IMG/VR virus record: IMGVR_UViG_3300009503_000027 | Coordinates: 16,835 to 80,834 of that record | Strand: one strand, 5' to 3' | From: a virus | DNA: 64,000 nt | Part shown: positions 1 through 64,000 of the stretch, one piece after another | Numbering within the stretch: the stretch's first letter is position 1 | How the letters are laid out: the number at the start of each line of letters is the position of its first letter | Translations under genes and position numbers: made by a program | The notes under the pieces: model-generated | What the model saw: only the letters and a program-made list of their open reading frames with translations | The model's database searches: none | What the model was told of the DNA's origin: nothing

Positions 1-26
1 TTACCGCCGCAGTAGGAGGCGAGAAC

Positions 27-1046
27 ATGAGCATGGATACCGAAGAGCTGTGGGACGAGAATGAAGAGGCGGATGAGCTAGTCGTTGAGGGGCTAGAGGA
101 ACTTCCGCGGGATGCAGACATCGAAAAGGCAGACATTGAGGTCTCGAATAAGCCCTGGCGCACCATCGGGTATGCTAAGCGTCTGCCCAAGGAATGCTTC
201 CTCTATGTTCCGGATCCGGAGAAGAAGTCTACATGGAAGTTCCCCGTGTACGAGGGGAAGAACCCCGATTCGGATGGCAACTTCCAGGATCGTGGGCCGC
301 TCAACTGGCATGCTCTCCGCAACGCGGCAGCACGCCTCATCGCTATTAAGAACCGCCTCGCGTCCGGCCGTGGCTTCCGTGGCATGTCTGACGCGGAGGC
401 ACGCGACCTAGTATCCACGGTAGCACCCAAGATAGTAGAGCTGTATAAGAAGATCGGGAAGCCGATACCAGAAGCACTAGCAAGATATGATAAGACTGCT
501 GAGGAAGGTGGCATAATGGCCAAGACTTCCACGATTATCGAGGCGGTTAAAGAAGCAATTAGTGGCGTCATGGGCGAGCTGCTAGGCGCGCGTCAGCCAG
601 ATGCTGCACCCGCCGAGCCACCGGTAGCCGAACCCCCTGGTGACGATGTTGCCAAGACCGAGGAACCTCCGGAGGCAGCGCCTGCCGATGCTTCTGTTGC
701 CCCGGCACCCGGACCTTCTCTGGAAGAGCGCCTGGCAACGCTCGAGGCCATGTTCGCCGAGATGAAGGGCGTGCTCGAGCAGTTTGCCGCCGCCAGTGTC
801 GCCAAGACCGATGAACCCGAGGAAGAGCCTGCCGACATCGGCAAGGCTGTTGCCGAGGCTCTGCAGCCACTTGTGACTGAAGTGCGCACGCTTCAGGAGC
901 AGGTGGACAAGATTGCCAAGGCCCGTGGGGTTTCGCTGCAGGTGGAGAAGGCGTCGGAGCCTGTGAGCGAGCCGATAGGGCGGCGCATGGGCACCCTGGG
1001 GCCACTTGATGACTTCGAGGGTGTCCTTCGCGCACATGCTAAATAA
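27..1046 (+). CDS. Putative capsid scaffolding / head maturation protein
   Basis: Directly upstream of the capsid gene; RBS AGGAGG; acidic Pro/Ala-rich and coiled-coil C-terminal half. Confidence 0.6.
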   Translation: MSMDTEELWDENEEADELVVEGLEELPRDADIEKADIEVSNKPWRTIGYAKRLPKECFLYVPDPEKKSTWKFPVYEGKNPDSDGNFQDRGPLNWHALRNAAARLIAIKNRLASGRGFRGMSDAEARDLVSTVAPKIVELYKKIGKPIPEALARYDKTAEEGGIMAKTSTIIEAVKEAISGVMGELLGARQPDAAPAEPPVAEPPGDDVAKTEEPPEAAPADASVAPAPGPSLEERLATLEAMFAEMKGVLEQFAAASVAKTDEPEEEPADIGKAVAEALQPLVTEVRTLQEQVDKIAKARGVSLQVEKASEPVSEPIGRRMGTLGPLDDFEGVLRAHAK

Positions 1047-1092
1047 CATAGAAAACCACATGTTTGTTGGGGCAGGTGCCCCGTGATACAAA

Positions 1093-2106
1093 GTGTCGAC
1101 TGAAATCGGAAAGACGGCTGTAACTATCACAGACCTGCAGACCAATGGTGTCTTGCAGGGCGAGCAGCTGGCACAGTTCATTGATCTCGTCGTTGACGAA
1201 ACGGTGATGATCAAGCTTGCCCGCAAGCTCATGACGAGCGGTGGCAAGGCATCGTGGAGCACCTTGGGCATCAGCGGCCCCGTCACCATCTGGGGCGGGC
1301 ATGCCTCTGACTGGCCCACCTATGGCGATACCTCGGTCACTGCTACCGACTATTCCATCCAGGCAGTGTCGGTAGAGGCCAAGGTGAAGCTTGACGATGT
1401 TGTGCTGCCAGCGTGGAATATCGAGGGTGAAGGCTTCCAGAACACGGCAACTGGCATGCTTGCCAAGGCCTTCGCCAACGACCTCGAGGATGCGGCAATC
1501 AATGCCGACAGCGATGGCTCTGACCCGTATTCAGGTCATAAGGGTGCGGGGATGCTGACGGCCTTCGATGGCTACTACGAGACCATCCGCACCTCGGGGA
1601 ACGTTTACGACCACGCTGGGGCGGGCGTCAATGCGGCTCTGTTCTACGAGATGTGGGAGACCTTGCCCACCAAGTATCGTTCCAATAGGGCCGATTGGCG
1701 CCTCTTCGTGAGTCCCAACGTCTTCGATGCTTGGGCACGCCATGCTGCAAGCGTTGCCCATACGGGCACCAGCGAAGCCTGGGTGACGAACACCGAGTCG
1801 GGGCTCGTGCTCTACGCAGCCGGCATCCAGCTCGTTAGCGTCCCCAAGATCCCCGAGAACAAGCCGGGCATCCTGAGCCAGTCCGAGGTTACTGAGGGCC
1901 AGTTCTCGTTCGCTATCCTGGCCCAGCCCGATAACCTCCTTGTGGCTTTCGACCCCGAACTCGAGTGGAAGATCGGTGTCGAGTCGGATATCCGGCGCAA
2001 GGTCCTCTACCTGAAGACTGGCTTCGCGGCGGGGATTCTCAATCCCGAAGCCTGCGTCGTTGCCGTGAACGTGCTGCCTGAGCCAGCCACAACGATCACG
2101 CCGTAG
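1093..2106 (+). CDS. Major capsid protein (HK97-fold type)
   Basis: 337 aa after the scaffold; G-x-L-x-x-EQ-x-x-x-FI N-terminal segment and LAKAFANDLEDAAIN helix typical of HK97-like capsids; followed by hairpins. Confidence 0.8.
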   Translation: MSTEIGKTAVTITDLQTNGVLQGEQLAQFIDLVVDETVMIKLARKLMTSGGKASWSTLGISGPVTIWGGHASDWPTYGDTSVTATDYSIQAVSVEAKVKLDDVVLPAWNIEGEGFQNTATGMLAKAFANDLEDAAINADSDGSDPYSGHKGAGMLTAFDGYYETIRTSGNVYDHAGAGVNAALFYEMWETLPTKYRSNRADWRLFVSPNVFDAWARHAASVAHTGTSEAWVTNTESGLVLYAAGIQLVSVPKIPENKPGILSQSEVTEGQFSFAILAQPDNLLVAFDPELEWKIGVESDIRRKVLYLKTGFAAGILNPEACVVAVNVLPEPATTITP

Positions 2107-2128
2107 GGCGGTGGATAGGCAGCCTGCT

Positions 2129-2186
2129 GGAGGGGAGGGGCTTATTCCCCTCCCCTCCTAGGGCAATTGATGGCTTTCGCCATCAA
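2129..2186 (+). terminator. Two hairpins after the capsid gene (terminator or mRNA stabiliser)
   Basis: GGAGGGGAGGGG-CTTATT-CCCCTCCCCTCC (2129-2158) and TTGATGGC-TTTC-GCCATCAA (2167-2186). Confidence 0.55.
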
Positions 2187-2214
2187 ATAAACAGTGCGTA
2201 GGAGTGGTGTAGAA

Positions 2215-2637
2215 ATGTTGATCGTCGTAAACAAGCTAGCAGCTGAGCGCAAGCAGGTTCCCAGCAGGATGCGTATCACCAACACCCCATCGGGGCAAAC
2301 ATATGTCATCAGTAGTGACCCCATCAATGTCACCAACGAGGAAGACCTTGAGTTTCTCTTGGGGCTGAAGGTAAAAACTCCCTGGGGGCAAGAGATACCC
2401 TGTTGCATGGAATGGCAACCGGAGGGCTCTGCCCGCGAATGGTCAGAAGCCGATACGAAGGCCCTCAGCGAAGAACTGGAAGCCCTGCTCAATGCTAATA
2501 ATCAGCTGCAAGAGCGTGTTGCGCAGTTGGAAGCAGAAGTGGACAACCTCAAGGCGGCGGGTGCAAAGTACCCTTCTTCAGGACGCGGACGGCGCAACGC
2601 TGGCACATCCGACACGGCGGAAGAACCTACCGAATAG
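2215..2637 (+). CDS. Hypothetical head-region protein with C-terminal coiled coil
   Basis: ATG 2215 with GGAG RBS; heptad segment LEALLNANNQLQERVAQLEAEV; lies after the capsid gene. Confidence 0.6.
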   Translation: MLIVVNKLAAERKQVPSRMRITNTPSGQTYVISSDPINVTNEEDLEFLLGLKVKTPWGQEIPCCMEWQPEGSAREWSEADTKALSEELEALLNANNQLQERVAQLEAEVDNLKAAGAKYPSSGRGRRNAGTSDTAEEPTE

Positions 2638-2708
2638 ACCGCACGTGGCAGCGTGTCCCCACGCCGCAGGCTACTTACCTGCTGCAGCAGATACATTGTG
2701 AGCTGGAA

Positions 2709-3623
2709 ATGGATCCGCCTGTGCGGTTCCTCAGCGCCGATGGATTATTGCTGCTACATGAGCTCCAGGGGCAACGCTTACAGCAGCGGTGGCAACCTCC
2801 ACACCTTGAAGATATTCCCCCCGGTAAGATGATGATAGTCCGCCGGGGTGGCATGGGAGATATTGTTCTCTTGCGTCCCGCCATTCAGACCTTCCGGAAC
2901 CGGCGCCCCGACGTTGAAACCATCCTAGTGACTGATTGGCCAACCCTGGGCAATGCACACCTTAACATTGATGAACTCATCCTTTGTGGGGATGAAAACA
3001 TATTGCTTCTCCAGGAGTATGTTGAGTGGCATGAAGGAAGGTATAAGATACATCGGAGCGATATATTTGCTTATGGCTTCGGCCTGGGGGGCTGCGACAG
3101 CTACGATATTACGCTGCCCTGGGATGGCCCCCGGCTGATTGAAGAAGACTACCTCGTAGTGCAGCTTTCGGGTAGTTCGAAGTACCGTTGCCCCTCGGTG
3201 GGATATATGTGGCGGCTAGCGGAGGCAGTTTCTAAGAGATATAACATTGCCATTGCCACCTTAGGCAACAGCCGGATTGACCTTGGCGACTTCAATTACA
3301 CGGGCCTACTTGCGGAGGCAACTGTGCTTTCTCTGCTCCGATATGCTCGCATTGTCATAGCAGGTGACAGCGGGCCATTCCATGTAGCAAGGGCCCTCGG
3401 CACCCCCTGCGTAGGCTTTTATGGCCCTATCCCCCCAGAGCTGCGTGTAGCGGGCTTGCCGGATTGCTATCGGATAATTCACGCTAAGTGCCTTTATGGG
3501 AGCCCTTGCCAAGAGGATGGCAATTGCAATAAAATAGACGTGGCCAAGTGCCTAGAGGGCGTTCCCTTAGAACACGCTCTGGCGGTTGTAGAGGAACTGA
3601 TGGAAACATGCCCACGGCGATAA
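2709..3623 (+). CDS. Glycosyltransferase family 9 (heptosyltransferase-like)
   Basis: GT9 motifs RRGGMGDIVL and IAGDSGPFHVARALGTPCVGFYGP; Cys-rich C-terminus. Confidence 0.85.
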   Translation: MDPPVRFLSADGLLLLHELQGQRLQQRWQPPHLEDIPPGKMMIVRRGGMGDIVLLRPAIQTFRNRRPDVETILVTDWPTLGNAHLNIDELILCGDENILLLQEYVEWHEGRYKIHRSDIFAYGFGLGGCDSYDITLPWDGPRLIEEDYLVVQLSGSSKYRCPSVGYMWRLAEAVSKRYNIAIATLGNSRIDLGDFNYTGLLAEATVLSLLRYARIVIAGDSGPFHVARALGTPCVGFYGPIPPELRVAGLPDCYRIIHAKCLYGSPCQEDGNCNKIDVAKCLEGVPLEHALAVVEELMETCPRR

Positions 3624-4363
3624 TTACAAAGGCTTGGGATGACCTACGGACGGGCAACTATGATGAGGAAGGGGCCGTTGAAGAACTACTTACCGGGGTG
3701 CTCACAGATGCGGCGGGCACTACTCTAGCCCAAGTGCTCTCAGCCACTGAGAAGGCGACCATCGTTGAGCGCTACCGGGCGATGGCCGGTGATGAGATCC
3801 GGCGGCGGGCCGGGCGGGACTTTGCCTTCCATCAAGATGTAGAGGTATACGTCAATGGCTCGGGCACCCCATACCTAGACCTTGCCCAATATGGTTTCTG
3901 GCCGCTATATGAAGTTAGCCAGATGCTGGTTGAGGACACGGGGCAAGCCATTGATACGCTCATTGTAGAACCTTCAGGTCTTATTCACTTTGCCAATGAG
4001 TGGCAATTCCCCAAGGGGAACCGGAACATCCGGCTCACTATCAGCTGGGGCTTCAGCGATACAGTAGCGGGTGTCCGGCCGGTGCCCCAAGATGTCAAGG
4101 ATGCCCAGAGCATGTTGGCCGCCGCCAACATCCTGGAATACATACAGGCCACTAAGAATGTTGATGGCCTTGGTGGCATCAGCATCATCCAATACGGCGA
4201 GATGTCCATCCGGCAGTATCAGCGTGGCCGCTTCTCGCCTACGATTGATGCCTGGAAGGAGCGGGCTTATGCCACCTGCAACTTCTACCGGGGGGTGAAC
4301 TTCCATTACCTTGTGCCCGCTAATGTGCTAGAATATGGCGAGAAGATACAGGAAGCAAGATGA
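3608..4363 (+). CDS. Head-tail connector/adaptor protein
   Basis: Position in the operon; FPKGNRNIRLTISWGF...VPQDVKDA segment resembles gp6/gp15-like adaptors; likely start ATG 3608. Confidence 0.65.
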   Translation: MPTAIITKAWDDLRTGNYDEEGAVEELLTGVLTDAAGTTLAQVLSATEKATIVERYRAMAGDEIRRRAGRDFAFHQDVEVYVNGSGTPYLDLAQYGFWPLYEVSQMLVEDTGQAIDTLIVEPSGLIHFANEWQFPKGNRNIRLTISWGFSDTVAGVRPVPQDVKDAQSMLAAANILEYIQATKNVDGLGGISIIQYGEMSIRQYQRGRFSPTIDAWKERAYATCNFYRGVNFHYLVPANVLEYGEKIQEAR

Positions 4364-4947
4364 CAACCATCATTGCCTATACTAATCCGACACGCATCTA
4401 TCGTGCTTATCGCGAGCTACAGCACGACCTGGCAACGTATTTGCAGTATGCAGACATTTATGGCACCGATACATGGGCACGGGTAGGGGAAGTAAGCGAC
4501 AGTATGCTATTCTTGCCCGCACCGGGGGAGTACGTCCAGACGGAAGCCCCTGTGACACTCTGGTATCCACCCGATGTGGACGTAGACCTGGGCTATCTAA
4601 TAGAGGTCAAGCATGCGATGTATTATGATGGCCGGCTAGTGGCAGTGGAGACAACTCTTGCTGCCGATGCCGCCGCAGGTGACACATCCCTGCCTGTAGA
4701 GCGTGCCTACGGCTTCCATTCGGGAGATGTGGTACTCCTTTCTGCATCCAATACTATTGAACGCTGCCGTGTCCGGTTCGTTGACACCCGTAATCACGTA
4801 CTCACACTATATTCAGATACGCCATTGCAGAGTGATTGGGCCACAGGGAGCAGCATACGGGCTTCCGACTTCTATGAAGTGGTGGCCCTAGAGCGGGCAC
4901 AGATTATTCGGGCAACTTGTAACCGTGTGCATCCTAAGAACGAGTGA
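4360..4947 (+). CDS. Putative head-closure protein with an inserted beta-rich domain
   Basis: Follows the adaptor with ATGA overlap; internal TTLAADAAAGDTSLPVE segment typical of virion beta domains. Confidence 0.45.
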   Translation: MTTIIAYTNPTRIYRAYRELQHDLATYLQYADIYGTDTWARVGEVSDSMLFLPAPGEYVQTEAPVTLWYPPDVDVDLGYLIEVKHAMYYDGRLVAVETTLAADAAAGDTSLPVERAYGFHSGDVVLLSASNTIERCRVRFVDTRNHVLTLYSDTPLQSDWATGSSIRASDFYEVVALERAQIIRATCNRVHPKNE

Positions 4948-5702
4948 TGGCAATGGCACAGAAGATTGACCACTCGCCTGAGATTGCCGAAGGTATACGG
5001 AACTTGCTCCTGGGGCGTGTCCGGCTCAAGGCGGACTATGCCGCCGGCGACAGAGTTGTCAAAGTGGGCTACGAGAGTGGCTATTGGCCGAACTCTGAGC
5101 CTGTCCCCGGGGCGTATTTGTGGTTCAACAACACCGACGAGGCGCGCCTTGTGCAACCTACTGCTCAGCATATCGCTGGGGGCATAGAATACAGCGAAGA
5201 TGTTACGATTACTGATGCTAGCGGGTGCCATGCGATTATCTACCCCCCTGCCACGCATAACTATACCACGGCGCGGAAGGCCTACTTGTGCCTGCGCACC
5301 CCTCCTATCCCGGACTTGAAGGTTATCGCAACCGATCCGGAAAGTTTGCCACCTGATGAAATCCAAGAAAAATGGTTCCCATCAGTAACAATCATCCGGC
5401 GGCAATTTACTCCCACCTTCCGCCCATCAACCGCCGTTGAAGGCAAGTATAGATTTGTTATCCGGTACGCATGCCTTGTGACTTCCGGAGAAAGCAGCGG
5501 TGATAAGCTCCTACAGGATACGGCCACAATCGTTAACCTATTTGCTGAAGATCCCTACATAGGGGCGACGGTAGAGAACTGCGACATCGAGGGGGTAGAG
5601 AGTTTCCGTTTCCGGCGCATCTCGGCTAACCGTACTATGCTCTTGGGCGACATCTACCTGGCGATTGAGCGGACATCTGCCTATACCAAATTGGGGACTT
5701 GA
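4944..5702 (+). CDS. Putative tail terminator/completion protein
   Basis: Precedes the tail tube; C-terminal FPSVTI...NLFAEDPYIGATV pattern. Confidence 0.5.
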   Translation: MMAMAQKIDHSPEIAEGIRNLLLGRVRLKADYAAGDRVVKVGYESGYWPNSEPVPGAYLWFNNTDEARLVQPTAQHIAGGIEYSEDVTITDASGCHAIIYPPATHNYTTARKAYLCLRTPPIPDLKVIATDPESLPPDEIQEKWFPSVTIIRRQFTPTFRPSTAVEGKYRFVIRYACLVTSGESSGDKLLQDTATIVNLFAEDPYIGATVENCDIEGVESFRFRRISANRTMLLGDIYLAIERTSAYTKLGT

Positions 5703-5726
5703 CACAATAAGGACTTCTTGTAGAAT
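5699..5726 (+). promoter_or_regulatory. Sigma70-like promoter
   Basis: TTGACA-16 nt-TAGAAT just upstream of ORF 5732. Confidence 0.6.
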
Positions 5727-5731
5727 ATATC

Positions 5732-6136
5732 TTGTGGCAGGTTATGCCTATGAGAACACCTATGGATGCGCCTAAAATCGAATATTACATTACGGCCGAC
5801 TTATGCGAAGCGGCCATATTGCTGATGCGGCCGCAGTGTATCCTGTGCCAATGCGAATGGGAAAGCGAAGCCGACAGGGTTGGCCGTTGGGTGATCTTGA
5901 TAAGGCCTAATTCGGGGTTCTCTCTAGCCGAACTGCGGCAGATCATCGAAGACCTGAAGACCGGGGATTACCTAGTGGAGCCTCGGGCGTTCATGAGTGC
6001 CCTCCGCAAGGCCCGCGTGGCTATGCAGGAGTTTCTACAGAGTAAAAATGTGGAGCCCCCTACTCCACGCCAGGTAAGAAACGTAGTAAATCCCAAGAGT
6101 AGGGAGAAAAACAATGCCAGTTCCAGCACTGTCTAA
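5732..6136 (+). CDS. Small hypothetical protein (DUF5659-like)
   Basis: YYITADLCEAAILL...YLVEPRAFMSALRK pattern; true start may be a downstream ATG. Confidence 0.5.
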   Translation: MWQVMPMRTPMDAPKIEYYITADLCEAAILLMRPQCILCQCEWESEADRVGRWVILIRPNSGFSLAELRQIIEDLKTGDYLVEPRAFMSALRKARVAMQEFLQSKNVEPPTPRQVRNVVNPKSREKNNASSSTV

Positions 6137-7052
6137 GCACACCGCAGTGGGGATCGCCCTACAGACGGCTTATAACACTCCGAATGTTGCGGGGATTCAG
6201 TGGGCGGCAATAGATGCCGAAATGAACTTCCAAGAGCAGCTTAACTTTGCTGTCCTGGACCAAGGCGACATGTCCGACTGGGAATATGATGCCTGGACGC
6301 CTGGCACCCATTACCAGGGGAATATTCCCTTCTCGGCTATACCAAGCATGATGAGTACGTATGCCGCTTGGTGCCTTGAGCGCGACTCGTACAACCAGCC
6401 AACGTATGCCACCATTGCATTCTACGATGACAAGCGGGGCGGTCCTATCGCGGTCCAGGACTGCGTAGTGAGCCAGGTAACGTGGACGTTCAACAAACGG
6501 GCAGCAGTAACGCAGGCAATCACCGCATTTGGACGAAAGGAAGCATCTTCTGCTCCCAGCATACCTACCCCCGCCGACGTTGTCCGTGGCATGCCCTACG
6601 TGTGTAAGGAAATCACCGTCCAGGTGGACTTCGGTTCGGGCTACGTAACCGTGGCAGATTTCGAGTCGCTCACCATCGTGGTAGATACCCTTGCCGAAAA
6701 CCCCGATGAAGGTTTTCGCCTGGAATCCTCCGGGCATCCCCACACAATGTACACCCTCGGCGGCATCCGCGTGTCGGGCAACATGACCCGCGACTATGTA
6801 GATGACAGCTTCCGCGAGATAATATCCGCCATGCGTGACGGGGCAGTTGGAGACTTCAGCAGCCGTATCGCCATCAAGGTGACGGCCACACGCGGTGCTT
6901 CCTCCTGCACATGGGAGATGCCTTATGTGCAGTTCATGAACTGGGAGGCGCCGTTCCCGGGCAACTCGACCAGCCGGCGCCAGGAAGCAATCGAGTACCG
7001 CGCATTCACGGGCGCTGACGGCACGGAAGCCCCCCTGACAATCACGGCGTAG
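6114..7052 (+). CDS. Major tail tube protein
   Basis: 312 aa beta-rich; VGIALQTAYNTP N-terminus; lies before the chaperone and tape measure genes. Confidence 0.75.
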   Translation: MPVPALSKHTAVGIALQTAYNTPNVAGIQWAAIDAEMNFQEQLNFAVLDQGDMSDWEYDAWTPGTHYQGNIPFSAIPSMMSTYAAWCLERDSYNQPTYATIAFYDDKRGGPIAVQDCVVSQVTWTFNKRAAVTQAITAFGRKEASSAPSIPTPADVVRGMPYVCKEITVQVDFGSGYVTVADFESLTIVVDTLAENPDEGFRLESSGHPHTMYTLGGIRVSGNMTRDYVDDSFREIISAMRDGAVGDFSSRIAIKVTATRGASSCTWEMPYVQFMNWEAPFPGNSTSRRQEAIEYRAFTGADGTEAPLTITA

Positions 7053-7081
7053 CAAGAGGGGCACCTGTGCCCCGTGGTATA

Positions 7082-7120
7082 GGGTGCCCCTGTCTGTAGC
7101 GGGCAGGGGCACTCGTTTTC
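7082..7120 (+). terminator. Putative intrinsic terminator
   Basis: GGGTGCCCCTGTC / GGCAGGGGCACTC stem followed by GTTTT. Confidence 0.5.
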
Positions 7121-7132
7121 AGACACCATAGG

Positions 7133-7699
7133 ATGGTGGTGATTAGAATGACCGTTGAGGAACGACTGAAGCAGTTGGCAATGCGGCGTGGGCCGGAGAT
7201 CACGCGAGTGAACCTCTACGAGCGCGACATGCTCCGGTCGGCGGAGGATGATAGCTATGCCTCCGCAAAGGTAGACATCTCCGATGGTGGCAGGTTCTAT
7301 GTTTCATTCAGGACTGCCTCCGGAACGCAGATGGCGGCCCTGGAATCCGCTGCGGGCAGGGGCAAAATAATCAACGAAATAGACAGCACTGGCCGTGCCC
7401 GCCAGATCCTGGAATTCCACGACTGGGATATTGTGGAATGTGCTATACGGTTAGGGTTGATAGTGGATGCTTGCCTCCCCGCATTAGACGATGACGGCAG
7501 CTTGACAGAATTTGTCATTGAGAAGGGCGACGATCCGGCCAAGGTTTTGTCCAAGATCAACGAGGGCGGCGGCAAGCTCATTCCCGTCCTGGCCATGATG
7601 ATACGCGATAGGTATTTCGGAGACGAAGAGGGTGATATCGCGCTGAGTACGAAGGTGGTGGAAGAGGCGGGAAACTGCTTGAACGCCTGCTCCCAGTAG
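7133..7699 (+). CDS. Tail assembly chaperone (G-like)
   Basis: Between tail tube and tape measure; slippery heptamer near its 3' end. Confidence 0.7.
   Translation: MVVIRMTVEERLKQLAMRRGPEITRVNLYERDMLRSAEDDSYASAKVDISDGGRFYVSFRTASGTQMAALESAAGRGKIINEIDSTGRARQILEFHDWDIVECAIRLGLIVDACLPALDDDGSLTEFVIEKGDDPAKVLSKINEGGGKLIPVLAMMIRDRYFGDEEGDIALSTKVVEEAGNCLNACSQ
7669..7675 (+). other. Programmed -1 ribosomal frameshift site G GGA AAC
   Basis: X XXY YYZ heptamer in the correct phase; the -1 frame is open from 7669 into ORF 7714..8106. Confidence 0.8.
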
Positions 7700-8106
7700 G
7701 GCGTCTGGATGCAGTGAGTATTGCCCAGGCGCGGCGCGACATGCGTGCGGAGCAGCTTGATATGAAGTTGCCAGGTGAATCCGACCCGTGGGTGCAGGAA
7801 CACTTCCGGCGCCCCGATGGTAGTTTCGACGCGTTGCGGTATCATCGGTGGTTGCAGGAAGAGACCGCCCGGCTCCTTGGGCCTGTAACTGTGACAATGT
7901 ACGATTATTGGATGGAAGCATTGCTAAAACGTGTCGTAGAAGAAAGTAATATGTTCTACGGCGGCATGGTACCACTCCTACCAACCTACTTCCGGGGTTA
8001 CGACGAGGTACCGTGGGAAGAGGCCACCTTATGGGCACGTGTGGCGGCAATCAACGAACGCATCCGGGAGGAGCGAAGCCATGCCGGTCGGAGAAGTCCT
8101 CATTGA
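7669..8106 (+). CDS. Tail assembly chaperone frameshift extension (T-like)
   Basis: Open -1 frame continuing from the slippery site. Confidence 0.7.
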   Translation, partial: GKLLERLLPVGRLDAVSIAQARRDMRAEQLDMKLPGESDPWVQEHFRRPDGSFDALRYHRWLQEETARLLGPVTVTMYDYWMEALLKRVVEESNMFYGGMVPLLPTYFRGYDEVPWEEATLWARVAAINERIREERSHAGRRSPH

Positions 8107-8596
8107 ATGTAGGGCCCTCGGTGCGGGCGTCACCCTTGAGCGGATAGCCCGCGAAGTGTTGACCGAGGTGCTAAATGAGATTGCTAGCGCCCCTGATGTT
8201 CCCGAGTTTGAGGGTGCACTAAAGCACGGTTGGAGCATTGTTGCCAGCGGGGGCGGGGCGAACGAGGGTTGGGCAGTAGCCGAAAATCCTTCTACTGTCC
8301 TGCCACCTCGCGAGAGCCAAACCGGGCCAGCACCGTATGACTATGCCCGTGGTATAGAAGAAGGGCACCGGGGCCACTGGGTAGATTTGCGCCCCCGGAG
8401 AGCTCGCCGCCGCCACCGGCAGAAACTGATCCGCTGGATACAGACGAAAGGGCCCGAATGGATGCGCGAGCAGTTAGCAGATCGGAAGTTCGTTTGGATA
8501 CCGCGGTATCCCCCGCATCCCTTTGCGCAGCCCATCCTGGAGAGATGTGTCAACAACCCACGGCTCATCCGAGCGGTCTTGCGGCGCCTGGGGTGA
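8081..8596 (+). CDS. HK97 gp10-like neck/tail component
   Basis: VPEFEGALKHGW, YARGIEEGH and PPHPFAQP match the gp10-like pattern; RBS GGAGGAG before ATG 8081. Confidence 0.6.
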   Translation: MPVGEVLIECRALGAGVTLERIAREVLTEVLNEIASAPDVPEFEGALKHGWSIVASGGGANEGWAVAENPSTVLPPRESQTGPAPYDYARGIEEGHRGHWVDLRPRRARRRHRQKLIRWIQTKGPEWMREQLADRKFVWIPRYPPHPFAQPILERCVNNPRLIRAVLRRLG

Positions 8597-8601
8597 TCTA
8601 A

Positions 8602-11600
8602 ATGGCAATGAACGTCACTGTCCGTGTAATTCCCGATCGCACCACGCAGGAGCTTATGGCCATTCTGTCGGGGCGCCTCCAGCGTGCGTGGAGGATGAGC
8701 ATCTTTAGTCGGGGCGACCAACGCGCTATTGAGCAGACAATAGCGCGCATGGTACAGGCCCAGACGCAGATTGCGGAGCTTCAAGAGCGACTAATAAATG
8801 CCGAGAGCGATGAACACGATAGGATACGCAGCCGAATTGCCGGGATACGTGTGCTACTAAACCTAGAACGCCAGCACCTGCGCATCCTGCAGTTACAAGC
8901 ACAACAAGGAACGGTACTAGGCCGCATCTTCAGGGGCCTCAGGACAGTATGGCAGCGCACATGGGGAGTATTTTCATCCATCTACACGCCGATCATGCGT
9001 GCCTACTGGACATTGGTGTCCTTCTATTACATGGTAGGCCACCTTGTTAGGCCGATTGCCACACTTGAATATGCATTGTTAGGTCTTGCCCGCCGCGCCT
9101 TGTCTGAAGTCGTCCGTGGCATCCGGACAATGATTACCTCTGCCCAAGAGCTAGAGGGTGCTGTTGCGCGTTCCCGGGCCCTTTTTGGGCGGGGAGCAGG
9201 TACCCGGATGGTTCAATGGGCAATGGGCCTCTCCATTGGCACACCGTATCAAGCAGAACAGATCTTCGGCGCGGCCCGTATGGCCCAGGCCCTACAGCTA
9301 GGCAGGTACGCTAACATTCAGGACATCATCTTGCGTGCTGCTGGGCCATTGAGTGTTGTCTTCGCAGATCGTCTCCAACGGGGCATGGAAGATGCCATGT
9401 ACGGTATTGGCCGTGCTGTGGTAGGTGGCTACTGGCGTATCCTGCGCCGCCTCGGTATCACGCCCGAAGATCTAGCAGCTAAATATGGCACTCCCATGCC
9501 AGGAACGGAGGCTTCCCGTACAGAAGCGGGCCGTGCTGCTTTGCTCCGCGCCATCATGGCAGAAGTGATGGCCCGTTACGGGGGAGCCGTGCAAGAGTTC
9601 GCGGGCACATGGCAAGTCCTGCTAGCCGACCTCAAGGATATATGGCAGTACTTCGTGCTCCGGTATGACTGGAACGTCCAGGAGGACACGCAGAGGCAAG
9701 GGACAATTACATCTCTAATTAAGCAACTTGTGAAGGGCTTCCGCGATACATTCCTGTCCTGGATGCAAAGTGGCAAGCTCGACCGTTTCATTGAGTCATT
9801 GGTGGCACTAACAAGCTGGATGCAGCCCCTGGTCAGCTGGATAGTCCAGCATATGGAGCCATTGATTGACTATGCCACCCAAGTGCTAGACCGGCTCTAC
9901 AAATGGTTAGACGAGGCATTCCTACGGTTCTTTGGTGTAAGACTGAAGGACTTGAATACGCCTGAGGGCTTGGCCCTCTTCGGCAAGGGGCTCATGGCAA
10001 ACATTACTAGCATAGGCTCCGATATAATTGGTATTCTCCAGGCGGGCTTGGTCCTCCAGAAGGAAATGATGAATATAATGTTCTTGATAGCCGATATTCT
10101 GGCTCGCCTGACTGACTACTTCACGAAGGGCAAATACGGTGTAGCGCAGAAGGTCCAGGTGCTTTGGGGCGCCGCTACCCAGACGATGGGCAAAGTTATA
10201 GGCTGGGTAGGCGCCGCGGGCCAAAGGGTAGGGCAATGGAGTGTTTATTGGCGCCGCGAAGAGTTGCAAGAAGCATTGCGGCGCCTCGGCTATGATGAGC
10301 CGGAAATCCAGCAGATATTGGCGCGGGTAGACCAACAGGTAGCAAGTGATCGGAATATTGAGACGCCCCAGCAACAGGAGGCAGTCTACCGCCGGGCCGT
10401 TAACTGGGCGTTAGAAAGGTTGCGGGCAGGAGAGTTTCAGCCAGCGGTACCACAAAGCTTCCAGCGCGGTGGCAAGGTCGAACGTAGTGGTCTGGCATAT
10501 GTACATAGAGGGGAAGTGATAGTACCTACCCGGCCGGAGTGGGAGGAACTGTCGCCACGCGAGCGCGAGAGACAAGCACGGGCCTTGGAAGAGGCCATGG
10601 GCTGGCGCCGCCCCGCAGTCTGGGAACGTGCTATCGGATGGTTGCGTGGGCACAGGGATCTTCTCATGGGCGAAGCAAGCCTTATTCCTTGGCTCCTGCC
10701 CGCTGGAGCAGGGCAAGGGCGTATTCCAGAGGGGCTCACACGAGCCTGGAACTGGGCTAGGGGCTTGTGGGAACAGCGCAGGTTGGAAAGAGATATAGCG
10801 ACCGATCCCGAAAGCGTGCAACACAGACTAGGGGAGTATGTCGCCCGTTATGGGGGACCACGTGGCCAAGGCTTAAGTTGGGCGGACTGGCAAGATGCGC
10901 TCTTTATTCTCAGCTTTCTCTTCCCCATAGAGGGGGAGGTATCCAGTGCCATTGGAGTGCTTATGCGGATGGGCCGACTTAGCAGGGCTTGGCGCTGGGT
11001 ACAGCTAATTTTGGGTGGAGGTGAGGCTGGGGGAATTATGGGATTTGCAGAAGGCGCCCATAGGGAACCATGGCTCACACGCGCCTGGACTTGGCTCCGC
11101 CGCCTTGTAGGCGGGGCGGATGAGGCACAGATTAGACAATGGAAAAGACTTGCGTCTCAATTGGCGCGTGAACGCAAGTGGAGAGAGGCGCGGTTCTTTG
11201 GTAGGCGGGCCCGCCTAGCCGAACTTCGCCTGGATCAGCGTGCAGTTGAGGTGTTGCGTACGTGGCTGCGTGATAAATGGACCTGGTGGAGAAGGCACTT
11301 CGGTGATTTGGAACGTGAAGTGTTTCATCACAAAAGAGGAGTTAAGATGTTAAGAGAGGCGCGCCTAATTGAAGATGCGGAGGCCAGGAGGGGGGCGATC
11401 CTGCGGGCACGGCGTAGTGAGCTCGCAGAGGCAGCACAGGCCCACCGAAAGGCGCGTGCTGCACGAGAACGATCGATATGGAGAGCCATCTGGACTAGAT
11501 TCGCGAAGATCCGGGCTAGATTTGCAAAAGAGGCCTCCGAAGAAGCCCCACAAATCACAGACCCCGAGTTGCGGTGGATAGCAAATCAGCTAGAAGAATT

Positions 11601-12018
11601 AAAGCAGGGCCAGGTACAAGTGGGCAAGGCCATAAGACGTGGCCGCATACTGGCATGGTTAAAGTGGTTAATACCTGCCGCCGGTGTACCAATTATATGG
11701 CACTATGCGCACCGGCGGGGCGAAGAGGTAGCTAAAGGGGCGGGAGAGGCAGTCGGCGGTGGCTTCGAGGACTTACAGAGGATGCAAGAACAATACCAGC
11801 AGCAACCAGGTTGGGGCACTCCTGCCCAGCCTCCTGCTTGGGGTACTAGCCAGCCGCTGCCGCCGCCCACCGGCGGTGCCGCAGGAGGGGCGCCTAATAT
11901 CTATATAGGGGGGAATGTTATTGTGAACAATCCCAACCGCCGCTTCTTAGAGGACTTCTCGGAGGCTATCGGGATTGACCCATCAGAGCTTGACCAGAAG
12001 ATGGGGGCAAACTACTGA
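8602..12018 (+). CDS. Tail tape measure protein
   Basis: 1138 aa helical; IGTPYQAEQIFGAA tape-measure domain; FQRGGKV...VHRGEVIVP motif; position. Confidence 0.85.
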   Translation: MAMNVTVRVIPDRTTQELMAILSGRLQRAWRMSIFSRGDQRAIEQTIARMVQAQTQIAELQERLINAESDEHDRIRSRIAGIRVLLNLERQHLRILQLQAQQGTVLGRIFRGLRTVWQRTWGVFSSIYTPIMRAYWTLVSFYYMVGHLVRPIATLEYALLGLARRALSEVVRGIRTMITSAQELEGAVARSRALFGRGAGTRMVQWAMGLSIGTPYQAEQIFGAARMAQALQLGRYANIQDIILRAAGPLSVVFADRLQRGMEDAMYGIGRAVVGGYWRILRRLGITPEDLAAKYGTPMPGTEASRTEAGRAALLRAIMAEVMARYGGAVQEFAGTWQVLLADLKDIWQYFVLRYDWNVQEDTQRQGTITSLIKQLVKGFRDTFLSWMQSGKLDRFIESLVALTSWMQPLVSWIVQHMEPLIDYATQVLDRLYKWLDEAFLRFFGVRLKDLNTPEGLALFGKGLMANITSIGSDIIGILQAGLVLQKEMMNIMFLIADILARLTDYFTKGKYGVAQKVQVLWGAATQTMGKVIGWVGAAGQRVGQWSVYWRREELQEALRRLGYDEPEIQQILARVDQQVASDRNIETPQQQEAVYRRAVNWALERLRAGEFQPAVPQSFQRGGKVERSGLAYVHRGEVIVPTRPEWEELSPRERERQARALEEAMGWRRPAVWERAIGWLRGHRDLLMGEASLIPWLLPAGAGQGRIPEGLTRAWNWARGLWEQRRLERDIATDPESVQHRLGEYVARYGGPRGQGLSWADWQDALFILSFLFPIEGEVSSAIGVLMRMGRLSRAWRWVQLILGGGEAGGIMGFAEGAHREPWLTRAWTWLRRLVGGADEAQIRQWKRLASQLARERKWREARFFGRRARLAELRLDQRAVEVLRTWLRDKWTWWRRHFGDLEREVFHHKRGVKMLREARLIEDAEARRGAILRARRSELAEAAQAHRKARAARERSIWRAIWTRFAKIRARFAKEASEEAPQITDPELRWIANQLEELKQGQVQVGKAIRRGRILAWLKWLIPAAGVPIIWHYAHRRGEEVAKGAGEAVGGGFEDLQRMQEQYQQQPGWGTPAQPPAWGTSQPLPPPTGGAAGGAPNIYIGGNVIVNNPNRRFLEDFSEAIGIDPSELDQKMGANY

Positions 12019-12269
12019 TGAAGATAGTCATTCTGCAGTGGGACGATCTGGCATATGTATTTAGGTCTGCCCCCGGCAGGCTTATCTTGGTTGACCGGTC
12101 AGACACACAGCCCAGCCTGCCCGTGGCAAAGTTTGTCAAGGACATCCAGCGCTGGGCCACAAATGTGGGGGCAGAGTGTGACGTGCGTAAGCTTGCCCCC
12201 GATGCGTCAATCCACGAGACGCTGGAGAAGCTTGCCGCCGAGTATGATGCACACTTGGTAGGGATATAA
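12018..12269 (+). CDS. Hypothetical protein
   Basis: Start overlaps the tape measure stop. Confidence 0.55.
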   Translation: MKIVILQWDDLAYVFRSAPGRLILVDRSDTQPSLPVAKFVKDIQRWATNVGAECDVRKLAPDASIHETLEKLAAEYDAHLVGI

Positions 12270-12273
12270 GCAT

Positions 12274-15234
12274 ATGGGCTGGGCAAAGTCACAAGTGAGA
12301 ATGGACATTGCCTGGTCGGGTACGATACAGGCACTCAATCAGATCCTTATGCCGCCTAGCATAGGCCTTCTAACATTCAAGTCGGCAAGCCTTTCTGGTC
12401 CTGGTGGGAGCATATCTCTAGAGGGGCTGGGCATGAGGCTTCAGAAACGATCCGGTAATATCTATGCCGCCTACATGTACTTCAGATTAACCATACAGGC
12501 CTGGGGGAGCAGCATGCCCCCCCCGTCCTTAACCAAATACATTTGGCTCTACTTGGGCGAAATTGAGCTCCCCCCCCCTCCTGTCGAGCCTCCCCCGATA
12601 CCTCCTGATGACATTGTCGTGGATGGCCCCAATCTTACATATAGCATCTCAGTCCAAGTCACAAATGTTGACCTTTGGTTCAAAACGACCGAGGCAGCCC
12701 TAACCAAACGTGGCTTCCTTTGGTTTGGTGACCGCAATGCATCAGAGGGGTGGGGTATAGGTGAGGGGAGTACGACCACAGTGACAGCAACTGGCCCCGG
12801 CGGGCCATTCCAAGTACAGGGCAATCTCAATCCGGTAGAGCCTACAGGAGACTTAGGAATAGGGTGGGCCGTCACCGGAGGCCTCTCTTGCTACAGAGCA
12901 CCCGAAGAAGTAGTCGGCTTGCCCCTGGCGCGCGTCAGCGCAGTTAACTTCAACGGGATCGCAGTTGATTTCTCGCAGTGTGAGCTATACAATCCGGGGG
13001 CCAATGCCCCCGATCCGTACAACTCTGCGTGGGGCAGAACATCTACGCAGACTAATTGTTGGTGCATACGCCCCAGCACAGATGGTGCCGAAATGTACCG
13101 CCGGGGCAATAGCACAGGGTCTGAGGCCGTCTGGGGATTCACCATCTGGCAACCCATACATGCGAAGTTCATCAACCGGACAGGCAACTTCGGTGACGAT
13201 GCCACCCGTGATGATATTGTAGTGTGGGGTAGCCCTATCGAATGGTACCAAGAAGGCGGAGTATGGAAGTCGCGCCCGAAGAAATGGGCAGGGGACCTTG
13301 AAGTTATCCAACAGTACCGCTCTTGGCTATTCCATTATGAGTGGCAGACGCTATCCTCTCAGACAGTCTTTGTCAATGTTGATACGGAGTGGCGGGAGGC
13401 TAACAATGAAGACGTTGGGGGCACTAGCAATGGTGATCCCCAGAACGATATCCCTTGCCCCCTTATCCTACATCCCCTAAATGTAACAAACTTAGAGGGC
13501 GACCCAACGGCGGAATGGGGCAGCTGGATAACGGTTGCGCATTCAGAGCCTATTGCATTTTTCGACAAGGATGACAGTGACAGGCCTGCCGCCTGGACCG
13601 GGAGCAATGGCCTCACACCGGGGGAGTATCCCGATGACTACATCTGGCAGGTGGCGGCAAGGTCGAACAATCCCACCGCTACGCTCACAACCGTTTCGCG
13701 CAAGTGGCTAGAGCTTGATAGATTGCAAGAAAAACTAAATGATCCCGAGAGGCAGCACAATCACGACTGGGTAATACAGAACTACCCTAACCTGCCAATA
13801 GCGCAGAGCCAAGACGATCCCGAATGGCACGAACAGATACCTGTTGAAAACGAATGGCATTGGCAGAATCAAACCTGGCTAGAGATTGACCTTAATGCCC
13901 CGCGTGATGCTACAATACAAGTTGTGGTGACCTATTCGGAGATATACGTATACGATCCTTGGTACACCTGCTTCGAACACACGTTCGGCGCAGAGGGAGA
14001 GTGGGAATACAGCCGTACACAGAAGCAGGTTGTATATACTGCCACCGTCGAGAAGACACCGGCGGGGCAAGAATTCACGCCAGTCCTAATTGACCTTTGC
14101 AGCCCGGTATCGGGCGAACGGCCGCCGCGTCTCTGGCATGTTGACAAGGTAGACATTGTTATCATCGGAGAAAGCCCCGCAGAGGACGAAACATGGACGC
14201 TGCACTCCATCTGGCTTACTGGTATGTATTGGAAAGATGAGTGGGGGCCAGATCCACCCACATTCTTCAGCGTGCGGGAATATGACCCCTATGATTGGTT
14301 AAGTGACTATACTGGCTTCGCCAGTATCACGGATGGCAAGCCATGTTTCGACATAGTCTATGGGTATGAAGAGCATGAGTCGGTAGAGCGTAGTCTGAAG
14401 CAGCGGCAGAAGTATAGGCATTGCCCCGAATCGGAGGCGGAAGGCATCCTCGATTATGCCAAGCCCCTGGCCCGGCTGCTGGATGAGATCAACTGGCAGC
14501 GCGGTTGGGAGGCAGGTTGGACTAACGGCGACCCTCACCTCGGGCCTAAGAACCGCGACGCCGAGGGCAATACATTCGTCAGTACATTCCGTTGGTGGGA
14601 CTTGCTACGCTCACATGAATATAAGTTCTTGCAGTATGCCGAGCTAAAAGGAGCACCAATAGTACGTGGATGGTATCTTGCCGCCGGTATCAAGCACACA
14701 ATCTATTATGAGAAGTGGCCCCAGGGCCGCATCCACGGCATGGCCTACACGGGGAATAGCCGTGCACGGAACATGGGCACTGTTAGGCTCTACCGGCGGC
14801 CCGCCGAGGGTGGCGACTGGGCACTAATAGATACCACCACGACTGATGAGCACGGCAGGTTCAGGTTCGACCCCGTTCAGGAGAAGGGCTGGATATACCG
14901 GGTTAGTACGGGCGGCTCCATGCTCTACGCAAAGAACGCGCGCTACTCCTGGTCGTTGGGGGCGCTGGAGGCTGGGGCGGGAGTACTTGCCTGCAACATG
15001 TTCGGCAACATCTACCGATTTGAGTCGCAGGGCAATAGTGTGATATTCTATTGGGCACAGGGGTTAGGGGGCCCTTGGCATGGGCCGTATACCCTGGCGA
15101 CCTTTGATCAAAGCGTGGCAAAAGTAGCTGCCACCGAACTGTCAGGGTCTATCCAGGTGGTAGTGGTGTTGTCTGATAATACTACCAAGCTGGTACGTTG
15201 TACTAAGCTGGGGGCAGGGAAGATACTTGGCTAA
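12274..15234 (+). CDS. Large minor tail / virion protein
   Basis: 986 aa, beta/Trp-rich; TTTTDEHGRFRF Ig-like strand near the C-terminus; follows the tape measure. Confidence 0.6.
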   Translation: MGWAKSQVRMDIAWSGTIQALNQILMPPSIGLLTFKSASLSGPGGSISLEGLGMRLQKRSGNIYAAYMYFRLTIQAWGSSMPPPSLTKYIWLYLGEIELPPPPVEPPPIPPDDIVVDGPNLTYSISVQVTNVDLWFKTTEAALTKRGFLWFGDRNASEGWGIGEGSTTTVTATGPGGPFQVQGNLNPVEPTGDLGIGWAVTGGLSCYRAPEEVVGLPLARVSAVNFNGIAVDFSQCELYNPGANAPDPYNSAWGRTSTQTNCWCIRPSTDGAEMYRRGNSTGSEAVWGFTIWQPIHAKFINRTGNFGDDATRDDIVVWGSPIEWYQEGGVWKSRPKKWAGDLEVIQQYRSWLFHYEWQTLSSQTVFVNVDTEWREANNEDVGGTSNGDPQNDIPCPLILHPLNVTNLEGDPTAEWGSWITVAHSEPIAFFDKDDSDRPAAWTGSNGLTPGEYPDDYIWQVAARSNNPTATLTTVSRKWLELDRLQEKLNDPERQHNHDWVIQNYPNLPIAQSQDDPEWHEQIPVENEWHWQNQTWLEIDLNAPRDATIQVVVTYSEIYVYDPWYTCFEHTFGAEGEWEYSRTQKQVVYTATVEKTPAGQEFTPVLIDLCSPVSGERPPRLWHVDKVDIVIIGESPAEDETWTLHSIWLTGMYWKDEWGPDPPTFFSVREYDPYDWLSDYTGFASITDGKPCFDIVYGYEEHESVERSLKQRQKYRHCPESEAEGILDYAKPLARLLDEINWQRGWEAGWTNGDPHLGPKNRDAEGNTFVSTFRWWDLLRSHEYKFLQYAELKGAPIVRGWYLAAGIKHTIYYEKWPQGRIHGMAYTGNSRARNMGTVRLYRRPAEGGDWALIDTTTTDEHGRFRFDPVQEKGWIYRVSTGGSMLYAKNARYSWSLGALEAGAGVLACNMFGNIYRFESQGNSVIFYWAQGLGGPWHGPYTLATFDQSVAKVAATELSGSIQVVVVLSDNTTKLVRCTKLGAGKILG

Positions 15235-15517
15235 CTTGGCCTGCGTCTGGACAATGTACTATATTGTCGTCCTCGAACAGAAGAGTGACGGTATCTATTG
15301 CCGCCGATACAATCCCGTGAATGGCCAGCAATGTAAGTTCTCTGATAACAGCTACGAGAAGCGCGTTATACCGTACAGTTCGGAATTCGATGCCGTGCAG
15401 GATGGCTTTACCATAATTGTCTACCTGGCGAGCGAGCCGGGCTACTCGGGAGAGACCGCTACTCTTTATGTGTCCTACGACATGGGTGAGACCTTCGAGC
15501 GGAGGCCAAGGGAATAA
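15227..15517 (+). CDS. Hypothetical virion protein
   Basis: Overlap-coupled; ends in an Asp-box-like YVSYDMGETF motif. Confidence 0.5.
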   Translation: MANLACVWTMYYIVVLEQKSDGIYCRRYNPVNGQQCKFSDNSYEKRVIPYSSEFDAVQDGFTIIVYLASEPGYSGETATLYVSYDMGETFERRPRE

Positions 15518-18162
15518 TGTCCGATACAAGGGCACGGGTTGCCGCACATTTCAGATTGTATGACCTGCCTCATCCACCATACTCGGTGAAGTATCAGTCC
15601 ATTGCCTTCTATGAGCGCATCTCAGATATATGGAACCGGGGCACAAGGGATAGACGTGGCTCAGAAGCGTGTATGAGTTATGTAGATGTTACGGAGATCT
15701 TCCCTCTCCATCCTGAAGGTGTTATTGTTGACACCGCCCAAGGCAAGCGCGTGTATGTCCCCGCGGTCACCTATGTTAGCTCCATTGGTAGCGCATTCCT
15801 GACGCCAATCCCCAATGGGGCAGTAAAGATGGACCTATCTTACTTCACCCCTGGTGGTGAGCATGCTGGCGACTGGATGGATGACGTTCCGTCCTTGCCG
15901 GGCGTCAAGAACCGCTGGCTGATCATGCCCAATGGCGATGCCCTTGAGCCGGGGCAATGGAATATACTTACTTCTAATTTTACACTGCCCCCCAACCCCA
16001 CCATCATCTTCCAGTTAGCGATGGCTAACCGCGTCCCCGAAGAGACAGAAGGAGAGGGCGAAGGGGAGCCCCAGCCGGAAACCCGCGACTTCCAGGGCGT
16101 AGTGGTAGACTTTGGCCGTAATGAGCGCCGCTACATTAGGTTGTGGTTTGCCATTGAGGGCGGCATTGCTGTGGAGTATTGTGACAATGTGCTCACGTCG
16201 GGGCAGGCGGTGTATGTGCAATTAGGTGGGGCAGGTTCGTATTATGCAGAGCTGCCGGCATTAATGAGTATCAACCGGGGCGAAGCACGCGGCGTACGGA
16301 TGATGGTACAGATAATGAAAACCGTTGGTGGCATCGCCATCACCACAAACTGGTGGCGCAACTGTATCCTCATAAACCTACCCCTGGAGAGCAATGATGA
16401 CTTTGCCCCGCCACACCTGTGGGGTATACCGTGGCAGATACCGGCATCGCCTATAACATTCATGGGGAATTGCGGCATCTGGGCGCTGTCATACTTTCCT
16501 ACTTGGATGCCCCGTGAGGGGGGCACTATTAACGGGCCCGTCCGCAACTGTGCCTATAACTGGGTAAACAATCCCAATCCGTGGGAGTTTCGTTCCCTCA
16601 TAATGGTTCCGACAGAGGGGGGCAGTATCACAGTCAGCCCCTGTTTCGACAATTCGGGCAATCCTATTCCGGGGCGTGCCACCATCCCATCCGTAGACGG
16701 CGGCAGTCCCGATGAGCGCTGGCGTTTCGAGTGGCAGGCGTGTCTGACACCCGCCGAGTGGACCTATGGTGAAACCCAACAGTTCAAAACATATACTTCG
16801 CCGCATCTTCTATCTGTTACTGCATACAAGCGGGCGTATGTAGAGCAAAACACCTCTACGTATCGCGACATCACGGCGGACGTCAAGTCGATCAACATAG
16901 ACGCGGCGGAGAGTGGTGCAGTGACGGGGGAGGTAGAGATAGACCGTAAGCCTTGGGAGGCAATGCTCAGCAACTGGACACGCTACCGACGCCGGACTGC
17001 CCAGCTAGCTCTTTGGTGGACCGACCCGCAGGGCAACCCCGTAGGCCTGGTGCCCGAAGGCCAGTACGACTTCGGCGGCATGGCCTCGCGTCCTCAAGCC
17101 ACCACGGGACGCGGCACTTCACCAATACTTTCCTTCCCTATCGCCGACTATTTGTCGGCATTGGGCAGCGATAACCGAGTAATAGACATCCCTCCCGGTG
17201 ATGCCTGGCCCCTCAAAGACTACCTGGAATATATCCTACAGTCGGCGGGCATAGGCCCCGCATTATATACCAGCGAAGATGTCGACAAGGGCCTGGAGGA
17301 CCTAGGGATAGTGATTCCAGCAGGTGACCTGACTGCCCCCGCCTTCAAGGGCTCAGCCGAAGCTACGGTAGCCGGCCTAGTAGACAGCCTGCGCCTCATT
17401 GGCCTAGGGGCACGGCTTTGGGTCAACGGCGGCATCGTTACATGGTCATGTCAATATTGTGGCTACAAGCGCAGCCCCGATCCGGAAGACCCTCACTTCT
17501 GGTACAACCACATTAGTGGAGGCTACCGTAGCCCCGGCTGCCTAGAATTCGATAAGCTACGGGGCACACTCTATGAGCCGGGCGATGGATATACTTACGG
17601 CTACGATATCGCGGTGTTCTTAGGGATCAAGAATGCTCCCCTGAGCCGGACAACCTCAGGGCTATATGGCGATGCCCTCGAACCCTTAGCGTTGCCCGAA
17701 CTGGACACAGAAGAGAACATATATTCCACCATCAAGACCTATGGGCAGTCCTACTATCTAGGGCAGGCAGGACAACGCGAAATCAGGGAGTACACCGTCG
17801 TTGCTACCAAATGGGACGCCCTCAATAATCCATACTCCGCAGACTATACCGGCCAAGATAAGATTTTTGCAATTGGTCCTGCCGCATGGCTCAAAGATCC
17901 CCGCTGGATCCGCGCCATCACGTTGATGGAATACTACCGCCGGTGCTTTTCTTGGCAACGGCTCAATGTGACCATTCCCTTCTGGCCGGGGGCCAAGGTA
18001 GGAAGGGTATTCTTAGTGCACGGCGGCAAGGATCTTGGGCTTGACGGTACTCTATGGCGCGTGATACGATATAGACACACCTTGCGCGCGGGGGCCAAGG
18101 ATGTGCGGAGCTATGCTGCAACACAGCTAACAGGTGTCAAAATAGGCCCCCTGACATCGTAG
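15517..18162 (+). CDS. Minor tail protein (hub/Tal-like)
   Basis: 881 aa; YRDITADVKSINID and C-terminal KVGRVFLV...WRVIRYRHTL patterns typical of tail hub proteins. Confidence 0.55.
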   Translation: MSDTRARVAAHFRLYDLPHPPYSVKYQSIAFYERISDIWNRGTRDRRGSEACMSYVDVTEIFPLHPEGVIVDTAQGKRVYVPAVTYVSSIGSAFLTPIPNGAVKMDLSYFTPGGEHAGDWMDDVPSLPGVKNRWLIMPNGDALEPGQWNILTSNFTLPPNPTIIFQLAMANRVPEETEGEGEGEPQPETRDFQGVVVDFGRNERRYIRLWFAIEGGIAVEYCDNVLTSGQAVYVQLGGAGSYYAELPALMSINRGEARGVRMMVQIMKTVGGIAITTNWWRNCILINLPLESNDDFAPPHLWGIPWQIPASPITFMGNCGIWALSYFPTWMPREGGTINGPVRNCAYNWVNNPNPWEFRSLIMVPTEGGSITVSPCFDNSGNPIPGRATIPSVDGGSPDERWRFEWQACLTPAEWTYGETQQFKTYTSPHLLSVTAYKRAYVEQNTSTYRDITADVKSINIDAAESGAVTGEVEIDRKPWEAMLSNWTRYRRRTAQLALWWTDPQGNPVGLVPEGQYDFGGMASRPQATTGRGTSPILSFPIADYLSALGSDNRVIDIPPGDAWPLKDYLEYILQSAGIGPALYTSEDVDKGLEDLGIVIPAGDLTAPAFKGSAEATVAGLVDSLRLIGLGARLWVNGGIVTWSCQYCGYKRSPDPEDPHFWYNHISGGYRSPGCLEFDKLRGTLYEPGDGYTYGYDIAVFLGIKNAPLSRTTSGLYGDALEPLALPELDTEENIYSTIKTYGQSYYLGQAGQREIREYTVVATKWDALNNPYSADYTGQDKIFAIGPAAWLKDPRWIRAITLMEYYRRCFSWQRLNVTIPFWPGAKVGRVFLVHGGKDLGLDGTLWRVIRYRHTLRAGAKDVRSYAATQLTGVKIGPLTS

Positions 18163-18360
18163 GTGAGCCATATGCGATTAGAAGACTGGCTCTTACGGGA
18201 TCTCCGGCAGCGTATGTACAGGCCTCAGCAGCTAATTGACTTCGAGCGCCGCGACATCAGTCCATACATGACACCAGATGCGATACAGCTCATAGATCCG
18301 GAAACCAACCAAATATACCCCGACTTCTATGATTTTGGTGGCTATCAGGGGGAAGAGTAG
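18163..18360 (+). CDS. Hypothetical protein
   Basis: Fills the gap in the tail operon. Confidence 0.5.
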   Translation: MSHMRLEDWLLRDLRQRMYRPQQLIDFERRDISPYMTPDAIQLIDPETNQIYPDFYDFGGYQGEE

Positions 18361-18362
18361 CA

Positions 18363-19328
18363 ATGTCAAGCACAACTGATGGTTTATTGGGGATACCCAT
18401 CAGCCGGGAAGCGGGCGATGGGGGCATGGCGAGTGACCACAATAAGGATGCCCGATGGCTGAGCATTCTTTGCCGGACACTTATTGATGGCCCCCTGGAG
18501 CCGGGCTTCATGACAGACTATGCCCCCGAAGTTGACCTGGAGACTGCGCGGATAACACCTGCCACCCTCAAGGGCTTCGCAGGGGGCGTCCCCATTTACA
18601 TGACCACAGAGCTAGAGCATGGCGGCACGGCAAGTAGCGGCTCAACAACCTCACTAACCGATCCCAACCTTTACGGCGAAACCAACTTCTGGCAAGGGGC
18701 CTATATCGTTTTCACTTCAGGGAGCAATGCGGGCACGGCCCGCCAGGTGGCAAGCTATACCCCCTCCACCCATACCCTCACATGGGCAAACCCTCTACCG
18801 ACGGCGGTGCAAGCAGGCGATACATATGTTGTAACCTATTTCTACATCAAGGATGCACTCGTTACTGGTACGCGCTACCTATTCGCAAGCAGCATGCAGA
18901 AGTGCATCTACAATCCCAGTGGCACGACCAGTATCTTATATGCCCCCGCCAAGTTTGAAGCACGGGGCGCAGCTACACCTGCTTCTGGCGAAGTTTACAT
19001 CGGCAGCATGGAAGTCGCCGAGGGGGCCATCGTAAGCGTCAGCTACGTAGATGCCCAGATGTTGCTAGCTGCCCATATGGGCCGCTGGGAAACCCTCACC
19101 GGAGAAGTAGAGATTACAGAGCTGGGCGGCGATGAGCAGATAGAAGTCGAGATTACTCACGATCCTCTGATGCTCTTCGGGGGGATTGAAGTATCTGCCC
19201 CCCAACCACACAGCGTCACCGTTACACAACACTATCGCAACGACCGGTTCACCATCCTGGTGACGAATGGCACGAGCTATCCTGCCTCGTTCACTGTAAC
19301 GTGGACTCGTTGCGGCAGAACAATATAG
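18363..19328 (+). CDS. Putative tail fibre / virion structural protein
   Basis: Thr/Ser-rich beta domain GTASSGSTTSLTD...FTSGSNAGTARQVASY...AGDTY. Confidence 0.55.
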   Translation: MSSTTDGLLGIPISREAGDGGMASDHNKDARWLSILCRTLIDGPLEPGFMTDYAPEVDLETARITPATLKGFAGGVPIYMTTELEHGGTASSGSTTSLTDPNLYGETNFWQGAYIVFTSGSNAGTARQVASYTPSTHTLTWANPLPTAVQAGDTYVVTYFYIKDALVTGTRYLFASSMQKCIYNPSGTTSILYAPAKFEARGAATPASGEVYIGSMEVAEGAIVSVSYVDAQMLLAAHMGRWETLTGEVEITELGGDEQIEVEITHDPLMLFGGIEVSAPQPHSVTVTQHYRNDRFTILVTNGTSYPASFTVTWTRCGRTI

Positions 19329-19342
19329 GAGGTTCGATATAA

Positions 19343-21154
19343 GTGAAGGCCTTGCCTGCACGGCTACGGCGACTACCGGCAGGCCGCTCCGCTACTGTCT
19401 TCCGGCCCGCGCCGCCTCCCGACACCAGTCCTGATGCTATGGCATCAGGAGGTGCTGTTGCTGTCGGCTGCTACCCAGGCCTGGGGGATATGTTAGTGGC
19501 CTTGCCGGTAGCGTACGCTCTAACAGAAGCAGGCCGCACCGCTACTATCCACATTGTTGAGCCGCAGGCAGACCATAGGCTAACACGCCCTACTTTGGCA
19601 GATCTTCCTGCTCTCCCGCTGGTTTGCCACGATTTTGGCGCAAAGAAGGTAACAGATGTCTGCCGCGGATGGCACCTTGATGGTAGTCCTTTAGTAGATG
19701 ACGCCCTGGCCAGTGTAGGTATACACCGTGGCAGCACCCCGCCATATGCTGCCCTCCTAGAACCCCCCGATGCTGCTGCACGAGTACAAGAACTCGTTGG
19801 CAACCGTCCATATGTCCTGGTGGCAATTAGTGGGCATCATCGTAGCAAAGACAAAACATTGACGCCGGAGCAGATACACCGCATCGTTACAGTTTGTGCG
19901 CGGCGGGGCTTGCAGGCAGTGCTTGTGCACTCAGAGCAAGTGGAGGCGTCCTTGGAGGGGCTGCTGAATCTCTCCGACCAGACAACGATAACTGACCTCA
20001 TTGCATTGGCAGCGAAAGCCACAGCCGTTGTGGCGCCCGACTGTGGTGTCCTGCACTTAGCAGGCGCCTATGACCGGCCACTTCTGGGCATCCTAGGCAC
20101 GACTGTCGCACCGCGACGCCTGCCACCATATGTCCCGCATGTATACCTACGGGGTAGGACTGCTGCTGATGTATCACCGGACAACATTGAGCGTGGCCTA
20201 CGGCGGATACTAGATGCCGCCATGCTGATGCCGGTGTGGGCGGTGATACCGGCCTGGCCGTGTGGCGTCGTGGCAACGGCCCAACGGGTGGCCGAGCCAG
20301 TCGGGGGCCGCGTCTGTGACATGGATGAAGTACCGAAGGAGGCCCTTGCCATCGCAGAAGCGCACGATGCTCACCTAGTACGTTGGCAGAAATGGCTAGC
20401 GCGGCCCGGCGCGACGCTGGTATCCGTCCACGCCGGGGGGCCAGAAATCGCCACTGGCTGGCCCGCAGCCGTGCGCGGCGTAGGCCTACAGAAGGCCTGG
20501 GCTACGATGGGTATCAGCGTAGAGATGGTGCCATTGCCTGCCTGGTGGCCCCCCATAGAGCCCCGCGCTATACCACAAGGTCAAGTTATCGGCTGGCATG
20601 GAATGATACACAAGGCCAAACGCCTAGATACGTTGGTGGCAGCTTTCCGGGAAGTGCGTGCCCACATGCCAGGGGCACGGCTACTGCTAGTTGGTTCGCA
20701 GCCGCCCTTCGCAGCAAAGGAAGCAGATGAACTAGCAGCGTCGCTGAGCAAGGAGCCGGGCGTTGACTTAAAATATCGCCGCGCCTGGTCGGAGAAGGAC
20801 ATACGGGCGGCACTGGCCGAGGCAGATGTGCTAGCCTATACAGATGGTGGTGACCGCGAACAATCTGCCGCGGCATCCGATGCAACGGGATTGTCGCGGC
20901 CTATTATTGTGGGAACAGGGCGTCGGTATGCGGATTTAGCCCCGTGGGGGTGGCAAGTACGCCCCGAGTCCAGCGAGATCGCCCGCGCTATCATACGAAT
21001 ACTCGCCGATCCGACGGAATATGCCCGCCTATCAGTGCGTGCCTGGCAGGCGGCTTCCTATCGGCGGCCCGACCTGATAGGTAGACGCCTAGTGGCCCTG
21101 GCACGGCAGGCCTGGCTAGACAGGAGCGGAGATTCCGTCAATGACAGCCGATGA
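19343..21154 (+). CDS. Two-domain glycosyltransferase: GT9-like N-terminus plus GT4-like C-terminus
   Basis: PGLGDMLVALP and VAPDCGVLHLAGA (GT9); VIGWHGMIHKAKRLDTLVAAF...LLLVG...ADVL (GT4-like). Confidence 0.75.
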   Translation: MKALPARLRRLPAGRSATVFRPAPPPDTSPDAMASGGAVAVGCYPGLGDMLVALPVAYALTEAGRTATIHIVEPQADHRLTRPTLADLPALPLVCHDFGAKKVTDVCRGWHLDGSPLVDDALASVGIHRGSTPPYAALLEPPDAAARVQELVGNRPYVLVAISGHHRSKDKTLTPEQIHRIVTVCARRGLQAVLVHSEQVEASLEGLLNLSDQTTITDLIALAAKATAVVAPDCGVLHLAGAYDRPLLGILGTTVAPRRLPPYVPHVYLRGRTAADVSPDNIERGLRRILDAAMLMPVWAVIPAWPCGVVATAQRVAEPVGGRVCDMDEVPKEALAIAEAHDAHLVRWQKWLARPGATLVSVHAGGPEIATGWPAAVRGVGLQKAWATMGISVEMVPLPAWWPPIEPRAIPQGQVIGWHGMIHKAKRLDTLVAAFREVRAHMPGARLLLVGSQPPFAAKEADELAASLSKEPGVDLKYRRAWSEKDIRAALAEADVLAYTDGGDREQSAAASDATGLSRPIIVGTGRRYADLAPWGWQVRPESSEIARAIIRILADPTEYARLSVRAWQAASYRRPDLIGRRLVALARQAWLDRSGDSVNDSR

Positions 21155-21800
21155 ACTACTAAAGCAGCTCTGGCGAGATTGGACACAGGGCATGCCACTG
21201 GTGGCAGCATGGCGATTACCCATTGCCACGGCTCCGGAGGATATGTTGCTGTTGTATGAAGCAGCGGCATCTGCCACCCTCCCAGAGGGGCATATCCTCG
21301 AAGTCGGCACCGGCTTGGCCGTCAGTACACTTGCCCTTGCGCGAGGCAATGCCGCACGCAGGCGCGGGGAGATGGTACTGACGTTGGACACCCTTGTTGA
21401 GGCCCGCAAAACTGCCCTAGCCGGAGCAGCCTGCGCACTTTTAGCTATTCACGCGACTGGACGATACGGCATTGTATACATGCAAGGTGATACGGCGCAT
21501 CTGCGCTGGTTAATTGGAGAGCGTAACCGGCGCTTCCGGATAGCATTCATAGATGGCGACCATACATACGATGGCCTGGCTAATGACCTGGCTATTGTTG
21601 CCCCATTGATGACCAGTGGCGGCGTGATATTCGTGCATGACACTGGTGAGTGGGAAAGGTGGGCAGATAAGGAACCAGGATGCTGCCGCTTGTGGAGATC
21701 CCTGAGGGAGGCAGGAATGTATGCTGCCCCCGATGGTCGCATTTGGAAGCCCATTGACGTTTCAGCAGCAATGGGCCGGATGGACCTGATGTCGGAATAG
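21141..21800 (+). CDS. Class I SAM-dependent methyltransferase (Methyltransf_24-like)
   Basis: ILEVGTG, FIDGDHTY and GGVIFVHD motifs. Confidence 0.85.
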   Translation: MTADELLKQLWRDWTQGMPLVAAWRLPIATAPEDMLLLYEAAASATLPEGHILEVGTGLAVSTLALARGNAARRRGEMVLTLDTLVEARKTALAGAACALLAIHATGRYGIVYMQGDTAHLRWLIGERNRRFRIAFIDGDHTYDGLANDLAIVAPLMTSGGVIFVHDTGEWERWADKEPGCCRLWRSLREAGMYAAPDGRIWKPIDVSAAMGRMDLMSE

Positions 21801-21871
21801 AGGATTATCTGCCCCCCGCAATGGGTGTAATATCAACAGAGCATCATACCACTCCTTGGGAGGAATAGAAG

Positions 21872-22921
21872 ATGCTTCACTTAATAATTGACGCCAACAA
21901 CTGCCTCGGGCGCCACCTGATACCCAACTTATTGGGCTATGGCGAGCACATCATTATCTGGGACAGCCGCATAACACAGCAAGCACAGGAAAGCCTGCGC
22001 ATTCTCCCTGGTATCAGGGGCATATATACTGCCCCCATAATTCCCTGCGCTGCAACTGGAGCTACATGGCGAGAGCATGGGGAGGATCTGCCACCATTCG
22101 CAGGGGTAGATGTGCTATGGTATCTTGCCGCCAGCACTAGCTCCATACCACAGCCAGAAGGCCCGTCTGAAGCCGCGGATCCCGCCATGCAGGGGACATC
22201 CCAGTTCGCCCTCACAGCATTGCAAACTGTGTGGCAGATTGTAGAAATCGCCCTCAACAACAATATCCCTAGGATAATCTTCTTCTCGTCAGATGCCGTC
22301 TATGGTTCTGCCACCTGCGCAACAGAAGAAGATCGGTTGCGGCCTATGTCGGTATATGGCGCAGTTGCAGCAGGCAGCGAAATGATACTCCACGCGGCAG
22401 CTAGCTACGGCCTCGATGTCACCATATTGCGGCTTGGCAATGTTATAGGCCTGCCACTGCGATACAAAGGAGAAACGGAACTCCTTGCCCCCGGCATCCT
22501 TGGGAGCATCATAGAACAGATACGCCAACATCCTGACCATATTACAATCCGCAACGATGGTACTCCTCTGAAAAACTACATACATGTGACTGAGGTAGTG
22601 GAGGCAGTAATGTATGCCCGCCACGGAGCAAGGTTCAACAATCCTGAGATCTACAACGTTGGCCGGCCCGATACTGTCAACATCCGGGAAGTGGTGGGGC
22701 TTTTCCAGGACATAACAGGCTTGACACCATACGTGCAGTACGGTAGCCAGCCGTACGATTGGCCGGGCGAACCTTACGAGATAGGATTGGATAACGCTAA
22801 GCTGCTCAGTCTTGGCTGGAAGCCACGCTTCAAGAGCAGTACCGGGGCAGTACGCTATGCGATCCAGGAGTGGTGGCGCATTGAAGGCCGTGATCTTATG
22901 CAGCGCGCAAGCAACACATAG
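21872..22921 (+). CDS. NAD-dependent epimerase/dehydratase-like protein (extended SDR, degenerate motifs)
   Basis: FFSSDAVYG, LRPMSVYG, ILRLGNVIG, YIHVTE, IYNVG and LGWKPR; the GxxGxxG and YxxxK motifs are altered. Confidence 0.75.
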   Translation: MLHLIIDANNCLGRHLIPNLLGYGEHIIIWDSRITQQAQESLRILPGIRGIYTAPIIPCAATGATWREHGEDLPPFAGVDVLWYLAASTSSIPQPEGPSEAADPAMQGTSQFALTALQTVWQIVEIALNNNIPRIIFFSSDAVYGSATCATEEDRLRPMSVYGAVAAGSEMILHAAASYGLDVTILRLGNVIGLPLRYKGETELLAPGILGSIIEQIRQHPDHITIRNDGTPLKNYIHVTEVVEAVMYARHGARFNNPEIYNVGRPDTVNIREVVGLFQDITGLTPYVQYGSQPYDWPGEPYEIGLDNAKLLSLGWKPRFKSSTGAVRYAIQEWWRIEGRDLMQRASNT

Positions 22922-23504
22922 GCTGCTAGCAGAGGTAGCAGGAGTGCCCCTCATAGATTGGCTGTTGGCCTCCTTGCCGCTGGATAGGAGCAAGCCATGG
23001 GGTTGCGAGGCTATTGTGCTTATAGCTGGAAGTGAGTGCACAGAGGTACAGAAATATATTGCCGCCCACCACGATAGAACGCCCTTTAAGGAAGTGCCCA
23101 TCAAGGTGCAATACTCAGCAGGCACGAAAGCGGAACAGCTATTGTCGGTACGTGAGGAAGTACTGGGCACAACGGCACTAATCAATAGCGACGTACTGGC
23201 CGAGTTTTCGTGGCATGATTTGTGGCAATTCCATACCAGGAACAAGAATATAATTACCAGTGTCACTTGCCGCCACACAGACACAGGCATATACCTGCTA
23301 GAGCCGCACTTCCTGGAATATCTTGCCAGGGGCAACAACGATTTCGACCTCGCGGCTTCGCGACTTTGCATTGCATTCCACAAGTGTGACCAATACATTG
23401 ACCTGAGTGACCCCGATGGACTTTCTATGCTTGGGCAATATATCGCAGAAGCTATCCATATAGGAGGTCAACAGGGCAGCGAGGAGCCATGTATACCAAG
23501 GTGA
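22881..23504 (+). CDS. Sugar-phosphate nucleotidyltransferase-like protein (degenerate)
   Basis: KAVIL...VAGVPLIDWLL, LINSDVL, TGIYLL and YIDL patterns; TTG start 22881 with AGGAG RBS; lacks GGxGTR. Confidence 0.65.
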   Translation: MKAVILCSAQATHRLLAEVAGVPLIDWLLASLPLDRSKPWGCEAIVLIAGSECTEVQKYIAAHHDRTPFKEVPIKVQYSAGTKAEQLLSVREEVLGTTALINSDVLAEFSWHDLWQFHTRNKNIITSVTCRHTDTGIYLLEPHFLEYLARGNNDFDLAASRLCIAFHKCDQYIDLSDPDGLSMLGQYIAEAIHIGGQQGSEEPCIPR

Positions 23505-24442
23505 AGCTACGCTACAAGGGGCAGGTTAAAGAAGTCTTCTGCGAAGTACAGAAGACGTGGCGGGATACTGTTTTGGCCTTACCATCGGATTATGTTGCCG
23601 CCCGCACGGTAGCTATCAAGCGCGACGGCGGCCTAGGCGATATTGTTATGCTAACGGCGGCAATCCATCGCCTAGTGGAACTATATCCCCACTTGGCCGT
23701 GGATGTCTACACGAGCGAAGCGTTTATACCGCTCTTGAAGACAGACCCATACATCATGGACGTCCGGCCCATGAACGAACTGAACAAGTGGGCCTACGAT
23801 ATAGTCCTGAATTGCGTCGGCTTAGTAGAGCGTTCGCGGCACGATACTACTATAGACAGGGTCACGCTTTTCTCGATGAAGATCTGTGGAGAACCGCCTT
23901 CAGAGGGCCCGCTTGTGTTCTTGCCGCCGTACGAAACCGTTGCGGAGGCAGTTCAGCCATTGTTAGAGATGCAAGAATATCGCGTAGGGATTGCCCCCTG
24001 GGCGGCACGCGTGCACAATGACTGGCCCCATACACAGGCACTAGTAGATACTCTGCGCGCCAATGGGATAACTCCATACCTGATACACAACAATGCACAA
24101 AGGATGGCCACAATCGAAGGCGCCATACCGGTGACGCTAGATCTCATCTCTCTTGCCCATTTTCTTGGGCATCTTAACGTATTGGTGGCAGTAGACTCCG
24201 GCGTCCTGCATCTCGCAGCGGCCAATGGCTACAAGCAGCCCTACATCATAGGCCTCTTCGGCATGGTACACCCACGTCTCCGTATCCGCTGGTACCACAA
24301 CATAGTAGGCTTGGCAGATGAAAGTCTACAATGCTTCCCATGTAACATGGCACCACAATGTAGTCTGCCGTCGCCATGTATGGTGAATTTGCGGCCCCAG
24401 CAGATCGCTCCAATGATCCTACAAAGGCGTGCAAGATATTAA
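23489..24442 (+). CDS. Glycosyltransferase family 9 (heptosyltransferase-like)
   Basis: KRDGGLGDIVM, VAVDSGVLHLAAA, IIGLFG and C-terminal CFPC...C...C. Confidence 0.85.
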   Translation: MYTKVKLRYKGQVKEVFCEVQKTWRDTVLALPSDYVAARTVAIKRDGGLGDIVMLTAAIHRLVELYPHLAVDVYTSEAFIPLLKTDPYIMDVRPMNELNKWAYDIVLNCVGLVERSRHDTTIDRVTLFSMKICGEPPSEGPLVFLPPYETVAEAVQPLLEMQEYRVGIAPWAARVHNDWPHTQALVDTLRANGITPYLIHNNAQRMATIEGAIPVTLDLISLAHFLGHLNVLVAVDSGVLHLAAANGYKQPYIIGLFGMVHPRLRIRWYHNIVGLADESLQCFPCNMAPQCSLPSPCMVNLRPQQIAPMILQRRARY

Positions 24443-24516
24443 GGGGAGCTTCTATGGCCGGCTGACCACGACCGAGCTGTACCTGAACCTGTCGCCCGAA
24501 GACGCCATCCGCGAGT

Positions 24517-24732
24517 TCATGGAGATTGGCCTTTGATAAGGCGTTCATATTCTGGATATTTTTCGGGCCAGGCAGGCAAAACTGCCTCCTCAAAGTAGGA
24601 GCACCGCTTTCCGGTAAAAATGTAGCAAGGATGCCCCCAAACGCAGCTCCTGCCAACCCAATTGGCACACTCCTCGCGCACTAGCTGCCCTATTTTCATA
24701 GTTCTTGGGAAGGATTTCCTTATTTTAGCCAT
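24517..24732 (-). CDS. Small Cys-rich hypothetical protein
   Basis: ECAN...C...C...RCSYFEEAVLP; last gene of the minus-strand block. Confidence 0.55.
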   Translation of the reverse strand: MAKIRKSFPRTMKIGQLVREECANWVGRSCVWGHPCYIFTGKRCSYFEEAVLPAWPEKYPEYERLIKGQSP

Positions 24733-25391
24733 TCTTGCCACCCTCCCCAGGGGCGTCCTATTACCTTGCGGCCAGCCGCATGGGCAATCAATGCCCATAG
24801 CGTTGGCCCCCAAGTACTTTGTAGCTCAATGTACATCTTCCCGCTACAGATATGGCTGATGATATCTTCGAAAGCCACAGGCCGGACTATACTCGCTTGG
24901 GGGCAAATCCGTACCATCTTGATATGGGGCGTTTCTCCAAGCTGGTCAGTAAGTTCAACTAGGAGGACATTATTGCCCCCATAAGTGGAAGGTTGCCTAC
25001 AGATTTCCTGTTCAAGCCGGAAGTCAACAGGGCGATTGGGTTCCACTACCATGACAAGGTCGTATTCCGGTGTCGGGGCCGATATGTTGTCCAGTTTAGG
25101 GAAGCCCACGCGCACACTTTCCCAAAGGGAGCCTAGGCCGCCTCCCGTCTTGCCTAGCAGCCAGCCCATCTCGGAATATGTACAAAAGCGTAGGATAGCA
25201 CCGCTCTCCACAGCCCGTAAGAGACTCTCCCAGTCGGGGACAAGGTCCTGATGAGGCCGCCCAATGAAGGGCACCTCCCAGGCATAGATAGCGGGCCATA
25301 TGATATCGTATTCCTCTGGGCATTCAGGAGGTTGCCAAGCACCTTCTATGCCTAGATATGTTGCAACCAACATCCCGAATGGTGTGCTCAC
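24720..25391 (-). CDS. Hypothetical protein, possibly a divergent GT-B glycosyltransferase
   Basis: C-terminal STWGPTLWALIAHAAGRKVIGRPWGGWQE resembles the GT4 nucleotide-binding motif. Confidence 0.4.
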   Translation of the reverse strand: MSTPFGMLVATYLGIEGAWQPPECPEEYDIIWPAIYAWEVPFIGRPHQDLVPDWESLLRAVESGAILRFCTYSEMGWLLGKTGGGLGSLWESVRVGFPKLDNISAPTPEYDLVMVVEPNRPVDFRLEQEICRQPSTYGGNNVLLVELTDQLGETPHIKMVRICPQASIVRPVAFEDIISHICSGKMYIELQSTWGPTLWALIAHAAGRKVIGRPWGGWQEWLK

Positions 25392-25400
25392 AGTCCGCTC

Positions 25401-25790
25401 CTATAGGTGACGGCTCATGAGTGCCACCAAGCCCCAGCCAGTACAGAAGGCCGTCAGCAACTCAACTATCTCAAATGAGGCCTTCCAGTATGCGGCGCGC
25501 CAAGCATCAGCGGCCATTGTCTTGTCTTTTGCCACATCAGGCCGGTAACTGACTAGCGTAGCCCAGAATACTCCTTCCACCCAGAGGGCAGCTCCCGCCA
25601 TCAGCACAATGTCAGGCCAATATAGACCTAGATGCCACACGCCAATGACAAGCCCGTATAATGCCAATACCATGACAGCACCGGGCGTGCACAGCCAGAC
25701 TATCCCTACCACCAACAGCATGACGCGCGCCAGCACCGTAGCAAGCAGGGTGAAAACAAGGGTTATGGCTTGCCCACAGCAGCGTATCAT
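25401..25790 (-). CDS. Membrane protein
   Basis: Several hydrophobic segments. Confidence 0.6.
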   Translation of the reverse strand: MIRCCGQAITLVFTLLATVLARVMLLVVGIVWLCTPGAVMVLALYGLVIGVWHLGLYWPDIVLMAGAALWVEGVFWATLVSYRPDVAKDKTMAADAWRAAYWKASFEIVELLTAFCTGWGLVALMSRHL

Positions 25791-26023
25791 TTGCTATCAC
25801 TCTCCGTTGGTTCTTGTTGCCAGTCAACGGTGGCCAATGACTTTTGCCACCGCCGGGCCGCGTCTACATAACCCGCCAGGAGACCTACTGCTATCAGGAC
25901 CCTCGGATCTTCAAGGCCCTTCAACGCCCGTGCAAGCAGGTAGCTCTGTTCCTGGAAGTACCTTGTGGCGGCAGGATCTTCCAGCAACAAGATCATCTGG
26001 GCTATGAGTTCTTGTGTATCCAT
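25787..26023 (-). CDS. Hypothetical protein
   Basis: Overlap-coupled ORF with RBS. Confidence 0.55.
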   Translation of the reverse strand: MDTQELIAQMILLLEDPAATRYFQEQSYLLARALKGLEDPRVLIAVGLLAGYVDAARRWQKSLATVDWQQEPTESDSK

Positions 26024-26745
26024 GAGGTCCTCTGTGGTCGGCGGGGCCGCTCGAATTCCACTTCGGGGAGGCCTAAGGCGCGGCGGCGCCGGTTAACCGT
26101 ATGTTCATATTTTTTGTCTAGGGATGCCCACCAAAGATCAAAGCCCAGCTCGTATCCCTCAGGCCATGAAAGATAAAGCTGGTTGGCCGCATTAGCCCAG
26201 GCCCTGACCATCTGGGCAGCAGCAAAGGCCATAACAATAGCATATGCCCGTCCAGCTTTCTGGAACAGATCATCTGCCTCAGCGGGCCATAGACAGCGCA
26301 CAACATCTTCCACCCGTGCTTGGGTGCGGTCCCGATACAGGGCATAGTAGTCACCGGCCGTTTCGGCAGGTGGTGATACTTGCCACAACCAGCTCCGCAG
26401 ACGCTCCCGTATAATATGCACGTAAGGTATCGCCAGGGTGTCATATGCTACTGCGATCTGCCCGACGACCGCATTACGGACAAAGTACCAGCGGTCACAT
26501 CCTGGTAATAAGGTGACAATTGCCCCCAGCCCGGTTTGGTATTTGTCTATAATGGACGTAAAGAATTCCAAGAGGGCAGTAACTACCTTATCTGCCCGGC
26601 GATACTCTATCTGCACGTTACATACCTCCACGCCACCAGGCGTCAGGGCTACTGCCACCGCATAGTCATGGGCTGGCCAGCAGCCCAAGAAGCTCTGGGG
26701 CACTTCCTTAGGCAACTGAATTGTCACGAAATTAGGTGCATTCAT
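26002..26745 (-). CDS. Hypothetical protein
   Basis: Coupled to the gmhB-like stop; likely start ATG 26745. Confidence 0.55.
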   Translation of the reverse strand: MNAPNFVTIQLPKEVPQSFLGCWPAHDYAVAVALTPGGVEVCNVQIEYRRADKVVTALLEFFTSIIDKYQTGLGAIVTLLPGCDRWYFVRNAVVGQIAVAYDTLAIPYVHIIRERLRSWLWQVSPPAETAGDYYALYRDRTQARVEDVVRCLWPAEADDLFQKAGRAYAIVMAFAAAQMVRAWANAANQLYLSWPEGYELGFDLWWASLDKKYEHTVNRRRRALGLPEVEFERPRRPQRTSWIHKNS

Positions 26746-27307
26746 TGATAATTCTCTCCGTGATTGCTTCCCAGTTGCCGTAAGGCCAGCCCACATAGAG
26801 AGATGCCCGCACACCTGCCTGCAACCCCGCCAGTATATCAGAAGGAGTATCGCCTAGCATATAGGAATGGCGGATGTCGACTTCATTTGCCTGGGAGAGG
26901 ATAAGCCCTGGGGCGGGCTTCCTACATGGGCAGCCTGCTGCCGCCCCGTGGGGGCAGACTAAGAACTTCATGCGCACCTGGCCACGCTGAGTGATGAGCT
27001 GCTGGATATAGCTAAAATCTGCCCCCATGGGCAAGTAGGCGAACTCCATATCGCAATTCCCTAGGATGGATTCTGCCACCGCCAGATTGACATCCAAAAC
27101 ACCTGCAAGCGCAGAAGCATCCCGCGCTACTATTGGCTGGTTGGTGACGCAGATGAGCCGCAAGCCAGCCTGGTCAAGCTGCCGGAGAGCATTGACAGCA
27201 TTGAGCCAGATACGTATCTGGGAAGGGTCAAGGTAGTACTGCCCCCGCGGTAGCGGCTCCAGCACTGGCCCATCTCGGTCGAAAAATACTGCCCTACTCA
27301 AGAGCAT
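26732..27307 (-). CDS. gmhB: D,D-heptose 1,7-bisphosphate phosphatase-like HAD IIIA hydrolase
   Basis: FFDRDG, VTNQP, CPH...CPCRKPAPG and MLGDTPSDILAG motifs all intact. Confidence 0.8.
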   Translation of the reverse strand: MLLSRAVFFDRDGPVLEPLPRGQYYLDPSQIRIWLNAVNALRQLDQAGLRLICVTNQPIVARDASALAGVLDVNLAVAESILGNCDMEFAYLPMGADFSYIQQLITQRGQVRMKFLVCPHGAAAGCPCRKPAPGLILSQANEVDIRHSYMLGDTPSDILAGLQAGVRASLYVGWPYGNWEAITERIINECT

Positions 27308-27704
27308 GGACAGACACCTCTACACCTGCCGGTGCCTCGTAGACCTTTGATACATGTAGCACCGCTATCTGAGAATCATCACGATAGGCGATACCCGTCA
27401 GGGCATCTTCAACGGGCTTGGCAAGGTTACCTGCATCCGGGCGCCGGATATGCCACTTGCCGGGGCGCATCTTCTTAGGCCGGGGCATATGGAACCGGAG
27501 TTCGAGATGTACTGCCCCCGTCGGGAAGGCAGGGTGCGGCTTAGGTACCATTGCCTCGGCCACCATCCGTATGACTGTCTGCCAAGCACAAACATCCTCC
27601 GCACGCACGTGGAACACCCTACCATGCGCGATGACGCGCTTCCGGCGCTCAGGCTTCGGCTGGCCCGGCACAAAAAAACTCATCTGCGCAGTCCGGACAC
27701 ACAT
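27294..27704 (-). CDS. rusA: RusA Holliday junction resolvase
   Basis: VPGQPKP, RPDAGNLAKPVEDALTGIAYRDDSQI. Confidence 0.9.
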   Translation of the reverse strand: MCVRTAQMSFFVPGQPKPERRKRVIAHGRVFHVRAEDVCAWQTVIRMVAEAMVPKPHPAFPTGAVHLELRFHMPRPKKMRPGKWHIRRPDAGNLAKPVEDALTGIAYRDDSQIAVLHVSKVYEAPAGVEVSVHALE

Positions 27705-27864
27705 CCTTGACTATATCCCCATCACGCTCATATGTCCAGCCCATCGCCTCCATTTGCCACTCCGCATCATTGAACGAGTGGCAATCCTCTATATACTCCT
27801 CGCGTCCACAATAGTCGCACTTGGCAAGGTACAATCCATGCTCAAGTTGCTCAATCACGGCCAT
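27649..27864 (-). CDS. Small zinc-finger protein (paralog A)
   Basis: CDYC...MGWTYE...VCPDC. Confidence 0.65.
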   Translation of the reverse strand: MAVIEQLEHGLYLAKCDYCGREEYIEDCHSFNDAEWQMEAMGWTYERDGDIVKDVCPDCADEFFCAGPAEA

Positions 27865-28068
27865 CTACTCTCCTCTCAAAACATAGTGCCTAATCTCACA
27901 TTCCGGGCATACAAGAATGCTCAAATCGTCGTCCTGTTCGTAGGTCCAGCCCATCTTGCTGGCCTCCCAGAAGGCATCATACCAGGAACCACAGCCGTCT
28001 ATGTACCTGCGCCGGCCGCAGATGTCACAAGTGACGCAATATACTCCCCGGTCAATCTCCTCCAGCAC
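27865..28068 (-). CDS. Small zinc-finger protein (paralog B)
   Basis: CDIC...MGWTYE...VCPEC; GTG start 28068 with GAGGAGG RBS. Confidence 0.65.
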   Translation of the reverse strand: MLEEIDRGVYCVTCDICGRRRYIDGCGSWYDAFWEASKMGWTYEQDDDLSILVCPECEIRHYVLRGE

Positions 28069-28897
28069 CGGACTGTTCCTCCTCGCTGGGCTTGGCACCC
28101 TTTTTGTGTTGCCACTTAGTCCATGCCTCAGCGATCTTGGCAAGCAGGTCATCTTCGCTAAGCTTAGACCATTCCTCAAAGTGGCGCGGATTCTGCAAGT
28201 ACTTGGTCGTAGCAGCAGCGAACTCGGCATTCCCTACAGTCATTGCGATTTGGTTGACACGGGCAATGAACTCATTAGCAACGAGAGTTTTCTCTGCTTT
28301 TGCCGCCCCTGGGGTCTTGCCGGGGCTGGTTTCCGCTTGCGCTTCGCGCCGCCGCGCCTCCATTATCTCTTCATATGTGGTTCCCGCCAGGACCTCTACG
28401 CCCAAGGCACGCAGGGCACGCCCTAATGCTGACGTGGCGGCATTCTCGATACAATGATGTACATCGGCGCCATATTCGCGCCGGAGCTGCCCAGGGTGCT
28501 CAGCTTCTGCGATGTCGCGCGGAGTGAGCACCACGCCGGTGGCAATACCCTCTGCCTCACCTACAAGGTCACTGCTAACGGTGACCTTGACGGTGATAAA
28601 GCGCTTGTCAAGGATTTCATTGCCCGTGGGTATGATCTCCGTCCGGACGGAATAGCGGACCGGGCGCTTGAGGGCTTCGGCGGCACGGCCGTGGGCATCA
28701 GCAAACATCCGCAGAAGGCCGCTGACCTTCATATACGGGACAGACGCTCCCCGGTCACTAATTGAGACGGCGAACTCACTGTAGTCCTTGACACGGACGC
28801 GCACGGGGCCAATGTAGATTTCCCGGTCTGCCCCCGCCTGGGGGGTAAAATCGTCAATATTTTCCGTCCACAGCTTATTCTGCTCCAAAGAAGTCAT
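28052..28897 (-). CDS. Single-strand annealing protein (Rad52/Sak-like)
   Basis: IENAATSALGRALRALG motif; next to SSB. Confidence 0.6.
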   Translation of the reverse strand: MTSLEQNKLWTENIDDFTPQAGADREIYIGPVRVRVKDYSEFAVSISDRGASVPYMKVSGLLRMFADAHGRAAEALKRPVRYSVRTEIIPTGNEILDKRFITVKVTVSSDLVGEAEGIATGVVLTPRDIAEAEHPGQLRREYGADVHHCIENAATSALGRALRALGVEVLAGTTYEEIMEARRREAQAETSPGKTPGAAKAEKTLVANEFIARVNQIAMTVGNAEFAAATTKYLQNPRHFEEWSKLSEDDLLAKIAEAWTKWQHKKGAKPSEEEQSGAGGD

Positions 28898-29231
28898 CTA
28901 TATCACTCTCCTCTTCATGCGCCATACTGAATGGCCGTGCCGTCGTCACGGAAATGATCGTCCTCCACTGGTCGTTCACCTTCTCGGTATCGAGACGCCC
29001 CTCAATATACATAAGGGTGCCTTCTTTGACCTTGGCAATTGCCTCTGCAGCATTGCCCCAAGCCCGCGCCCAATGGAAGGACCTTTGTGGCTGTCCTTGG
29101 CGCGACCGATCTTCCTCGATGACGAGGACGCACCTCACTACGGGCCTACCGGAGGTAGTATACTCCAGCCGTATACCGCCCTCCTTCGCTCTACTTTTTA
29201 CCCTTGCCACTGCCATGACCTTGTTTATCAT
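28875..29231 (-). CDS. ssb: Single-stranded DNA-binding protein
   Basis: MINKV...YTTSGRPV...WGNAAE...YIEGRL with an acidic DIDDFF tail. Confidence 0.85.
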   Translation of the reverse strand: MINKVMAVARVKSRAKEGGIRLEYTTSGRPVVRCVLVIEEDRSRQGQPQRSFHWARAWGNAAEAIAKVKEGTLMYIEGRLDTEKVNDQWRTIISVTTARPFSMAHEEESDIDDFFGAE

Positions 29232-29982
29232 GCTGCTTCCCCCTGCTAAGTTCCTGGCGGACAATCCGCCGTATCCAGGCCTCCAGGAGGCCCTGAGCCG
29301 CCCAGACATACGGCGGCACATACACATCTGCAAGGTTCACTGCTTGCGCTATTGCCCTTTCGCGTTCTACTGCTTCTTCGGGTGCATCTGCGCTAACATA
29401 ATAATACCCATCTGGGTCGCGCCATAAACCATAACCCTCCTTGCGCAAAACCCGTGCAGCATTGATCAGCCACTCCGCATCATATACCTGCCCGCTACGC
29501 ACAGACGTGCGCTGCATATAGCTAAGCAGGTCGCGTTCCGATATACGCCCCGTGGCCCTGACGATCATCATCAAGGCGGCATAATCCTCGCGGGGGCCAT
29601 GATACTCAGTGAGGAACGGCCCAACCACAAGATTGGTCCCTACGGTATCAAGGACTTTCAGGGCTTCGGGCAGCTTGTAGAAGGTATACTCTTCGGTCAC
29701 ACGGGCAGTAATGGGCACCTGGAGGAGGACATCTTCGAGGGGCACAAATGTACTGGGGACATCATACCGGATGCCCCGCCATCCTTTGGGCACCCGCAAC
29801 TTGGGCACAAACAGGAAGACATCCGTGACGGTTGCCCCGTTCTCGGCCTGCTCTTCAAGGATAACCGTGTAGAGTTGCCCCGCCTGGGGCTCAGTCTCGG
29901 CTTCTACAAAACCCCAAGTGCGCACAACTCCTACTCTGCTATCCTGGTATGATGAGTCTGCCGCGCCCGTCGTGGCCGGCAT
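29191..29982 (-). CDS. Hypothetical protein
   Basis: 263 aa ORF coupled within the operon. Confidence 0.55.
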   Translation of the reverse strand: MPATTGAADSSYQDSRVGVVRTWGFVEAETEPQAGQLYTVILEEQAENGATVTDVFLFVPKLRVPKGWRGIRYDVPSTFVPLEDVLLQVPITARVTEEYTFYKLPEALKVLDTVGTNLVVGPFLTEYHGPREDYAALMMIVRATGRISERDLLSYMQRTSVRSGQVYDAEWLINAARVLRKEGYGLWRDPDGYYYVSADAPEEAVERERAIAQAVNLADVYVPPYVWAAQGLLEAWIRRIVRQELSRGKQHDKQGHGSGKGKK

Positions 29983-30163
29983 GGATCTTATCCTCCCAAA
30001 ATTCTAGGATGTCAACGAGCTTCCCGCACTCGTCACCTGTTAGGTCACGCACCCGCGGCTTACCGAAGTGATAGTAGATTAGGTCGTGCAGATACTGGTC
30101 GACAACCTTGCCGGCAATCTCACGCCCTAATCCGTATATGAGCCGATGCTGCTCATCCGTCAT
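29939..30163 (-). CDS. Small DUF1018/GemA-like protein
   Basis: MTDEQHRLIYGLG...FGKPRVRDLTGDECGKLVDIL pattern. Confidence 0.45.
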   Translation of the reverse strand: MTDEQHRLIYGLGREIAGKVVDQYLHDLIYYHFGKPRVRDLTGDECGKLVDILEFWEDKIHAGHDGRGRLIIPG

Positions 30164-30893
30164 TGTCTTCCACCACCCTGGGTTCTGTCCAGTCCCCACA
30201 GATTGTATCATACTCGCAGACAATTTTGGCCTCTGGCCCACAGGGGCATTCCATGACAGCAGGCAGAAGATGCTGCTGAGCGAGTTCCACTACCAAAGAG
30301 ATCCGTCCGCGGACTGCCTCCCATACCGTATCATTCCAGTAGACTACGTACTCGCCCACAAACTCTTCTTCTCCACGCCGTACCACATGAATATAGCCCT
30401 CGTTCACGGGATAACCCGCAGAACGCGCCAGGTGGATATAACAATGTACCTGCTCGCTCCATTTGGTCTCATAGTATCCCAGGTCTTTCACCCACGGGCT
30501 GATGGACTTGCACTCGCAAAGGTACCATGTATTCTCTATGCGCACGAGTGCATCCGCAGTACCCTGCAGGTGCAGCTCTTCGTCTACCATCGGCACCTCA
30601 GTATGCAGTTCGTCTATCCGGCCTTGCTCTAACGCATTGGCTAAGAGAATATGGTAGCGGCTATGCATTTCAGTACCTGCCTCGGCGAAGCGAACCTCCG
30701 TAAAGTTCATGGGCCGCGCAGGGATACCTAGGAAGGCCATCACCTGCCGCCGGAGGCAAGACGTCACCATCGAGGGTGAAATGTACCCCGGCTTCCTGCG
30801 GGGCAGATATTGCGTTGCCAGGAGCTTATTCAGCACGAGGGCCCTTTCGGGTTCGGCGAAGGGTGTACCGTCACTCACTTGTATTTTGCGCAT
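30153..30893 (-). CDS. Cas4-like PD-(D/E)xK exonuclease
   Basis: ISPSMVTSCLRR, GTEMH, GTADAL, ECKS, QVHCY and a C-terminal Cys cluster. Confidence 0.8.
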   Translation of the reverse strand: MRKIQVSDGTPFAEPERALVLNKLLATQYLPRRKPGYISPSMVTSCLRRQVMAFLGIPARPMNFTEVRFAEAGTEMHSRYHILLANALEQGRIDELHTEVPMVDEELHLQGTADALVRIENTWYLCECKSISPWVKDLGYYETKWSEQVHCYIHLARSAGYPVNEGYIHVVRRGEEEFVGEYVVYWNDTVWEAVRGRISLVVELAQQHLLPAVMECPCGPEAKIVCEYDTICGDWTEPRVVEDNDG

Positions 30894-31182
30894 TTTGTGC
30901 CTCCAGTTTATGCATCCTATGCAAGATACCTGCATACTGCCGGATGTTGGCTATCAGGGCCGCATCCCTTAGCGCTGGATCAATAGCCACAAGGTACCGT
31001 GGATACGCCTCAAGGGCCTCTTCGTACGAGCAGCCATGCTCTTGGGCAATTATACGGGCGGCCTTCTTGACATGCCAGATGTACTTCTTGGGGGCAATGA
31101 AGCCCGACTCTGAGGCCAGCAGCATCTCCTTAAACTCATCTAGCAGCTCCTTCTTCTCGTCACTGATCGGCACTGCCACCAA
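30871..31182 (-). CDS. Hypothetical protein
   Basis: Coupled ORF with RBS GGAGG. Confidence 0.5.
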   Translation of the reverse strand: MVAVPISDEKKELLDEFKEMLLASESGFIAPKKYIWHVKKAARIIAQEHGCSYEEALEAYPRYLVAIDPALRDAALIANIRQYAGILHRMHKLEAQNAQNTSE

Positions 31183-31459
31183 CCTCCCGTGCCCAGTCTT
31201 CGGGACTCATACAGACAAGTTCGAGAGTGCCCCCGGGGCCTAGAAAACGCAGAAGCAATAAGGGACGCTTGCCCTCTTGTAGCGCCTCGGCGGCAATCTT
31301 CTCCCACCAAGCACGCTTCACGGCGATCTGCTTGCCCCCCGTTGCCTTTTCTTCAATGAGCCAGTGCTTATCGTAATGGTCTCCCTTCCAGAAACCAGCA
31401 CCGCTGGCATATTGTTCATACACCTTCAGGGGCCCGATTATGCGTGTTCTTCTGCCCAC
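31160..31459 (-). CDS. Putative Hjc-like PD-(D/E)xK nuclease
   Basis: SGAGFWKGD...LIEEKAT...KRPLL pattern. Confidence 0.55.
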   Translation of the reverse strand: MGRRTRIIGPLKVYEQYASGAGFWKGDHYDKHWLIEEKATGGKQIAVKRAWWEKIAAEALQEGKRPLLLLRFLGPGGTLELVCMSPEDWAREVGGSADQ

Positions 31460-32475
31460 GGTGGCAACTCCCCCGTCTCCAGAAGCCGCCGGATGTCCTG
31501 GTAGTACTTATGTATGAGCACCAGTACACTGGACTCCCCTTGGCATTTCTTGCCCAACAGGTTGTACCAACTGCCCGACTTGGTCAGCAAGCGCCTCTTC
31601 TCAAACAGCCGCATGAGCATAACCGCATCCGTGATGAACGGGGCGCGCATCACGCTCTCCTTATCTTCCGGGTCAGGCACATCGGCGAAGTATATGGCAT
31701 ACATGCCCTTTCGCCCCATGGCGGGCATGTACTTGCACCTATCACACCGCCACTCCACGACAACCCCCCTAACTACCTCTGCGTCATCCTCTTTCGCCTT
31801 GATAGCGTATCCGCCTTGGGCGAGGCGTACCTGCAGTATGAGGGATGAATTGAACCTTTGCGCGTGCCCCCCAGGGAGTACATATGCTCCCGTCTGCGGG
31901 TCGCGGTAGGTCTGTTGGATAATCACCAGGGCTATCTTGGCCTTGGCGATGATATGTGTGACACGCCGGATCAAGGCATTGAGCGCTTTCGGGACATGGG
32001 CATAGCTTGTAGATTCCAGCATGGATCTGCCCGCGTCGTGGTGGCTAACGAGCGCCGTCGGGCCATCAATAACTATAAGGCTGACGGGTGGATTAACGGT
32101 AGCCGCCTCATAGACCACGTCCGCCGCAGCCTCGATCGTCTCCACGCTCTCCACGATACCAATCCTGTCAGGATTGACGCCCCAGGCCTGCACCCAAGGA
32201 GCCTGAAGACGCTTCTCGCAATCTATCCAGATGGCCTCTGCCTCTGGATTGGCCGCAAGAGCGTTAAGGACGAGGCTTGTCTTCCCGGTATCGGGGGGCC
32301 CGTAGATGACGGTTATACGCCCGCGGGGAATGCCCCCGAAGCTCTCGTCAAGGGTAACCAGTCCCCAGGAGAGGAACTCCAGCGGGGGCAGATCCGCCAT
32401 CCGCTTGACAACTCCACGCTTTATCAGATCATCCAGCGGCAGTGTTGTCACCTTCTCTGACTGAGGACTGCCCAA
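31438..32475 (-). CDS. recA: RecA-like recombinase
   Basis: GGIPRGRITVIYGPPDTGKT, WIDCE, IVIDG, PGGHAQRFNSS and KSGSWY. Confidence 0.9.
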   Translation of the reverse strand: MGSPQSEKVTTLPLDDLIKRGVVKRMADLPPLEFLSWGLVTLDESFGGIPRGRITVIYGPPDTGKTSLVLNALAANPEAEAIWIDCEKRLQAPWVQAWGVNPDRIGIVESVETIEAAADVVYEAATVNPPVSLIVIDGPTALVSHHDAGRSMLESTSYAHVPKALNALIRRVTHIIAKAKIALVIIQQTYRDPQTGAYVLPGGHAQRFNSSLILQVRLAQGGYAIKAKEDDAEVVRGVVVEWRCDRCKYMPAMGRKGMYAIYFADVPDPEDKESVMRAPFITDAVMLMRLFEKRRLLTKSGSWYNLLGKKCQGESSVLVLIHKYYQDIRRLLETGELPPWAEEHA

Positions 32476-32713
32476 TCTGCCACCGTTCCCCGGTCTTCGG
32501 ATCCTCCACGCTGAACGTCACCGTAAATCCCAAGGCCCCGGCGATAACGCACAGTTCTTGCAGCCGGATGAGGGTAGGCTTGCGTACCAGCTTGCTTAGG
32601 CGCGACCGGGTGAGCCCGGTCCGGCGGCAAAGTTCGTCGTGGCCCATCTGCTGCACGCGCTCATGGCGTAGCAGGCCCTCGGCTAGCTGAGCCGTCTTTG
32701 TTCGATACTGCAT
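32429..32713 (-). CDS. XRE-type HTH protein
   Basis: ELCRRTGLTRSRLSKLV...LQELCVIAGALG. Confidence 0.7.
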   Translation of the reverse strand: MQYRTKTAQLAEGLLRHERVQQMGHDELCRRTGLTRSRLSKLVRKPTLIRLQELCVIAGALGFTVTFSVEDPKTGERWQIGQSSVREGDNTAAG

Positions 32714-34814
32714 AATCGTTCCTCCGGCCTTCTGCCAGGCCCCGCGCCTGACGCTCGAGGCGCTGGTCCTCAATGATGTACTGCGCTTCCAGTTCTACGC
32801 CAACGGGCAACGGCCCGGGTTCCACCCAATAGACAGCAGGCGTATAGAGCATAGACTGGGCGGGGGCGAGGGGCCACTCTTCCCCGTAGCGGTTCTTGGT
32901 GATCTTTGCTACGATCTCCAGTGGCTGCCCGGGCTTAGGATACCGCCTCCGGAGGGTGACCTCGTAATCCGTTTGCGCCTCGCCCCCGAACATCGCCCCT
33001 GCCTCGCCGATATCGGCTATGCGGCTAGAAGCGCGATGGCGGGCCACCTGGCGCAGGACTACCACAAAGGTGTTGAGGACGCCCGCCATCGTCTGGGCAT
33101 CCTTAATGACCTCCATCATATGCATGAAGCTTTCCTTCTGCTGAGACCTTGCCAGTTCGAGGTAGTCCACGAAGACGAAGTCTACTTTCCGGCCGATATG
33201 ATCAACCTCTATTTGCCGGACTGCCGCCTCAACCTCCTGAACCGTTGTTGGGCCGTGCAGGAAATAGACATTCGTGCGCATCATATCGGCCACCAAGTCA
33301 TGCGTTACCGTCCAGGCTTCCTCATTCTCTCTCAGTTTAGATAGTACCCGCGCCGGCGTCGTACAAACATCTTTTTCTACGTACCCTGCACGGGCGGCAA
33401 TATTGATTGCAGCCCGCAGGATGATATCGGCCGGCGAAGGCTCGAAGCCGACGACGACTATGCCCGGCGGAGATGCAGTCCCCAGTAGGTTGAGCACCAA
33501 CTGCACCATGAGCGCCGTTTTGCCGATGCCTGCCCGGCCGACAATATGCATGATCTTCCCAGGGATCAAGTCGATATGTTCATCAAGTACAGGGAAGCCG
33601 AGGGAGTAAGGGGCGCGGGTGGCAAAGCTATCAACAATTGCTTCCAGGCTCTGCCAAGCGTCATCAACGCTATATACCGGGAGGCTGCTTCTGCCACGGG
33701 CAGTGAGAAATTGCCGGGCTACAACTGGCTCGATCTTCCACGCCTCGGCTACGATTTGTTCTATCTGGCCCCGTAGCGCGGGACTCGCAGAGGCATAGAC
33801 ATGCCGAAGGGAGCGTTCGGCTTCCTCTCTAGGGCGCTCTAGTAAGGACCTGGTCTGCCACAGTTCGAGTGGCATGACGGAGGATATTTGCTCTTTAAGC
33901 GTCCCTGCCACCAACGACTCGTTCGCGTCCTTCTCCCGCAAGACGAGCACAGACACCGGCCCGGAGTACTCCTTGCGGAGCACAGCTGCATTACGATGGG
34001 CCTTTTCAATGCCTTCACCGGTTGTATCGGGGCAGAGGATGATATGCGGGTCTTTGAAGATGTGAAGGATTGCCGCAACCTGGGAGACACCCAGGAAGCC
34101 CATGTGGGCAACCGCCGCTACCCCGCACTGCCAGAGTGAGATCGCATCATAGGGCCCCTCGACCAGGTACAGCTTGCCATCATAACGAAGCCGGGCTTGC
34201 GCCAGGCCCCAGACGGCTTCGCTACGCTTGAAATACTCCGTTGCTTTAGTTTCATACTTAGGACCGTCTTCGGGCGACTTGCCACGGGACAGGCGGTAAG
34301 CCGCAGCCCGACGAAGGTCATCATTCCAGTTGTGGAACTGCCACCCAATGTGGTGACCGTACCTGTCCGTCACGGGCAGGACAATCTGCCCGGTGCGGAA
34401 GACACCTACATGATAGGCCTTCAGCGCATCGTCAGAAATCCCACGCGAACGCAGGTACTCGAGAACCGCGTTGTTCTCCCAAAGGGCGGCATGCCATTGG
34501 TGTGCCGCCGCCTCCAGCTGCTGGTACCGATTGAACCGCCGCTGGGCCTCTTCTGCATTCAGCTCAACTCCCACGGTGGGGGCAAGCTGGACCAAGGCCT
34601 CATAAGGCGAGATGCCCCGGACATGGGCTACCCAGTCGAAGACGTCACCTGACTTGCCGCAGCCGAAACAATAGAAATGGTCCTGATAGATATGGCAGGA
34701 TGGTGTCTTTTCCGTATGGAATGGGCAGAGGACCTTATCACGCTTTAGCTCATGAGACTGGGCAACAACCTGCCGCAAGTCGAGACGTAAACGTACCTCA
34801 TCCCAAGGAAGCAT
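32661..34814 (-). CDS. DnaG-type primase / DnaB-like helicase fusion
   Basis: CHC2 finger CPFHTEKTPS...CFGCG, TOPRIM VEGPYDA, Walker A GRAGIGKT, VDYLE and KNRYG. Confidence 0.9.
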   Translation of the reverse strand: MLPWDEVRLRLDLRQVVAQSHELKRDKVLCPFHTEKTPSCHIYQDHFYCFGCGKSGDVFDWVAHVRGISPYEALVQLAPTVGVELNAEEAQRRFNRYQQLEAAAHQWHAALWENNAVLEYLRSRGISDDALKAYHVGVFRTGQIVLPVTDRYGHHIGWQFHNWNDDLRRAAAYRLSRGKSPEDGPKYETKATEYFKRSEAVWGLAQARLRYDGKLYLVEGPYDAISLWQCGVAAVAHMGFLGVSQVAAILHIFKDPHIILCPDTTGEGIEKAHRNAAVLRKEYSGPVSVLVLREKDANESLVAGTLKEQISSVMPLELWQTRSLLERPREEAERSLRHVYASASPALRGQIEQIVAEAWKIEPVVARQFLTARGRSSLPVYSVDDAWQSLEAIVDSFATRAPYSLGFPVLDEHIDLIPGKIMHIVGRAGIGKTALMVQLVLNLLGTASPPGIVVVGFEPSPADIILRAAINIAARAGYVEKDVCTTPARVLSKLRENEEAWTVTHDLVADMMRTNVYFLHGPTTVQEVEAAVRQIEVDHIGRKVDFVFVDYLELARSQQKESFMHMMEVIKDAQTMAGVLNTFVVVLRQVARHRASSRIADIGEAGAMFGGEAQTDYEVTLRRRYPKPGQPLEIVAKITKNRYGEEWPLAPAQSMLYTPAVYWVEPGPLPVGVELEAQYIIEDQRLERQARGLAEGRRNDYAVSNKDGSASRGPATP

Positions 34815-34878
34815 GTAGTGCCTCCTGCTTCAATTCACTAGATACGGAGGCCGGGGGCCTCCAGGTGAGCGAGCAGCC

Positions 34879-35199
34879 TCAGCCGATAAGCCCGTCGGCC
34901 TTCAGGCGGGCAAGGATAGCCTCTACTTGTGCTTCATCTACTGTGCAACCCAGGAGCTCTTCTGCTTTGGCGACTGCCAGCCGCAGCTTCTGCTTCCCCT
35001 GCACTTCCGCCTGGGCTTCGGCCCAAAAGATAGCCGCCTCAATCGCCTGCCGCACCGCGTCATTCTGGACGTTCGCTGCAGCAGCCTTGGCCTTAGCGAA
35101 CACCCACTGGACAGCGGCAACGATCAGCACGAGCACCCCTAGCAGGGCCCCTGCCTCAAGCAAGTGTAATGCCTCCTGCAACGCGGCTTGCATCATCAA
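34879..35199 (-). CDS. Putative holin (LL-H-like)
   Basis: One N-terminal TM segment, then AIEAAIFWAEAQ...GKQKL...VEAILARLK. Confidence 0.55.
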   Translation of the reverse strand: MMMQAALQEALHLLEAGALLGVLVLIVAAVQWVFAKAKAAAANVQNDAVRQAIEAAIFWAEAQAEVQGKQKLRLAVAKAEELLGCTVDEAQVEAILARLKADGLIG

Positions 35200-35214
35200 T
35201 CACCTCGATGATCT

Positions 35215-35242
35215 ATTATACCCCGGAGCGCGGGGAACACAA
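35215..35242 (-). promoter_or_regulatory. Sigma70-like promoter
   Basis: TTGTGT-16 nt-TATAAT, then RBS GAGGTG and the holin start. Confidence 0.55.
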
Positions 35243-35249
35243 CACGTAT

Positions 35250-35756
35250 TTACAGCCGCTCCTCCGGATCTAGGGCGCCCTGGCCACAGAGGGCGGCCCG
35301 TTCGCCTTCGGCACGCCCCAGTAGGTACATCATGGCGGCATAATACTGGGATATACAGACTGCTACCTCGGCCATCTCTAGCTCTTCCTCTGTCACCTCG
35401 GTGTCATTCCGGTGCGAGGCCCACAAGAGGAAGGGCCACATGATTACATTCAGTTCGGGGCAATTCTCCAGGACAGGATTAATGGCCTTTTGCAGCTTCT
35501 CCAGGGGCAGTCCACCCCATGAGTCACGGATAGCTTCCATGACAGCTTCGGGGCTATAGCCCTCCAGCGCCAGGCGTGCATCGAACTCCTCTATGCTGCG
35601 GCGGGTTGCTTTCGCCCAACGCTCAGCGTAGGCCAGCGCACGCCGTGGCGGGCAAAACTGTACCCTCCTGAGCCACCGCTCCTCAACCCAAGTAGCCAAG
35701 GAAGCCCCTACCACAACTATACCCATGCCTATCAACATACCCCAAAGAAGCATCAT
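35250..35756 (-). CDS. Hypothetical protein with N-terminal TM segment
   Basis: Hydrophobic N-terminus; coupled ORF. Confidence 0.55.
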   Translation of the reverse strand: MMLLWGMLIGMGIVVVGASLATWVEERWLRRVQFCPPRRALAYAERWAKATRRSIEEFDARLALEGYSPEAVMEAIRDSWGGLPLEKLQKAINPVLENCPELNVIMWPFLLWASHRNDTEVTEEELEMAEVAVCISQYYAAMMYLLGRAEGERAALCGQGALDPEERL

Positions 35757-36160
35757 TGCCCAGTCTCCTCGTCGTGGAAGTCCACGCCATCTACACTCGG
35801 GCGCAATAGCTCCCCTGCAAAGAACGCAGAGGTACGCAGCCCATCCCTACATACAGGCGCGACTGGCGTGTAATAAAGCCTAGGATGGGTTCGCATGGCA
35901 TACCGGCAATGGCAAAGCTTTACTAGCACGACACCGGTCTTGCCGGTCAGGTAGACGTCTGAGTGCACCGGGTCCCAGCCATCGGACAGCCGGCCAGAGA
36001 CAACCAGTACGGGATGCGACTCGCCACCTGCCTCCACATACCGAAGCATTATTATATCAGGCCGAGCATACTTATCAACCGCACCATAGACGAGGACAAA
36101 TAAGAGCCAAGGTGCTGCCAGGAGCGCAACTATGCCTACTCTACGTGCCCGCTCACTCAT
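35753..36160 (-). CDS. Hypothetical protein with N-terminal TM segment
   Basis: Basic N-terminus followed by a hydrophobic helix. Confidence 0.55.
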   Translation of the reverse strand: MSERARRVGIVALLAAPWLLFVLVYGAVDKYARPDIIMLRYVEAGGESHPVLVVSGRLSDGWDPVHSDVYLTGKTGVVLVKLCHCRYAMRTHPRLYYTPVAPVCRDGLRTSAFFAGELLRPSVDGVDFHDEETGQ

Positions 36161-36172
36161 CTGCCCTCGCCC

Positions 36173-36418
36173 CTACACGGACGTATTAGAGCGCTCACGC
36201 GCGCGCTCTTCTGCTTGGAGGCTATTCCAGAGTGCTATGCGCAAGTCAGCTACCTGACGCTTCCGTTCTACATTCTCGCGCTCTAGCTCCCCGACACGCG
36301 CCGCTAGACGTGAGACCTGGGCAATATATTGTGCCTCCTGGGAGCGCCAGGCGAACACTAAAAGCAGCATCCCCCAGATAATGCCACCGATGAACGCAAG
36401 AACGTATCCATAGATCAC
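36173..36418 (-). CDS. TM plus coiled-coil protein
   Basis: N-terminal TM segment followed by heptad repeats. Confidence 0.55.
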   Translation of the reverse strand: MIYGYVLAFIGGIIWGMLLLVFAWRSQEAQYIAQVSRLAARVGELERENVERKRQVADLRIALWNSLQAEERARERSNTSV

Positions 36419-36431
36419 TTGCCAATCACCT

Positions 36432-36629
36432 CTACTTGGCAGGGCTCCACCAATGAAAGACGTCCACTACTAGGCAGTATAGCAGCAGGAACCAAATGGC
36501 TAACACCACCGTGGAGATAATGCCCACAGTGAGCACCCACAAAACTGCGCCAACGATAGCAGCCAGGGCCCCGAGGACTGTCTCGAGGAAGATGACGATC
36601 TTGCCCAACCAGGGCCATATACCTTTCAT
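36432..36629 (-). CDS. Small membrane protein
   Basis: Two hydrophobic helices. Confidence 0.5.
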   Translation of the reverse strand: MKGIWPWLGKIVIFLETVLGALAAIVGAVLWVLTVGIISTVVLAIWFLLLYCLVVDVFHWWSPAK

Positions 36630-37561
36630 TGTAGGTCCCAGAGATCCGAGGTGCTCTCTCTAGTCCATTGTACCCACTGGTCTTCGTCTTTACACAGGTC
36701 GCGGCAAAAATATTTCGTCAACTGGCAGCCGAAGAGAGGCCCGTAATCTGCTACACGGACGCAGTTTTCGGGCCGTATATGTTGCTTCCAGAGAAGGTAG
36801 CGGGGAGCAAGAGTGCCCCGACGCGCATGACAGACAGCTATCAGGTCGGGCATCCCTAGGCCACTATAAGTGCCCGCCTGGACAACCTGTACAGGAATGA
36901 TAGCCCCACAAGCCTGGGGGGCAGTCGTTATCCATGCCCAGGGGTCATCGCGACTACTAATGTAATCAACTGCCCGCCGGGCAATTTCATCCAGGGGGGC
37001 ATTGCGCCAGTCGGTGACACGTAGACGCAGAAAGAAGCCCGCTATCCACTCGTCGGGTACGTCTCCCCACCAGGGACCTTCTAGGAGACGTACAGCAGCA
37101 AACATCCGCCGCATCATCTCCGGCCATAAGGCATGCCTATGCGATAGGCAGTCGAGACCATACCGGCGCTGCATCTCCTTGACAACATCCTGCCACGTCC
37201 GGGGGGCAGTAATCGTATCCCCTGCATCCTGCCCCGCCTCCGCCACCACCTCAAAGGCATCTGCATATCCAAGAAATGCAGAACCTTCCCCCCGCCGGTA
37301 CTCGGTATAACGCTCATCTACATCTACTATACACAATGCCCGCTGGATGACATTACGCACCTCGTCGGGGCCGAGCCCTAGCTTGTTGTGCCAGAACACT
37401 AGGCGAACGTCCCGCTCGGTAGGCGGAACGAAGGTGTTATAGTACCTGCCCACCGTCTCCTGCCAAGCCGCAAGAAGCGGGTTAATCCTCAGCTTGACGG
37501 CGGCACTACGCTTCTTCTTCGGCGCTTCCTCTACTTCGTGCCACCCGGGGATGTCTTCCAT
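36626..37561 (-). CDS. Hypothetical replication-region protein with Cys-rich C-terminus
   Basis: 311 aa, coupled to the initiator-like gene. Confidence 0.55.
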   Translation of the reverse strand: MEDIPGWHEVEEAPKKKRSAAVKLRINPLLAAWQETVGRYYNTFVPPTERDVRLVFWHNKLGLGPDEVRNVIQRALCIVDVDERYTEYRRGEGSAFLGYADAFEVVAEAGQDAGDTITAPRTWQDVVKEMQRRYGLDCLSHRHALWPEMMRRMFAAVRLLEGPWWGDVPDEWIAGFFLRLRVTDWRNAPLDEIARRAVDYISSRDDPWAWITTAPQACGAIIPVQVVQAGTYSGLGMPDLIAVCHARRGTLAPRYLLWKQHIRPENCVRVADYGPLFGCQLTKYFCRDLCKDEDQWVQWTRESTSDLWDLQ

Positions 37562-39387
37562 AAGTATCCCTCGCTGAAAATCGCCGCGTCACCTACAGAG
37601 TCTACCCATTCGCGGAGCTCCCAAAACGTGTCATCGTAATCATCACAATCCGCCAGTTCGCACAAATGTTCGACCGCGGCGGATATCGTCCACGGGCCGA
37701 GATCCTTCGTCGCGGCCTTCTCGGCCCAATAGTGTATCAGCGTGCGGACCGAAGCACTATGACCTGCATAATACGGTACCCGGTCTTGCCAATCCTCTTC
37801 GGGGGCCCACTTCGCGCTGCGTCGAACTAATGTTCGACGCGCGGCGAGTATATACTTGACCATGCGATATACGTGCCGGCACTTCCCACCGAAGGCGCGG
37901 CAATGACACGCACCGGCGGCACCAAGACGTAGGTAGCAATGACGAGGTAGGTAGCGTACCCTCTGGTACATCAGTAGGTCCGCAAAGGGGCAGCCCCAAT
38001 CCGGTAAGCTGCCATCATCATCCAGTACCCACTTAGCCATGAACCGGGCCTCTGCCAACGGTAGGGGTTGACGCCCAACGGAACGGTGAGGCCCGGCCGT
38101 TGCGCCCCCCGGTGCCCCTCCCAACCCCCGGCGGCATGTACTTACCAACCCCTCTAAACATACGGGGACGTCAGTCCCCGATAGTGCACGATCACTTGTG
38201 TGCTCTAGGACTGTTTTTTCTGTTCTATTATTACCCACGTCCCGGTGGGCTCCCACGCGACTATAATTAACCCCTAAACTACTCTTTAAATACGTATTGG
38301 TCAATACAGTATAGTAGGTCTTTTTTGGTTGCTGTCGTGATTGGGAGACCAAAGAAAAGAGCGGGTTCCATTGCCACCGGGCGTATTCCTCCTCACGTTC
38401 TGCCAGGGCCAGCCGCAAGGGCATGTCCGTTGCGATATGGAAGAGCATGTTCTGTACGCGGCACATGTAGGGGGAGGAGATGTCGACTGCCGCCCGTGGC
38501 AAGCCTATCCCGTAGGCGGTCCGTTCCTTCGGGAGGGGTATCGGCTGGTATTGCCTCTTAGGCCTGTGCGGGAAGGCATCGTAGCGGAGTTTGCGGCAGC
38601 GGGCGGCAAGAACCTGAGCAGGCCGGTGGCCGCTCAGCGCGGGGCACTCGCCGGAAGATGGGGCGGGGGAGGTTCCCGCCACGGAGGACCCACGGGAGGG
38701 GGATGGGTCCTGAACGACGCGTTGCCGGCGCCGCCGCCGCAACTCCAAAGATTCCTTCTTCATCTTACGAGCCTGCTCTTTGACCTCCTGGGGGAGGTTC
38801 TCTAGCCGGCTCCTGCGCCTTTCATACCAACCCCGGTCGTAAAGGGGCTTTGGGCCCTTGTTGATCCAGTAGGCGTACCGCTTGCGCCCCGTGATGGGGT
38901 TGGTGACGCGTTCCCTATGCAGATAGCCCCGGTTGGTGAGCTTGAGCAGTATAAGCCGGGCCGCCTTGACTGGTATGTTAAGGTAGTCTGCCACCCGGGC
39001 GGCAGTACAGTAATTCTTCTTGCTAAGGAAGCGAACCGATATGTAGACTGCCGCCGTGCAGCCGCGTAGCCCCGGTGGCCGGGTGGGCTTCTTCCGGCGC
39101 CTGTAGAAACGTGCACGCCAGTTGAGACACACAGGCTCTTGTAAAGGAGCGTCGCATTCTACCTGTTCCGGCGGCAAGACCTCATACTGTGTCTTCTGGG
39201 CATGTATGCGCTTAGTGCCGCTGATGACACCTTGCTTCTTTAGACGCTTGAAGGCGTATTCTGCCTCCGACTTCGAGACACCTAGGTACCGCGCACAGTC
39301 CCGTATGGAGGGCTGGTCGTGCAGCAACGTGAATAGAAGCTGATAAACTTGCGCATCAATACCCTGTAGGTAGATTTTATCGCTCAC
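37531..39387 (-). CDS. Putative replication initiator-like protein with two winged-HTH domains
   Basis: PSIRDCARYLGVSKS...FKRLKKQGVI and TAARVADYLNIP...LTNRGYL; AT-rich internal segment. Confidence 0.5.
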   Translation of the reverse strand: MSDKIYLQGIDAQVYQLLFTLLHDQPSIRDCARYLGVSKSEAEYAFKRLKKQGVISGTKRIHAQKTQYEVLPPEQVECDAPLQEPVCLNWRARFYRRRKKPTRPPGLRGCTAAVYISVRFLSKKNYCTAARVADYLNIPVKAARLILLKLTNRGYLHRERVTNPITGRKRYAYWINKGPKPLYDRGWYERRRSRLENLPQEVKEQARKMKKESLELRRRRRQRVVQDPSPSRGSSVAGTSPAPSSGECPALSGHRPAQVLAARCRKLRYDAFPHRPKRQYQPIPLPKERTAYGIGLPRAAVDISSPYMCRVQNMLFHIATDMPLRLALAEREEEYARWQWNPLFSLVSQSRQQPKKTYYTVLTNTYLKSSLGVNYSRVGAHRDVGNNRTEKTVLEHTSDRALSGTDVPVCLEGLVSTCRRGLGGAPGGATAGPHRSVGRQPLPLAEARFMAKWVLDDDGSLPDWGCPFADLLMYQRVRYLPRHCYLRLGAAGACHCRAFGGKCRHVYRMVKYILAARRTLVRRSAKWAPEEDWQDRVPYYAGHSASVRTLIHYWAEKAATKDLGPWTISAAVEHLCELADCDDYDDTFWELREWVDSVGDAAIFSEGYLWKTSPGGTK

Positions 39388-39390
39388 ATC

Positions 39391-39855
39391 CTACCGCCCC
39401 TCAAGGAAGGCTTGTTGTTCCTCCGGCGGCAATGCCAAGAACCGCCGGATTATCTCGCGTAGCAAGTCCGTTGTATGGACTGGCCCCGCGTCTATGAATT
39501 CTATCATAGTGCCGAGTTCTATGCAAGTACTTTTTTCTGGAATATTTTTGCCCTTCCAGTCGGCGCCCTTGACGAACACATCCGGCCGGAGGCGTCGTAT
39601 AAGCTCAGTGGGCGTAGGCTCTTCGAAGATGATTACATCTGCCACGGCACGGTGGGCACTGAGGGCTGCTGCCCGCGCCTCTGCAGGGAGGCAAGCATAC
39701 CACTTCAACCGGCGGGTGACTTCATCGCCATTGATGCCTACCAGGAGGTCATGCTCGGGATAAAGGGCACTAATCGTGCTTAGTAGCGCAAAGTGATGTG
39801 CGGTGGGCAATGCGAACACCCCGGTTGTAAGAACCCTTTTACGGCCTGTCATCAT
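39391..39855 (-). CDS. RfaE domain II / HldC-like heptose-1-phosphate nucleotidyltransferase (cytidylyltransferase fold)
   Basis: LLVGINGDEVTRRLK and IFEEPTPTELIRRLRPDVFVKGADW; HIGH motif altered to TAHH. Confidence 0.75.
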   Translation of the reverse strand: MMTGRKRVLTTGVFALPTAHHFALLSTISALYPEHDLLVGINGDEVTRRLKWYACLPAEARAAALSAHRAVADVIIFEEPTPTELIRRLRPDVFVKGADWKGKNIPEKSTCIELGTMIEFIDAGPVHTTDLLREIIRRFLALPPEEQQAFLEGR

Positions 39856-40027
39856 AGATGCTCCATGAGTGCAGTTGGGGAGAGCCCCCGGCTGCTGGGC
39901 AGTAGATGGGGCGCGCATTATGTTGTCTGCGGGGGACTCTCCCCGTGTCATTCCAGGTGTCCGCGTTGACTAAAAGCGTTTGGACGCGAAATGCGCCCGA
40001 AGAACGGCGTTACCACGCCGGTTCTTC

Positions 40028-40378
40028 CTAGTCCCAACCCCTGCAGCCACAATAGAAGCCATCGTATTCGGCGGGGCCGCGGGGCACAAAATGGTCGCAG
40101 TACTTGTTGGGATGGGCCTCGATGTACATGCCACATTTGCACTTCTTTGTTGCGTATGGGCTGCCCGGCCCGCGCCACTCGAAGAATGGCAGGTCGAAGC
40201 TACTTGGGCGCAGCTTGCCGCAGTACTTGCATTGGGCCTGCCGGCCACTAAGATCCGGAAGCTCTGCTACCTCCATTGCGCCCGAGTCAAGCCCTAGGCA
40301 GATTGGGCATGCCGGCCGGCCTGTCTTCGTGTCGGTGGCTATCCCAAGGTGGCCACATTTCATCATCGGTGCTATCAT
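40028..40378 (-). CDS. Cys-rich zinc-binding protein
   Basis: CGH, CPIC, CKYC, CKCG and YCGCRGWD. Confidence 0.6.
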   Translation of the reverse strand: MIAPMMKCGHLGIATDTKTGRPACPICLGLDSGAMEVAELPDLSGRQAQCKYCGKLRPSSFDLPFFEWRGPGSPYATKKCKCGMYIEAHPNKYCDHFVPRGPAEYDGFYCGCRGWD

Positions 40379-40399
40379 TGTACCGTCTCCTCTGCCCTA

Positions 40400-40434
40400 G
40401 GGGGAGAGGGGAATGGGCCACTCTCCTCTCCCCC
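40400..40434. terminator. GC-rich hairpin
   Basis: GGGGGAGAGG...CCTCTCCCCC inverted repeat between genes. Confidence 0.4.
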
Positions 40435-40473
40435 ATTAGGCTTCCTATCACTTCTAGGGTTATTATACCCAAC

Positions 40474-41550
40474 TTAGCGCCGAACATGCACACTATGTTT
40501 GTCTACGCCTAGCCAAATGCTGATAGCCCCCAGGTCTGCAGGGGGCAAGCCCATCTCCGCTGGATAGCCCCTGTGCTTGAGAAAGGATGGTAACAATACC
40601 CTGTGTTGGCCATAGGCTACTACGAGGCCCTGTTCGTTGGGGCCGAAGCGGATGTCGCGCCAAGCCATCTCTTGATGCAAGTGCCCCACCGTCACGATAT
40701 CTGCGTTTGTGGTTGCAGCTATCCGGTCGGCACGGGAGACTTTTGCGCCCCGCGTCTGGGAAGCTCCCGCCCCATGATGGTGGTAATGGGTGTACATCTG
40801 CTTGACCTTGCCATTGATGATTAGCTTATATGTGAGATGGCCCTCGTAGCCCCAGAAAGGCAGGCCGAGCCGGTTGGCAAGCTCCTCCGAAGGATCCAGG
40901 TTTGCTTGTAAGAGGCGTGTGATGCGGCGGTCGTGGTTTCCTGTGAAGATGGCGATACCCTGGCTGGTGATAGGCCGTAGCCGCATGGTTAGTAGGTCTA
41001 GGGCTTCATTGAGTTCGCAGAACTGTTCGCGTAGGAGGCCTGGGCTTCCTGTTGTGGCCAGGTCGAAGTTGTCCCCGCCCAGGAACCATCGTGCTGTTGG
41101 GGTAGCGGCTATCCATTCCACCAGTTCGACGAACCGCTTGTAGTCGCAGTGCTTGCTGCCCAGATGTAGGTCTGAGATGGGAACGAGGCAGACTTCCTTT
41201 GTCCCACGGGGCACTTTCCATTCATATTCCAGGACTCTTTCTTGGGCTTCTGATTGTTCGAGGTACTCCGCATCGAGGTCTTCCACCGTGCGTGCATCCG
41301 AGAAACGCTCGTTGCGCTGGAACATTATGGACTTCCGCCCTGTATGCTTCCCATGGCAGCCTAGCCCCAGCTTCCGGAAACAGTGCTGCATTGTGGAGGG
41401 CGAGAGGCCCACCCATTCGGCGGCAAGTTTAGCATTCCCATGGAAGCGCTGATGGAGAAGCAAGCCGCCTATCTCGTAGCCTCCTAGCATCTGCCATACT
41501 TGCCCCCCAACCCCGCGTAGTGCATCCCAATCTATCTTGTCGGCTTTCAT
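40474..41550 (-). CDS. Calcineurin-like metallophosphoesterase with N-terminal HTH-like domain
   Basis: SDLHLG, GGDNFD, GNHD, HHG and GHLH motifs; GNAKLAAEWVGLSPSTM HTH-like segment. Confidence 0.8.
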   Translation of the reverse strand: MKADKIDWDALRGVGGQVWQMLGGYEIGGLLLHQRFHGNAKLAAEWVGLSPSTMQHCFRKLGLGCHGKHTGRKSIMFQRNERFSDARTVEDLDAEYLEQSEAQERVLEYEWKVPRGTKEVCLVPISDLHLGSKHCDYKRFVELVEWIAATPTARWFLGGDNFDLATTGSPGLLREQFCELNEALDLLTMRLRPITSQGIAIFTGNHDRRITRLLQANLDPSEELANRLGLPFWGYEGHLTYKLIINGKVKQMYTHYHHHGAGASQTRGAKVSRADRIAATTNADIVTVGHLHQEMAWRDIRFGPNEQGLVVAYGQHRVLLPSFLKHRGYPAEMGLPPADLGAISIWLGVDKHSVHVRR

Positions 41551-42497
41551 GGCTCTACCTCGGCGGCAAGATCTTCCTTATTATACCCCGCTTCGCTATC
41601 GGATACACTATCCCATAGGCTGAGCTGGCCAACTTTCTCCTGTGCTGTTTGTGGGTCAATCCATAGGGATTCTATTCGGGGCTGCATGGTTGATCTTGCC
41701 CCGTTGCCCCGGATACCGGTGGCCCTTGTACAAGCTGCTGCTAAGCACGTCCTATTGAAGTCAAGGCGTACCCACCCGGCCTCTTCCAGGGGAGCATAGA
41801 CCTCGTGCTTGTATCCCGACAAGGCAAACTTCCCCGGTAACCCTAGGATAGTGCGAACAAGCTCTGCATGGTCCTCCACCGTCATTTCGTGCATATATAC
41901 ATCGGGCGACCGTCGGACATCGGGGACGTATGGTGGGTCAAGATAACAGAACGAGTGCGGAGAACAGTATTGTTGCAAGACTTCAATGGCGGGACGCGAC
42001 TCTATGTGCGCTCCATGGAGGCGGGAGGCACATGCGGGCAATACCCTAATCGTGCTCAACAGACGTGCACAGGTGCCAGCCATGTGGCGGGAGGTAGTCT
42101 CAACTGCAAGCGACCAGCTGGCCCCCCAGTAGCCCGAAAAGGACTGCTTGGCAACTACCCACCAACGCCACGCCCTACGCACTGGGTCAGTTTCGTTGTT
42201 CCATTCGCGGCGGCACTCCTCATACAGTTCCCGGCTGTGTAAGGTGAAGTATGCTAGATGCATAAACTCATCCGGGTGATCGCGTAGGACACGAAAGAAT
42301 TCCACCAAGGGCTGGTGGATATCATTGATGACCTCGAAGCGGGCTGGTGCTTTAGCAAAAAACAGGGCGGCAGAACCACAGAATGGCTCAATGTATACAT
42401 CATGGGCTGGCATCAATGAAAGCAGTTGTCGCAGGAAGGGCGTTTTGCCGCCATACCAGAAGAATGGCGCTGGTATCCTTGGTCCATTACTGGTCAT
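41547..42497 (-). CDS. DNA adenine methyltransferase (Dam/D12 family), copy 1
   Basis: WYGGK, YIEPFCGSA, INDI and YLDPPY. Confidence 0.9.
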   Translation of the reverse strand: MTSNGPRIPAPFFWYGGKTPFLRQLLSLMPAHDVYIEPFCGSAALFFAKAPARFEVINDIHQPLVEFFRVLRDHPDEFMHLAYFTLHSRELYEECRREWNNETDPVRRAWRWWVVAKQSFSGYWGASWSLAVETTSRHMAGTCARLLSTIRVLPACASRLHGAHIESRPAIEVLQQYCSPHSFCYLDPPYVPDVRRSPDVYMHEMTVEDHAELVRTILGLPGKFALSGYKHEVYAPLEEAGWVRLDFNRTCLAAACTRATGIRGNGARSTMQPRIESLWIDPQTAQEKVGQLSLWDSVSDSEAGYNKEDLAAEVEP

Positions 42498-43378
42498 GCC
42501 TCTTCTCCTATTAATTGCGTCTGTGCCCGGACCAGCTTGGCAGTTTCGGGGTCAAGCCAGACGGACTCAACCCGCGCTTGTTTTTCCAAGACAGTGCCGT
42601 CGCCCAGGAGCCCCGTTCGGCGCGACCGTGCGGCGGCATAGCATCCCGTGGGGAAGTCTATCCGTACCCATCCTGCCTCTTCCAATGGTTTGTATACTTC
42701 GTGGTTATATCCTGATAGCATGAAGCGCCCAGGCAAGGATAAGAGGACCTCAACTAATTCTTTATGCTCTTCTACAGACATTTCGTGGTCATATACGGTA
42801 CTACTGCGGCGTGTGTCAGGAATATATGGCGGGTCGCAGTAGCAGAACGAGTTTGGTGTGCAGTATTGCTGCATGACTTTGATAGCGGGGCCGCACTCTA
42901 TCTGGGTACGTTTGAGACGCTCTACACAATCGGGCAGGTGTTCAACTGCTGAAAGCAGAGCACTACAGGACATCGCCATGCCACGGCGTGATAATGTGAT
43001 GTTAGATCTCCATCCTGCTCCCCAGTTGCCGGAGAAGGACTGGCGCGCCACTACCCACCAGCGCCATGCTTTGCGGACCGGGTCTGTTTCTTCGCGCCAT
43101 TTGGCCCTGCATTCTTCGAATAACTCGCGGCTATGGATTGTCAGCCTGGCGAGTTCTATGAACTCTTGGGGATAATCGCGGAGAACCCGGAAGAACTCCA
43201 TCACGGCATGGTCAATGTCGTTAATGGTTTCAACCAGGGCCGGCTCCTTGGCAAAGAAGAGTGCTCCACTGCCAAAGTACGGTTCAACATACTCCCTGTG
43301 TGGGGGCACTAGGCGTAGTAGCCTTCCTATCATGTTGCCTTTACCTCCGTAGCGGCAAATGGGCGAGTGCAAGTGCAT
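42494..43378 (-). CDS. DNA adenine methyltransferase (Dam/D12 family), copy 2
   Basis: RYGGK, YVEPYFGSGA and YCDPPY. Confidence 0.9.
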   Translation of the reverse strand: MHLHSPICRYGGKGNMIGRLLRLVPPHREYVEPYFGSGALFFAKEPALVETINDIDHAVMEFFRVLRDYPQEFIELARLTIHSRELFEECRAKWREETDPVRKAWRWWVVARQSFSGNWGAGWRSNITLSRRGMAMSCSALLSAVEHLPDCVERLKRTQIECGPAIKVMQQYCTPNSFCYCDPPYIPDTRRSSTVYDHEMSVEEHKELVEVLLSLPGRFMLSGYNHEVYKPLEEAGWVRIDFPTGCYAAARSRRTGLLGDGTVLEKQARVESVWLDPETAKLVRAQTQLIGEEA

Positions 43379-43388
43379 GTTCGGTTGC

Positions 43389-43679
43389 TCACCTTAGGGA
43401 CTCTAGCGTAATGCGTGGCCTAAGATGCAATGCGGCGGCTATCTTGGCGATGGTCATTATGCTACATCGCCTGCCGCGCAGTATTCCACGGATTCCCCTA
43501 GGATTTTCGCCTATCCGGGTGGCAAGATCCTCAATACTCATCTGCCTATCTTGGAGGTGCTTCAGTATTTCTTCTGCCAATGACAGGACTAGGCATTCAG
43601 CTATGTATTCCGGATCGTGCTGTAATTCCCGGATATGCTCTTCTACTGTCCGCACAGTACGCCCCCCTAGAAGCGGCAT
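43389..43679 (-). CDS. XRE-type HTH protein
   Basis: MSIEDLATRIG...SIMTIAKIAAAL. Confidence 0.7.
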   Translation of the reverse strand: MPLLGGRTVRTVEEHIRELQHDPEYIAECLVLSLAEEILKHLQDRQMSIEDLATRIGENPRGIRGILRGRRCSIMTIAKIAAALHLRPRITLESLR

Positions 43680-43681
43680 TC

Positions 43682-44257
43682 TTACTTGAGCCGGATTGTG
43701 CCCTGCCGGCTTCTGTCTGTTATCCAGACATGGATGCTAAAGCCCCGGATACCTAGGTCAGACAGGAGTGCCTGTACATGCATTGCCTCATCGCCACGGT
43801 AAAGATCGAATAGGATATATCCTTCGTGCCCGCAAGAGCCAGTAGTATTTATACCCTCATTGCGGAGAGCGTAAACCACCGGCCGGATGCATTCGTCTAT
43901 TGCCTGGTAGAAGGACGTTTCGGGCGGCGTGGGCAATGGTCTACTTCCCGCAACTACCTCAATCCCACATGCACGGAGCTTTTGTACCATCTGTTGTTGG
44001 CGCACGGCTTCTCTTACATCCTGCAGGTATGCTTTGGTCGCCGGGGCAGAGTCCAGCCAGTCTGCCCCTTCCCAGGTTACCCAACTTGCAAAGTGGCATA
44101 GGAAATGTTCAGCCGGCCAAGCCTCCTCGAGGGTGCGCGCCTGGCGAAGAGCAAAGTCGGCAAAACTTTGTGCTATCTGGTGGCAAGCTCCTTGCCTCAC
44201 GGCGAAGCTGTAAAGCTCGCTTCTCAATACGTCCCATGTTGTTGATGGGCCAACCAT
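43682..44257 (-). CDS. Hypothetical protein
   Basis: 191 aa with IDECIRPVVYALRNEGINTTGSCGH motif. Confidence 0.55.
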   Translation of the reverse strand: MVGPSTTWDVLRSELYSFAVRQGACHQIAQSFADFALRQARTLEEAWPAEHFLCHFASWVTWEGADWLDSAPATKAYLQDVREAVRQQQMVQKLRACGIEVVAGSRPLPTPPETSFYQAIDECIRPVVYALRNEGINTTGSCGHEGYILFDLYRGDEAMHVQALLSDLGIRGFSIHVWITDRSRQGTIRLK

Positions 44258-44314
44258 TACTGTTGTGCTTTTCCCCTGTGCCTCTTGGTCATTAGGGCGC
44301 CCCTCATGCTGTTA

Positions 44315-44391
44315 GGTGGAGGCGGCGGGAGTTGAACCCGCGTCCGGTGGCAAGCTCAATCCGCTTGCACATCGTCGAGCCCATCGCCCCC
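44315..44391 (-). ncRNA. Mini-tmRNA: tRNA-like domain only (ssrA-like, Ala identity)
   Basis: GGGGGCG/CGCCTCC acceptor stem with G3-U70, discriminator A plus CC, stemless D-loop ending TCGAC, GGAC before a perfect T-arm GCGGG-TTCAACT-CCCGC; helix 2 closed by a 7-nt loop; no tag ORF. Confidence 0.8.
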
Positions 44392-44784
44392 AACGAATGG
44401 TACATCTTCTATCTGCCTGTAGATGATTTTACCATGTTGCTGGGCATGTGCCAACTCCATGTCTGCTCCCTTTGAGGGAGCAAGATACAAAAGTGCATCC
44501 ACCATCTCAACTATCCGGAGGTCCATCCGCATGAAGTCTTCCCACTTAAGTTTATACCCAGAGAGAAGTGGCATCCAGCAAGTCATGCTATGAGGGACTA
44601 TGACTGCCCAGCCTTTCTGCATCAGCTGTACACCCGCGCGGACTGCCCTATATATGTTCCAGACCTGTTTGATGAAAGACAGGGGCCAGGGCCACCCGCG
44701 GCCCATGTATGGCCCTGCAATGTAAATGATTGGCAGTTTTCCCTGTTCTTGAGCGCACCCTAGCGGGGGGCGGCAGAATCTCAT
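44356..44784 (-). CDS. DUF1937/DUF4406-like (nucleoside deoxyribosyltransferase-like fold) protein
   Basis: IYIAGPY, VPHSM, WEDFMRMDL and SKGADMELAHA; RBS AGGAGGT before ATG 44784. Confidence 0.7.
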   Translation of the reverse strand: MRFCRPPLGCAQEQGKLPIIYIAGPYMGRGWPWPLSFIKQVWNIYRAVRAGVQLMQKGWAVIVPHSMTCWMPLLSGYKLKWEDFMRMDLRIVEMVDALLYLAPSKGADMELAHAQQHGKIIYRQIEDVPFVGGDGLDDVQAD

Positions 44785-44798
44785 TCGTACTTTACCTC

Positions 44799-45716
44799 CT
44801 ACAGTTCTGAGTGGCCGAACAACTTGCCACTTTGTATTCCTAGCTCTTTGGCTGTTCTGGGGTCGAGCCACACCGACTCGATGCGTGGCTGCATAGCCGT
44901 AGCGGCGCCCTTGCCTAGTATGCCGGTGCCGACTGTCCGGCCAGCCGCATGGCAGGCTGTCCGGAAGTCCACGCGTGCCCAGCCCGCCTCTTCTAGGCGG
45001 GCATACAGCGGATTGGCATACCCGGATAGTAAGACCTTCCCCTTGACCTCCCCTGACAGGAGGAAGTCAATAAGACGTACGTGGTCCTCCTCCGACATCT
45101 CATATGTGTACACTTTGGGTTGAATTCGCGTACTCGGCAGATATGGCGGGTCTAGATAGTGCAAGCAATCTGGCGTATCTGTCCGCATAACAGCCCTCTG
45201 CCAATCCGTGCAAGAAATCTGAACACCTTGTAAGCGCGCAACTACTTGCGGAAGGCTCTCTACGCAAGACAAGAGGCTGGCCACTCCTTTGGGCATTGCG
45301 CCAGCAGTTTGTGTGCGCGTATGTCCCCACGCTGCTCCCCAATTGGCCGCGAAGCTCATCCTTGCGACTACCCACCAGCGCCACGCCTTGCGGACAGGGT
45401 CTGTTTCTTCGCGCCATCTGGCCCGGCACTCGCGCCAGAGTGCTTCACTATACTCTGTGAGGGCGGCAAGTTGAATGAATTCCTCTCCGTGGTCGCGAAG
45501 CACGCGGAAAAACGTGGTCACGGCCTCATCTATGTCATTGATGGTTTCGTGGGGCGCCGGGGCCTTGGCGAAGAACAAGGAGCCGCCGCCAAAGAACGGT
45601 TCGCAGTATTGCTGATGAGAAGGCACCAGCCGTAGAAGTCTTCCCACCATGTTGCCCTTACCTCCACGGCGCTGGATGGGCGAGCGGAGCCGACGTTTCC
45701 TTTTGTCGGGTGCCAT
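44799..45716 (-). CDS. DNA adenine methyltransferase (Dam/D12 family), copy 3
   Basis: RRGGK, YCEPFFGGGS and YLDPPY. Confidence 0.9.
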   Translation of the reverse strand: MAPDKRKRRLRSPIQRRGGKGNMVGRLLRLVPSHQQYCEPFFGGGSLFFAKAPAPHETINDIDEAVTTFFRVLRDHGEEFIQLAALTEYSEALWRECRARWREETDPVRKAWRWWVVARMSFAANWGAAWGHTRTQTAGAMPKGVASLLSCVESLPQVVARLQGVQISCTDWQRAVMRTDTPDCLHYLDPPYLPSTRIQPKVYTYEMSEEDHVRLIDFLLSGEVKGKVLLSGYANPLYARLEEAGWARVDFRTACHAAGRTVGTGILGKGAATAMQPRIESVWLDPRTAKELGIQSGKLFGHSEL

Positions 45717-45739
45717 GCTTGCCCTCCTGTTATAGCGGC

Positions 45740-46873
45740 TTACTGCTGCTGGCCTGTCACCCTCATAGGCATCACAATGTATATGTAACCACCTAGGTCA
45801 CTAGGCCGGAGCATGGCCGCCTTGTCGTAGCCATTGAGATGGAACTGCCACGTCTGTGATGGCCCCAGGGCCTCCAACGGCTCCAAGAGGTATTGCCCAT
45901 TGAACGCGAAGGTTCCCGGCCGGCCGTCCAAGGTGGCAGGAACTTCCTCGCGGAACTCACCTATCTCTGTTTCTGCGGTTTGCACACAAATAGCGTTGTC
46001 TGTGACCTCTAAAACGACGCGGTTGACGCTATGCTGAGCGATGGGCAGGGCGCGCCGTAGGGCATTGGCAAAATGATCGCCCTGGAAGGTGACAACATGC
46101 TCAAAGCTTTCTGGTATCACCCGGCTATAATCGGGAAACCGTGCATCGATTAGCAAACTGGTGAGCACACTATTGCCTGTGCTGAACTCCACGGTGGCAT
46201 CACTTACACATACATGGAAACGCGCCTCTTCGTCTTGGTATTCTGTGCACTTCAGTAGCTCGCGGATGCACTTTGTTGGTATTAGCGCGGCGGCATCGCC
46301 TGGGCCCTGTTCATATGTTATGCCCTGTAGTTTCACTTGCGCCAGGCGGTAGGAGTCACTTGCGGTCAATAGTATGCCATCGTCAGCGGCCTGTAGAAAC
46401 ACGCCTCCGAGGGCAGGGCGTGTTGCGTCGCGGCTAACGGCGAATGCCACCGCTTGCAAGCCTTGGCGCAGGGCATCCATAGGAACGGTGAACGTCAAGC
46501 CCTCTGGTGTCTGCAGGCGCTCAAGGGCTTGGGGGTCAATGCCACGAAGTTGGTAGCGTGTCGCTCCGGCGGCAATGGTCAGTCCAGCATCGCTGCCTTC
46601 CAAGACCACTTGGCCAGTCAGCTTCTTGGTGGCCTGGTCTAGCAGTTGTGCCCACACGGCGACGGCCCCCTCTTGCTCTACGGTTGCGGGCACTACCTGC
46701 TGCATCTGTACTTCCCCGTCGAATGCAGATACACGTAGACTGTCTGTCTCGGCTTCAAGTAGTATGCAGTTGCGGGTTGTCATGCCTACACTTAGTATGT
46801 TGGCGCGTGCTGCCGTCCGTGCGCAGCTCGTGACTGCCCTCGATAGTAGCTTGGCGTCTATCGTCAGTCGCAT
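45740..46873 (-). CDS. dnaN: DNA polymerase III beta sliding clamp
   Basis: 377 aa; TRPALGGV, ASDSYRLA, FPDYSRVIP, FNGQYLLE and YIVMPMR. Confidence 0.92.
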   Translation of the reverse strand: MRLTIDAKLLSRAVTSCARTAARANILSVGMTTRNCILLEAETDSLRVSAFDGEVQMQQVVPATVEQEGAVAVWAQLLDQATKKLTGQVVLEGSDAGLTIAAGATRYQLRGIDPQALERLQTPEGLTFTVPMDALRQGLQAVAFAVSRDATRPALGGVFLQAADDGILLTASDSYRLAQVKLQGITYEQGPGDAAALIPTKCIRELLKCTEYQDEEARFHVCVSDATVEFSTGNSVLTSLLIDARFPDYSRVIPESFEHVVTFQGDHFANALRRALPIAQHSVNRVVLEVTDNAICVQTAETEIGEFREEVPATLDGRPGTFAFNGQYLLEPLEALGPSQTWQFHLNGYDKAAMLRPSDLGGYIYIVMPMRVTGQQQ

Positions 46874-47020
46874 TTTATATGCTCCCTCCTAGGGACTTAT
46901 GGCTGGGTTGCGTTTTCTATTGCCGCCGTTGCATTCTGGACTACATTGCGAACGGTCTGTCCCAGCTGTGACCAGACTGCTAGCCCCGCAACTACTACTA
47001 TGGCCAGCAGCAATGCATAC

Positions 47021-47371
47021 TCAACGCTTGTTACTGCTGTTTCGTCCTTCCACAGGGTCCTCATCGTTCATCATCTCCTCCGGGATAATCTCCCACCAGA
47101 GGGCTTGTATGGCCTGCCGCAAGGCAGACCAATGAAGCTTCCCGTCCTCGCCGCGCGCCCTTGCGATTGCGAGGTAGCCTATGATGTCGCGGAGCTCGTC
47201 AGCAAGCTCCTGTTTCCAGTTGAAGTCCTGCCGCCAACAATCGGCGGCATGTAGAGTATGCCCAAGGCTCATCTTCGCTATGACAGAGGCGGTAGCGGCG
47301 GCAGGTAAGCCTAGCTCCTCAATCACCTCCGAAGCTGCCTCCATCAGCCTTACGAACCCGTAGTCTTCCAT
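47021..47371 (-). CDS. Hypothetical protein (all-alpha, possibly MazG-like)
   Basis: ELADELRDIIGYL motif. Confidence 0.45.
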   Translation of the reverse strand: MEDYGFVRLMEAASEVIEELGLPAAATASVIAKMSLGHTLHAADCWRQDFNWKQELADELRDIIGYLAIARARGEDGKLHWSALRQAIQALWWEIIPEEMMNDEDPVEGRNSSNKR

Positions 47372-48843
47372 ACTATCTCACCTCCCATGCGCTTATACTC
47401 GCTGAAGCGAGCATGGGAATGCTCATGTAGAAAAGGCGGCAGGTCTTCGAAGTCATGAATGTAGACAGTATTGTCACCCTCCTTTGGCCGTAAGCCACGC
47501 CCCACCCTCTGGACGGTGTTGATGTTGCTTTTGCCCCCGGCGGCAATTATCACACTCGCAAACGTAGGTACGTCCATACCTTCTCCAAGAACGGGCGAGC
47601 CTACTACGATCAATGCTTCTCCGGCACGTACACGGTCAAGGATCTCCTGAATGTTCTTGCTGCGCATCTTGGCGGTTACCAGGACCGCATTCGCGCCCAG
47701 TTGCTCTAATGCCTCCATGATCAATTCGCCATGTTCGATGTATTGGACAAGCACTAAGCATGGCCGCCCCGCTTGTTGTTCCTGTACTGCCAGGCGGGCA
47801 ATCAACGCATTCCGCCGGTCATTATACAAAATATTTTCTCTGTATGCAAACTGGAATGCTTCCACTTCGGTCTCGGCGCGCTTGGGGGGAAGCCAGGGGA
47901 CGCGTGGCCGGGGTGCCTTGTGGATATAAAAGATAGGCCGTGCTATTTGCCCCTCGGATACAAGGGAGGCCACCGGGAGCTTATATAGCACCGGCCCTGT
48001 AGCTGCTTCGAGGTAAAGGTCGCGGCCATCGGGCCGTGTCAGGGTAGCCGACTGTAGGTAGCGATAGTAGGCCGGGCAGGACATGGTGATGCCGTACCAG
48101 CTTAGGGCTGCATCATGGTGGGCTTCATCTACGCCGATGAAGTCAATGGATTGCATCAGCTCTTGATACTGCGGCGTGTCGGCGTAGCGCCACAGTTGGG
48201 CAGCGGTGGCAATTGTCAACTCCCTTATCTCCCAACTACCCTCGCCTATATAGCCCACTTCTATACCGAAGAACTTAGCCGCTGCTTGCCTGAACTGCCG
48301 CAGGATAACACGCGTGGGGACGAGTATTAGTCCTCGTGTATTGGTCTCATACCATCGTGCTAGCATGAGGAGGGTCTTGCCGCCACTGGGGGGCACTTCC
48401 CATTGGCCCCGTGGCGCACTCCGGGCCGCCTGGAGGACTTCCAGCTGGTGTGCGCGCCAGCTAATGGCGGGTAGCTGTCGTGGCTGGGCAACAGGTGGCC
48501 GACGGCGGTCATCAATGTGGATACTGAAGCCATTTTGCTGGAGGATGCCTATTACATGAGGGAGCAGTCCTGAAGGCCAACGGTTGCCATCGTTGAGGTG
48601 CTCGATACCGAAGCGGCCCGACTGTAGGGCCTGGCACATACGACACCAATGTTCCGGCTTGGGATGTTTCCGCTTATGTGCCCGGGCACGATATTTAGCC
48701 GTTGGGTCATGCACGATACATACACTGGCGGCTAGGGCGGCAGCACTTTCATTGTCACACCATGCCCAGTTGTTGGTGATTGTGATGGTAGTCTCCCGCT
48801 CCCTCGGGAGTTGCATGTTGCCTAGTCCCATAATTGTTTCCAT
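47350..48843 (-). CDS. Superfamily 2 DNA helicase (UvsW/RadD-like)
   Basis: PPSGGKT, DEAHH, SAT, GEGMDVP and QRVGRGLR. Confidence 0.9.
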   Translation of the reverse strand: METIMGLGNMQLPRERETTITITNNWAWCDNESAAALAASVCIVHDPTAKYRARAHKRKHPKPEHWCRMCQALQSGRFGIEHLNDGNRWPSGLLPHVIGILQQNGFSIHIDDRRRPPVAQPRQLPAISWRAHQLEVLQAARSAPRGQWEVPPSGGKTLLMLARWYETNTRGLILVPTRVILRQFRQAAAKFFGIEVGYIGEGSWEIRELTIATAAQLWRYADTPQYQELMQSIDFIGVDEAHHDAALSWYGITMSCPAYYRYLQSATLTRPDGRDLYLEAATGPVLYKLPVASLVSEGQIARPIFYIHKAPRPRVPWLPPKRAETEVEAFQFAYRENILYNDRRNALIARLAVQEQQAGRPCLVLVQYIEHGELIMEALEQLGANAVLVTAKMRSKNIQEILDRVRAGEALIVVGSPVLGEGMDVPTFASVIIAAGGKSNINTVQRVGRGLRPKEGDNTVYIHDFEDLPPFLHEHSHARFSEYKRMGGEIVWKTTGS

Positions 48844-49493
48844 AGAATGCTCCTTAGCTGCAAGGCTATTATACCCGCTCTGCCAATATTCAAACATCGG
48901 ATATGTTTGATGGGATAGTTCTGCCCCCAGAGTTGCATGCAGCGCCTGGCAACAACATCAAAGGGTTCCAGGCGGCTAGCCTCCCTACAGTAGTGAGGAC
49001 GGTAGTACTCATCGGCGGTGGCAATATCTTCTGGTGTCCGGCCAAATGCGATGGCCAACTTGAACACGGACTTGCACCGGGGCCAGTACTTGCGCCAGGC
49101 GGCAATCTCTGCCTCAGTGATGGGATGGTGGCCCCGCCAGGGCAGGCGGGCCCGTGATGATACAAACGGGCACTTCGGCGGGGCGCTTCCATCGAGAATG
49201 CACGTTAAGACACGCAGCCGATATGCTGGCGGCACGAGAATATACTCCGCCTCTGCTAGGCCTAGCAGCCAGGCCTTGTAAAGTCCTTCATGGCTGATAT
49301 GGGGCGGCAGGCTAGCAGGATCGAACCCCAAGATACGCTTCAGGAACCACCGGGGCCAGCGGTGCCGCCGGGCCCAATCAGCTAGAAGGATTTGTATTGG
49401 TGTCGTTGTTGCCAAGAATGTTGACATTGATCCGGAAGGCTGGGTTATTCTTTGCCGCCTCGACAATGCGGGCATAAACCCGCGTTGTATCAA
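48822..49493 (-). CDS. Hypothetical protein
   Basis: Fills the gap between integrase and helicase; start uncertain. Confidence 0.45.
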   Translation of the reverse strand: MIQRGFMPALSRRQRITQPSGSMSTFLATTTPIQILLADWARRHRWPRWFLKRILGFDPASLPPHISHEGLYKAWLLGLAEAEYILVPPAYRLRVLTCILDGSAPPKCPFVSSRARLPWRGHHPITEAEIAAWRKYWPRCKSVFKLAIAFGRTPEDIATADEYYRPHYCREASRLEPFDVVARRCMQLWGQNYPIKHIRCLNIGRAGIIALQLRSILWKQLWD

Positions 49494-50364
49494 GACTCTT
49501 ATGCCCTAGCATGTCCTGGACTTCTTCCAGGCGCGCTCCCCCGCTAAGAGCCAGGGTGGCCACCGTATGGCGCAAGCCGTGGGGCGTGATATCGGTTAGC
49601 CCGGCACGATCTAGATACCGCCGGAGCAGGTAATTGATAGACCGTCGCGCCATACGTCCTCCTGGCGGGCGGCCGGGCGGCAAGGCAATAAACAATGCCT
49701 CTTCCCGGTCAGTCCTGAACGAGAGATACCGTTGGATTGTTGCCATCACATCAGGACGCAAGAAGATCACACGGGGCCCCCGTTTACCCTGGAGGATGGC
49801 TATCGGGGAATCTCCACGATACTGAATATCTTGTTTGTTCAGGCGATGCAGTTCAATCTGGCGCACGCCATGGATGGCGGCTAGTGCCAAGATGGCCCGG
49901 TCACGCCAAGCCGTGATGTCGTTGCCCTTCACGGCGGCAAGGAGTGCTTGTAACCCCTGCTCCGTCGTGTAGCGTATCTTTTCCTCGCGGCCACGTATAG
50001 TGACACGTACGCCGGCTGCCGGGTTATCCCGCCGGATGCCGCGCCACACTGCAGCTGTGTACAGCCGCCGGACAGCCGACAGGTAACCAGCCACTGTCGA
50101 GTCTGCCATGCCGGCTTCCCGCATGGCCTGCCGGTACCGCCGGATGTCATCGGGCGTGGCCGCTGCGGCATCAATACCGTTCTGGGCACACCACGTCAAG
50201 AAATATGCAGCTGCCCGCCTATACATGCGCTTTGTATCGTCGGATGGTGCGCCTTCTGCCACGTCATACTGGAAGAACTCTTCCAGGGTTGCTAGCCAGT
50301 CGAAGGGCATGGGCGTCGGGGCAAGTTCTGCCTCTTCTTTCACAGGCACAATATCCACGCTCAT
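49378..50364 (-). CDS. Tyrosine recombinase / integrase (XerC/D-like)
   Basis: SAM-like N-domain; RDRAIL, GVR, GK, HGLRH and LGH...TRVY catalytic residues; RBS GGAGG before ATG 50364. Confidence 0.9.
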   Translation of the reverse strand: MSVDIVPVKEEAELAPTPMPFDWLATLEEFFQYDVAEGAPSDDTKRMYRRAAAYFLTWCAQNGIDAAAATPDDIRRYRQAMREAGMADSTVAGYLSAVRRLYTAAVWRGIRRDNPAAGVRVTIRGREEKIRYTTEQGLQALLAAVKGNDITAWRDRAILALAAIHGVRQIELHRLNKQDIQYRGDSPIAILQGKRGPRVIFLRPDVMATIQRYLSFRTDREEALFIALPPGRPPGGRMARRSINYLLRRYLDRAGLTDITPHGLRHTVATLALSGGARLEEVQDMLGHKSLDTTRVYARIVEAAKNNPAFRINVNILGNNDTNTNPSS

Positions 50365-50431
50365 CTTTGGGCCTCCTGCGTTTGCGATATTATTATCCTT
50401 CTCCCCCATGGGAAGTGCGGCTCCTTCTTGG

Positions 50432-51868
50432 TCAGCTTGCAAGTTCTGCATAGCGGTTCACCCACATTGCTGCTTCTTCGATATGCTCCGTGAGGATTTC
50501 CTCGCTACCCGCCAGGTCAGCGATTGTGCGGGCAACAAATACACATTGGTGCACGGATCTGCCCGTCCACTGGTCGCCTATCTCGACCAGCCTGTCCTCA
50601 GCGGCAGATGATAACCTCACTCTCCCCGTCATAATGTCCTCGGGCGTGAGGAACGCATTGCGCTTGCCCCGCTCTCTCTGTGCCCTAATAGCCCGTATCA
50701 CGCGCTGACGCACAGTTGCCGAGGGCTCCGCTTCCGATGATTTGAGTAGCTCCCGCGTATCGGTTGGGCCGACATAGGCTGTAATGTGTATACGGTCCAT
50801 GATGGGGCCGCTCAAGCGGCGGCTGTAGCGCCGCTTCTCGGCAGGTGTACAGACACACCCACCGGGGCGCGGGCCGCAGGGGCACATATTCGCGGTGGCA
50901 AGTAGCTGGAACCGCGCCGGGAAGGTTTTCGACCAGTTAGCCCTGTTTATCACCGCAATGCCTTCCTGCATGGCCGTCCTTAGACTTTCCTTGGCGGAGG
51001 CAGGCCAGTACGGGAACTCATCAGCTACCAAGAGGCCCCGGTGGGCAAGCGATACCAGTCCCGGATAGGGCACTTCATATCCTCCGCCGGCGATACTTTG
51101 TCTTGTCGGCGAGGGGGAAGCGAACACCACGGGCCGTTCTGTCAGTCCTTGGCCGGGCCGCAGGGCCCCACTCAGTACCCAGATTTGTGTCACTTCTTTC
51201 TTTTCGTTCTCTGTGAGGGGCGGTGTGATGGTAGGGAAAGCCTTGGCAAGCAGGGTCTTACCTGTGCCGGGCGGGCCGATAAACATCAGGTGATGTCCCC
51301 CGGCGGCGGCAATCTCCAAAGCACGCTTCGCCTCTCTCTGCCCCGCAATGTATCTGAGATCCACCAGCTCAAATGGTAAGCGTTGCGGGGCCTGTGCTGG
51401 TTCCACCGGTGTTGCTCTCCTGGGATCGTCCAGTATCTGCTCAAGTTCATGCCGCGTCCGGGCGGCATAGGCACGGATGCCTAAAGTTGCGGCCAATGCC
51501 GCTACTTCAGGCGTGCTGACGAGGGCTACCCCTGCGGGCCAGTCTTTCAGGTAGACCATCGGGTCCGGCGGGCCATATAAATTACCTGCGGGATCGGCTT
51601 TGGCCAATGCTAAGATTTCAGGCGGGGGCACTCGTCTCATCATGACATCATATGGTTGGAACTTGTGCTCACAATAGTACCTTAGCCCAAGCTCATAGTA
51701 ATCATTAGTGACCCTCCTGCCATCAAGGTCGAGGATATGTGGCCAATATACAATGCCGCCGATGCTATAGACGCAAGAAGCAGACAATGGCCCCCTGGGC
51801 GACGGCAATCCGCTAATAGCAACTTCCCAAAGCTGTTCTCTCATTGCTTCCTCTACAGTCACTTGCAT
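50432..51868 (-). CDS. YifB/ComM-like Mg-chelatase-family AAA+ ATPase with an atypical N-terminus
   Basis: GQREAKRALEIAAAGGHH, GPPGTGKT, PGLVSLAHRG, FPARFQL, NMCPCG, LSGPIMDRI and VARTIADL. Confidence 0.85.
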   Translation of the reverse strand: MQVTVEEAMREQLWEVAISGLPSPRGPLSASCVYSIGGIVYWPHILDLDGRRVTNDYYELGLRYYCEHKFQPYDVMMRRVPPPEILALAKADPAGNLYGPPDPMVYLKDWPAGVALVSTPEVAALAATLGIRAYAARTRHELEQILDDPRRATPVEPAQAPQRLPFELVDLRYIAGQREAKRALEIAAAGGHHLMFIGPPGTGKTLLAKAFPTITPPLTENEKKEVTQIWVLSGALRPGQGLTERPVVFASPSPTRQSIAGGGYEVPYPGLVSLAHRGLLVADEFPYWPASAKESLRTAMQEGIAVINRANWSKTFPARFQLLATANMCPCGPRPGGCVCTPAEKRRYSRRLSGPIMDRIHITAYVGPTDTRELLKSSEAEPSATVRQRVIRAIRAQRERGKRNAFLTPEDIMTGRVRLSSAAEDRLVEIGDQWTGRSVHQCVFVARTIADLAGSEEILTEHIEEAAMWVNRYAELAS

Positions 51869-51970
51869 AACGGCATCTCCTTTGTTTGCTGCTCCCCAGC
51901 CTGGGGAGCGGCAACTTGCCCCCGGTCAAGGGCCGACTTGGATCCATTCGGGCTAACTGCTCGGCCCCGC

Positions 51971-52261
51971 CTATGCGCTGGCTTGGCTCAGTATGGGGCT
52001 TAGTATTCCGGTGTCTTGATCCTGCGCCCGGTAGTACCGCACGCGGCTGGTATCGCTGGTCCAAGGTATCCACTTCCTGCGCCCACCTACGTCAATAGCG
52101 CAGGCCACCAGGCCCGTGCGGAACCGCGTCACGTAGGGCTGGCGCGGGTGACGCGGGTGGGGCAGTACCCGCCCCGTGATCCACCGCTTGTGCGGTGGCT
52201 GTGCAAGATCCTCGACCGTAACCAGGTCGCCTACTTCCGGATATCCCTTGATCGGTTGCAT
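51971..52261 (-). CDS. Hypothetical protein
   Basis: RBS GGGAG before MQPIKG. Confidence 0.5.
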   Translation of the reverse strand: MQPIKGYPEVGDLVTVEDLAQPPHKRWITGRVLPHPRHPRQPYVTRFRTGLVACAIDVGGRRKWIPWTSDTSRVRYYRAQDQDTGILSPILSQASA

Positions 52262-52319
52262 CTTCGCTCCCCCCGTACTCTTCCTTCTCGTGCGTAATGA
52301 TACCACCCGCATCCTCGAA

Positions 52320-52736
52320 CTAACAGGTATGCGCCTCAGGGCCCTCGTGATATACCCAACCCAGGAGCGTCTGCCTGATCACATCCCTAGCCACGTCATC
52401 GGGTTTCCCATAGGGGTCGACCAGGAGAGGGCGTACCTCAATGGCCTCAGCTTCTGTAACGCCGTGACGGGTCAGCCACCGTTCCACGGCATCTTTGTAC
52501 TGCCCGAGGGCATCGAGCAGGCCATCGGCTAGTTCGCCCAAGTTGACGTCCAGCTTGCGCCAGAGCACCAAGATGCCTAGGACCCAGACTGCTGGGCGCT
52601 CGAAAAATAGGGCCAGCAGTTGGGGCTTGATCTCCGGATGCGCCCGTACCGCGCGCTTGATAACGTCTTCTAGCGGCGCGAACACGCCACACAGATCCTC
52701 CGCGGCCTCCACTGCTATCTGTTCAATCCGTTCCAT
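52320..52736 (-). CDS. Hypothetical protein
   Basis: Strong RBS AAGGAGG before ATG 52736. Confidence 0.6.
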   Translation of the reverse strand: MERIEQIAVEAAEDLCGVFAPLEDVIKRAVRAHPEIKPQLLALFFERPAVWVLGILVLWRKLDVNLGELADGLLDALGQYKDAVERWLTRHGVTEAEAIEVRPLLVDPYGKPDDVARDVIRQTLLGWVYHEGPEAHTC

Positions 52737-52840
52737 CGGACAGCCTCCTTTTGGTTTTTCAGCAGTGGGCACTGCCCACCATTGTCTATTCTACCCAGCC
52801 CGGCGGCAACATAAACATTGGCGCAGAAAATTTTTCTGCC

Positions 52841-53797
52841 CTACCTAGCAATGCGCTTGGCGATATACTCCGCGATGGCCTGAGGAATGGGATCAGAGTA
52901 GATCCTAGGGTTATGCACTGTCACGGAGATTAGGCCACTTAGCGTTGTCTTAAGGGGGCAATCTGCCGCCGGCTGGAAGCATCCCAAGCAACTATGGCAT
53001 GAGCGCACGTTGAAATAGAACCACATCTTCATCGCGCCCTGTTCGAGGCCGCGTTCGGGAGCAGTTGGGCCATATCCGATCCTTATGCCCACAGGAATAC
53101 AGAGCATGTCCTGTACGCCCCAGTCAGGCTGCATCATGAGTGCTTCCACGGCCACGTCTACATCCTCTGCGCCTGTTCGCTTTGCAACGAGCTCGCGGAG
53201 TTCGCCGCTGCACTGAGCACCTGGCAGTCTAGGCATAAGAGGGAATGCAATGGGATGAAGTTGAATGCCCGCCGGGGCTAGTGTCAGGCGGGCAATTTCC
53301 TGGATAATATAGAATCGCTGCGCAATGGATTCTGCATCCGCTGTGGTACTCGCGAACTGTTGTATATTTTGCAAATTAATATATTGAAGTAAGCTCACTT
53401 TGGGAGGATTTGCTTTAATGCGCAGAACTTCATCGCTATTGGCAGGCCGATGATACCAAGGTCTATCAGTAGGATAGCAATACCATGGCCCCATAGCCAG
53501 AACTAAATAGCCTTCATCCTGAGATCGGATGCAAATATCAATGTTGCCGGGCAAAGGTACTATTTCTCCCAAATGTTCGGAGGGCGGTATGGCCGGTTCG
53601 AATGATATCTTCTGGACTTCTCCGCGGATCTGCATGAATATGCCGGCCCTATAATAATAAAGGTCGGCTATTCCGGCCATATTTTCATCTAGATCCAATG
53701 AGACCAGAACTGGCGAACACTTATCATCTCGAATTTGAGGAGGCATCATGCTAAAGCGTTGTTGGCAATACCATATTTGATCGGCCATTTCAATCAT
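52841..53797 (-). CDS. Hypothetical protein, AT-richer than its neighbours
   Basis: 318 aa ORF; CHSC...C motif near the C-terminus. Confidence 0.6.
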   Translation of the reverse strand: MIEMADQIWYCQQRFSMMPPQIRDDKCSPVLVSLDLDENMAGIADLYYYRAGIFMQIRGEVQKISFEPAIPPSEHLGEIVPLPGNIDICIRSQDEGYLVLAMGPWYCYPTDRPWYHRPANSDEVLRIKANPPKVSLLQYINLQNIQQFASTTADAESIAQRFYIIQEIARLTLAPAGIQLHPIAFPLMPRLPGAQCSGELRELVAKRTGAEDVDVAVEALMMQPDWGVQDMLCIPVGIRIGYGPTAPERGLEQGAMKMWFYFNVRSCHSCLGCFQPAADCPLKTTLSGLISVTVHNPRIYSDPIPQAIAEYIAKRIAR

Positions 53798-54101
53798 CCT
53801 TTACCTGGGGGATGCTTTATCTGCCCCTGGTCAGCAGGGGCTTCCCCTCCATTGGCATTTCTGCCCCCGCAACTGTGTGCCGGCTTGAAGTGCTCTTGTC
53901 CCCTGGAGATGGGCAAGTTGGACGGTGTTGCTATGCCATGTGGGGGCAGATCCGCTCACCTGGTCTTCCATCAGGATCGCTCGGCGCAAGTGTTCGTGCT
54001 TCACACCATTGTTGTACCCAGGCGCATCGCAAGCTAAACAAGAATTTTTGCACACTGCGCAGCGGGCGAACTTTTTTCTTGTACTACCGAAAAATTCCGG
54101 T

Positions 54102-54130
54102 TTGCGTCACGGCATGGCGGGAATAATAAT
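54102..54130 (+). promoter_or_regulatory. Possible promoter in the divergent intergenic region
   Basis: TTGCGT-17 nt-AATAAT with upstream A/T tracts, at the strand switch. Confidence 0.35.
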
Positions 54131-54181
54131 AATGGCCATGGGGCCCGTGGGCCACCGTGGCCTCTCCCGAGGAGGCATGCC

Positions 54182-55189
54182 ATGGTGCCGTGGCGATACT
54201 ATGCGCTCACCCCAGGCAGGCTTATCCTGCTCGTCAGCGATCCTCACGATCTCCAGGGCGACGATGAAGAAGTCATCCAGGGTAGCATGGACGCCCTGCA
54301 GATCTCGCATAGCGGCCCGATCGTGGCCGCACGGGTCGCCAACGCACTGCTCGTTGGCGACCCGTTTGCTTTGCGGGGGGGGCTGGAACTGCCCCCAGGC
54401 GGCACCGCCTGGGCGGCAGTTGAGCCCGGGCAGTGGATACCACTCTGCTGGCAGTGCCCGCAGTACATGGGTGCCTGTGACGGCACTGCCAGCGACAGAG
54501 ATGTGATTGACTGCTGGCGAGCGGCCGGACTAACCCGGCCGCATTCCTCGGACCCGGAGCTACGGGTCCGGAACCTGCCGGGCAGGCGCGCCCGGTGGGA
54601 GGATCTGGCGGTGTGGCAGGGCACAGTCGTGATACAGCAGGGCGACAAAGGGCAGGCTGTACGTGATGCGGTCCTGCCCCTCAAGGCGATATGCGAGCTC
54701 GTCGGCGATGACCGACGGCTCGCTTCCATTTTTCTAGGGGACTACTGCCCCCTCGATGAGCTCCATGTGCTCCGGGGTGGGCAGTGGGTTCCGTACTGGG
54801 TCCCGCGCGTACCGCATGAGTGGCGGGACCCGACCGGGCGGGACTGTCCCACCGTGAGGGCCTGGCAGTACATCGTTAGTCATTGGGCCCGAGCGGTAGA
54901 ACCAAACTTCGGCCCCACGACAAGGGCCGAAGTGTTTGCGGTAGCGGAGATGGTAGCTGCAGGACAGTCCCACTGGCGGGGATGTGGGCGCGGTCTGTGC
55001 TGGCTGAGTGCCCTGCTGGACGCGGGCTCAGTCCGCGGCAGGGCACTCAGCCAGTTTATTTTATCGCTCTGGGTGGACGAGTTCGCTCAGGAGGTAGCTG
55101 CCGCCCTGGGCGTCCCGGTTGAAGACGTGGTCGAGATTCACCGGGGCGTCTGGGGCGAGCTGATGAGTATACTTAAGGAGGGCGAATGA
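54182..55189 (+). CDS. Hypothetical protein
   Basis: RBS GAGGAGG; first gene of the + strand block. Confidence 0.6.
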   Translation: MVPWRYYALTPGRLILLVSDPHDLQGDDEEVIQGSMDALQISHSGPIVAARVANALLVGDPFALRGGLELPPGGTAWAAVEPGQWIPLCWQCPQYMGACDGTASDRDVIDCWRAAGLTRPHSSDPELRVRNLPGRRARWEDLAVWQGTVVIQQGDKGQAVRDAVLPLKAICELVGDDRRLASIFLGDYCPLDELHVLRGGQWVPYWVPRVPHEWRDPTGRDCPTVRAWQYIVSHWARAVEPNFGPTTRAEVFAVAEMVAAGQSHWRGCGRGLCWLSALLDAGSVRGRALSQFILSLWVDEFAQEVAAALGVPVEDVVEIHRGVWGELMSILKEGE

Positions 55190-56268
55190 TGGTCACGCTG
55201 ACAACCGACCAGTACAGGAGTCTGCTAACGCATTTTTTAGGAGCTGAGTCTGTCGACGATCAGCTCCTTGGCCTGCTGGTTATTGGGCCAGCAGGGGTGG
55301 GCAAGACCAGTATCTCCAGGGATGTGGCGCGCGAGTTGGGATGGGATGTGAGAGAGGTCTACTTGGGCAATATGGCGGATCCCGGCGACGTCCGGGGTCT
55401 GCCAGTGGCGGGGGAGGGGAGGACGGACTGGTTGGTGTCGGCGGAGTTTGTGCCGCCGGCGCGGCCTACTGTCCTCCTCCTGGATGAGATAACTCGTGCT
55501 CCGGTCTATCTCCACTCTATCATTGTTACGCTGATCACCTCGTGCTCAGTGGGGCCGGGCCATAAACTGGACCCGGCCCTGGTCAAGGTGATCGCGACGG
55601 GGAACCCGAGTACGGAAGAGTACTCGGGCTGTTACGAGTTGGACCTGGCCGTCAGGTCCAGGTTCTACCAAGTTGGCCTGGTGGCGGACTGGACCGCGTG
55701 GTTCAAGTGGGTCCAGTCCAGGACCCAGGAGCCATTCCGGCTCCACGTGGCCGGCGCCGTGGCCACGGCGCCGGAGCTGCAGAATGCCGCCAGTCCGCGG
55801 GACTGGTGGCACGTCGTCCGGCTGGCGACGCCAGATCGCGAGCTGCTCCAGTGGATTGTCGAATCGAAGGTCCCGGGCGCGGCGGCTCCACTGCAGGAGC
55901 TGCTGCAATCAGGCGACCAGTTGCCGCCTGTCGAGCAGCTGGCGGGCGATCCTGAGGCCGCAGTCAGGATAATAGAGGGGTTGCCCGTCCTGCTCCAGGG
56001 CTGGGCAGTAAAGCGGGCGGCTACTGTGATGAGTAGCCTGCCCGTCGAAAAAGCGGCTGCTCTGGTCGCTGCCCTGTTGACCTCGGGCATTAGGCCCGAG
56101 CTCAAGGCGCAGGCCCTGCGGCTTGCGCCGCAGGCCGCACTGGCGGCCGCCGCAAAGCAGAACAAGGGGCTGGTCCAGGAGGTCCAGAAGGCTCACCTGG
56201 ACCAGATGGCTGAGGTTCGAGAGTTCATCGCGGAGAGGGTGAACGAACGTGACCAGAGCCGAGGCTGA
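55186..56268 (+). CDS. MoxR-like AAA+ ATPase
   Basis: GPAGVGKT, DVRGLP, LLLDEITRA, IATGNP and LDLAVRSRF. Confidence 0.85.
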   Translation: MMVTLTTDQYRSLLTHFLGAESVDDQLLGLLVIGPAGVGKTSISRDVARELGWDVREVYLGNMADPGDVRGLPVAGEGRTDWLVSAEFVPPARPTVLLLDEITRAPVYLHSIIVTLITSCSVGPGHKLDPALVKVIATGNPSTEEYSGCYELDLAVRSRFYQVGLVADWTAWFKWVQSRTQEPFRLHVAGAVATAPELQNAASPRDWWHVVRLATPDRELLQWIVESKVPGAAAPLQELLQSGDQLPPVEQLAGDPEAAVRIIEGLPVLLQGWAVKRAATVMSSLPVEKAAALVAALLTSGIRPELKAQALRLAPQAALAAAAKQNKGLVQEVQKAHLDQMAEVREFIAERVNERDQSRG

Positions 56269-57724
56269 GAAAGTACACTCCGCGTTGATCCAGACGATTT
56301 TGCGGCGGCTGGACTACCACACCGCACTGGTAGCCCAGCTGCTCACCGGGGTAGAGGTCGCGGCCTTCAGTGAGGGGGACGAATGCCCCACTGTGGCCGT
56401 TGAACTCTGCCCCAGCGGCCGGGTGAGGATGCTGTACGGCGATGCCGTGTGGGACTTACTGACGCCGTCGCGATGGGAGCAGGAGATGCAGTACCTCGCT
56501 CAGCACGAGGTACTGCATATCCTGCTCGGGCACACTCTCCGCATAGCAGAGATGTGTGCTAAGTATGGCGCCCAGGTAGCGCGGGTGGCGGCGGACTGCG
56601 TGGTGGATGACTTCCTGCCGGCGCCACAGTCGATGGCGCCGAAATTGGCGCTTACTCGCGCCAAGGAGGCGCTCAGTCGGCAGGGACTGCTCCCGCCGCC
56701 GGGGGCGAGCTGGGATCAGTACTGCGCGGCTTTAGCCGCGCTGGGCGATCTCAGCGACTCCGGCAGCGGTATGCAGTCCCCCGGTGGCGGTGCGCAGTCC
56801 CCCGGCGGATCATCTCAGTCTTCCTCTCAGTCTTCCTCTCAGTCTCCCTCTCAGTCTTCCTCGCAGTCTCCCTCGCCGCAGCCGGAGGCAGGGTCTGCAG
56901 AGCAGGCGAGTTCTGCAGGACAGCGGCCGACTGACGGCGGCGCTGCTGCCGATGGGGCTGGCTCTGCAGGGCAGAGTCAGAATGGGGGAGGTAGTGCCAC
57001 CGAAGGGCAAAATGGGAAGAGCACCGAACTGGACGGCTACGTCCAGAAAGTGCCGGGGGAGGGTCTCCCGGACACCCTGATCTCGGAGGCGGCTGAGAAG
57101 TTTGCCGCCCAGGTCCGGGAGCTAGACCGACAACTACGGTCCCGGGGCGTTAACCCCGGGGGGATGCAGGAAGTGATTGACAACTTCCTGCGTCCCCGGC
57201 CAGTGCCGCTACGCCTGTTGCAGCAGATGCTGTCAACGCGGCGGCAGCGGCCCTCGTACAGTAAGCCCAACAAGCGGCGCGGCCCTGGCTACCCGGGTCT
57301 GCGCCGCGAGAGGTGTCAAGGGCAACTGGTTGTTGCCTACGACACCTCCGCTAGCATGGGTAAAGAGGACCTGGGTCTGGCCTTGGGCCAGATCCAAGAA
57401 ATACTGAAGGAAGTTGAGGGTGACCTCGACTTTCTTCAGTTCGACGCGGACATCCAGGGGGTGAAGACTGTCCGCGTCGGGCAGTTGGCTGGACTACGCG
57501 ACTGGCTGCGCGTAGTCCAGGGCCGGGGTGGGACTGATTACCGGCCGGTGATCGAGTGGTGGCAGTCGCACCGGCCGGGATATAGGCTCGTAGTCATCAC
57601 CGATGGCTACGCGCCGATCCCGCCTCTCTTCGCGCGGCTGGTCTGGCTGATCACGGACCAGGAGCGCGTGGAAGAGTTCAGGGCGGCGGGGCACCGGGCG
57701 TACTATCTTGTCCCGGAGAGGTGA
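56249..57724 (+). CDS. HEXXH metallopeptidase-like plus VWA domain protein (DUF2201-like)
   Basis: HEVLH; Ser/Gly/Gln linker; MIDAS DTSASM, GRGGTDY and ITDGY. Confidence 0.85.
   Translation: MTRAEAEKVHSALIQTILRRLDYHTALVAQLLTGVEVAAFSEGDECPTVAVELCPSGRVRMLYGDAVWDLLTPSRWEQEMQYLAQHEVLHILLGHTLRIAEMCAKYGAQVARVAADCVVDDFLPAPQSMAPKLALTRAKEALSRQGLLPPPGASWDQYCAALAALGDLSDSGSGMQSPGGGAQSPGGSSQSSSQSSSQSPSQSSSQSPSPQPEAGSAEQASSAGQRPTDGGAAADGAGSAGQSQNGGGSATEGQNGKSTELDGYVQKVPGEGLPDTLISEAAEKFAAQVRELDRQLRSRGVNPGGMQEVIDNFLRPRPVPLRLLQQMLSTRRQRPSYSKPNKRRGPGYPGLRRERCQGQLVVAYDTSASMGKEDLGLALGQIQEILKEVEGDLDFLQFDADIQGVKTVRVGQLAGLRDWLRVVQGRGGTDYRPVIEWWQSHRPGYRLVVITDGYAPIPPLFARLVWLITDQERVEEFRAAGHRAYYLVPER
56813..56872 (+). 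repeat. Five 12-bp tandem repeats encoding SQS(S/P)
   Basis: TCTCAGTCTYCC units within the linker of the VWA protein. Confidence 0.85.
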
Positions 57725-57730
57725 GGGACA

Positions 57731-58000
57731 GTGAAGGTGTGGTTTACTCCACATGCCCTTCGGCGGGCGGCGCAACGCGGCGCCGACGTTGAACATATAC
57801 GGCAGCGCCTGGAGAACTACCAAGGCACTGCCGACAGAGTCCCGGTAGGCCTGTGGGAGTGCGTGGTGAAGCGTGCCCCAGGCACTGGGGACCTGATAGT
57901 AGTGACGATACTTTACAATTCAACGCTTTTTGCGCCGTGTAGGCGCAAACCGAGGAAGAGCAGGGATCTGCGGGTGTATGCCCGCGCCCTGCGTAAGTAA
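57731..58000 (+). CDS. Small DUF4258-like protein
   Basis: FTPHALRRAAQRG...LIVVTIL pattern. Confidence 0.55.
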   Translation: MKVWFTPHALRRAAQRGADVEHIRQRLENYQGTADRVPVGLWECVVKRAPGTGDLIVVTILYNSTLFAPCRRKPRKSRDLRVYARALRK

Positions 58001-58013
58001 AGGAGGCGAAGGT

Positions 58014-58601
58014 GTGTATAAGCTCGCGTTTCGCGGGGAGCAGGAAGGTTTGGAACAGTTGCACCGACTGCTGCCCCAGTTCAGCGCTAAGCTGGACGGG
58101 GGGGTCCTGTATCTGGACGCGGTCGTTGTGGATGGAGTTGAGCGCGGCCTGCAGATGGCCCAGGCCAGTGACGTTGCGGCCCTGGGCCAGGCAGTGCGCG
58201 ACCTACTGCAGGCCGGGGCGGAACTGGAGTTCGCTCCAGTCGTTCCCTGGCCGGCCAGGGTAGGGAATATTCTCTTCCCCTGGCCACTACCCGGCCAGGG
58301 CACAGTGCCAGCCAACGGCTACGTTCTCCTCAGCTCGCTGGCGTCTCGAGACTGGCAGCGGCTGGTCCTGCCGCCAGCAGTCCCCCGGCCGCCTAAGCCC
58401 CTGGTGATTGTCCAGGGGCCGAACTGGTCGAGCGTGAGCTCCCATGACATTACTGTCATCGGGGGCGACTGTCTCGCGTTCAGCGGGGCAGGCGGTACTA
58501 GGCCACTATCAGTGCTATCGCTATCGTGGGAGGATGCCTGCGGTATTCCCCCTGTTTTCGAGTACGTGCAGTATCTGTACCTGATAGTGGGAGGATGGTA
58601 G
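58014..58601 (+). CDS. Hypothetical protein
   Basis: RBS AAGGAGG before GTG 58014. Confidence 0.55.
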   Translation: MYKLAFRGEQEGLEQLHRLLPQFSAKLDGGVLYLDAVVVDGVERGLQMAQASDVAALGQAVRDLLQAGAELEFAPVVPWPARVGNILFPWPLPGQGTVPANGYVLLSSLASRDWQRLVLPPAVPRPPKPLVIVQGPNWSSVSSHDITVIGGDCLAFSGAGGTRPLSVLSLSWEDACGIPPVFEYVQYLYLIVGGW

Positions 58602-58602
58602 C

Positions 58603-59520
58603 GTGATGGTAGTGTACAGGGACTGCCTCCGGGGAGCGCTGTTCAAGTCGGTTGCTGAGTATATCAGCAACTGCATTGTGTGGGTGGACTACTGTTGCGT
58701 GCATTGGCCCGACAGTGCCACCCACGACGGGACCGTCTACGGACCGGCGACAGACTCCCCCTACTGCCCCGGGGTTGGGCAGTACTGGGGGACCGGAGGC
58801 AGGCTATGGCCCCACGTCCCGGTGCAGCGGCCATGCCCTAACTGTGGCATGGTGCACTGGTGGGTGGCCTATCACGTCAATGGTGAGTATGAGTCGTACG
58901 TGATGTGGCCGCTCCCTGATCCGCTGAACTGGTGCCCTGCGGAGGGGCCTGTCCCTGTGAGCGATACTATCGTCGCAGAGGAGTCTGATCTAGCGCGGTT
59001 TTACAACCAGGTGCTTCAGTACATTGAGCACCTGGATGAATTTTACAGGTTGCCGGTGCCGCTTCGCGAGATGATCGCGCGGCACTGGTATGATGATTCC
59101 GGGCCGGTTGACTTTCGGCCCGCGCGGCCGCTCGGGGATCACTCCTACCCTCCGCTGAGAGATGCTTACTACCGCTGGCAGGCGCGGGCCGTCATCGACA
59201 CTGCACGCCTGACCTACAAACCGGGCGTGAGTGTCAACTACCCGATCGCTATTGCGTATCGGGGCCGCACTTATTTCTATTTGGCCCGTCCGCCGAAGCG
59301 CACTGCCAAAACGCTGGCGGTGCGGCCCCTCTACTGTATGCCGCCGGAACTGACGCCGTGGCGGGGTAGCCCTACGCCGCTGTGGCCCGATGGCCGGTGG
59401 CTGACGTGGCCATACCGGCTGCACGAACAGCGCGGCCCGACATGGCGGCTAAGCCTTGAGTACGTGCCCGATCTGCGGGAAGCTGTAGACCGGGCATTCG
59501 AGGAGGGGGCGGCACTATGA
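58603..59520 (+). CDS. Hypothetical protein, distant member of the paralog family
   Basis: CPNCGMVHWW and YNQVLQYIEHLDE resemble the downstream paralogs. Confidence 0.55.
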   Translation: MMVVYRDCLRGALFKSVAEYISNCIVWVDYCCVHWPDSATHDGTVYGPATDSPYCPGVGQYWGTGGRLWPHVPVQRPCPNCGMVHWWVAYHVNGEYESYVMWPLPDPLNWCPAEGPVPVSDTIVAEESDLARFYNQVLQYIEHLDEFYRLPVPLREMIARHWYDDSGPVDFRPARPLGDHSYPPLRDAYYRWQARAVIDTARLTYKPGVSVNYPIAIAYRGRTYFYLARPPKRTAKTLAVRPLYCMPPELTPWRGSPTPLWPDGRWLTWPYRLHEQRGPTWRLSLEYVPDLREAVDRAFEEGAAL

Positions 59521-59816
59521 TAAGGATTACTATTCACGGAGCCCTACCAGACCGGATCCGCGACAGTATCTGGGACTTCGCGGAGGCCCTGGGGCAGCGC
59601 GGTACGCCTGAGGAAGTACTGGCGGCCGCGATCCTGGAGGAGCTGGGGGGGCAGGGTAAGCCGCGGATCAGGTTGGTCGGCGATGCCAATGCGTGGCGCC
59701 CTTCGTGCGTGATCGAGCTCCCGGCGCGGGTCAGTCCCGCTCACGCCCGATTTATCGCCAGTTGCGTGCTGAGCTGTCTCGGGTTCCGCGGCCAAGTGGA
59801 GGCGGAGGAGGTGTGA
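59517..59816 (+). CDS. Hypothetical protein
   Basis: ATGA-coupled ORF. Confidence 0.55.
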   Translation: MIRITIHGALPDRIRDSIWDFAEALGQRGTPEEVLAAAILEELGGQGKPRIRLVGDANAWRPSCVIELPARVSPAHARFIASCVLSCLGFRGQVEAEEV

Positions 59817-59818
59817 AA

Positions 59819-60583
59819 ATGAAGCACATACCACTGAAGTTTGAAGTATGGCATGACGCCGTGGTCCGGGCATTCCGTGGCCACGGCGATATAGTCGTCG
59901 TGCCTGGGCCGTGCGGCGAGATGCACTACTGGTTCCGTCTGCGCGGAACCAATGCACTCTCGCATCTCCTGGAGGGGGTGGAGTGCACTTGCCCTGCGAC
60001 CTTTGAAGTCGAGGGCGCAGAAGCTGCCCCCATTGAGGCATGGTGGGGGCAGTTCATGACATACCTTCAGGCATGGCGTCAGGAGGCGTATCCGCAGGAT
60101 GACCTGCGGTACGTGAAGGCCCTAGAGCGGTACTGGTGGCCGCTCGCTCAGCATGCCCTGACGTCATGCATGGCGCCACGGAGCTGGCCATGCTACCCTG
60201 TGGCCAGCCTCCCGCTGGTCCTCTGGTTCAGTAAGGAGATCATTCGGGTCCTGTCCATGCAGGGCTTCCCCTGTATGGTGTACGGGACTGACCCTGTTGT
60301 CCTGGCGTACACTGGCAAGGAGGGCAACCACGCGGCTCAGCAGCCGGATCTGCACTACTGTATTGTCCCCTGGGTGATATATCCCGGGCTGCTGGGGACG
60401 ATCGAGCTGAGCCGGGTTGGGGAGGCGCCGTATGTTGTGGACGACTGGATCCCCGGCTCGACTGGCATTACGCCGCCTGCACTCACGGCGGAGAATCAGC
60501 GGCTTGCCGGGTTACTAACGCGGCAGATCATGTCCGCACAAGTGTTCTCAAACGGTACACTGCTGATAGGGCCACCGTCATGA
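59819..60583 (+). CDS. Paralog family protein 1
   Basis: PCGEMHYW, LPLVLWFS, YCIVPW and TAENQRLAGLLTRQIM. Confidence 0.7.
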   Translation: MKHIPLKFEVWHDAVVRAFRGHGDIVVVPGPCGEMHYWFRLRGTNALSHLLEGVECTCPATFEVEGAEAAPIEAWWGQFMTYLQAWRQEAYPQDDLRYVKALERYWWPLAQHALTSCMAPRSWPCYPVASLPLVLWFSKEIIRVLSMQGFPCMVYGTDPVVLAYTGKEGNHAAQQPDLHYCIVPWVIYPGLLGTIELSRVGEAPYVVDDWIPGSTGITPPALTAENQRLAGLLTRQIMSAQVFSNGTLLIGPPS

Positions 60584-61272
60584 AGCCAGTGGATGACATA
60601 CTGACAAACATTCGTACATGGATGTGGCAGATTCACAGGGTCCACACCCGGACGGCTAAGGTACTGCGGACCAGGTGCCAGTGTGGCACCGCTTACTACT
60701 GGGTGGTATACCCACCGGCCCCAACGCAGTACATGCTGCCCAGCCGTAGGTGCCCACACAGTGGGCCGCACTTTGTGGAGGGCGCGCCCACCATGAAGGA
60801 GTTATATGAGCAGTTGTGGCTATGGATCCACGAGCTGGACGAACCCCTGGCTAACGTGCGAGATCTTAGCATGGCCCTGTCCTTCCTCAGTGAATGGGCA
60901 GGCGCGCTGATAGGCTATCCGATGCTCCAGTCGAAGAACATTCGCCATTCTTTTCAGTACACCCGGGCAGCACTGCCCGTCATGTTGTGGGCCTCACAGT
61001 GGGCCATCAAACTACTGGAGGGCCAGCCCGTGATGGTGTTCTGCGTGTCCCCGTTACTGATCGCCTATGACGTGCGGAAGATCAATGACTGGCGGTACTG
61101 CATTATCCCCTGGCCGCTAGCCGGAGGGCAGGTCACTCACGGACATATGCGGACATGTACGATTGATGATGCGAATATACCAAGGAGGATCACAGCCGCC
61201 AACAGGCGGCTGGCTACTGTCTTGGCTCGTCAGATCCTCCGAACGGAGGTCCGGGACATAATAGGCTGCTAA
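60580..61272 (+). CDS. Paralog family protein 2
   Basis: CQCGTAYYW, KELYEQLWLWI, YCIIPWP and TAANRRLATVLARQIL. Confidence 0.75.
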   Translation: MKPVDDILTNIRTWMWQIHRVHTRTAKVLRTRCQCGTAYYWVVYPPAPTQYMLPSRRCPHSGPHFVEGAPTMKELYEQLWLWIHELDEPLANVRDLSMALSFLSEWAGALIGYPMLQSKNIRHSFQYTRAALPVMLWASQWAIKLLEGQPVMVFCVSPLLIAYDVRKINDWRYCIIPWPLAGGQVTHGHMRTCTIDDANIPRRITAANRRLATVLARQILRTEVRDIIGC

Positions 61273-61289
61273 CGAGGTAGACAGTCATA

Positions 61290-62000
61290 ATGGTAGCGAA
61301 TAATGTGTTTCACGACGTTATATTTCCGTGGGTATGGCAGATCCATGCCCACCTGCGTGGAGACCGCACAACACTCCGGGTCAAGTGCCCGTGCGGATAC
61401 GTCCACTACTGGCGGGCGTATCCGGATGGCTCGCCGCAGTATGAGCTGGCCAGTCAGGTAAGTTGCCCCCATGATTATCAGTTCCTGGACGGCGGCGAGC
61501 CGGCCACTGTCAAGGAACTATATGAACAGCTGTGGCTATGGATCTATGACCTCGATCAGCACTGGAATCAAGAAGTTGACGATCTCAGCCAGGCTCTGTC
61601 GTTACTTAATGACTGGGCGTATAAGTTGCTAGGCATGGAGATCCTGCAAACAGCGACTCCTCGTTTCTCCTGCTACTACGCCCGGGCAACGTTGCCACTC
61701 ATGTTGTGGATGTCTCAGCGGGCAATCAAGCAACTGGACGGCCAGCCTGTGATGGTGCTCGGCACCGATCCCATACTCATCGCCTATGACGTGCGGAAGA
61801 TCACGGGCTGGCAGTACTGCATCATTCCCTGGCCGATGTCGCGGAAGCAGATCAAGCGTGGACTTACATGGCGGGTTGTACTCGATGAGGCCGACTTGCC
61901 GCGAAAGGTCACACCTGCTAACAGGCGGCTAGCGGCTGTTCTAGCCCGCACTATCCTGGGCATGCAGCCCAGTGAACTGAATGAGGCCATCACACAATGA
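61290..62000 (+). CDS. Paralog family protein 3
   Basis: CPCGYVHYW, KELYEQLWLWI, YCIIPWP and TPANRRLAAVLARTIL. Confidence 0.75.
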   Translation: MVANNVFHDVIFPWVWQIHAHLRGDRTTLRVKCPCGYVHYWRAYPDGSPQYELASQVSCPHDYQFLDGGEPATVKELYEQLWLWIYDLDQHWNQEVDDLSQALSLLNDWAYKLLGMEILQTATPRFSCYYARATLPLMLWMSQRAIKQLDGQPVMVLGTDPILIAYDVRKITGWQYCIIPWPMSRKQIKRGLTWRVVLDEADLPRKVTPANRRLAAVLARTILGMQPSELNEAITQ

Positions 62001-62716
62001 CCAGTAAGCAAGTGATTGACGCCATAGTAAAATGGACCCGTGCCGTGGCGCATTATACCGCCGGCAAGGGCAGGATAGTACAAAGGACATGCCACCGCGG
62101 GCATGTCCATTACTATAGCACTTATCCCCAAGCTTTCGTCCGGTTGCCCGATGAATATGACTGCACCGCAGGTCACTATCCTGGTGAACACTATGACCTT
62201 GACGCCATGCCCATTCGGGAAGGATACGAGCAGTTGACGTATTGGGTGCAGCGCCTCGACAGGCACTTGCGTCCAGTTCGCGGTCTCGAGCAGAAGTTGA
62301 AGCAACTATCAACGTGGCTGGCGCAAACTACCTACTGGTACATCTTGCACTCCACTCGCGCCCAGCGGCAATTCTTCTATTCTGATGTTCATTTGCCCAT
62401 GATGCTATGGACGGCCCGCAAAGTGGTCAAATTACTCTCTGACTTTCCCGTGGGAATAGTAACGGACCACCCGGTCATGATCGCATATGACATTCAACAG
62501 CTGGATCTACACTTGGATGTTAAGTACTGCCTCGTTCCCTGGCCAATTGGTGACTATCCTGGCACACAGGTCACCATCAGCTCGTTTTCGACAGTTTCAG
62601 TTGACCTGTGTTGGCCTAATGAGTACACGGCCGCGAACAGGCGGCTAGCTAGTATTCTTGCCCGCCGGATCCTCCAGACTGAGATAGCCTATGATCCGCC
62701 GGGCGGCAGTACGTAA
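61997..62716 (+). CDS. Paralog family protein 4
   Basis: CHRGHVHYY, REGYEQLTYWV, YCLVPWP and TAANRRLASILARRIL. Confidence 0.75.
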   Translation: MTSKQVIDAIVKWTRAVAHYTAGKGRIVQRTCHRGHVHYYSTYPQAFVRLPDEYDCTAGHYPGEHYDLDAMPIREGYEQLTYWVQRLDRHLRPVRGLEQKLKQLSTWLAQTTYWYILHSTRAQRQFFYSDVHLPMMLWTARKVVKLLSDFPVGIVTDHPVMIAYDIQQLDLHLDVKYCLVPWPIGDYPGTQVTISSFSTVSVDLCWPNEYTAANRRLASILARRILQTEIAYDPPGGST

Positions 62717-62732
62717 CTGCTACCTGGGGATC

Positions 62733-62766
62733 AAAAAAAGAGGCGCCCGGTCAAGGGCGCCTCTTT
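62733..62766. terminator. Bidirectional intrinsic terminator between convergent blocks
   Basis: AAAAAAAGAGGCGCCC-GGTCAA-GGGCGCCTCTTT. Confidence 0.8.
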
Positions 62767-62800
62767 GTCATTCGGGACTACTGTTTCCCCTGTTATCGCA

Positions 62801-63007
62801 TCACCTCCAGTGGTTTCTCTTCAGATCCTCAAGCACTGCGCGGGCCTCTACTAGCCCGCGCGGGCTGAGGACCTCCAGGACCTCAGCTGGGTCACTGGTC
62901 AGCACGGCCCTCGGCGGCCCTTGCCGCCGGTCAACGATCACAACAGTGCCGCCCACCACATAGACCTCGGTGAGCGGCAGGCGCGCGAGGTATGTTAGGG
63001 TTTCCAT
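62801..63007 (-). CDS. Hypothetical protein
   Basis: Likely start ATG 63007 (METLTY). Confidence 0.5.
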   Translation of the reverse strand: METLTYLARLPLTEVYVVGGTVVIVDRRQGPPRAVLTSDPAEVLEVLSPRGLVEARAVLEDLKRNHWR

Positions 63008-63011
63008 GCGC

Positions 63012-63311
63012 CTACCAGGCCCTCCTCCGGGAGGAGGCCCGCCTGATGCGGGCCTCCTCCGAAAGCATAAACTTCTCGAGCCGCCTGGCGGCCCGCCAGG
63101 CCGCCAGAGCGCTTTCGGGGATGGCCTCGATCTCGGCCGGCAGTATGCCGGCCAAGACCAGCCCAATGTACACCAGCGGCCGCCCTTCGCGGACGGCCTT
63201 CGCTACTGCCGGCCCGGCCCGGCGCGGGTCCACTTCCCGCGCCGTCCTGCGCAGGGCCTCGATCGCAGTGAGATCGAGGCCCTGCGCGATGAGAGCTTCG
63301 ACGATCTTCAT
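63012..63311 (-). CDS. Hypothetical protein
   Basis: RBS AAGGAGGG; coupled ORF. Confidence 0.6.
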   Translation of the reverse strand: MKIVEALIAQGLDLTAIEALRRTAREVDPRRAGPAVAKAVREGRPLVYIGLVLAGILPAEIEAIPESALAAWRAARRLEKFMLSEEARIRRASSRRRAW

Positions 63312-63643
63312 CGCTCTCCCTCCTTCCGCTTGCGCCGGGTCAGGTCAATCTCCGTTTCTCCCTTTCCATCGAGGAGCGCCGGGTCCAGTCCCAGGCGCTC
63401 CAGCACAGCCGCCACAGCTGCCCTGTCGAGCACCCGGTAGCCCGGGCACTCTTCAGGGCACTCCCAACACCTCTGCCAGGTCCCGTGGACCTGGCAGAAG
63501 CCGTCGGAGAGTGGGTGCGCGGTCAGTAGCCGCGCCTCCCACTCCAGACCGTCGCTCGAGAGGAACTCCGTCCAGAGGGCGTACTCGCCCTCTGGGATGT
63601 ACGTCTTCTGCCAAATGATTTTAATCCGTGAGCCCGATCTCAT
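63308..63643 (-). CDS. Hypothetical protein with a Cys motif
   Basis: RBS AAGGAGGAG before ATG 63643; CQVH...CWECPEEC. Confidence 0.6.
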   Translation of the reverse strand: MRSGSRIKIIWQKTYIPEGEYALWTEFLSSDGLEWEARLLTAHPLSDGFCQVHGTWQRCWECPEECPGYRVLDRAAVAAVLERLGLDPALLDGKGETEIDLTRRKRKEGER

Positions 63644-63846
63644 GACTGTCTCCTCCTTTCTCCTGCCCGGGGAGCAGTCCGCTTGCCCCGGGTCAGTAGT
63701 TTCCCGCGCCTGGGGGCAATACTGATCCCCCAGGCGCAGCCCCCGGCGACTACTCGGACAAGCCAAGTACCTCACGCCAGCCTTTCACCTCCTTCCGGGG
63801 AACTGATCGCAGGGCCCCCGGTCAGTAGGGGCCTGCGATTGCGGCC

Positions 63847-64000
63847 GGCCCCATGGGCGGCCGCATGGCGGCCCCATGGGCGGCCCCATGGCGGCCCCAT
63901 GGGCGGCCCCATGGCGGCCCCATGGGCGGCCCCATGGCGGCCCCATGGGCGGCCGCATGGCGGCCCCATGGGCGGCCGCATGGCGGCCCCATGGGCGGCC
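63847..64000. repeat. Tandem repeat with a 23-bp period (alternating 12- and 11-bp subunits), truncated by the window edge
   Basis: GGCCCCATGGGC plus GGCC(C/G)CATGGC, about 6.7 copies. Confidence 0.9.

What the first reader, a model, noticed from the sequence alone, without database searches (positions are those of the whole stretch)
44315..44391. Phage-encoded mini-tmRNA consisting only of the tRNA-like domain
Seen: the minus strand reads GGGGGCG ATGGGCTCGAC GATGTGCAAGC GGATTGA GCTTGCCACC GGAC GCGGG TTCAACT CCCGC CGCCTCC A CC (77 nt). It has a 7-bp acceptor stem with G3-U70, a stemless D-loop ending TCGAC, the GGAC linker and a perfect T-arm. A short hairpin replaces the pseudoknots and tag ORF. 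Established: these are tmRNA TLD hallmarks (AlaRS identity, SmpB binding region). TLD-only ssrA relatives are rare; from memory, mycobacteriophage DS6A and some mitochondria have them. Inference: it could titrate SmpB or AlaRS and block host trans-translation, or release stalled ribosomes without adding a degradation tag.
Basis: partly seen in the sequence, partly recalled or inferred. Interest (0 to 1): 0.9.

Follow-up and report, generated by a model that had tools for sequence, protein, structure and literature searches.

The report
Phage tag-less mini-tmRNA gene
A hot-spring phage carries a 77-base gene for the alanine-accepting, tRNA-like end of the bacterial ribosome-rescue RNA (tmRNA) without its tag-coding part; this kind is already known from mycobacteriophage DS6A and probably interferes with the host's rescue and tagging system.

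Summary
At 44391..44314 (minus strand) Rfam's tmRNA model matches end to end (59 bits, cut-off 47, E 1.6e-20), with its 314-position core replaced by 20 bases. All tRNA-like-domain (TLD) features are present. There are no pseudoknots and no tag frame.

The kind is already known. DS6A's 'TLD only' tmRNA is in print (PMC4131195, PMC11915505), and this scan found the class before on other DNA. Here, one strict pattern found 40 IMG/VR contigs, all 40 with a 7/7 acceptor stem. Covariation is strong: 98.8% of cells paired against 75.4% shuffled, 0 of 500 shuffles as high. A model built from 10 members without the window scores the window 56.6 bits and DS6A 62.3.

The phage record shows no SmpB, RF-1 or tRNA gene.

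The local peculiarity is that the upstream DUF4406 gene reads 36 bases into the RNA and stops in its apical loop. A relative seems to keep this.

The likely function is competition with host tmRNA for SmpB. This is inferred from the literature. Expression, charging and binding are untested.

Verdict: new member of a known kind, moderate interest.

The parts
44314..44391 (-). Mini-tmRNA gene (tRNA-like domain only). The mature RNA probably runs 44391..44317 plus a CCA end, of which CC (44316-44315) is encoded.
   Evidence: Rfam RF00023 59 bits, E 1.6e-20, end to end. Class model R1, built without the window, gives 56.6 bits, E 3.6e-10 for 44391..44317.
44385..44391 (-). Acceptor stem, 5' strand GGGGGCG. 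It pairs 7 of 7 with 44318-44324, including G3-U70.
44374..44384 (-). Stemless D-loop analogue ATGGGCTCGAC, 2 nt shorter than the Rfam consensus.
   Evidence: Alignment.
44346..44373 (-). P2-like helix: GATG/CACC with one mismatch, a bulged T, then a 6-bp hairpin GCAAGC/GCTTGC with the 7-nt loop GGATTGA. It stands in place of pseudoknots and tag frame.
44342..44345 (-). GGAC linker before the T-arm.
   Evidence: Invariant in 35 of 35 aligned sequences, but fixed by the search pattern.
44325..44341 (-). T-arm: GCGGG, loop TTCAACT, CCCGC.
44315..44324 (-). Acceptor stem 3' strand CGCCTCC, discriminator A (44317), then CC. The next base (44314) is T, so the terminal A is not encoded.
44356..44784 (-). 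Upstream DUF4406 / nucleoside 2-deoxyribosyltransferase-like CDS. The start is probably the ATG at 44784, which is where the 82%-identical relative starts. Its last 12 codons, counting the TGA (44358-44356), lie inside the RNA gene, and the stop sits in the apical loop.
   Evidence: Pfam PF14359 and phrog_355. Translation. Alignment with P0005.
44426..44454 (-). Sigma-70-like promoter match TTGGCA-17-TAAAAT with TG. It ends 35 nt upstream of the RNA 5' end, inside the DUF4406 CDS.
   Evidence: 10 of 12 matches. Only 2 sites were found in the 1.7-kb region against 1.1 expected, so this is a lead and not evidence.
43682..44257 (-). Downstream 191-aa ORF of no known family, starting 56 nt after the RNA. 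It probably shares a transcript with the RNA.
   Evidence: No Pfam, PHROG, NCBIfam, PDB or Atlas match. The only two homologues found are 99% and 78% identical.

Best explanation
This is a genuine phage gene for a tag-less mini-tmRNA of about 75-78 nt. It has the acceptor stem, D-loop analogue, T-arm and a short P2-like hairpin of tmRNA, and nothing else. It lies in the minus-strand replication and DNA-modification gene block and is probably cut out of a longer transcript like a tRNA, by RNase P at 44391 with 3' trimming and completion of CCA. Host AlaRS should charge it (G3-U70, A73), and host SmpB should bind its D-loop/T-loop elbow, since the phage record shows no SmpB gene. With no resume codon and no tag frame it cannot carry out trans-translation. 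The most likely effect is competition with host tmRNA for SmpB, and perhaps for EF-Tu and stalled ribosomes, which would lower or abolish SsrA tagging during infection. Shown here: the sequence features, membership of the phage TLD-only class, covariation across that class, and the lack of any SmpB match in the record. Inferred: expression, processing, alanylation, SmpB binding and the effect on the host.
For: Identity: RF00023 gives 59 bits against a cut-off of 47, end to end, with 314 model positions replaced by 20 nt. It is the only such hit in the 80.8-kb virus record. Class: one pattern (GGGG, TCGAC, GGACG plus T-arm) found 40 IMG/VR contigs. In all 40, the 3' acceptor strand, which was not part of the pattern, pairs 7 of 7 with G3-U70 and is followed by A. 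The same pattern in bacterial genomes gave 85 stretches, of which only 14 pair 7 of 7; many of the rest look like 3' ends of full-length tmRNA genes. Covariation on 35 distinct sequences: 98.8% of cells paired against 75.4% shuffled (0 of 500 shuffles as high); score 0.592 against 0.122; slid controls 0.045-0.118; 9 of 17 pairs show changes on both sides, and all 5 P2 pairs covary. Leave-out test: model R1 from 10 other members scores the window 56.6 bits (class range 54-89). Ordinary tRNAs score at most 27 bits and permuted phage tmRNAs 30-36 bits. DS6A's published TLD-only RNA scores 62.3 bits. Dependence on the host: SmpB (PF01668) 0 of 1, RF-1 0 of 1 and no tRNA gene in the record. In the five largest class-member records (four at least 92% complete, two with terminal repeats), SmpB is 0 of 5, and the mini is the only above-threshold tmRNA hit in 5 of 5. 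[quoted passage not shown] PMC11915505 makes the same point. The crystallised SmpB-binding TLD construct is 25 nt of the 5' end and 34 nt of the 3' end joined by a tetraloop, which is the same anatomy (PMC3985003). Lineage conservation (inferred): an 82%-identical homologue of the upstream protein ends ...GGDRFDDVQAN where ours ends ...GGDGLDDVQAD. Its frame therefore also appears to run through an RNA 5' half to a stop at the same position. The three differing residues fall on the D-loop (two) and the apical loop (one), none on a stem.
Against: There is no expression evidence. No RNA run holding the stretch was listed, so processing and abundance are unknown. The host is unknown. The D-loop is 2 nt shorter than consensus, reads GGGCUCGAC rather than the usual GGnUUCGAC, and the P2 base has an A-C mismatch and a bulge, so SmpB affinity could be reduced. 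The folding-energy z-score is only -1.42. The window's element has the third-lowest R1 score among 41. It lacks the CCGCAYGCGG hairpin seen in DS6A and pSt2308 (alignments) and in several contigs (my reading, not counted by a tool). The experiment behind 'inhibits tmRNA' (Mao et al. 2009) was not readable here and was done in E. coli, with DS6A's form according to PMC11915505 and with 'a similar molecule' according to PMC4131195. The DNA of the relative could not be fetched, so lineage-level conservation rests on a peptide tail.
Confidence: 0.6

Rival explanations
1. Productive tag-less rescue. The Ala-charged mini-tmRNA with host SmpB and EF-Tu enters stalled ribosomes and accepts the nascent chain. 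The chain is then released without a degradation tag, by drop-off with peptidyl-tRNA hydrolase or by a release-factor-like protein. Ribosomes are freed and phage proteins made from broken mRNAs are spared.
For: G3-U70 and A73 are kept in 41 of 41 class members, which a pure SmpB sponge would not strictly need. [quoted passage not shown] CDS-less mitochondrial tmRNAs co-occur with imported SmpB and are thought to help with incomplete mRNAs (PMC11915505, passage).
Against: No release mechanism is encoded here: RF-1/ArfB-like domain 0 of 1 in the record. According to PMC4131195, inhibition of tmRNA occurred whether or not the molecule could be charged.
Confidence: 0.2
2. Processing signal or regulatory punctuation. 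The tRNA-like fold mainly serves as an RNase P site inside the operon. Cleavage at 44391 would remove the stop codon of the upstream DUF4406 mRNA, producing a nonstop message and separating upstream from downstream cistrons. Any effect on SmpB would be secondary.
For: The CDS runs 36 nt into the RNA and its TGA lies in the apical loop. This overlap appears to be kept in an 82%-identical relative. [quoted passage not shown] No terminator-like site was found in 43500-45200.
Against: Only 8 of 43 examined loci have a same-strand ORF of at least 60 aa whose stop ends inside the RNA. In 4 of these the overlap is a single base, and the window's is the deepest. The overlap is therefore not a class feature. 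A plain tRNA would serve as a processing signal, whereas the tmRNA-specific D-loop and GGAC are conserved. DUF4406 homologues without an RNA end a few residues after the DVP motif (P0007; L129 has no tmRNA-like hit), so the overlap may just reflect tight packing.
Confidence: 0.1
3. Integration site or captured fragment. The element is attP, or a leftover of imprecise excision, from a phage that integrates into the host ssrA 3' end. It is not an expressed RNA gene.
For: The phage has a tyrosine integrase (49378-50451). tmRNA genes are common integration sites (PMC11915505 abstract, listing). The 31 nt from GGAC to CC are identical to the tmRNA 3' end of some bacteria (8 of 151 and 2 of 151 genomes in two phyla).
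Against: The element also carries the 5' acceptor strand and the D-loop, and the acceptor stem is complete at 7 of 7; to my knowledge an att site keeps only the 3' part of the gene. It lies about 5 kb from the integrase. The stretch around the integrase's 3' end (48700-49500) shows no tRNA-like match at E up to 10. Class members occur in complete genomes with terminal repeats and next to tRNA genes. Covariation shows selection on the RNA fold. A double role cannot be excluded.
Confidence: 0.05
4. ARAGORN's reading: a circularly permuted two-piece tmRNA spanning 44408..44018 with tag peptide AHPRGGLAG.
For: It is ARAGORN's only call in the window and in the whole record.
Against: ARAGORN itself prints 'Tag not identified'. 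Its '5' tRNA domain' is a weak stretch downstream of the true 3' end, and it ignores the contiguous, perfectly pairing 5' half. The tag lies at 44138-44109, inside the 191-aa CDS and in another frame. Rfam's permuted model RF04321 gives no hit at gathering in the window, yet it does find the permuted genes of two other phages. ARAGORN reported none of the 40 other minis as tmRNA.
Confidence: 0.02

Closest known systems
'TLD only' (standard form, no CDS) tmRNA of Mycobacterium phage DS6A (tmRNA Website tmID 11587; Mao et al. 2009, RNA Biol 6:355, not read; Hudson, Lau and Williams 2014, PMC4131195; PMC11915505)
   Same: Both are phage-borne, about 75-80 nt, in standard (unpermuted) order, with a 7-bp acceptor stem bearing G3-U70, a stemless D-loop ending TCGAC, a short P2 helix capped by a hairpin and a T-arm. 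Neither has pseudoknots or a tag frame. Both match one model built from other phages (62.3 and 56.6 bits). In both phages a DNA polymerase III gene lies nearby: a beta-clamp gene two genes upstream in the window, and gp34, annotated 'DNA polymerase III', directly downstream in DS6A. This may be coincidence.
   Different: DS6A has GGCAC instead of GGAC, a GCGAG/CUCGC T-stem and a CCGCACGCGG apical hairpin after an A-rich internal loop. The window has a shorter D-loop and a plain 6-bp hairpin with a 7-nt loop. It overlaps the preceding CDS by 36 nt, and it comes from a hot-spring phage of unknown host.
Bacterial tmRNA (SsrA; Rfam RF00023)
   Same: The tRNA-like domain is the same in every conserved element. 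The acceptor stem and T-arm are identical to those of one Acidobacteriota MAG tmRNA.
   Different: About 290 nt are missing: the pseudoknots, the resume codon and the tag reading frame. It cannot template a tag or provide a stop codon.
CDS-less organellar tmRNAs (jakobid and oomycete mitochondria, Rfam RF02544; two Mallomonadaceae plastid genes of about 65 bp; PMC11915505)
   Same: A tRNA-like domain without a tag frame, working with an SmpB encoded elsewhere.
   Different: The mitochondrial genes are usually permuted and belong to the cell's own organelle system. This one is in standard order and viral, so it acts on a host that should have its own full tmRNA. That situation is seen in one Mycobacterium MAG holding both forms.
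Engineered TLD fragments used for SmpB co-crystals (for example PDB 2CZJ: 25 nt of the 5' end and 34 nt of the 3' end joined by UUCG; PMC3985003 figure legend)
   Same: The same design: both ends of tmRNA joined by a short hairpin. Such constructs bind the SmpB globular domain.
   Different: They are synthetic. The natural element has a longer, imperfect P2 and a different loop.

Membership tests
tmRNA tRNA-like domain (Rfam RF00023 ends) | 7-bp acceptor stem with G3-U70 and discriminator A73 (AlaRS identity) | tested here: met
   GGGGGCG / CGCCTCC pairs 7 of 7 with G-U at pair 3, and A follows.
tmRNA tRNA-like domain (Rfam RF00023 ends) | Stemless D-loop analogue with GG...UCGAC, and a GGAC linker before the T-arm | tested here: met
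   AUGGGCUCGAC and GGAC align to the model. The D-loop is 2 nt shorter than consensus.
tmRNA tRNA-like domain (Rfam RF00023 ends) | 5-bp T-stem with a 7-nt GUUCRANUC-type loop | tested here: met
   GCGGG UUCAACU CCCGC.
tmRNA tRNA-like domain (Rfam RF00023 ends) | Score above Rfam's curated gathering threshold | tested here: met
   59 bits against 47.
Full-length tmRNA (functional SsrA) | mRNA-like domain: resume codon, tag reading frame with stop, pseudoknots | tested here: not met
   Only 28 nt lie between TCGAC and GGAC. Rfam shows 314 model positions replaced by 20 nt. ARAGORN's tag is 'not identified' and lies out of frame inside a CDS.
Full-length tmRNA (functional SsrA) | Alanylation by AlaRS and binding by SmpB | not testable with these tools
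   No RNA-protein tool is available. The record has no SmpB gene and the host is unknown.
Phage TLD-only ('standard, no CDS') tmRNA class, type DS6A | Matches a covariance model built from other members, in the class's score range and well above tRNAs | tested here: met
   R1 (10 members, window left out): window 56.6 bits, class 54-89, DS6A 62.3, tRNAs at most 27, permuted tmRNA pieces 30-36.
Phage TLD-only ('standard, no CDS') tmRNA class, type DS6A | Stems supported by compensatory changes across members | tested here: met
   9 of 17 pairs have both-side changes; covariation score 0.592 against 0.122 shuffled (0 of 500 as high) and at most 0.118 slid. Caveat: the alignment was fitted to the model, and 8 invariant pairs say nothing; of these, the 5' side of four acceptor pairs and both sides of four T-stem pairs were fixed by the search pattern.
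Phage TLD-only ('standard, no CDS') tmRNA class, type DS6A | Carried by a virus genome that lacks its own SmpB and full-length tmRNA | tested here: met
   The own record is an IMG/VR virus, 86% complete, with SmpB 0 of 1 and one tmRNA hit. In five other class records SmpB is 0 of 5 and only the mini is found in 5 of 5. An incomplete record cannot prove absence.
Phage TLD-only ('standard, no CDS') tmRNA class, type DS6A | DS6A-subtype apical motif (A-rich internal loop plus CCGCAYGCGG hairpin) | tested here: not met
   The window has GCAAGC-GGAUUGA-GCUUGC instead. This marks a subtype and does not define the class.
Phage TLD-only ('standard, no CDS') tmRNA class, type DS6A | Inhibits host trans-translation when expressed | not tested
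   Known only from citing passages about Mao et al. 2009; the paper is not held.
Canonical tRNA (RF00005) | D-arm and anticodon arm with U33 and an anticodon | tested here: not met
   ARAGORN calls no tRNA in the record. The best clan match is tmRNA. The 7-nt loop GGAUUGA has G at the U33 position.
Permuted two-piece tmRNA (RF04321) | 3' acceptor piece upstream of a 5' acceptor/coding piece with a tag frame | tested here: not met
   No RF04321 hit at gathering in the window, while the model finds Tunturi_4 and QDWS595. The order here is the standard one.
ssrA-type attP or att remnant | Only the 3' part of the gene, next to the integrase | tested here: not met
   The 5' half is present and pairs fully. 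The element is about 5 kb from the integrase, and no tRNA-like fragment lies around the integrase's 3' end. A double role is not excluded.

The most novel reading that the evidence does not exclude
The CDS-RNA overlap may be a conserved two-part device. Under this reading, RNase P maturation of the mini-tmRNA removes the stop codon of the upstream DUF4406 message, so the phage deliberately makes a nonstop mRNA. The mini-tmRNA released in the same cut then takes over host SmpB, so that this product, and other products of broken phage messages, receive at most one alanine instead of a degradation tag. Production of the RNA and the fate of its neighbour's protein would thus be coupled to the state of host trans-translation.
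Probability: 0.1. Interest if true: 0.75.

Novelty: new member of a known kind. Interest (0 to 1): 0.4.

Why it matters
Trans-translation is the main ribosome-rescue path of bacteria. A natural 77-nt RNA that probably captures SmpB is a ready-made probe and inhibitor of that path. It also offers a view of how phages handle the flood of broken mRNAs during infection.

This window adds a hot-spring lineage with an unusually short D-loop and a CDS that ends inside the RNA.

The session also shows that the class is larger than the counts I read in print. The 2025 tmRNA database lists 9 'standard, no CDS' sequences of 97,179. Here there are 34 distinct sequences in IMG/VR from one strict pattern, plus the unannotated copies in DS6A's and pSt2308's GenBank records. 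ARAGORN misses the class entirely (0 of 40), whereas Rfam's model finds it (17 of 17 tested).

None of this changes the kind, which was described in 2009-2014.

Tried and rejected
Close relatives by DNA: an exact two-block pattern of the window's RNA found nothing in viral contigs. Megablast of 43000-46000 against isolate phages found nothing. Blastn of the RNA plus flanks gave 214 records, but none covers 80% of the query or more. The rows I inspected matched only the 3' half; they are tmRNA, tRNA or att-like 3' ends. The two best unannotated hits, Tunturiibacter phage Tunturi_4 and Alcaligenes phage QDWS595, turned out to be full permuted tmRNAs and not minis.

Relatives by protein: the search for related loci with the DUF4406 protein found none in viral contigs. 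In metagenome contigs it found one distant locus (34% identity, L129), which has no tmRNA-like RNA. The RNA's conservation in that lineage therefore rests on a peptide tail.

Expression: no RNA holder was listed. The two listed runs are DNA contigs of hot-spring metagenomes, one of them possibly the source. Laying them showed no differences in the flanks, and many other contigs piling onto 44314-44347, which I read as other tmRNA genes of the community. This says nothing about expression.

Host: the 31-nt 3' block is exact in 8 of 151 genomes of one phylum (Acidobacteriota, judged by the title of the centre's record; one of the 8 is the genome flagged unpublished, G027, so the count is 7 of 150 without it). 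It is exact in 2 of 151 genomes of another phylum (Chloroflexia by title). This is too unspecific to name a host.

Conserved neighbours: all-against-all blastp of ORFs within 3 kb of 43 minis gave no family shared by more than 5 loci. The one 5-locus upstream ORF has no Pfam match.

The downstream 191-aa ORF has no hit in Pfam, PHROGs, NCBIfam, PDB sequences or the ESM Atlas.

Rejected readings: ARAGORN's permuted tmRNA with a tag, an att remnant, and a plain tRNA (see rivals and membership test).

Literature: searches found phage TLD-only tmRNA mentioned only for DS6A. I found no paper in the held library that describes a large phage family. The library lacks most subscription journals, and supplements are closed. 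The supplementary tables of PMC11915505, which list its 79 phage and 9 CDS-less sequences, may already hold relatives.
Full report
WHAT IS THERE. In order it has a 7-nt 5' acceptor strand, the D-loop analogue ATGGGCTCGAC and a short imperfect helix (GATG/CACC with one A-C mismatch and a bulged T). A 6-bp hairpin with the 7-nt loop GGATTGA follows, then GGAC, a 5-bp T-stem with loop TTCAACT, the 3' acceptor strand, A and CC. The acceptor stem pairs 7 of 7 with G-U at the third pair. Rfam's tmRNA model RF00023 matches 44391..44314 from its first to its last position at 59 bits (gathering 47, E 1.6e-20), with 314 internal positions replaced by 20 nt. This is the only Rfam match at gathering in the window. 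It is also the only RF00023 match in the whole record, an IMG/VR virus contig of 80,834 bp that is linear and estimated 86% complete. RNAfold's best structure shows the same three helices, but the energy is not unusual (z -1.42). The case therefore rests on the covariance models and on comparison with other sequences.

CONTEXT. The gene lies in a long minus-strand block of replication and DNA-modification genes. These include a tyrosine integrase (49378-50451), a helicase, a DNA polymerase III beta clamp (45740-46873) and a Dam-type methyltransferase (44799-45716). Next comes a DUF4406 / nucleoside 2-deoxyribosyltransferase-like gene, then the RNA and a 191-aa ORF of no known family. An HTH protein, two more Dam-type methyltransferases and a metallophosphoesterase follow. 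The plus-strand left part holds virion genes and a primase-helicase lies further on, so the window is phage throughout. The record has no tRNA gene, no SmpB match and no RF-1/ArfB-like match. Public runs that hold the stretch are hot-spring metagenomes.

THE OVERLAP. The DUF4406 ORF does not stop before the RNA. It reads GGG GGC GAT ... through the 5' acceptor strand, the D-loop and the 5' side of the hairpin, and ends at the TGA in the apical loop (44358-44356). This is a 36-nt overlap. The Pfam domain is complete about 20 residues earlier. A distant homologue without an RNA ends a few residues after the shared DVP motif (P0007), so the tail looks like a consequence of the RNA gene abutting the CDS.

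An 82%-identical homologue from a short ENA contig (P0005) starts at the position of our Met-30, which moves the likely start to 44784. It ends ...GGDRFDDVQAN where ours ends ...GGDGLDDVQAD. The tail has the same length, and its three differing residues fall on codons in the D-loop (two) and the apical loop (one). This suggests that the relative keeps both the RNA and the overlap.

A sigma-70-like match with an extended -10 ends 35 nt upstream of the RNA. The scan found 2 sites in the region where 1.1 are expected, so it is a lead only. No terminator-like site follows.

IS IT ONE OF A KIND? No. A pattern holding only GGGG, TCGAC, GGACG and the T-arm, with 12-42 nt between TCGAC and GGACG, matched 40 IMG/VR contigs. 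In all 40, the seven bases after the pattern pair 7 of 7 with the 5' strand, with G-U at pair 3, and are followed by A. ACCA is encoded in 22 of 41, counting the window.

The same pattern in 185,579 species genomes gave 85 stretches, but only 14 have a 7 of 7 stem. Many of the rest look like 3' ends of ordinary tmRNA genes in which GGGG and TCGAC occur by chance. The form is therefore enriched in viral contigs. By my reading of those sequences, a few bacterial assemblies hold true minis. One Mycobacterium MAG has both a full-length tmRNA (141 bits) and a mini (66 bits).

ARAGORN reported none of the 40 as tmRNA and called one a tRNA-Arg. In the window it produced only a spurious permuted call, discussed below. 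Rfam's RF00023 found all 17 of the 17 loci I gave it, out of the 40 held, at 56-79.5 bits. In 14 of the 40 loci the fetched stretch also holds tRNA genes, and in 6 of those a tRNA gene lies within 100 nt of the mini.

COVARIATION AND MEMBERSHIP. I built a covariance model (R1) from 10 members with equal D-loop length, leaving the window out. It scores the 40 contigs at 54-89 bits and the window at 56.6 bits (E 3.6e-10). Ordinary tRNAs in the same loci score at most 27 bits, and the permuted phage tmRNAs 30-36 bits.

On the model-fitted alignment of 35 distinct sequences, 98.8% of cells pair against 75.4% after shuffling (0 of 500 shuffles as high). The covariation score is 0.592 against 0.122 shuffled and 0.045-0.118 with slid partners. 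Nine of 17 pairs change on both sides, including all five P2 pairs, acceptor pairs 5-7 and T-stem pair 2.

There are caveats. The alignment leans towards the model. Eight pairs never vary. Of these, the search pattern fixed the 5' side of four acceptor pairs and both sides of four T-stem pairs. An independent count on unaligned sequences gave a mean run of 5.0 consecutive outer P2 pairs, against 0.91 when partners were swapped between sequences (maximum 1.83 in 500 trials). The window is atypical there, with only one clean outer pair before its mismatch.

THE KNOWN RELATIVE. PMC4131195 (passages) lists 'Mycobacterium phage DS6A (TLD only)'. [quoted passage not shown] PMC11915505 (passages) counts 9 'Standard, no CDS' among 97,179 unique sequences and 79 phage sequences. 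It repeats that the DS6A form inhibits endogenous tmRNA in E. coli.

I fetched DS6A. R1 finds its RNA at 28478-28557 (62.3 bits), unannotated, between gp33 and gp34, which is annotated 'DNA polymerase III'. Streptomyces phage pSt2308 has an unannotated copy in its tRNA cluster (72.6 bits). The window's RNA is thus the same kind. It lacks the A-rich loop and the CCGCAYGCGG hairpin of the DS6A subtype, and it has the shortest D-loop of the set. This scan had already reported the class on other DNA several times.

HOW IT MOST LIKELY WORKS. By established knowledge of tmRNA (review passages), the TLD is what RNase P, AlaRS, EF-Tu and SmpB recognise. G3-U70 is the alanine identity element. A construct made of 25 nt of the 5' end and 34 nt of the 3' end joined by a tetraloop co-crystallises with SmpB. 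The window's RNA has that anatomy.

With no resume codon it cannot template a tag. The phage record shows no SmpB gene. Five large class-member records, four of them at least 92% complete, have no SmpB either and carry the mini as their only tmRNA-like gene. I therefore favour competition with host tmRNA for host SmpB, which would reduce tagging (0.6).

The main rival is productive tag-less rescue (0.2). It fits the universal retention of G3-U70 and A73, the in-vitro peptidyl transfer to a TLD-only RNA cited in PMC3895274, and the CDS-less organellar tmRNAs. No release activity is encoded here, however.

A processing or punctuation role tied to the CDS overlap is possible (0.1). The overlap is not a class feature: 8 of 43 loci have a same-strand ORF of at least 60 aa whose stop ends inside the RNA, 4 of them by a single base, and the window's overlap is the deepest.

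An att-site reading is unlikely (0.05). The full 5' half is present. The integrase is about 5 kb away, with no tRNA-like fragment beside it. Class members sit in terminally redundant complete genomes.

ARAGORN's permuted tmRNA (0.02) uses a weak downstream '5' domain' and a tag that lies out of frame inside the next CDS. The program itself marks the tag 'not identified'.

WHAT IS NOT SHOWN. Expression, processing, charging, SmpB binding and any effect on the host are untested. No RNA run was listed (see Tried and rejected). The host could not be named: the 3' 31-mer is exact in 8 of 151 and 2 of 151 genomes of two phyla. Mao et al. 2009 was not readable, and supplements were closed.

VERDICT. 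This is a new member of a known kind. The local points of interest are the conserved-looking CDS overlap with the stop codon in the apical loop, the very short D-loop, and the hot-spring origin. Interest 0.4.

Noticed in passing
L130 (JN698994) 28478-28557: DS6A's published TLD-only tmRNA is not annotated in its GenBank record. It lies between gp33 and gp34, which is annotated 'DNA polymerase III'. R1 scores it 62.3 bits.
   Followed up: yes
L131 2991-3068 (PV588686 33356-33433): Streptomyces phage pSt2308, an isolate, carries an unannotated mini-tmRNA of the DS6A subtype inside its tRNA cluster, near a thioredoxin gene and an RNA ligase gene. R1 scores it 72.6 bits.
   Followed up: partly
L002 (PP885687, Tunturiibacter phage Tunturi_4) 3622-4383: An unannotated permuted two-piece tmRNA (RF04321, 79 bits) starts 5 nt after the end of gp53, a 115-aa 'RF-1 domain peptide chain release factor' (ArfB-like). 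That is two ribosome-rescue functions side by side in one phage.
   Followed up: partly
L003 (OK149171, Alcaligenes phage QDWS595) 3934-4281: An unannotated permuted tmRNA (RF04321 111 bits; beta_tmRNA 93.8 bits; tag ANDNVYAAAA by ARAGORN) lies within a tRNA cluster. One neighbour is called by ARAGORN as a suppressor-like tRNA with anticodon TTA.
   Followed up: no
G003 (Mycobacterium sp. MAG): C175:10385-10752 and C5:43035-43115: One assembly holds both a full-length tmRNA (141 bits) and a mini-tmRNA (66 bits). The mini is presumably on a prophage or a co-binned phage contig.
   Followed up: no
L132 (KU245542, Pseudomonas phage SM1) 2862-3033: Two adjacent unannotated tRNA-like elements (R1 33 and 32.7 bits). 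Both have alanine-type acceptor ends (3' strand ...CUCCA), but neither has the tmRNA D-loop, and the first aligns with a mismatched acceptor pair. The same place is hit in the related phages PaMx31, FBPa45, UF_RH6 and PA_L9.
   Followed up: no
window 41547-43378 and 44799-45716: Three paralogous D12-class (Dam-like) N6-adenine methyltransferase genes lie within 4.2 kb, two in tandem and one upstream of the DUF4406 gene.
   Followed up: no
window 43682-44257: A 191-aa Cys/His-rich ORF right after the RNA has no family, PDB or Atlas match. Only two homologues (99% and 78% identical) were found among 5.8 billion proteins.
   Followed up: partly
window 44018-44408: ARAGORN turns a TLD-only gene into a false 'permuted tmRNA' with an invented tag (AHPRGGLAG). 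It missed all 40 other minis. Annotation pipelines that rely on it will miss or mislabel this class.
   Followed up: yes
G078:C19:103488-103649: Two exact copies of the tmRNA 3' 31-mer lie 131 nt apart in one genome of the phylum sampled. This looks like an att duplication left by an element integrated in ssrA.
   Followed up: no
window 50432-51868 and 55186-57724: A ComM/YifB-like Mg-chelatase-type ATPase gene overlaps the integrase start. Further right there is an AAA (MoxR-like) ATPase gene followed by a VWA/DUF2201 metallopeptidase-like gene, in a part of higher G+C (0.63-0.64).
   Followed up: no
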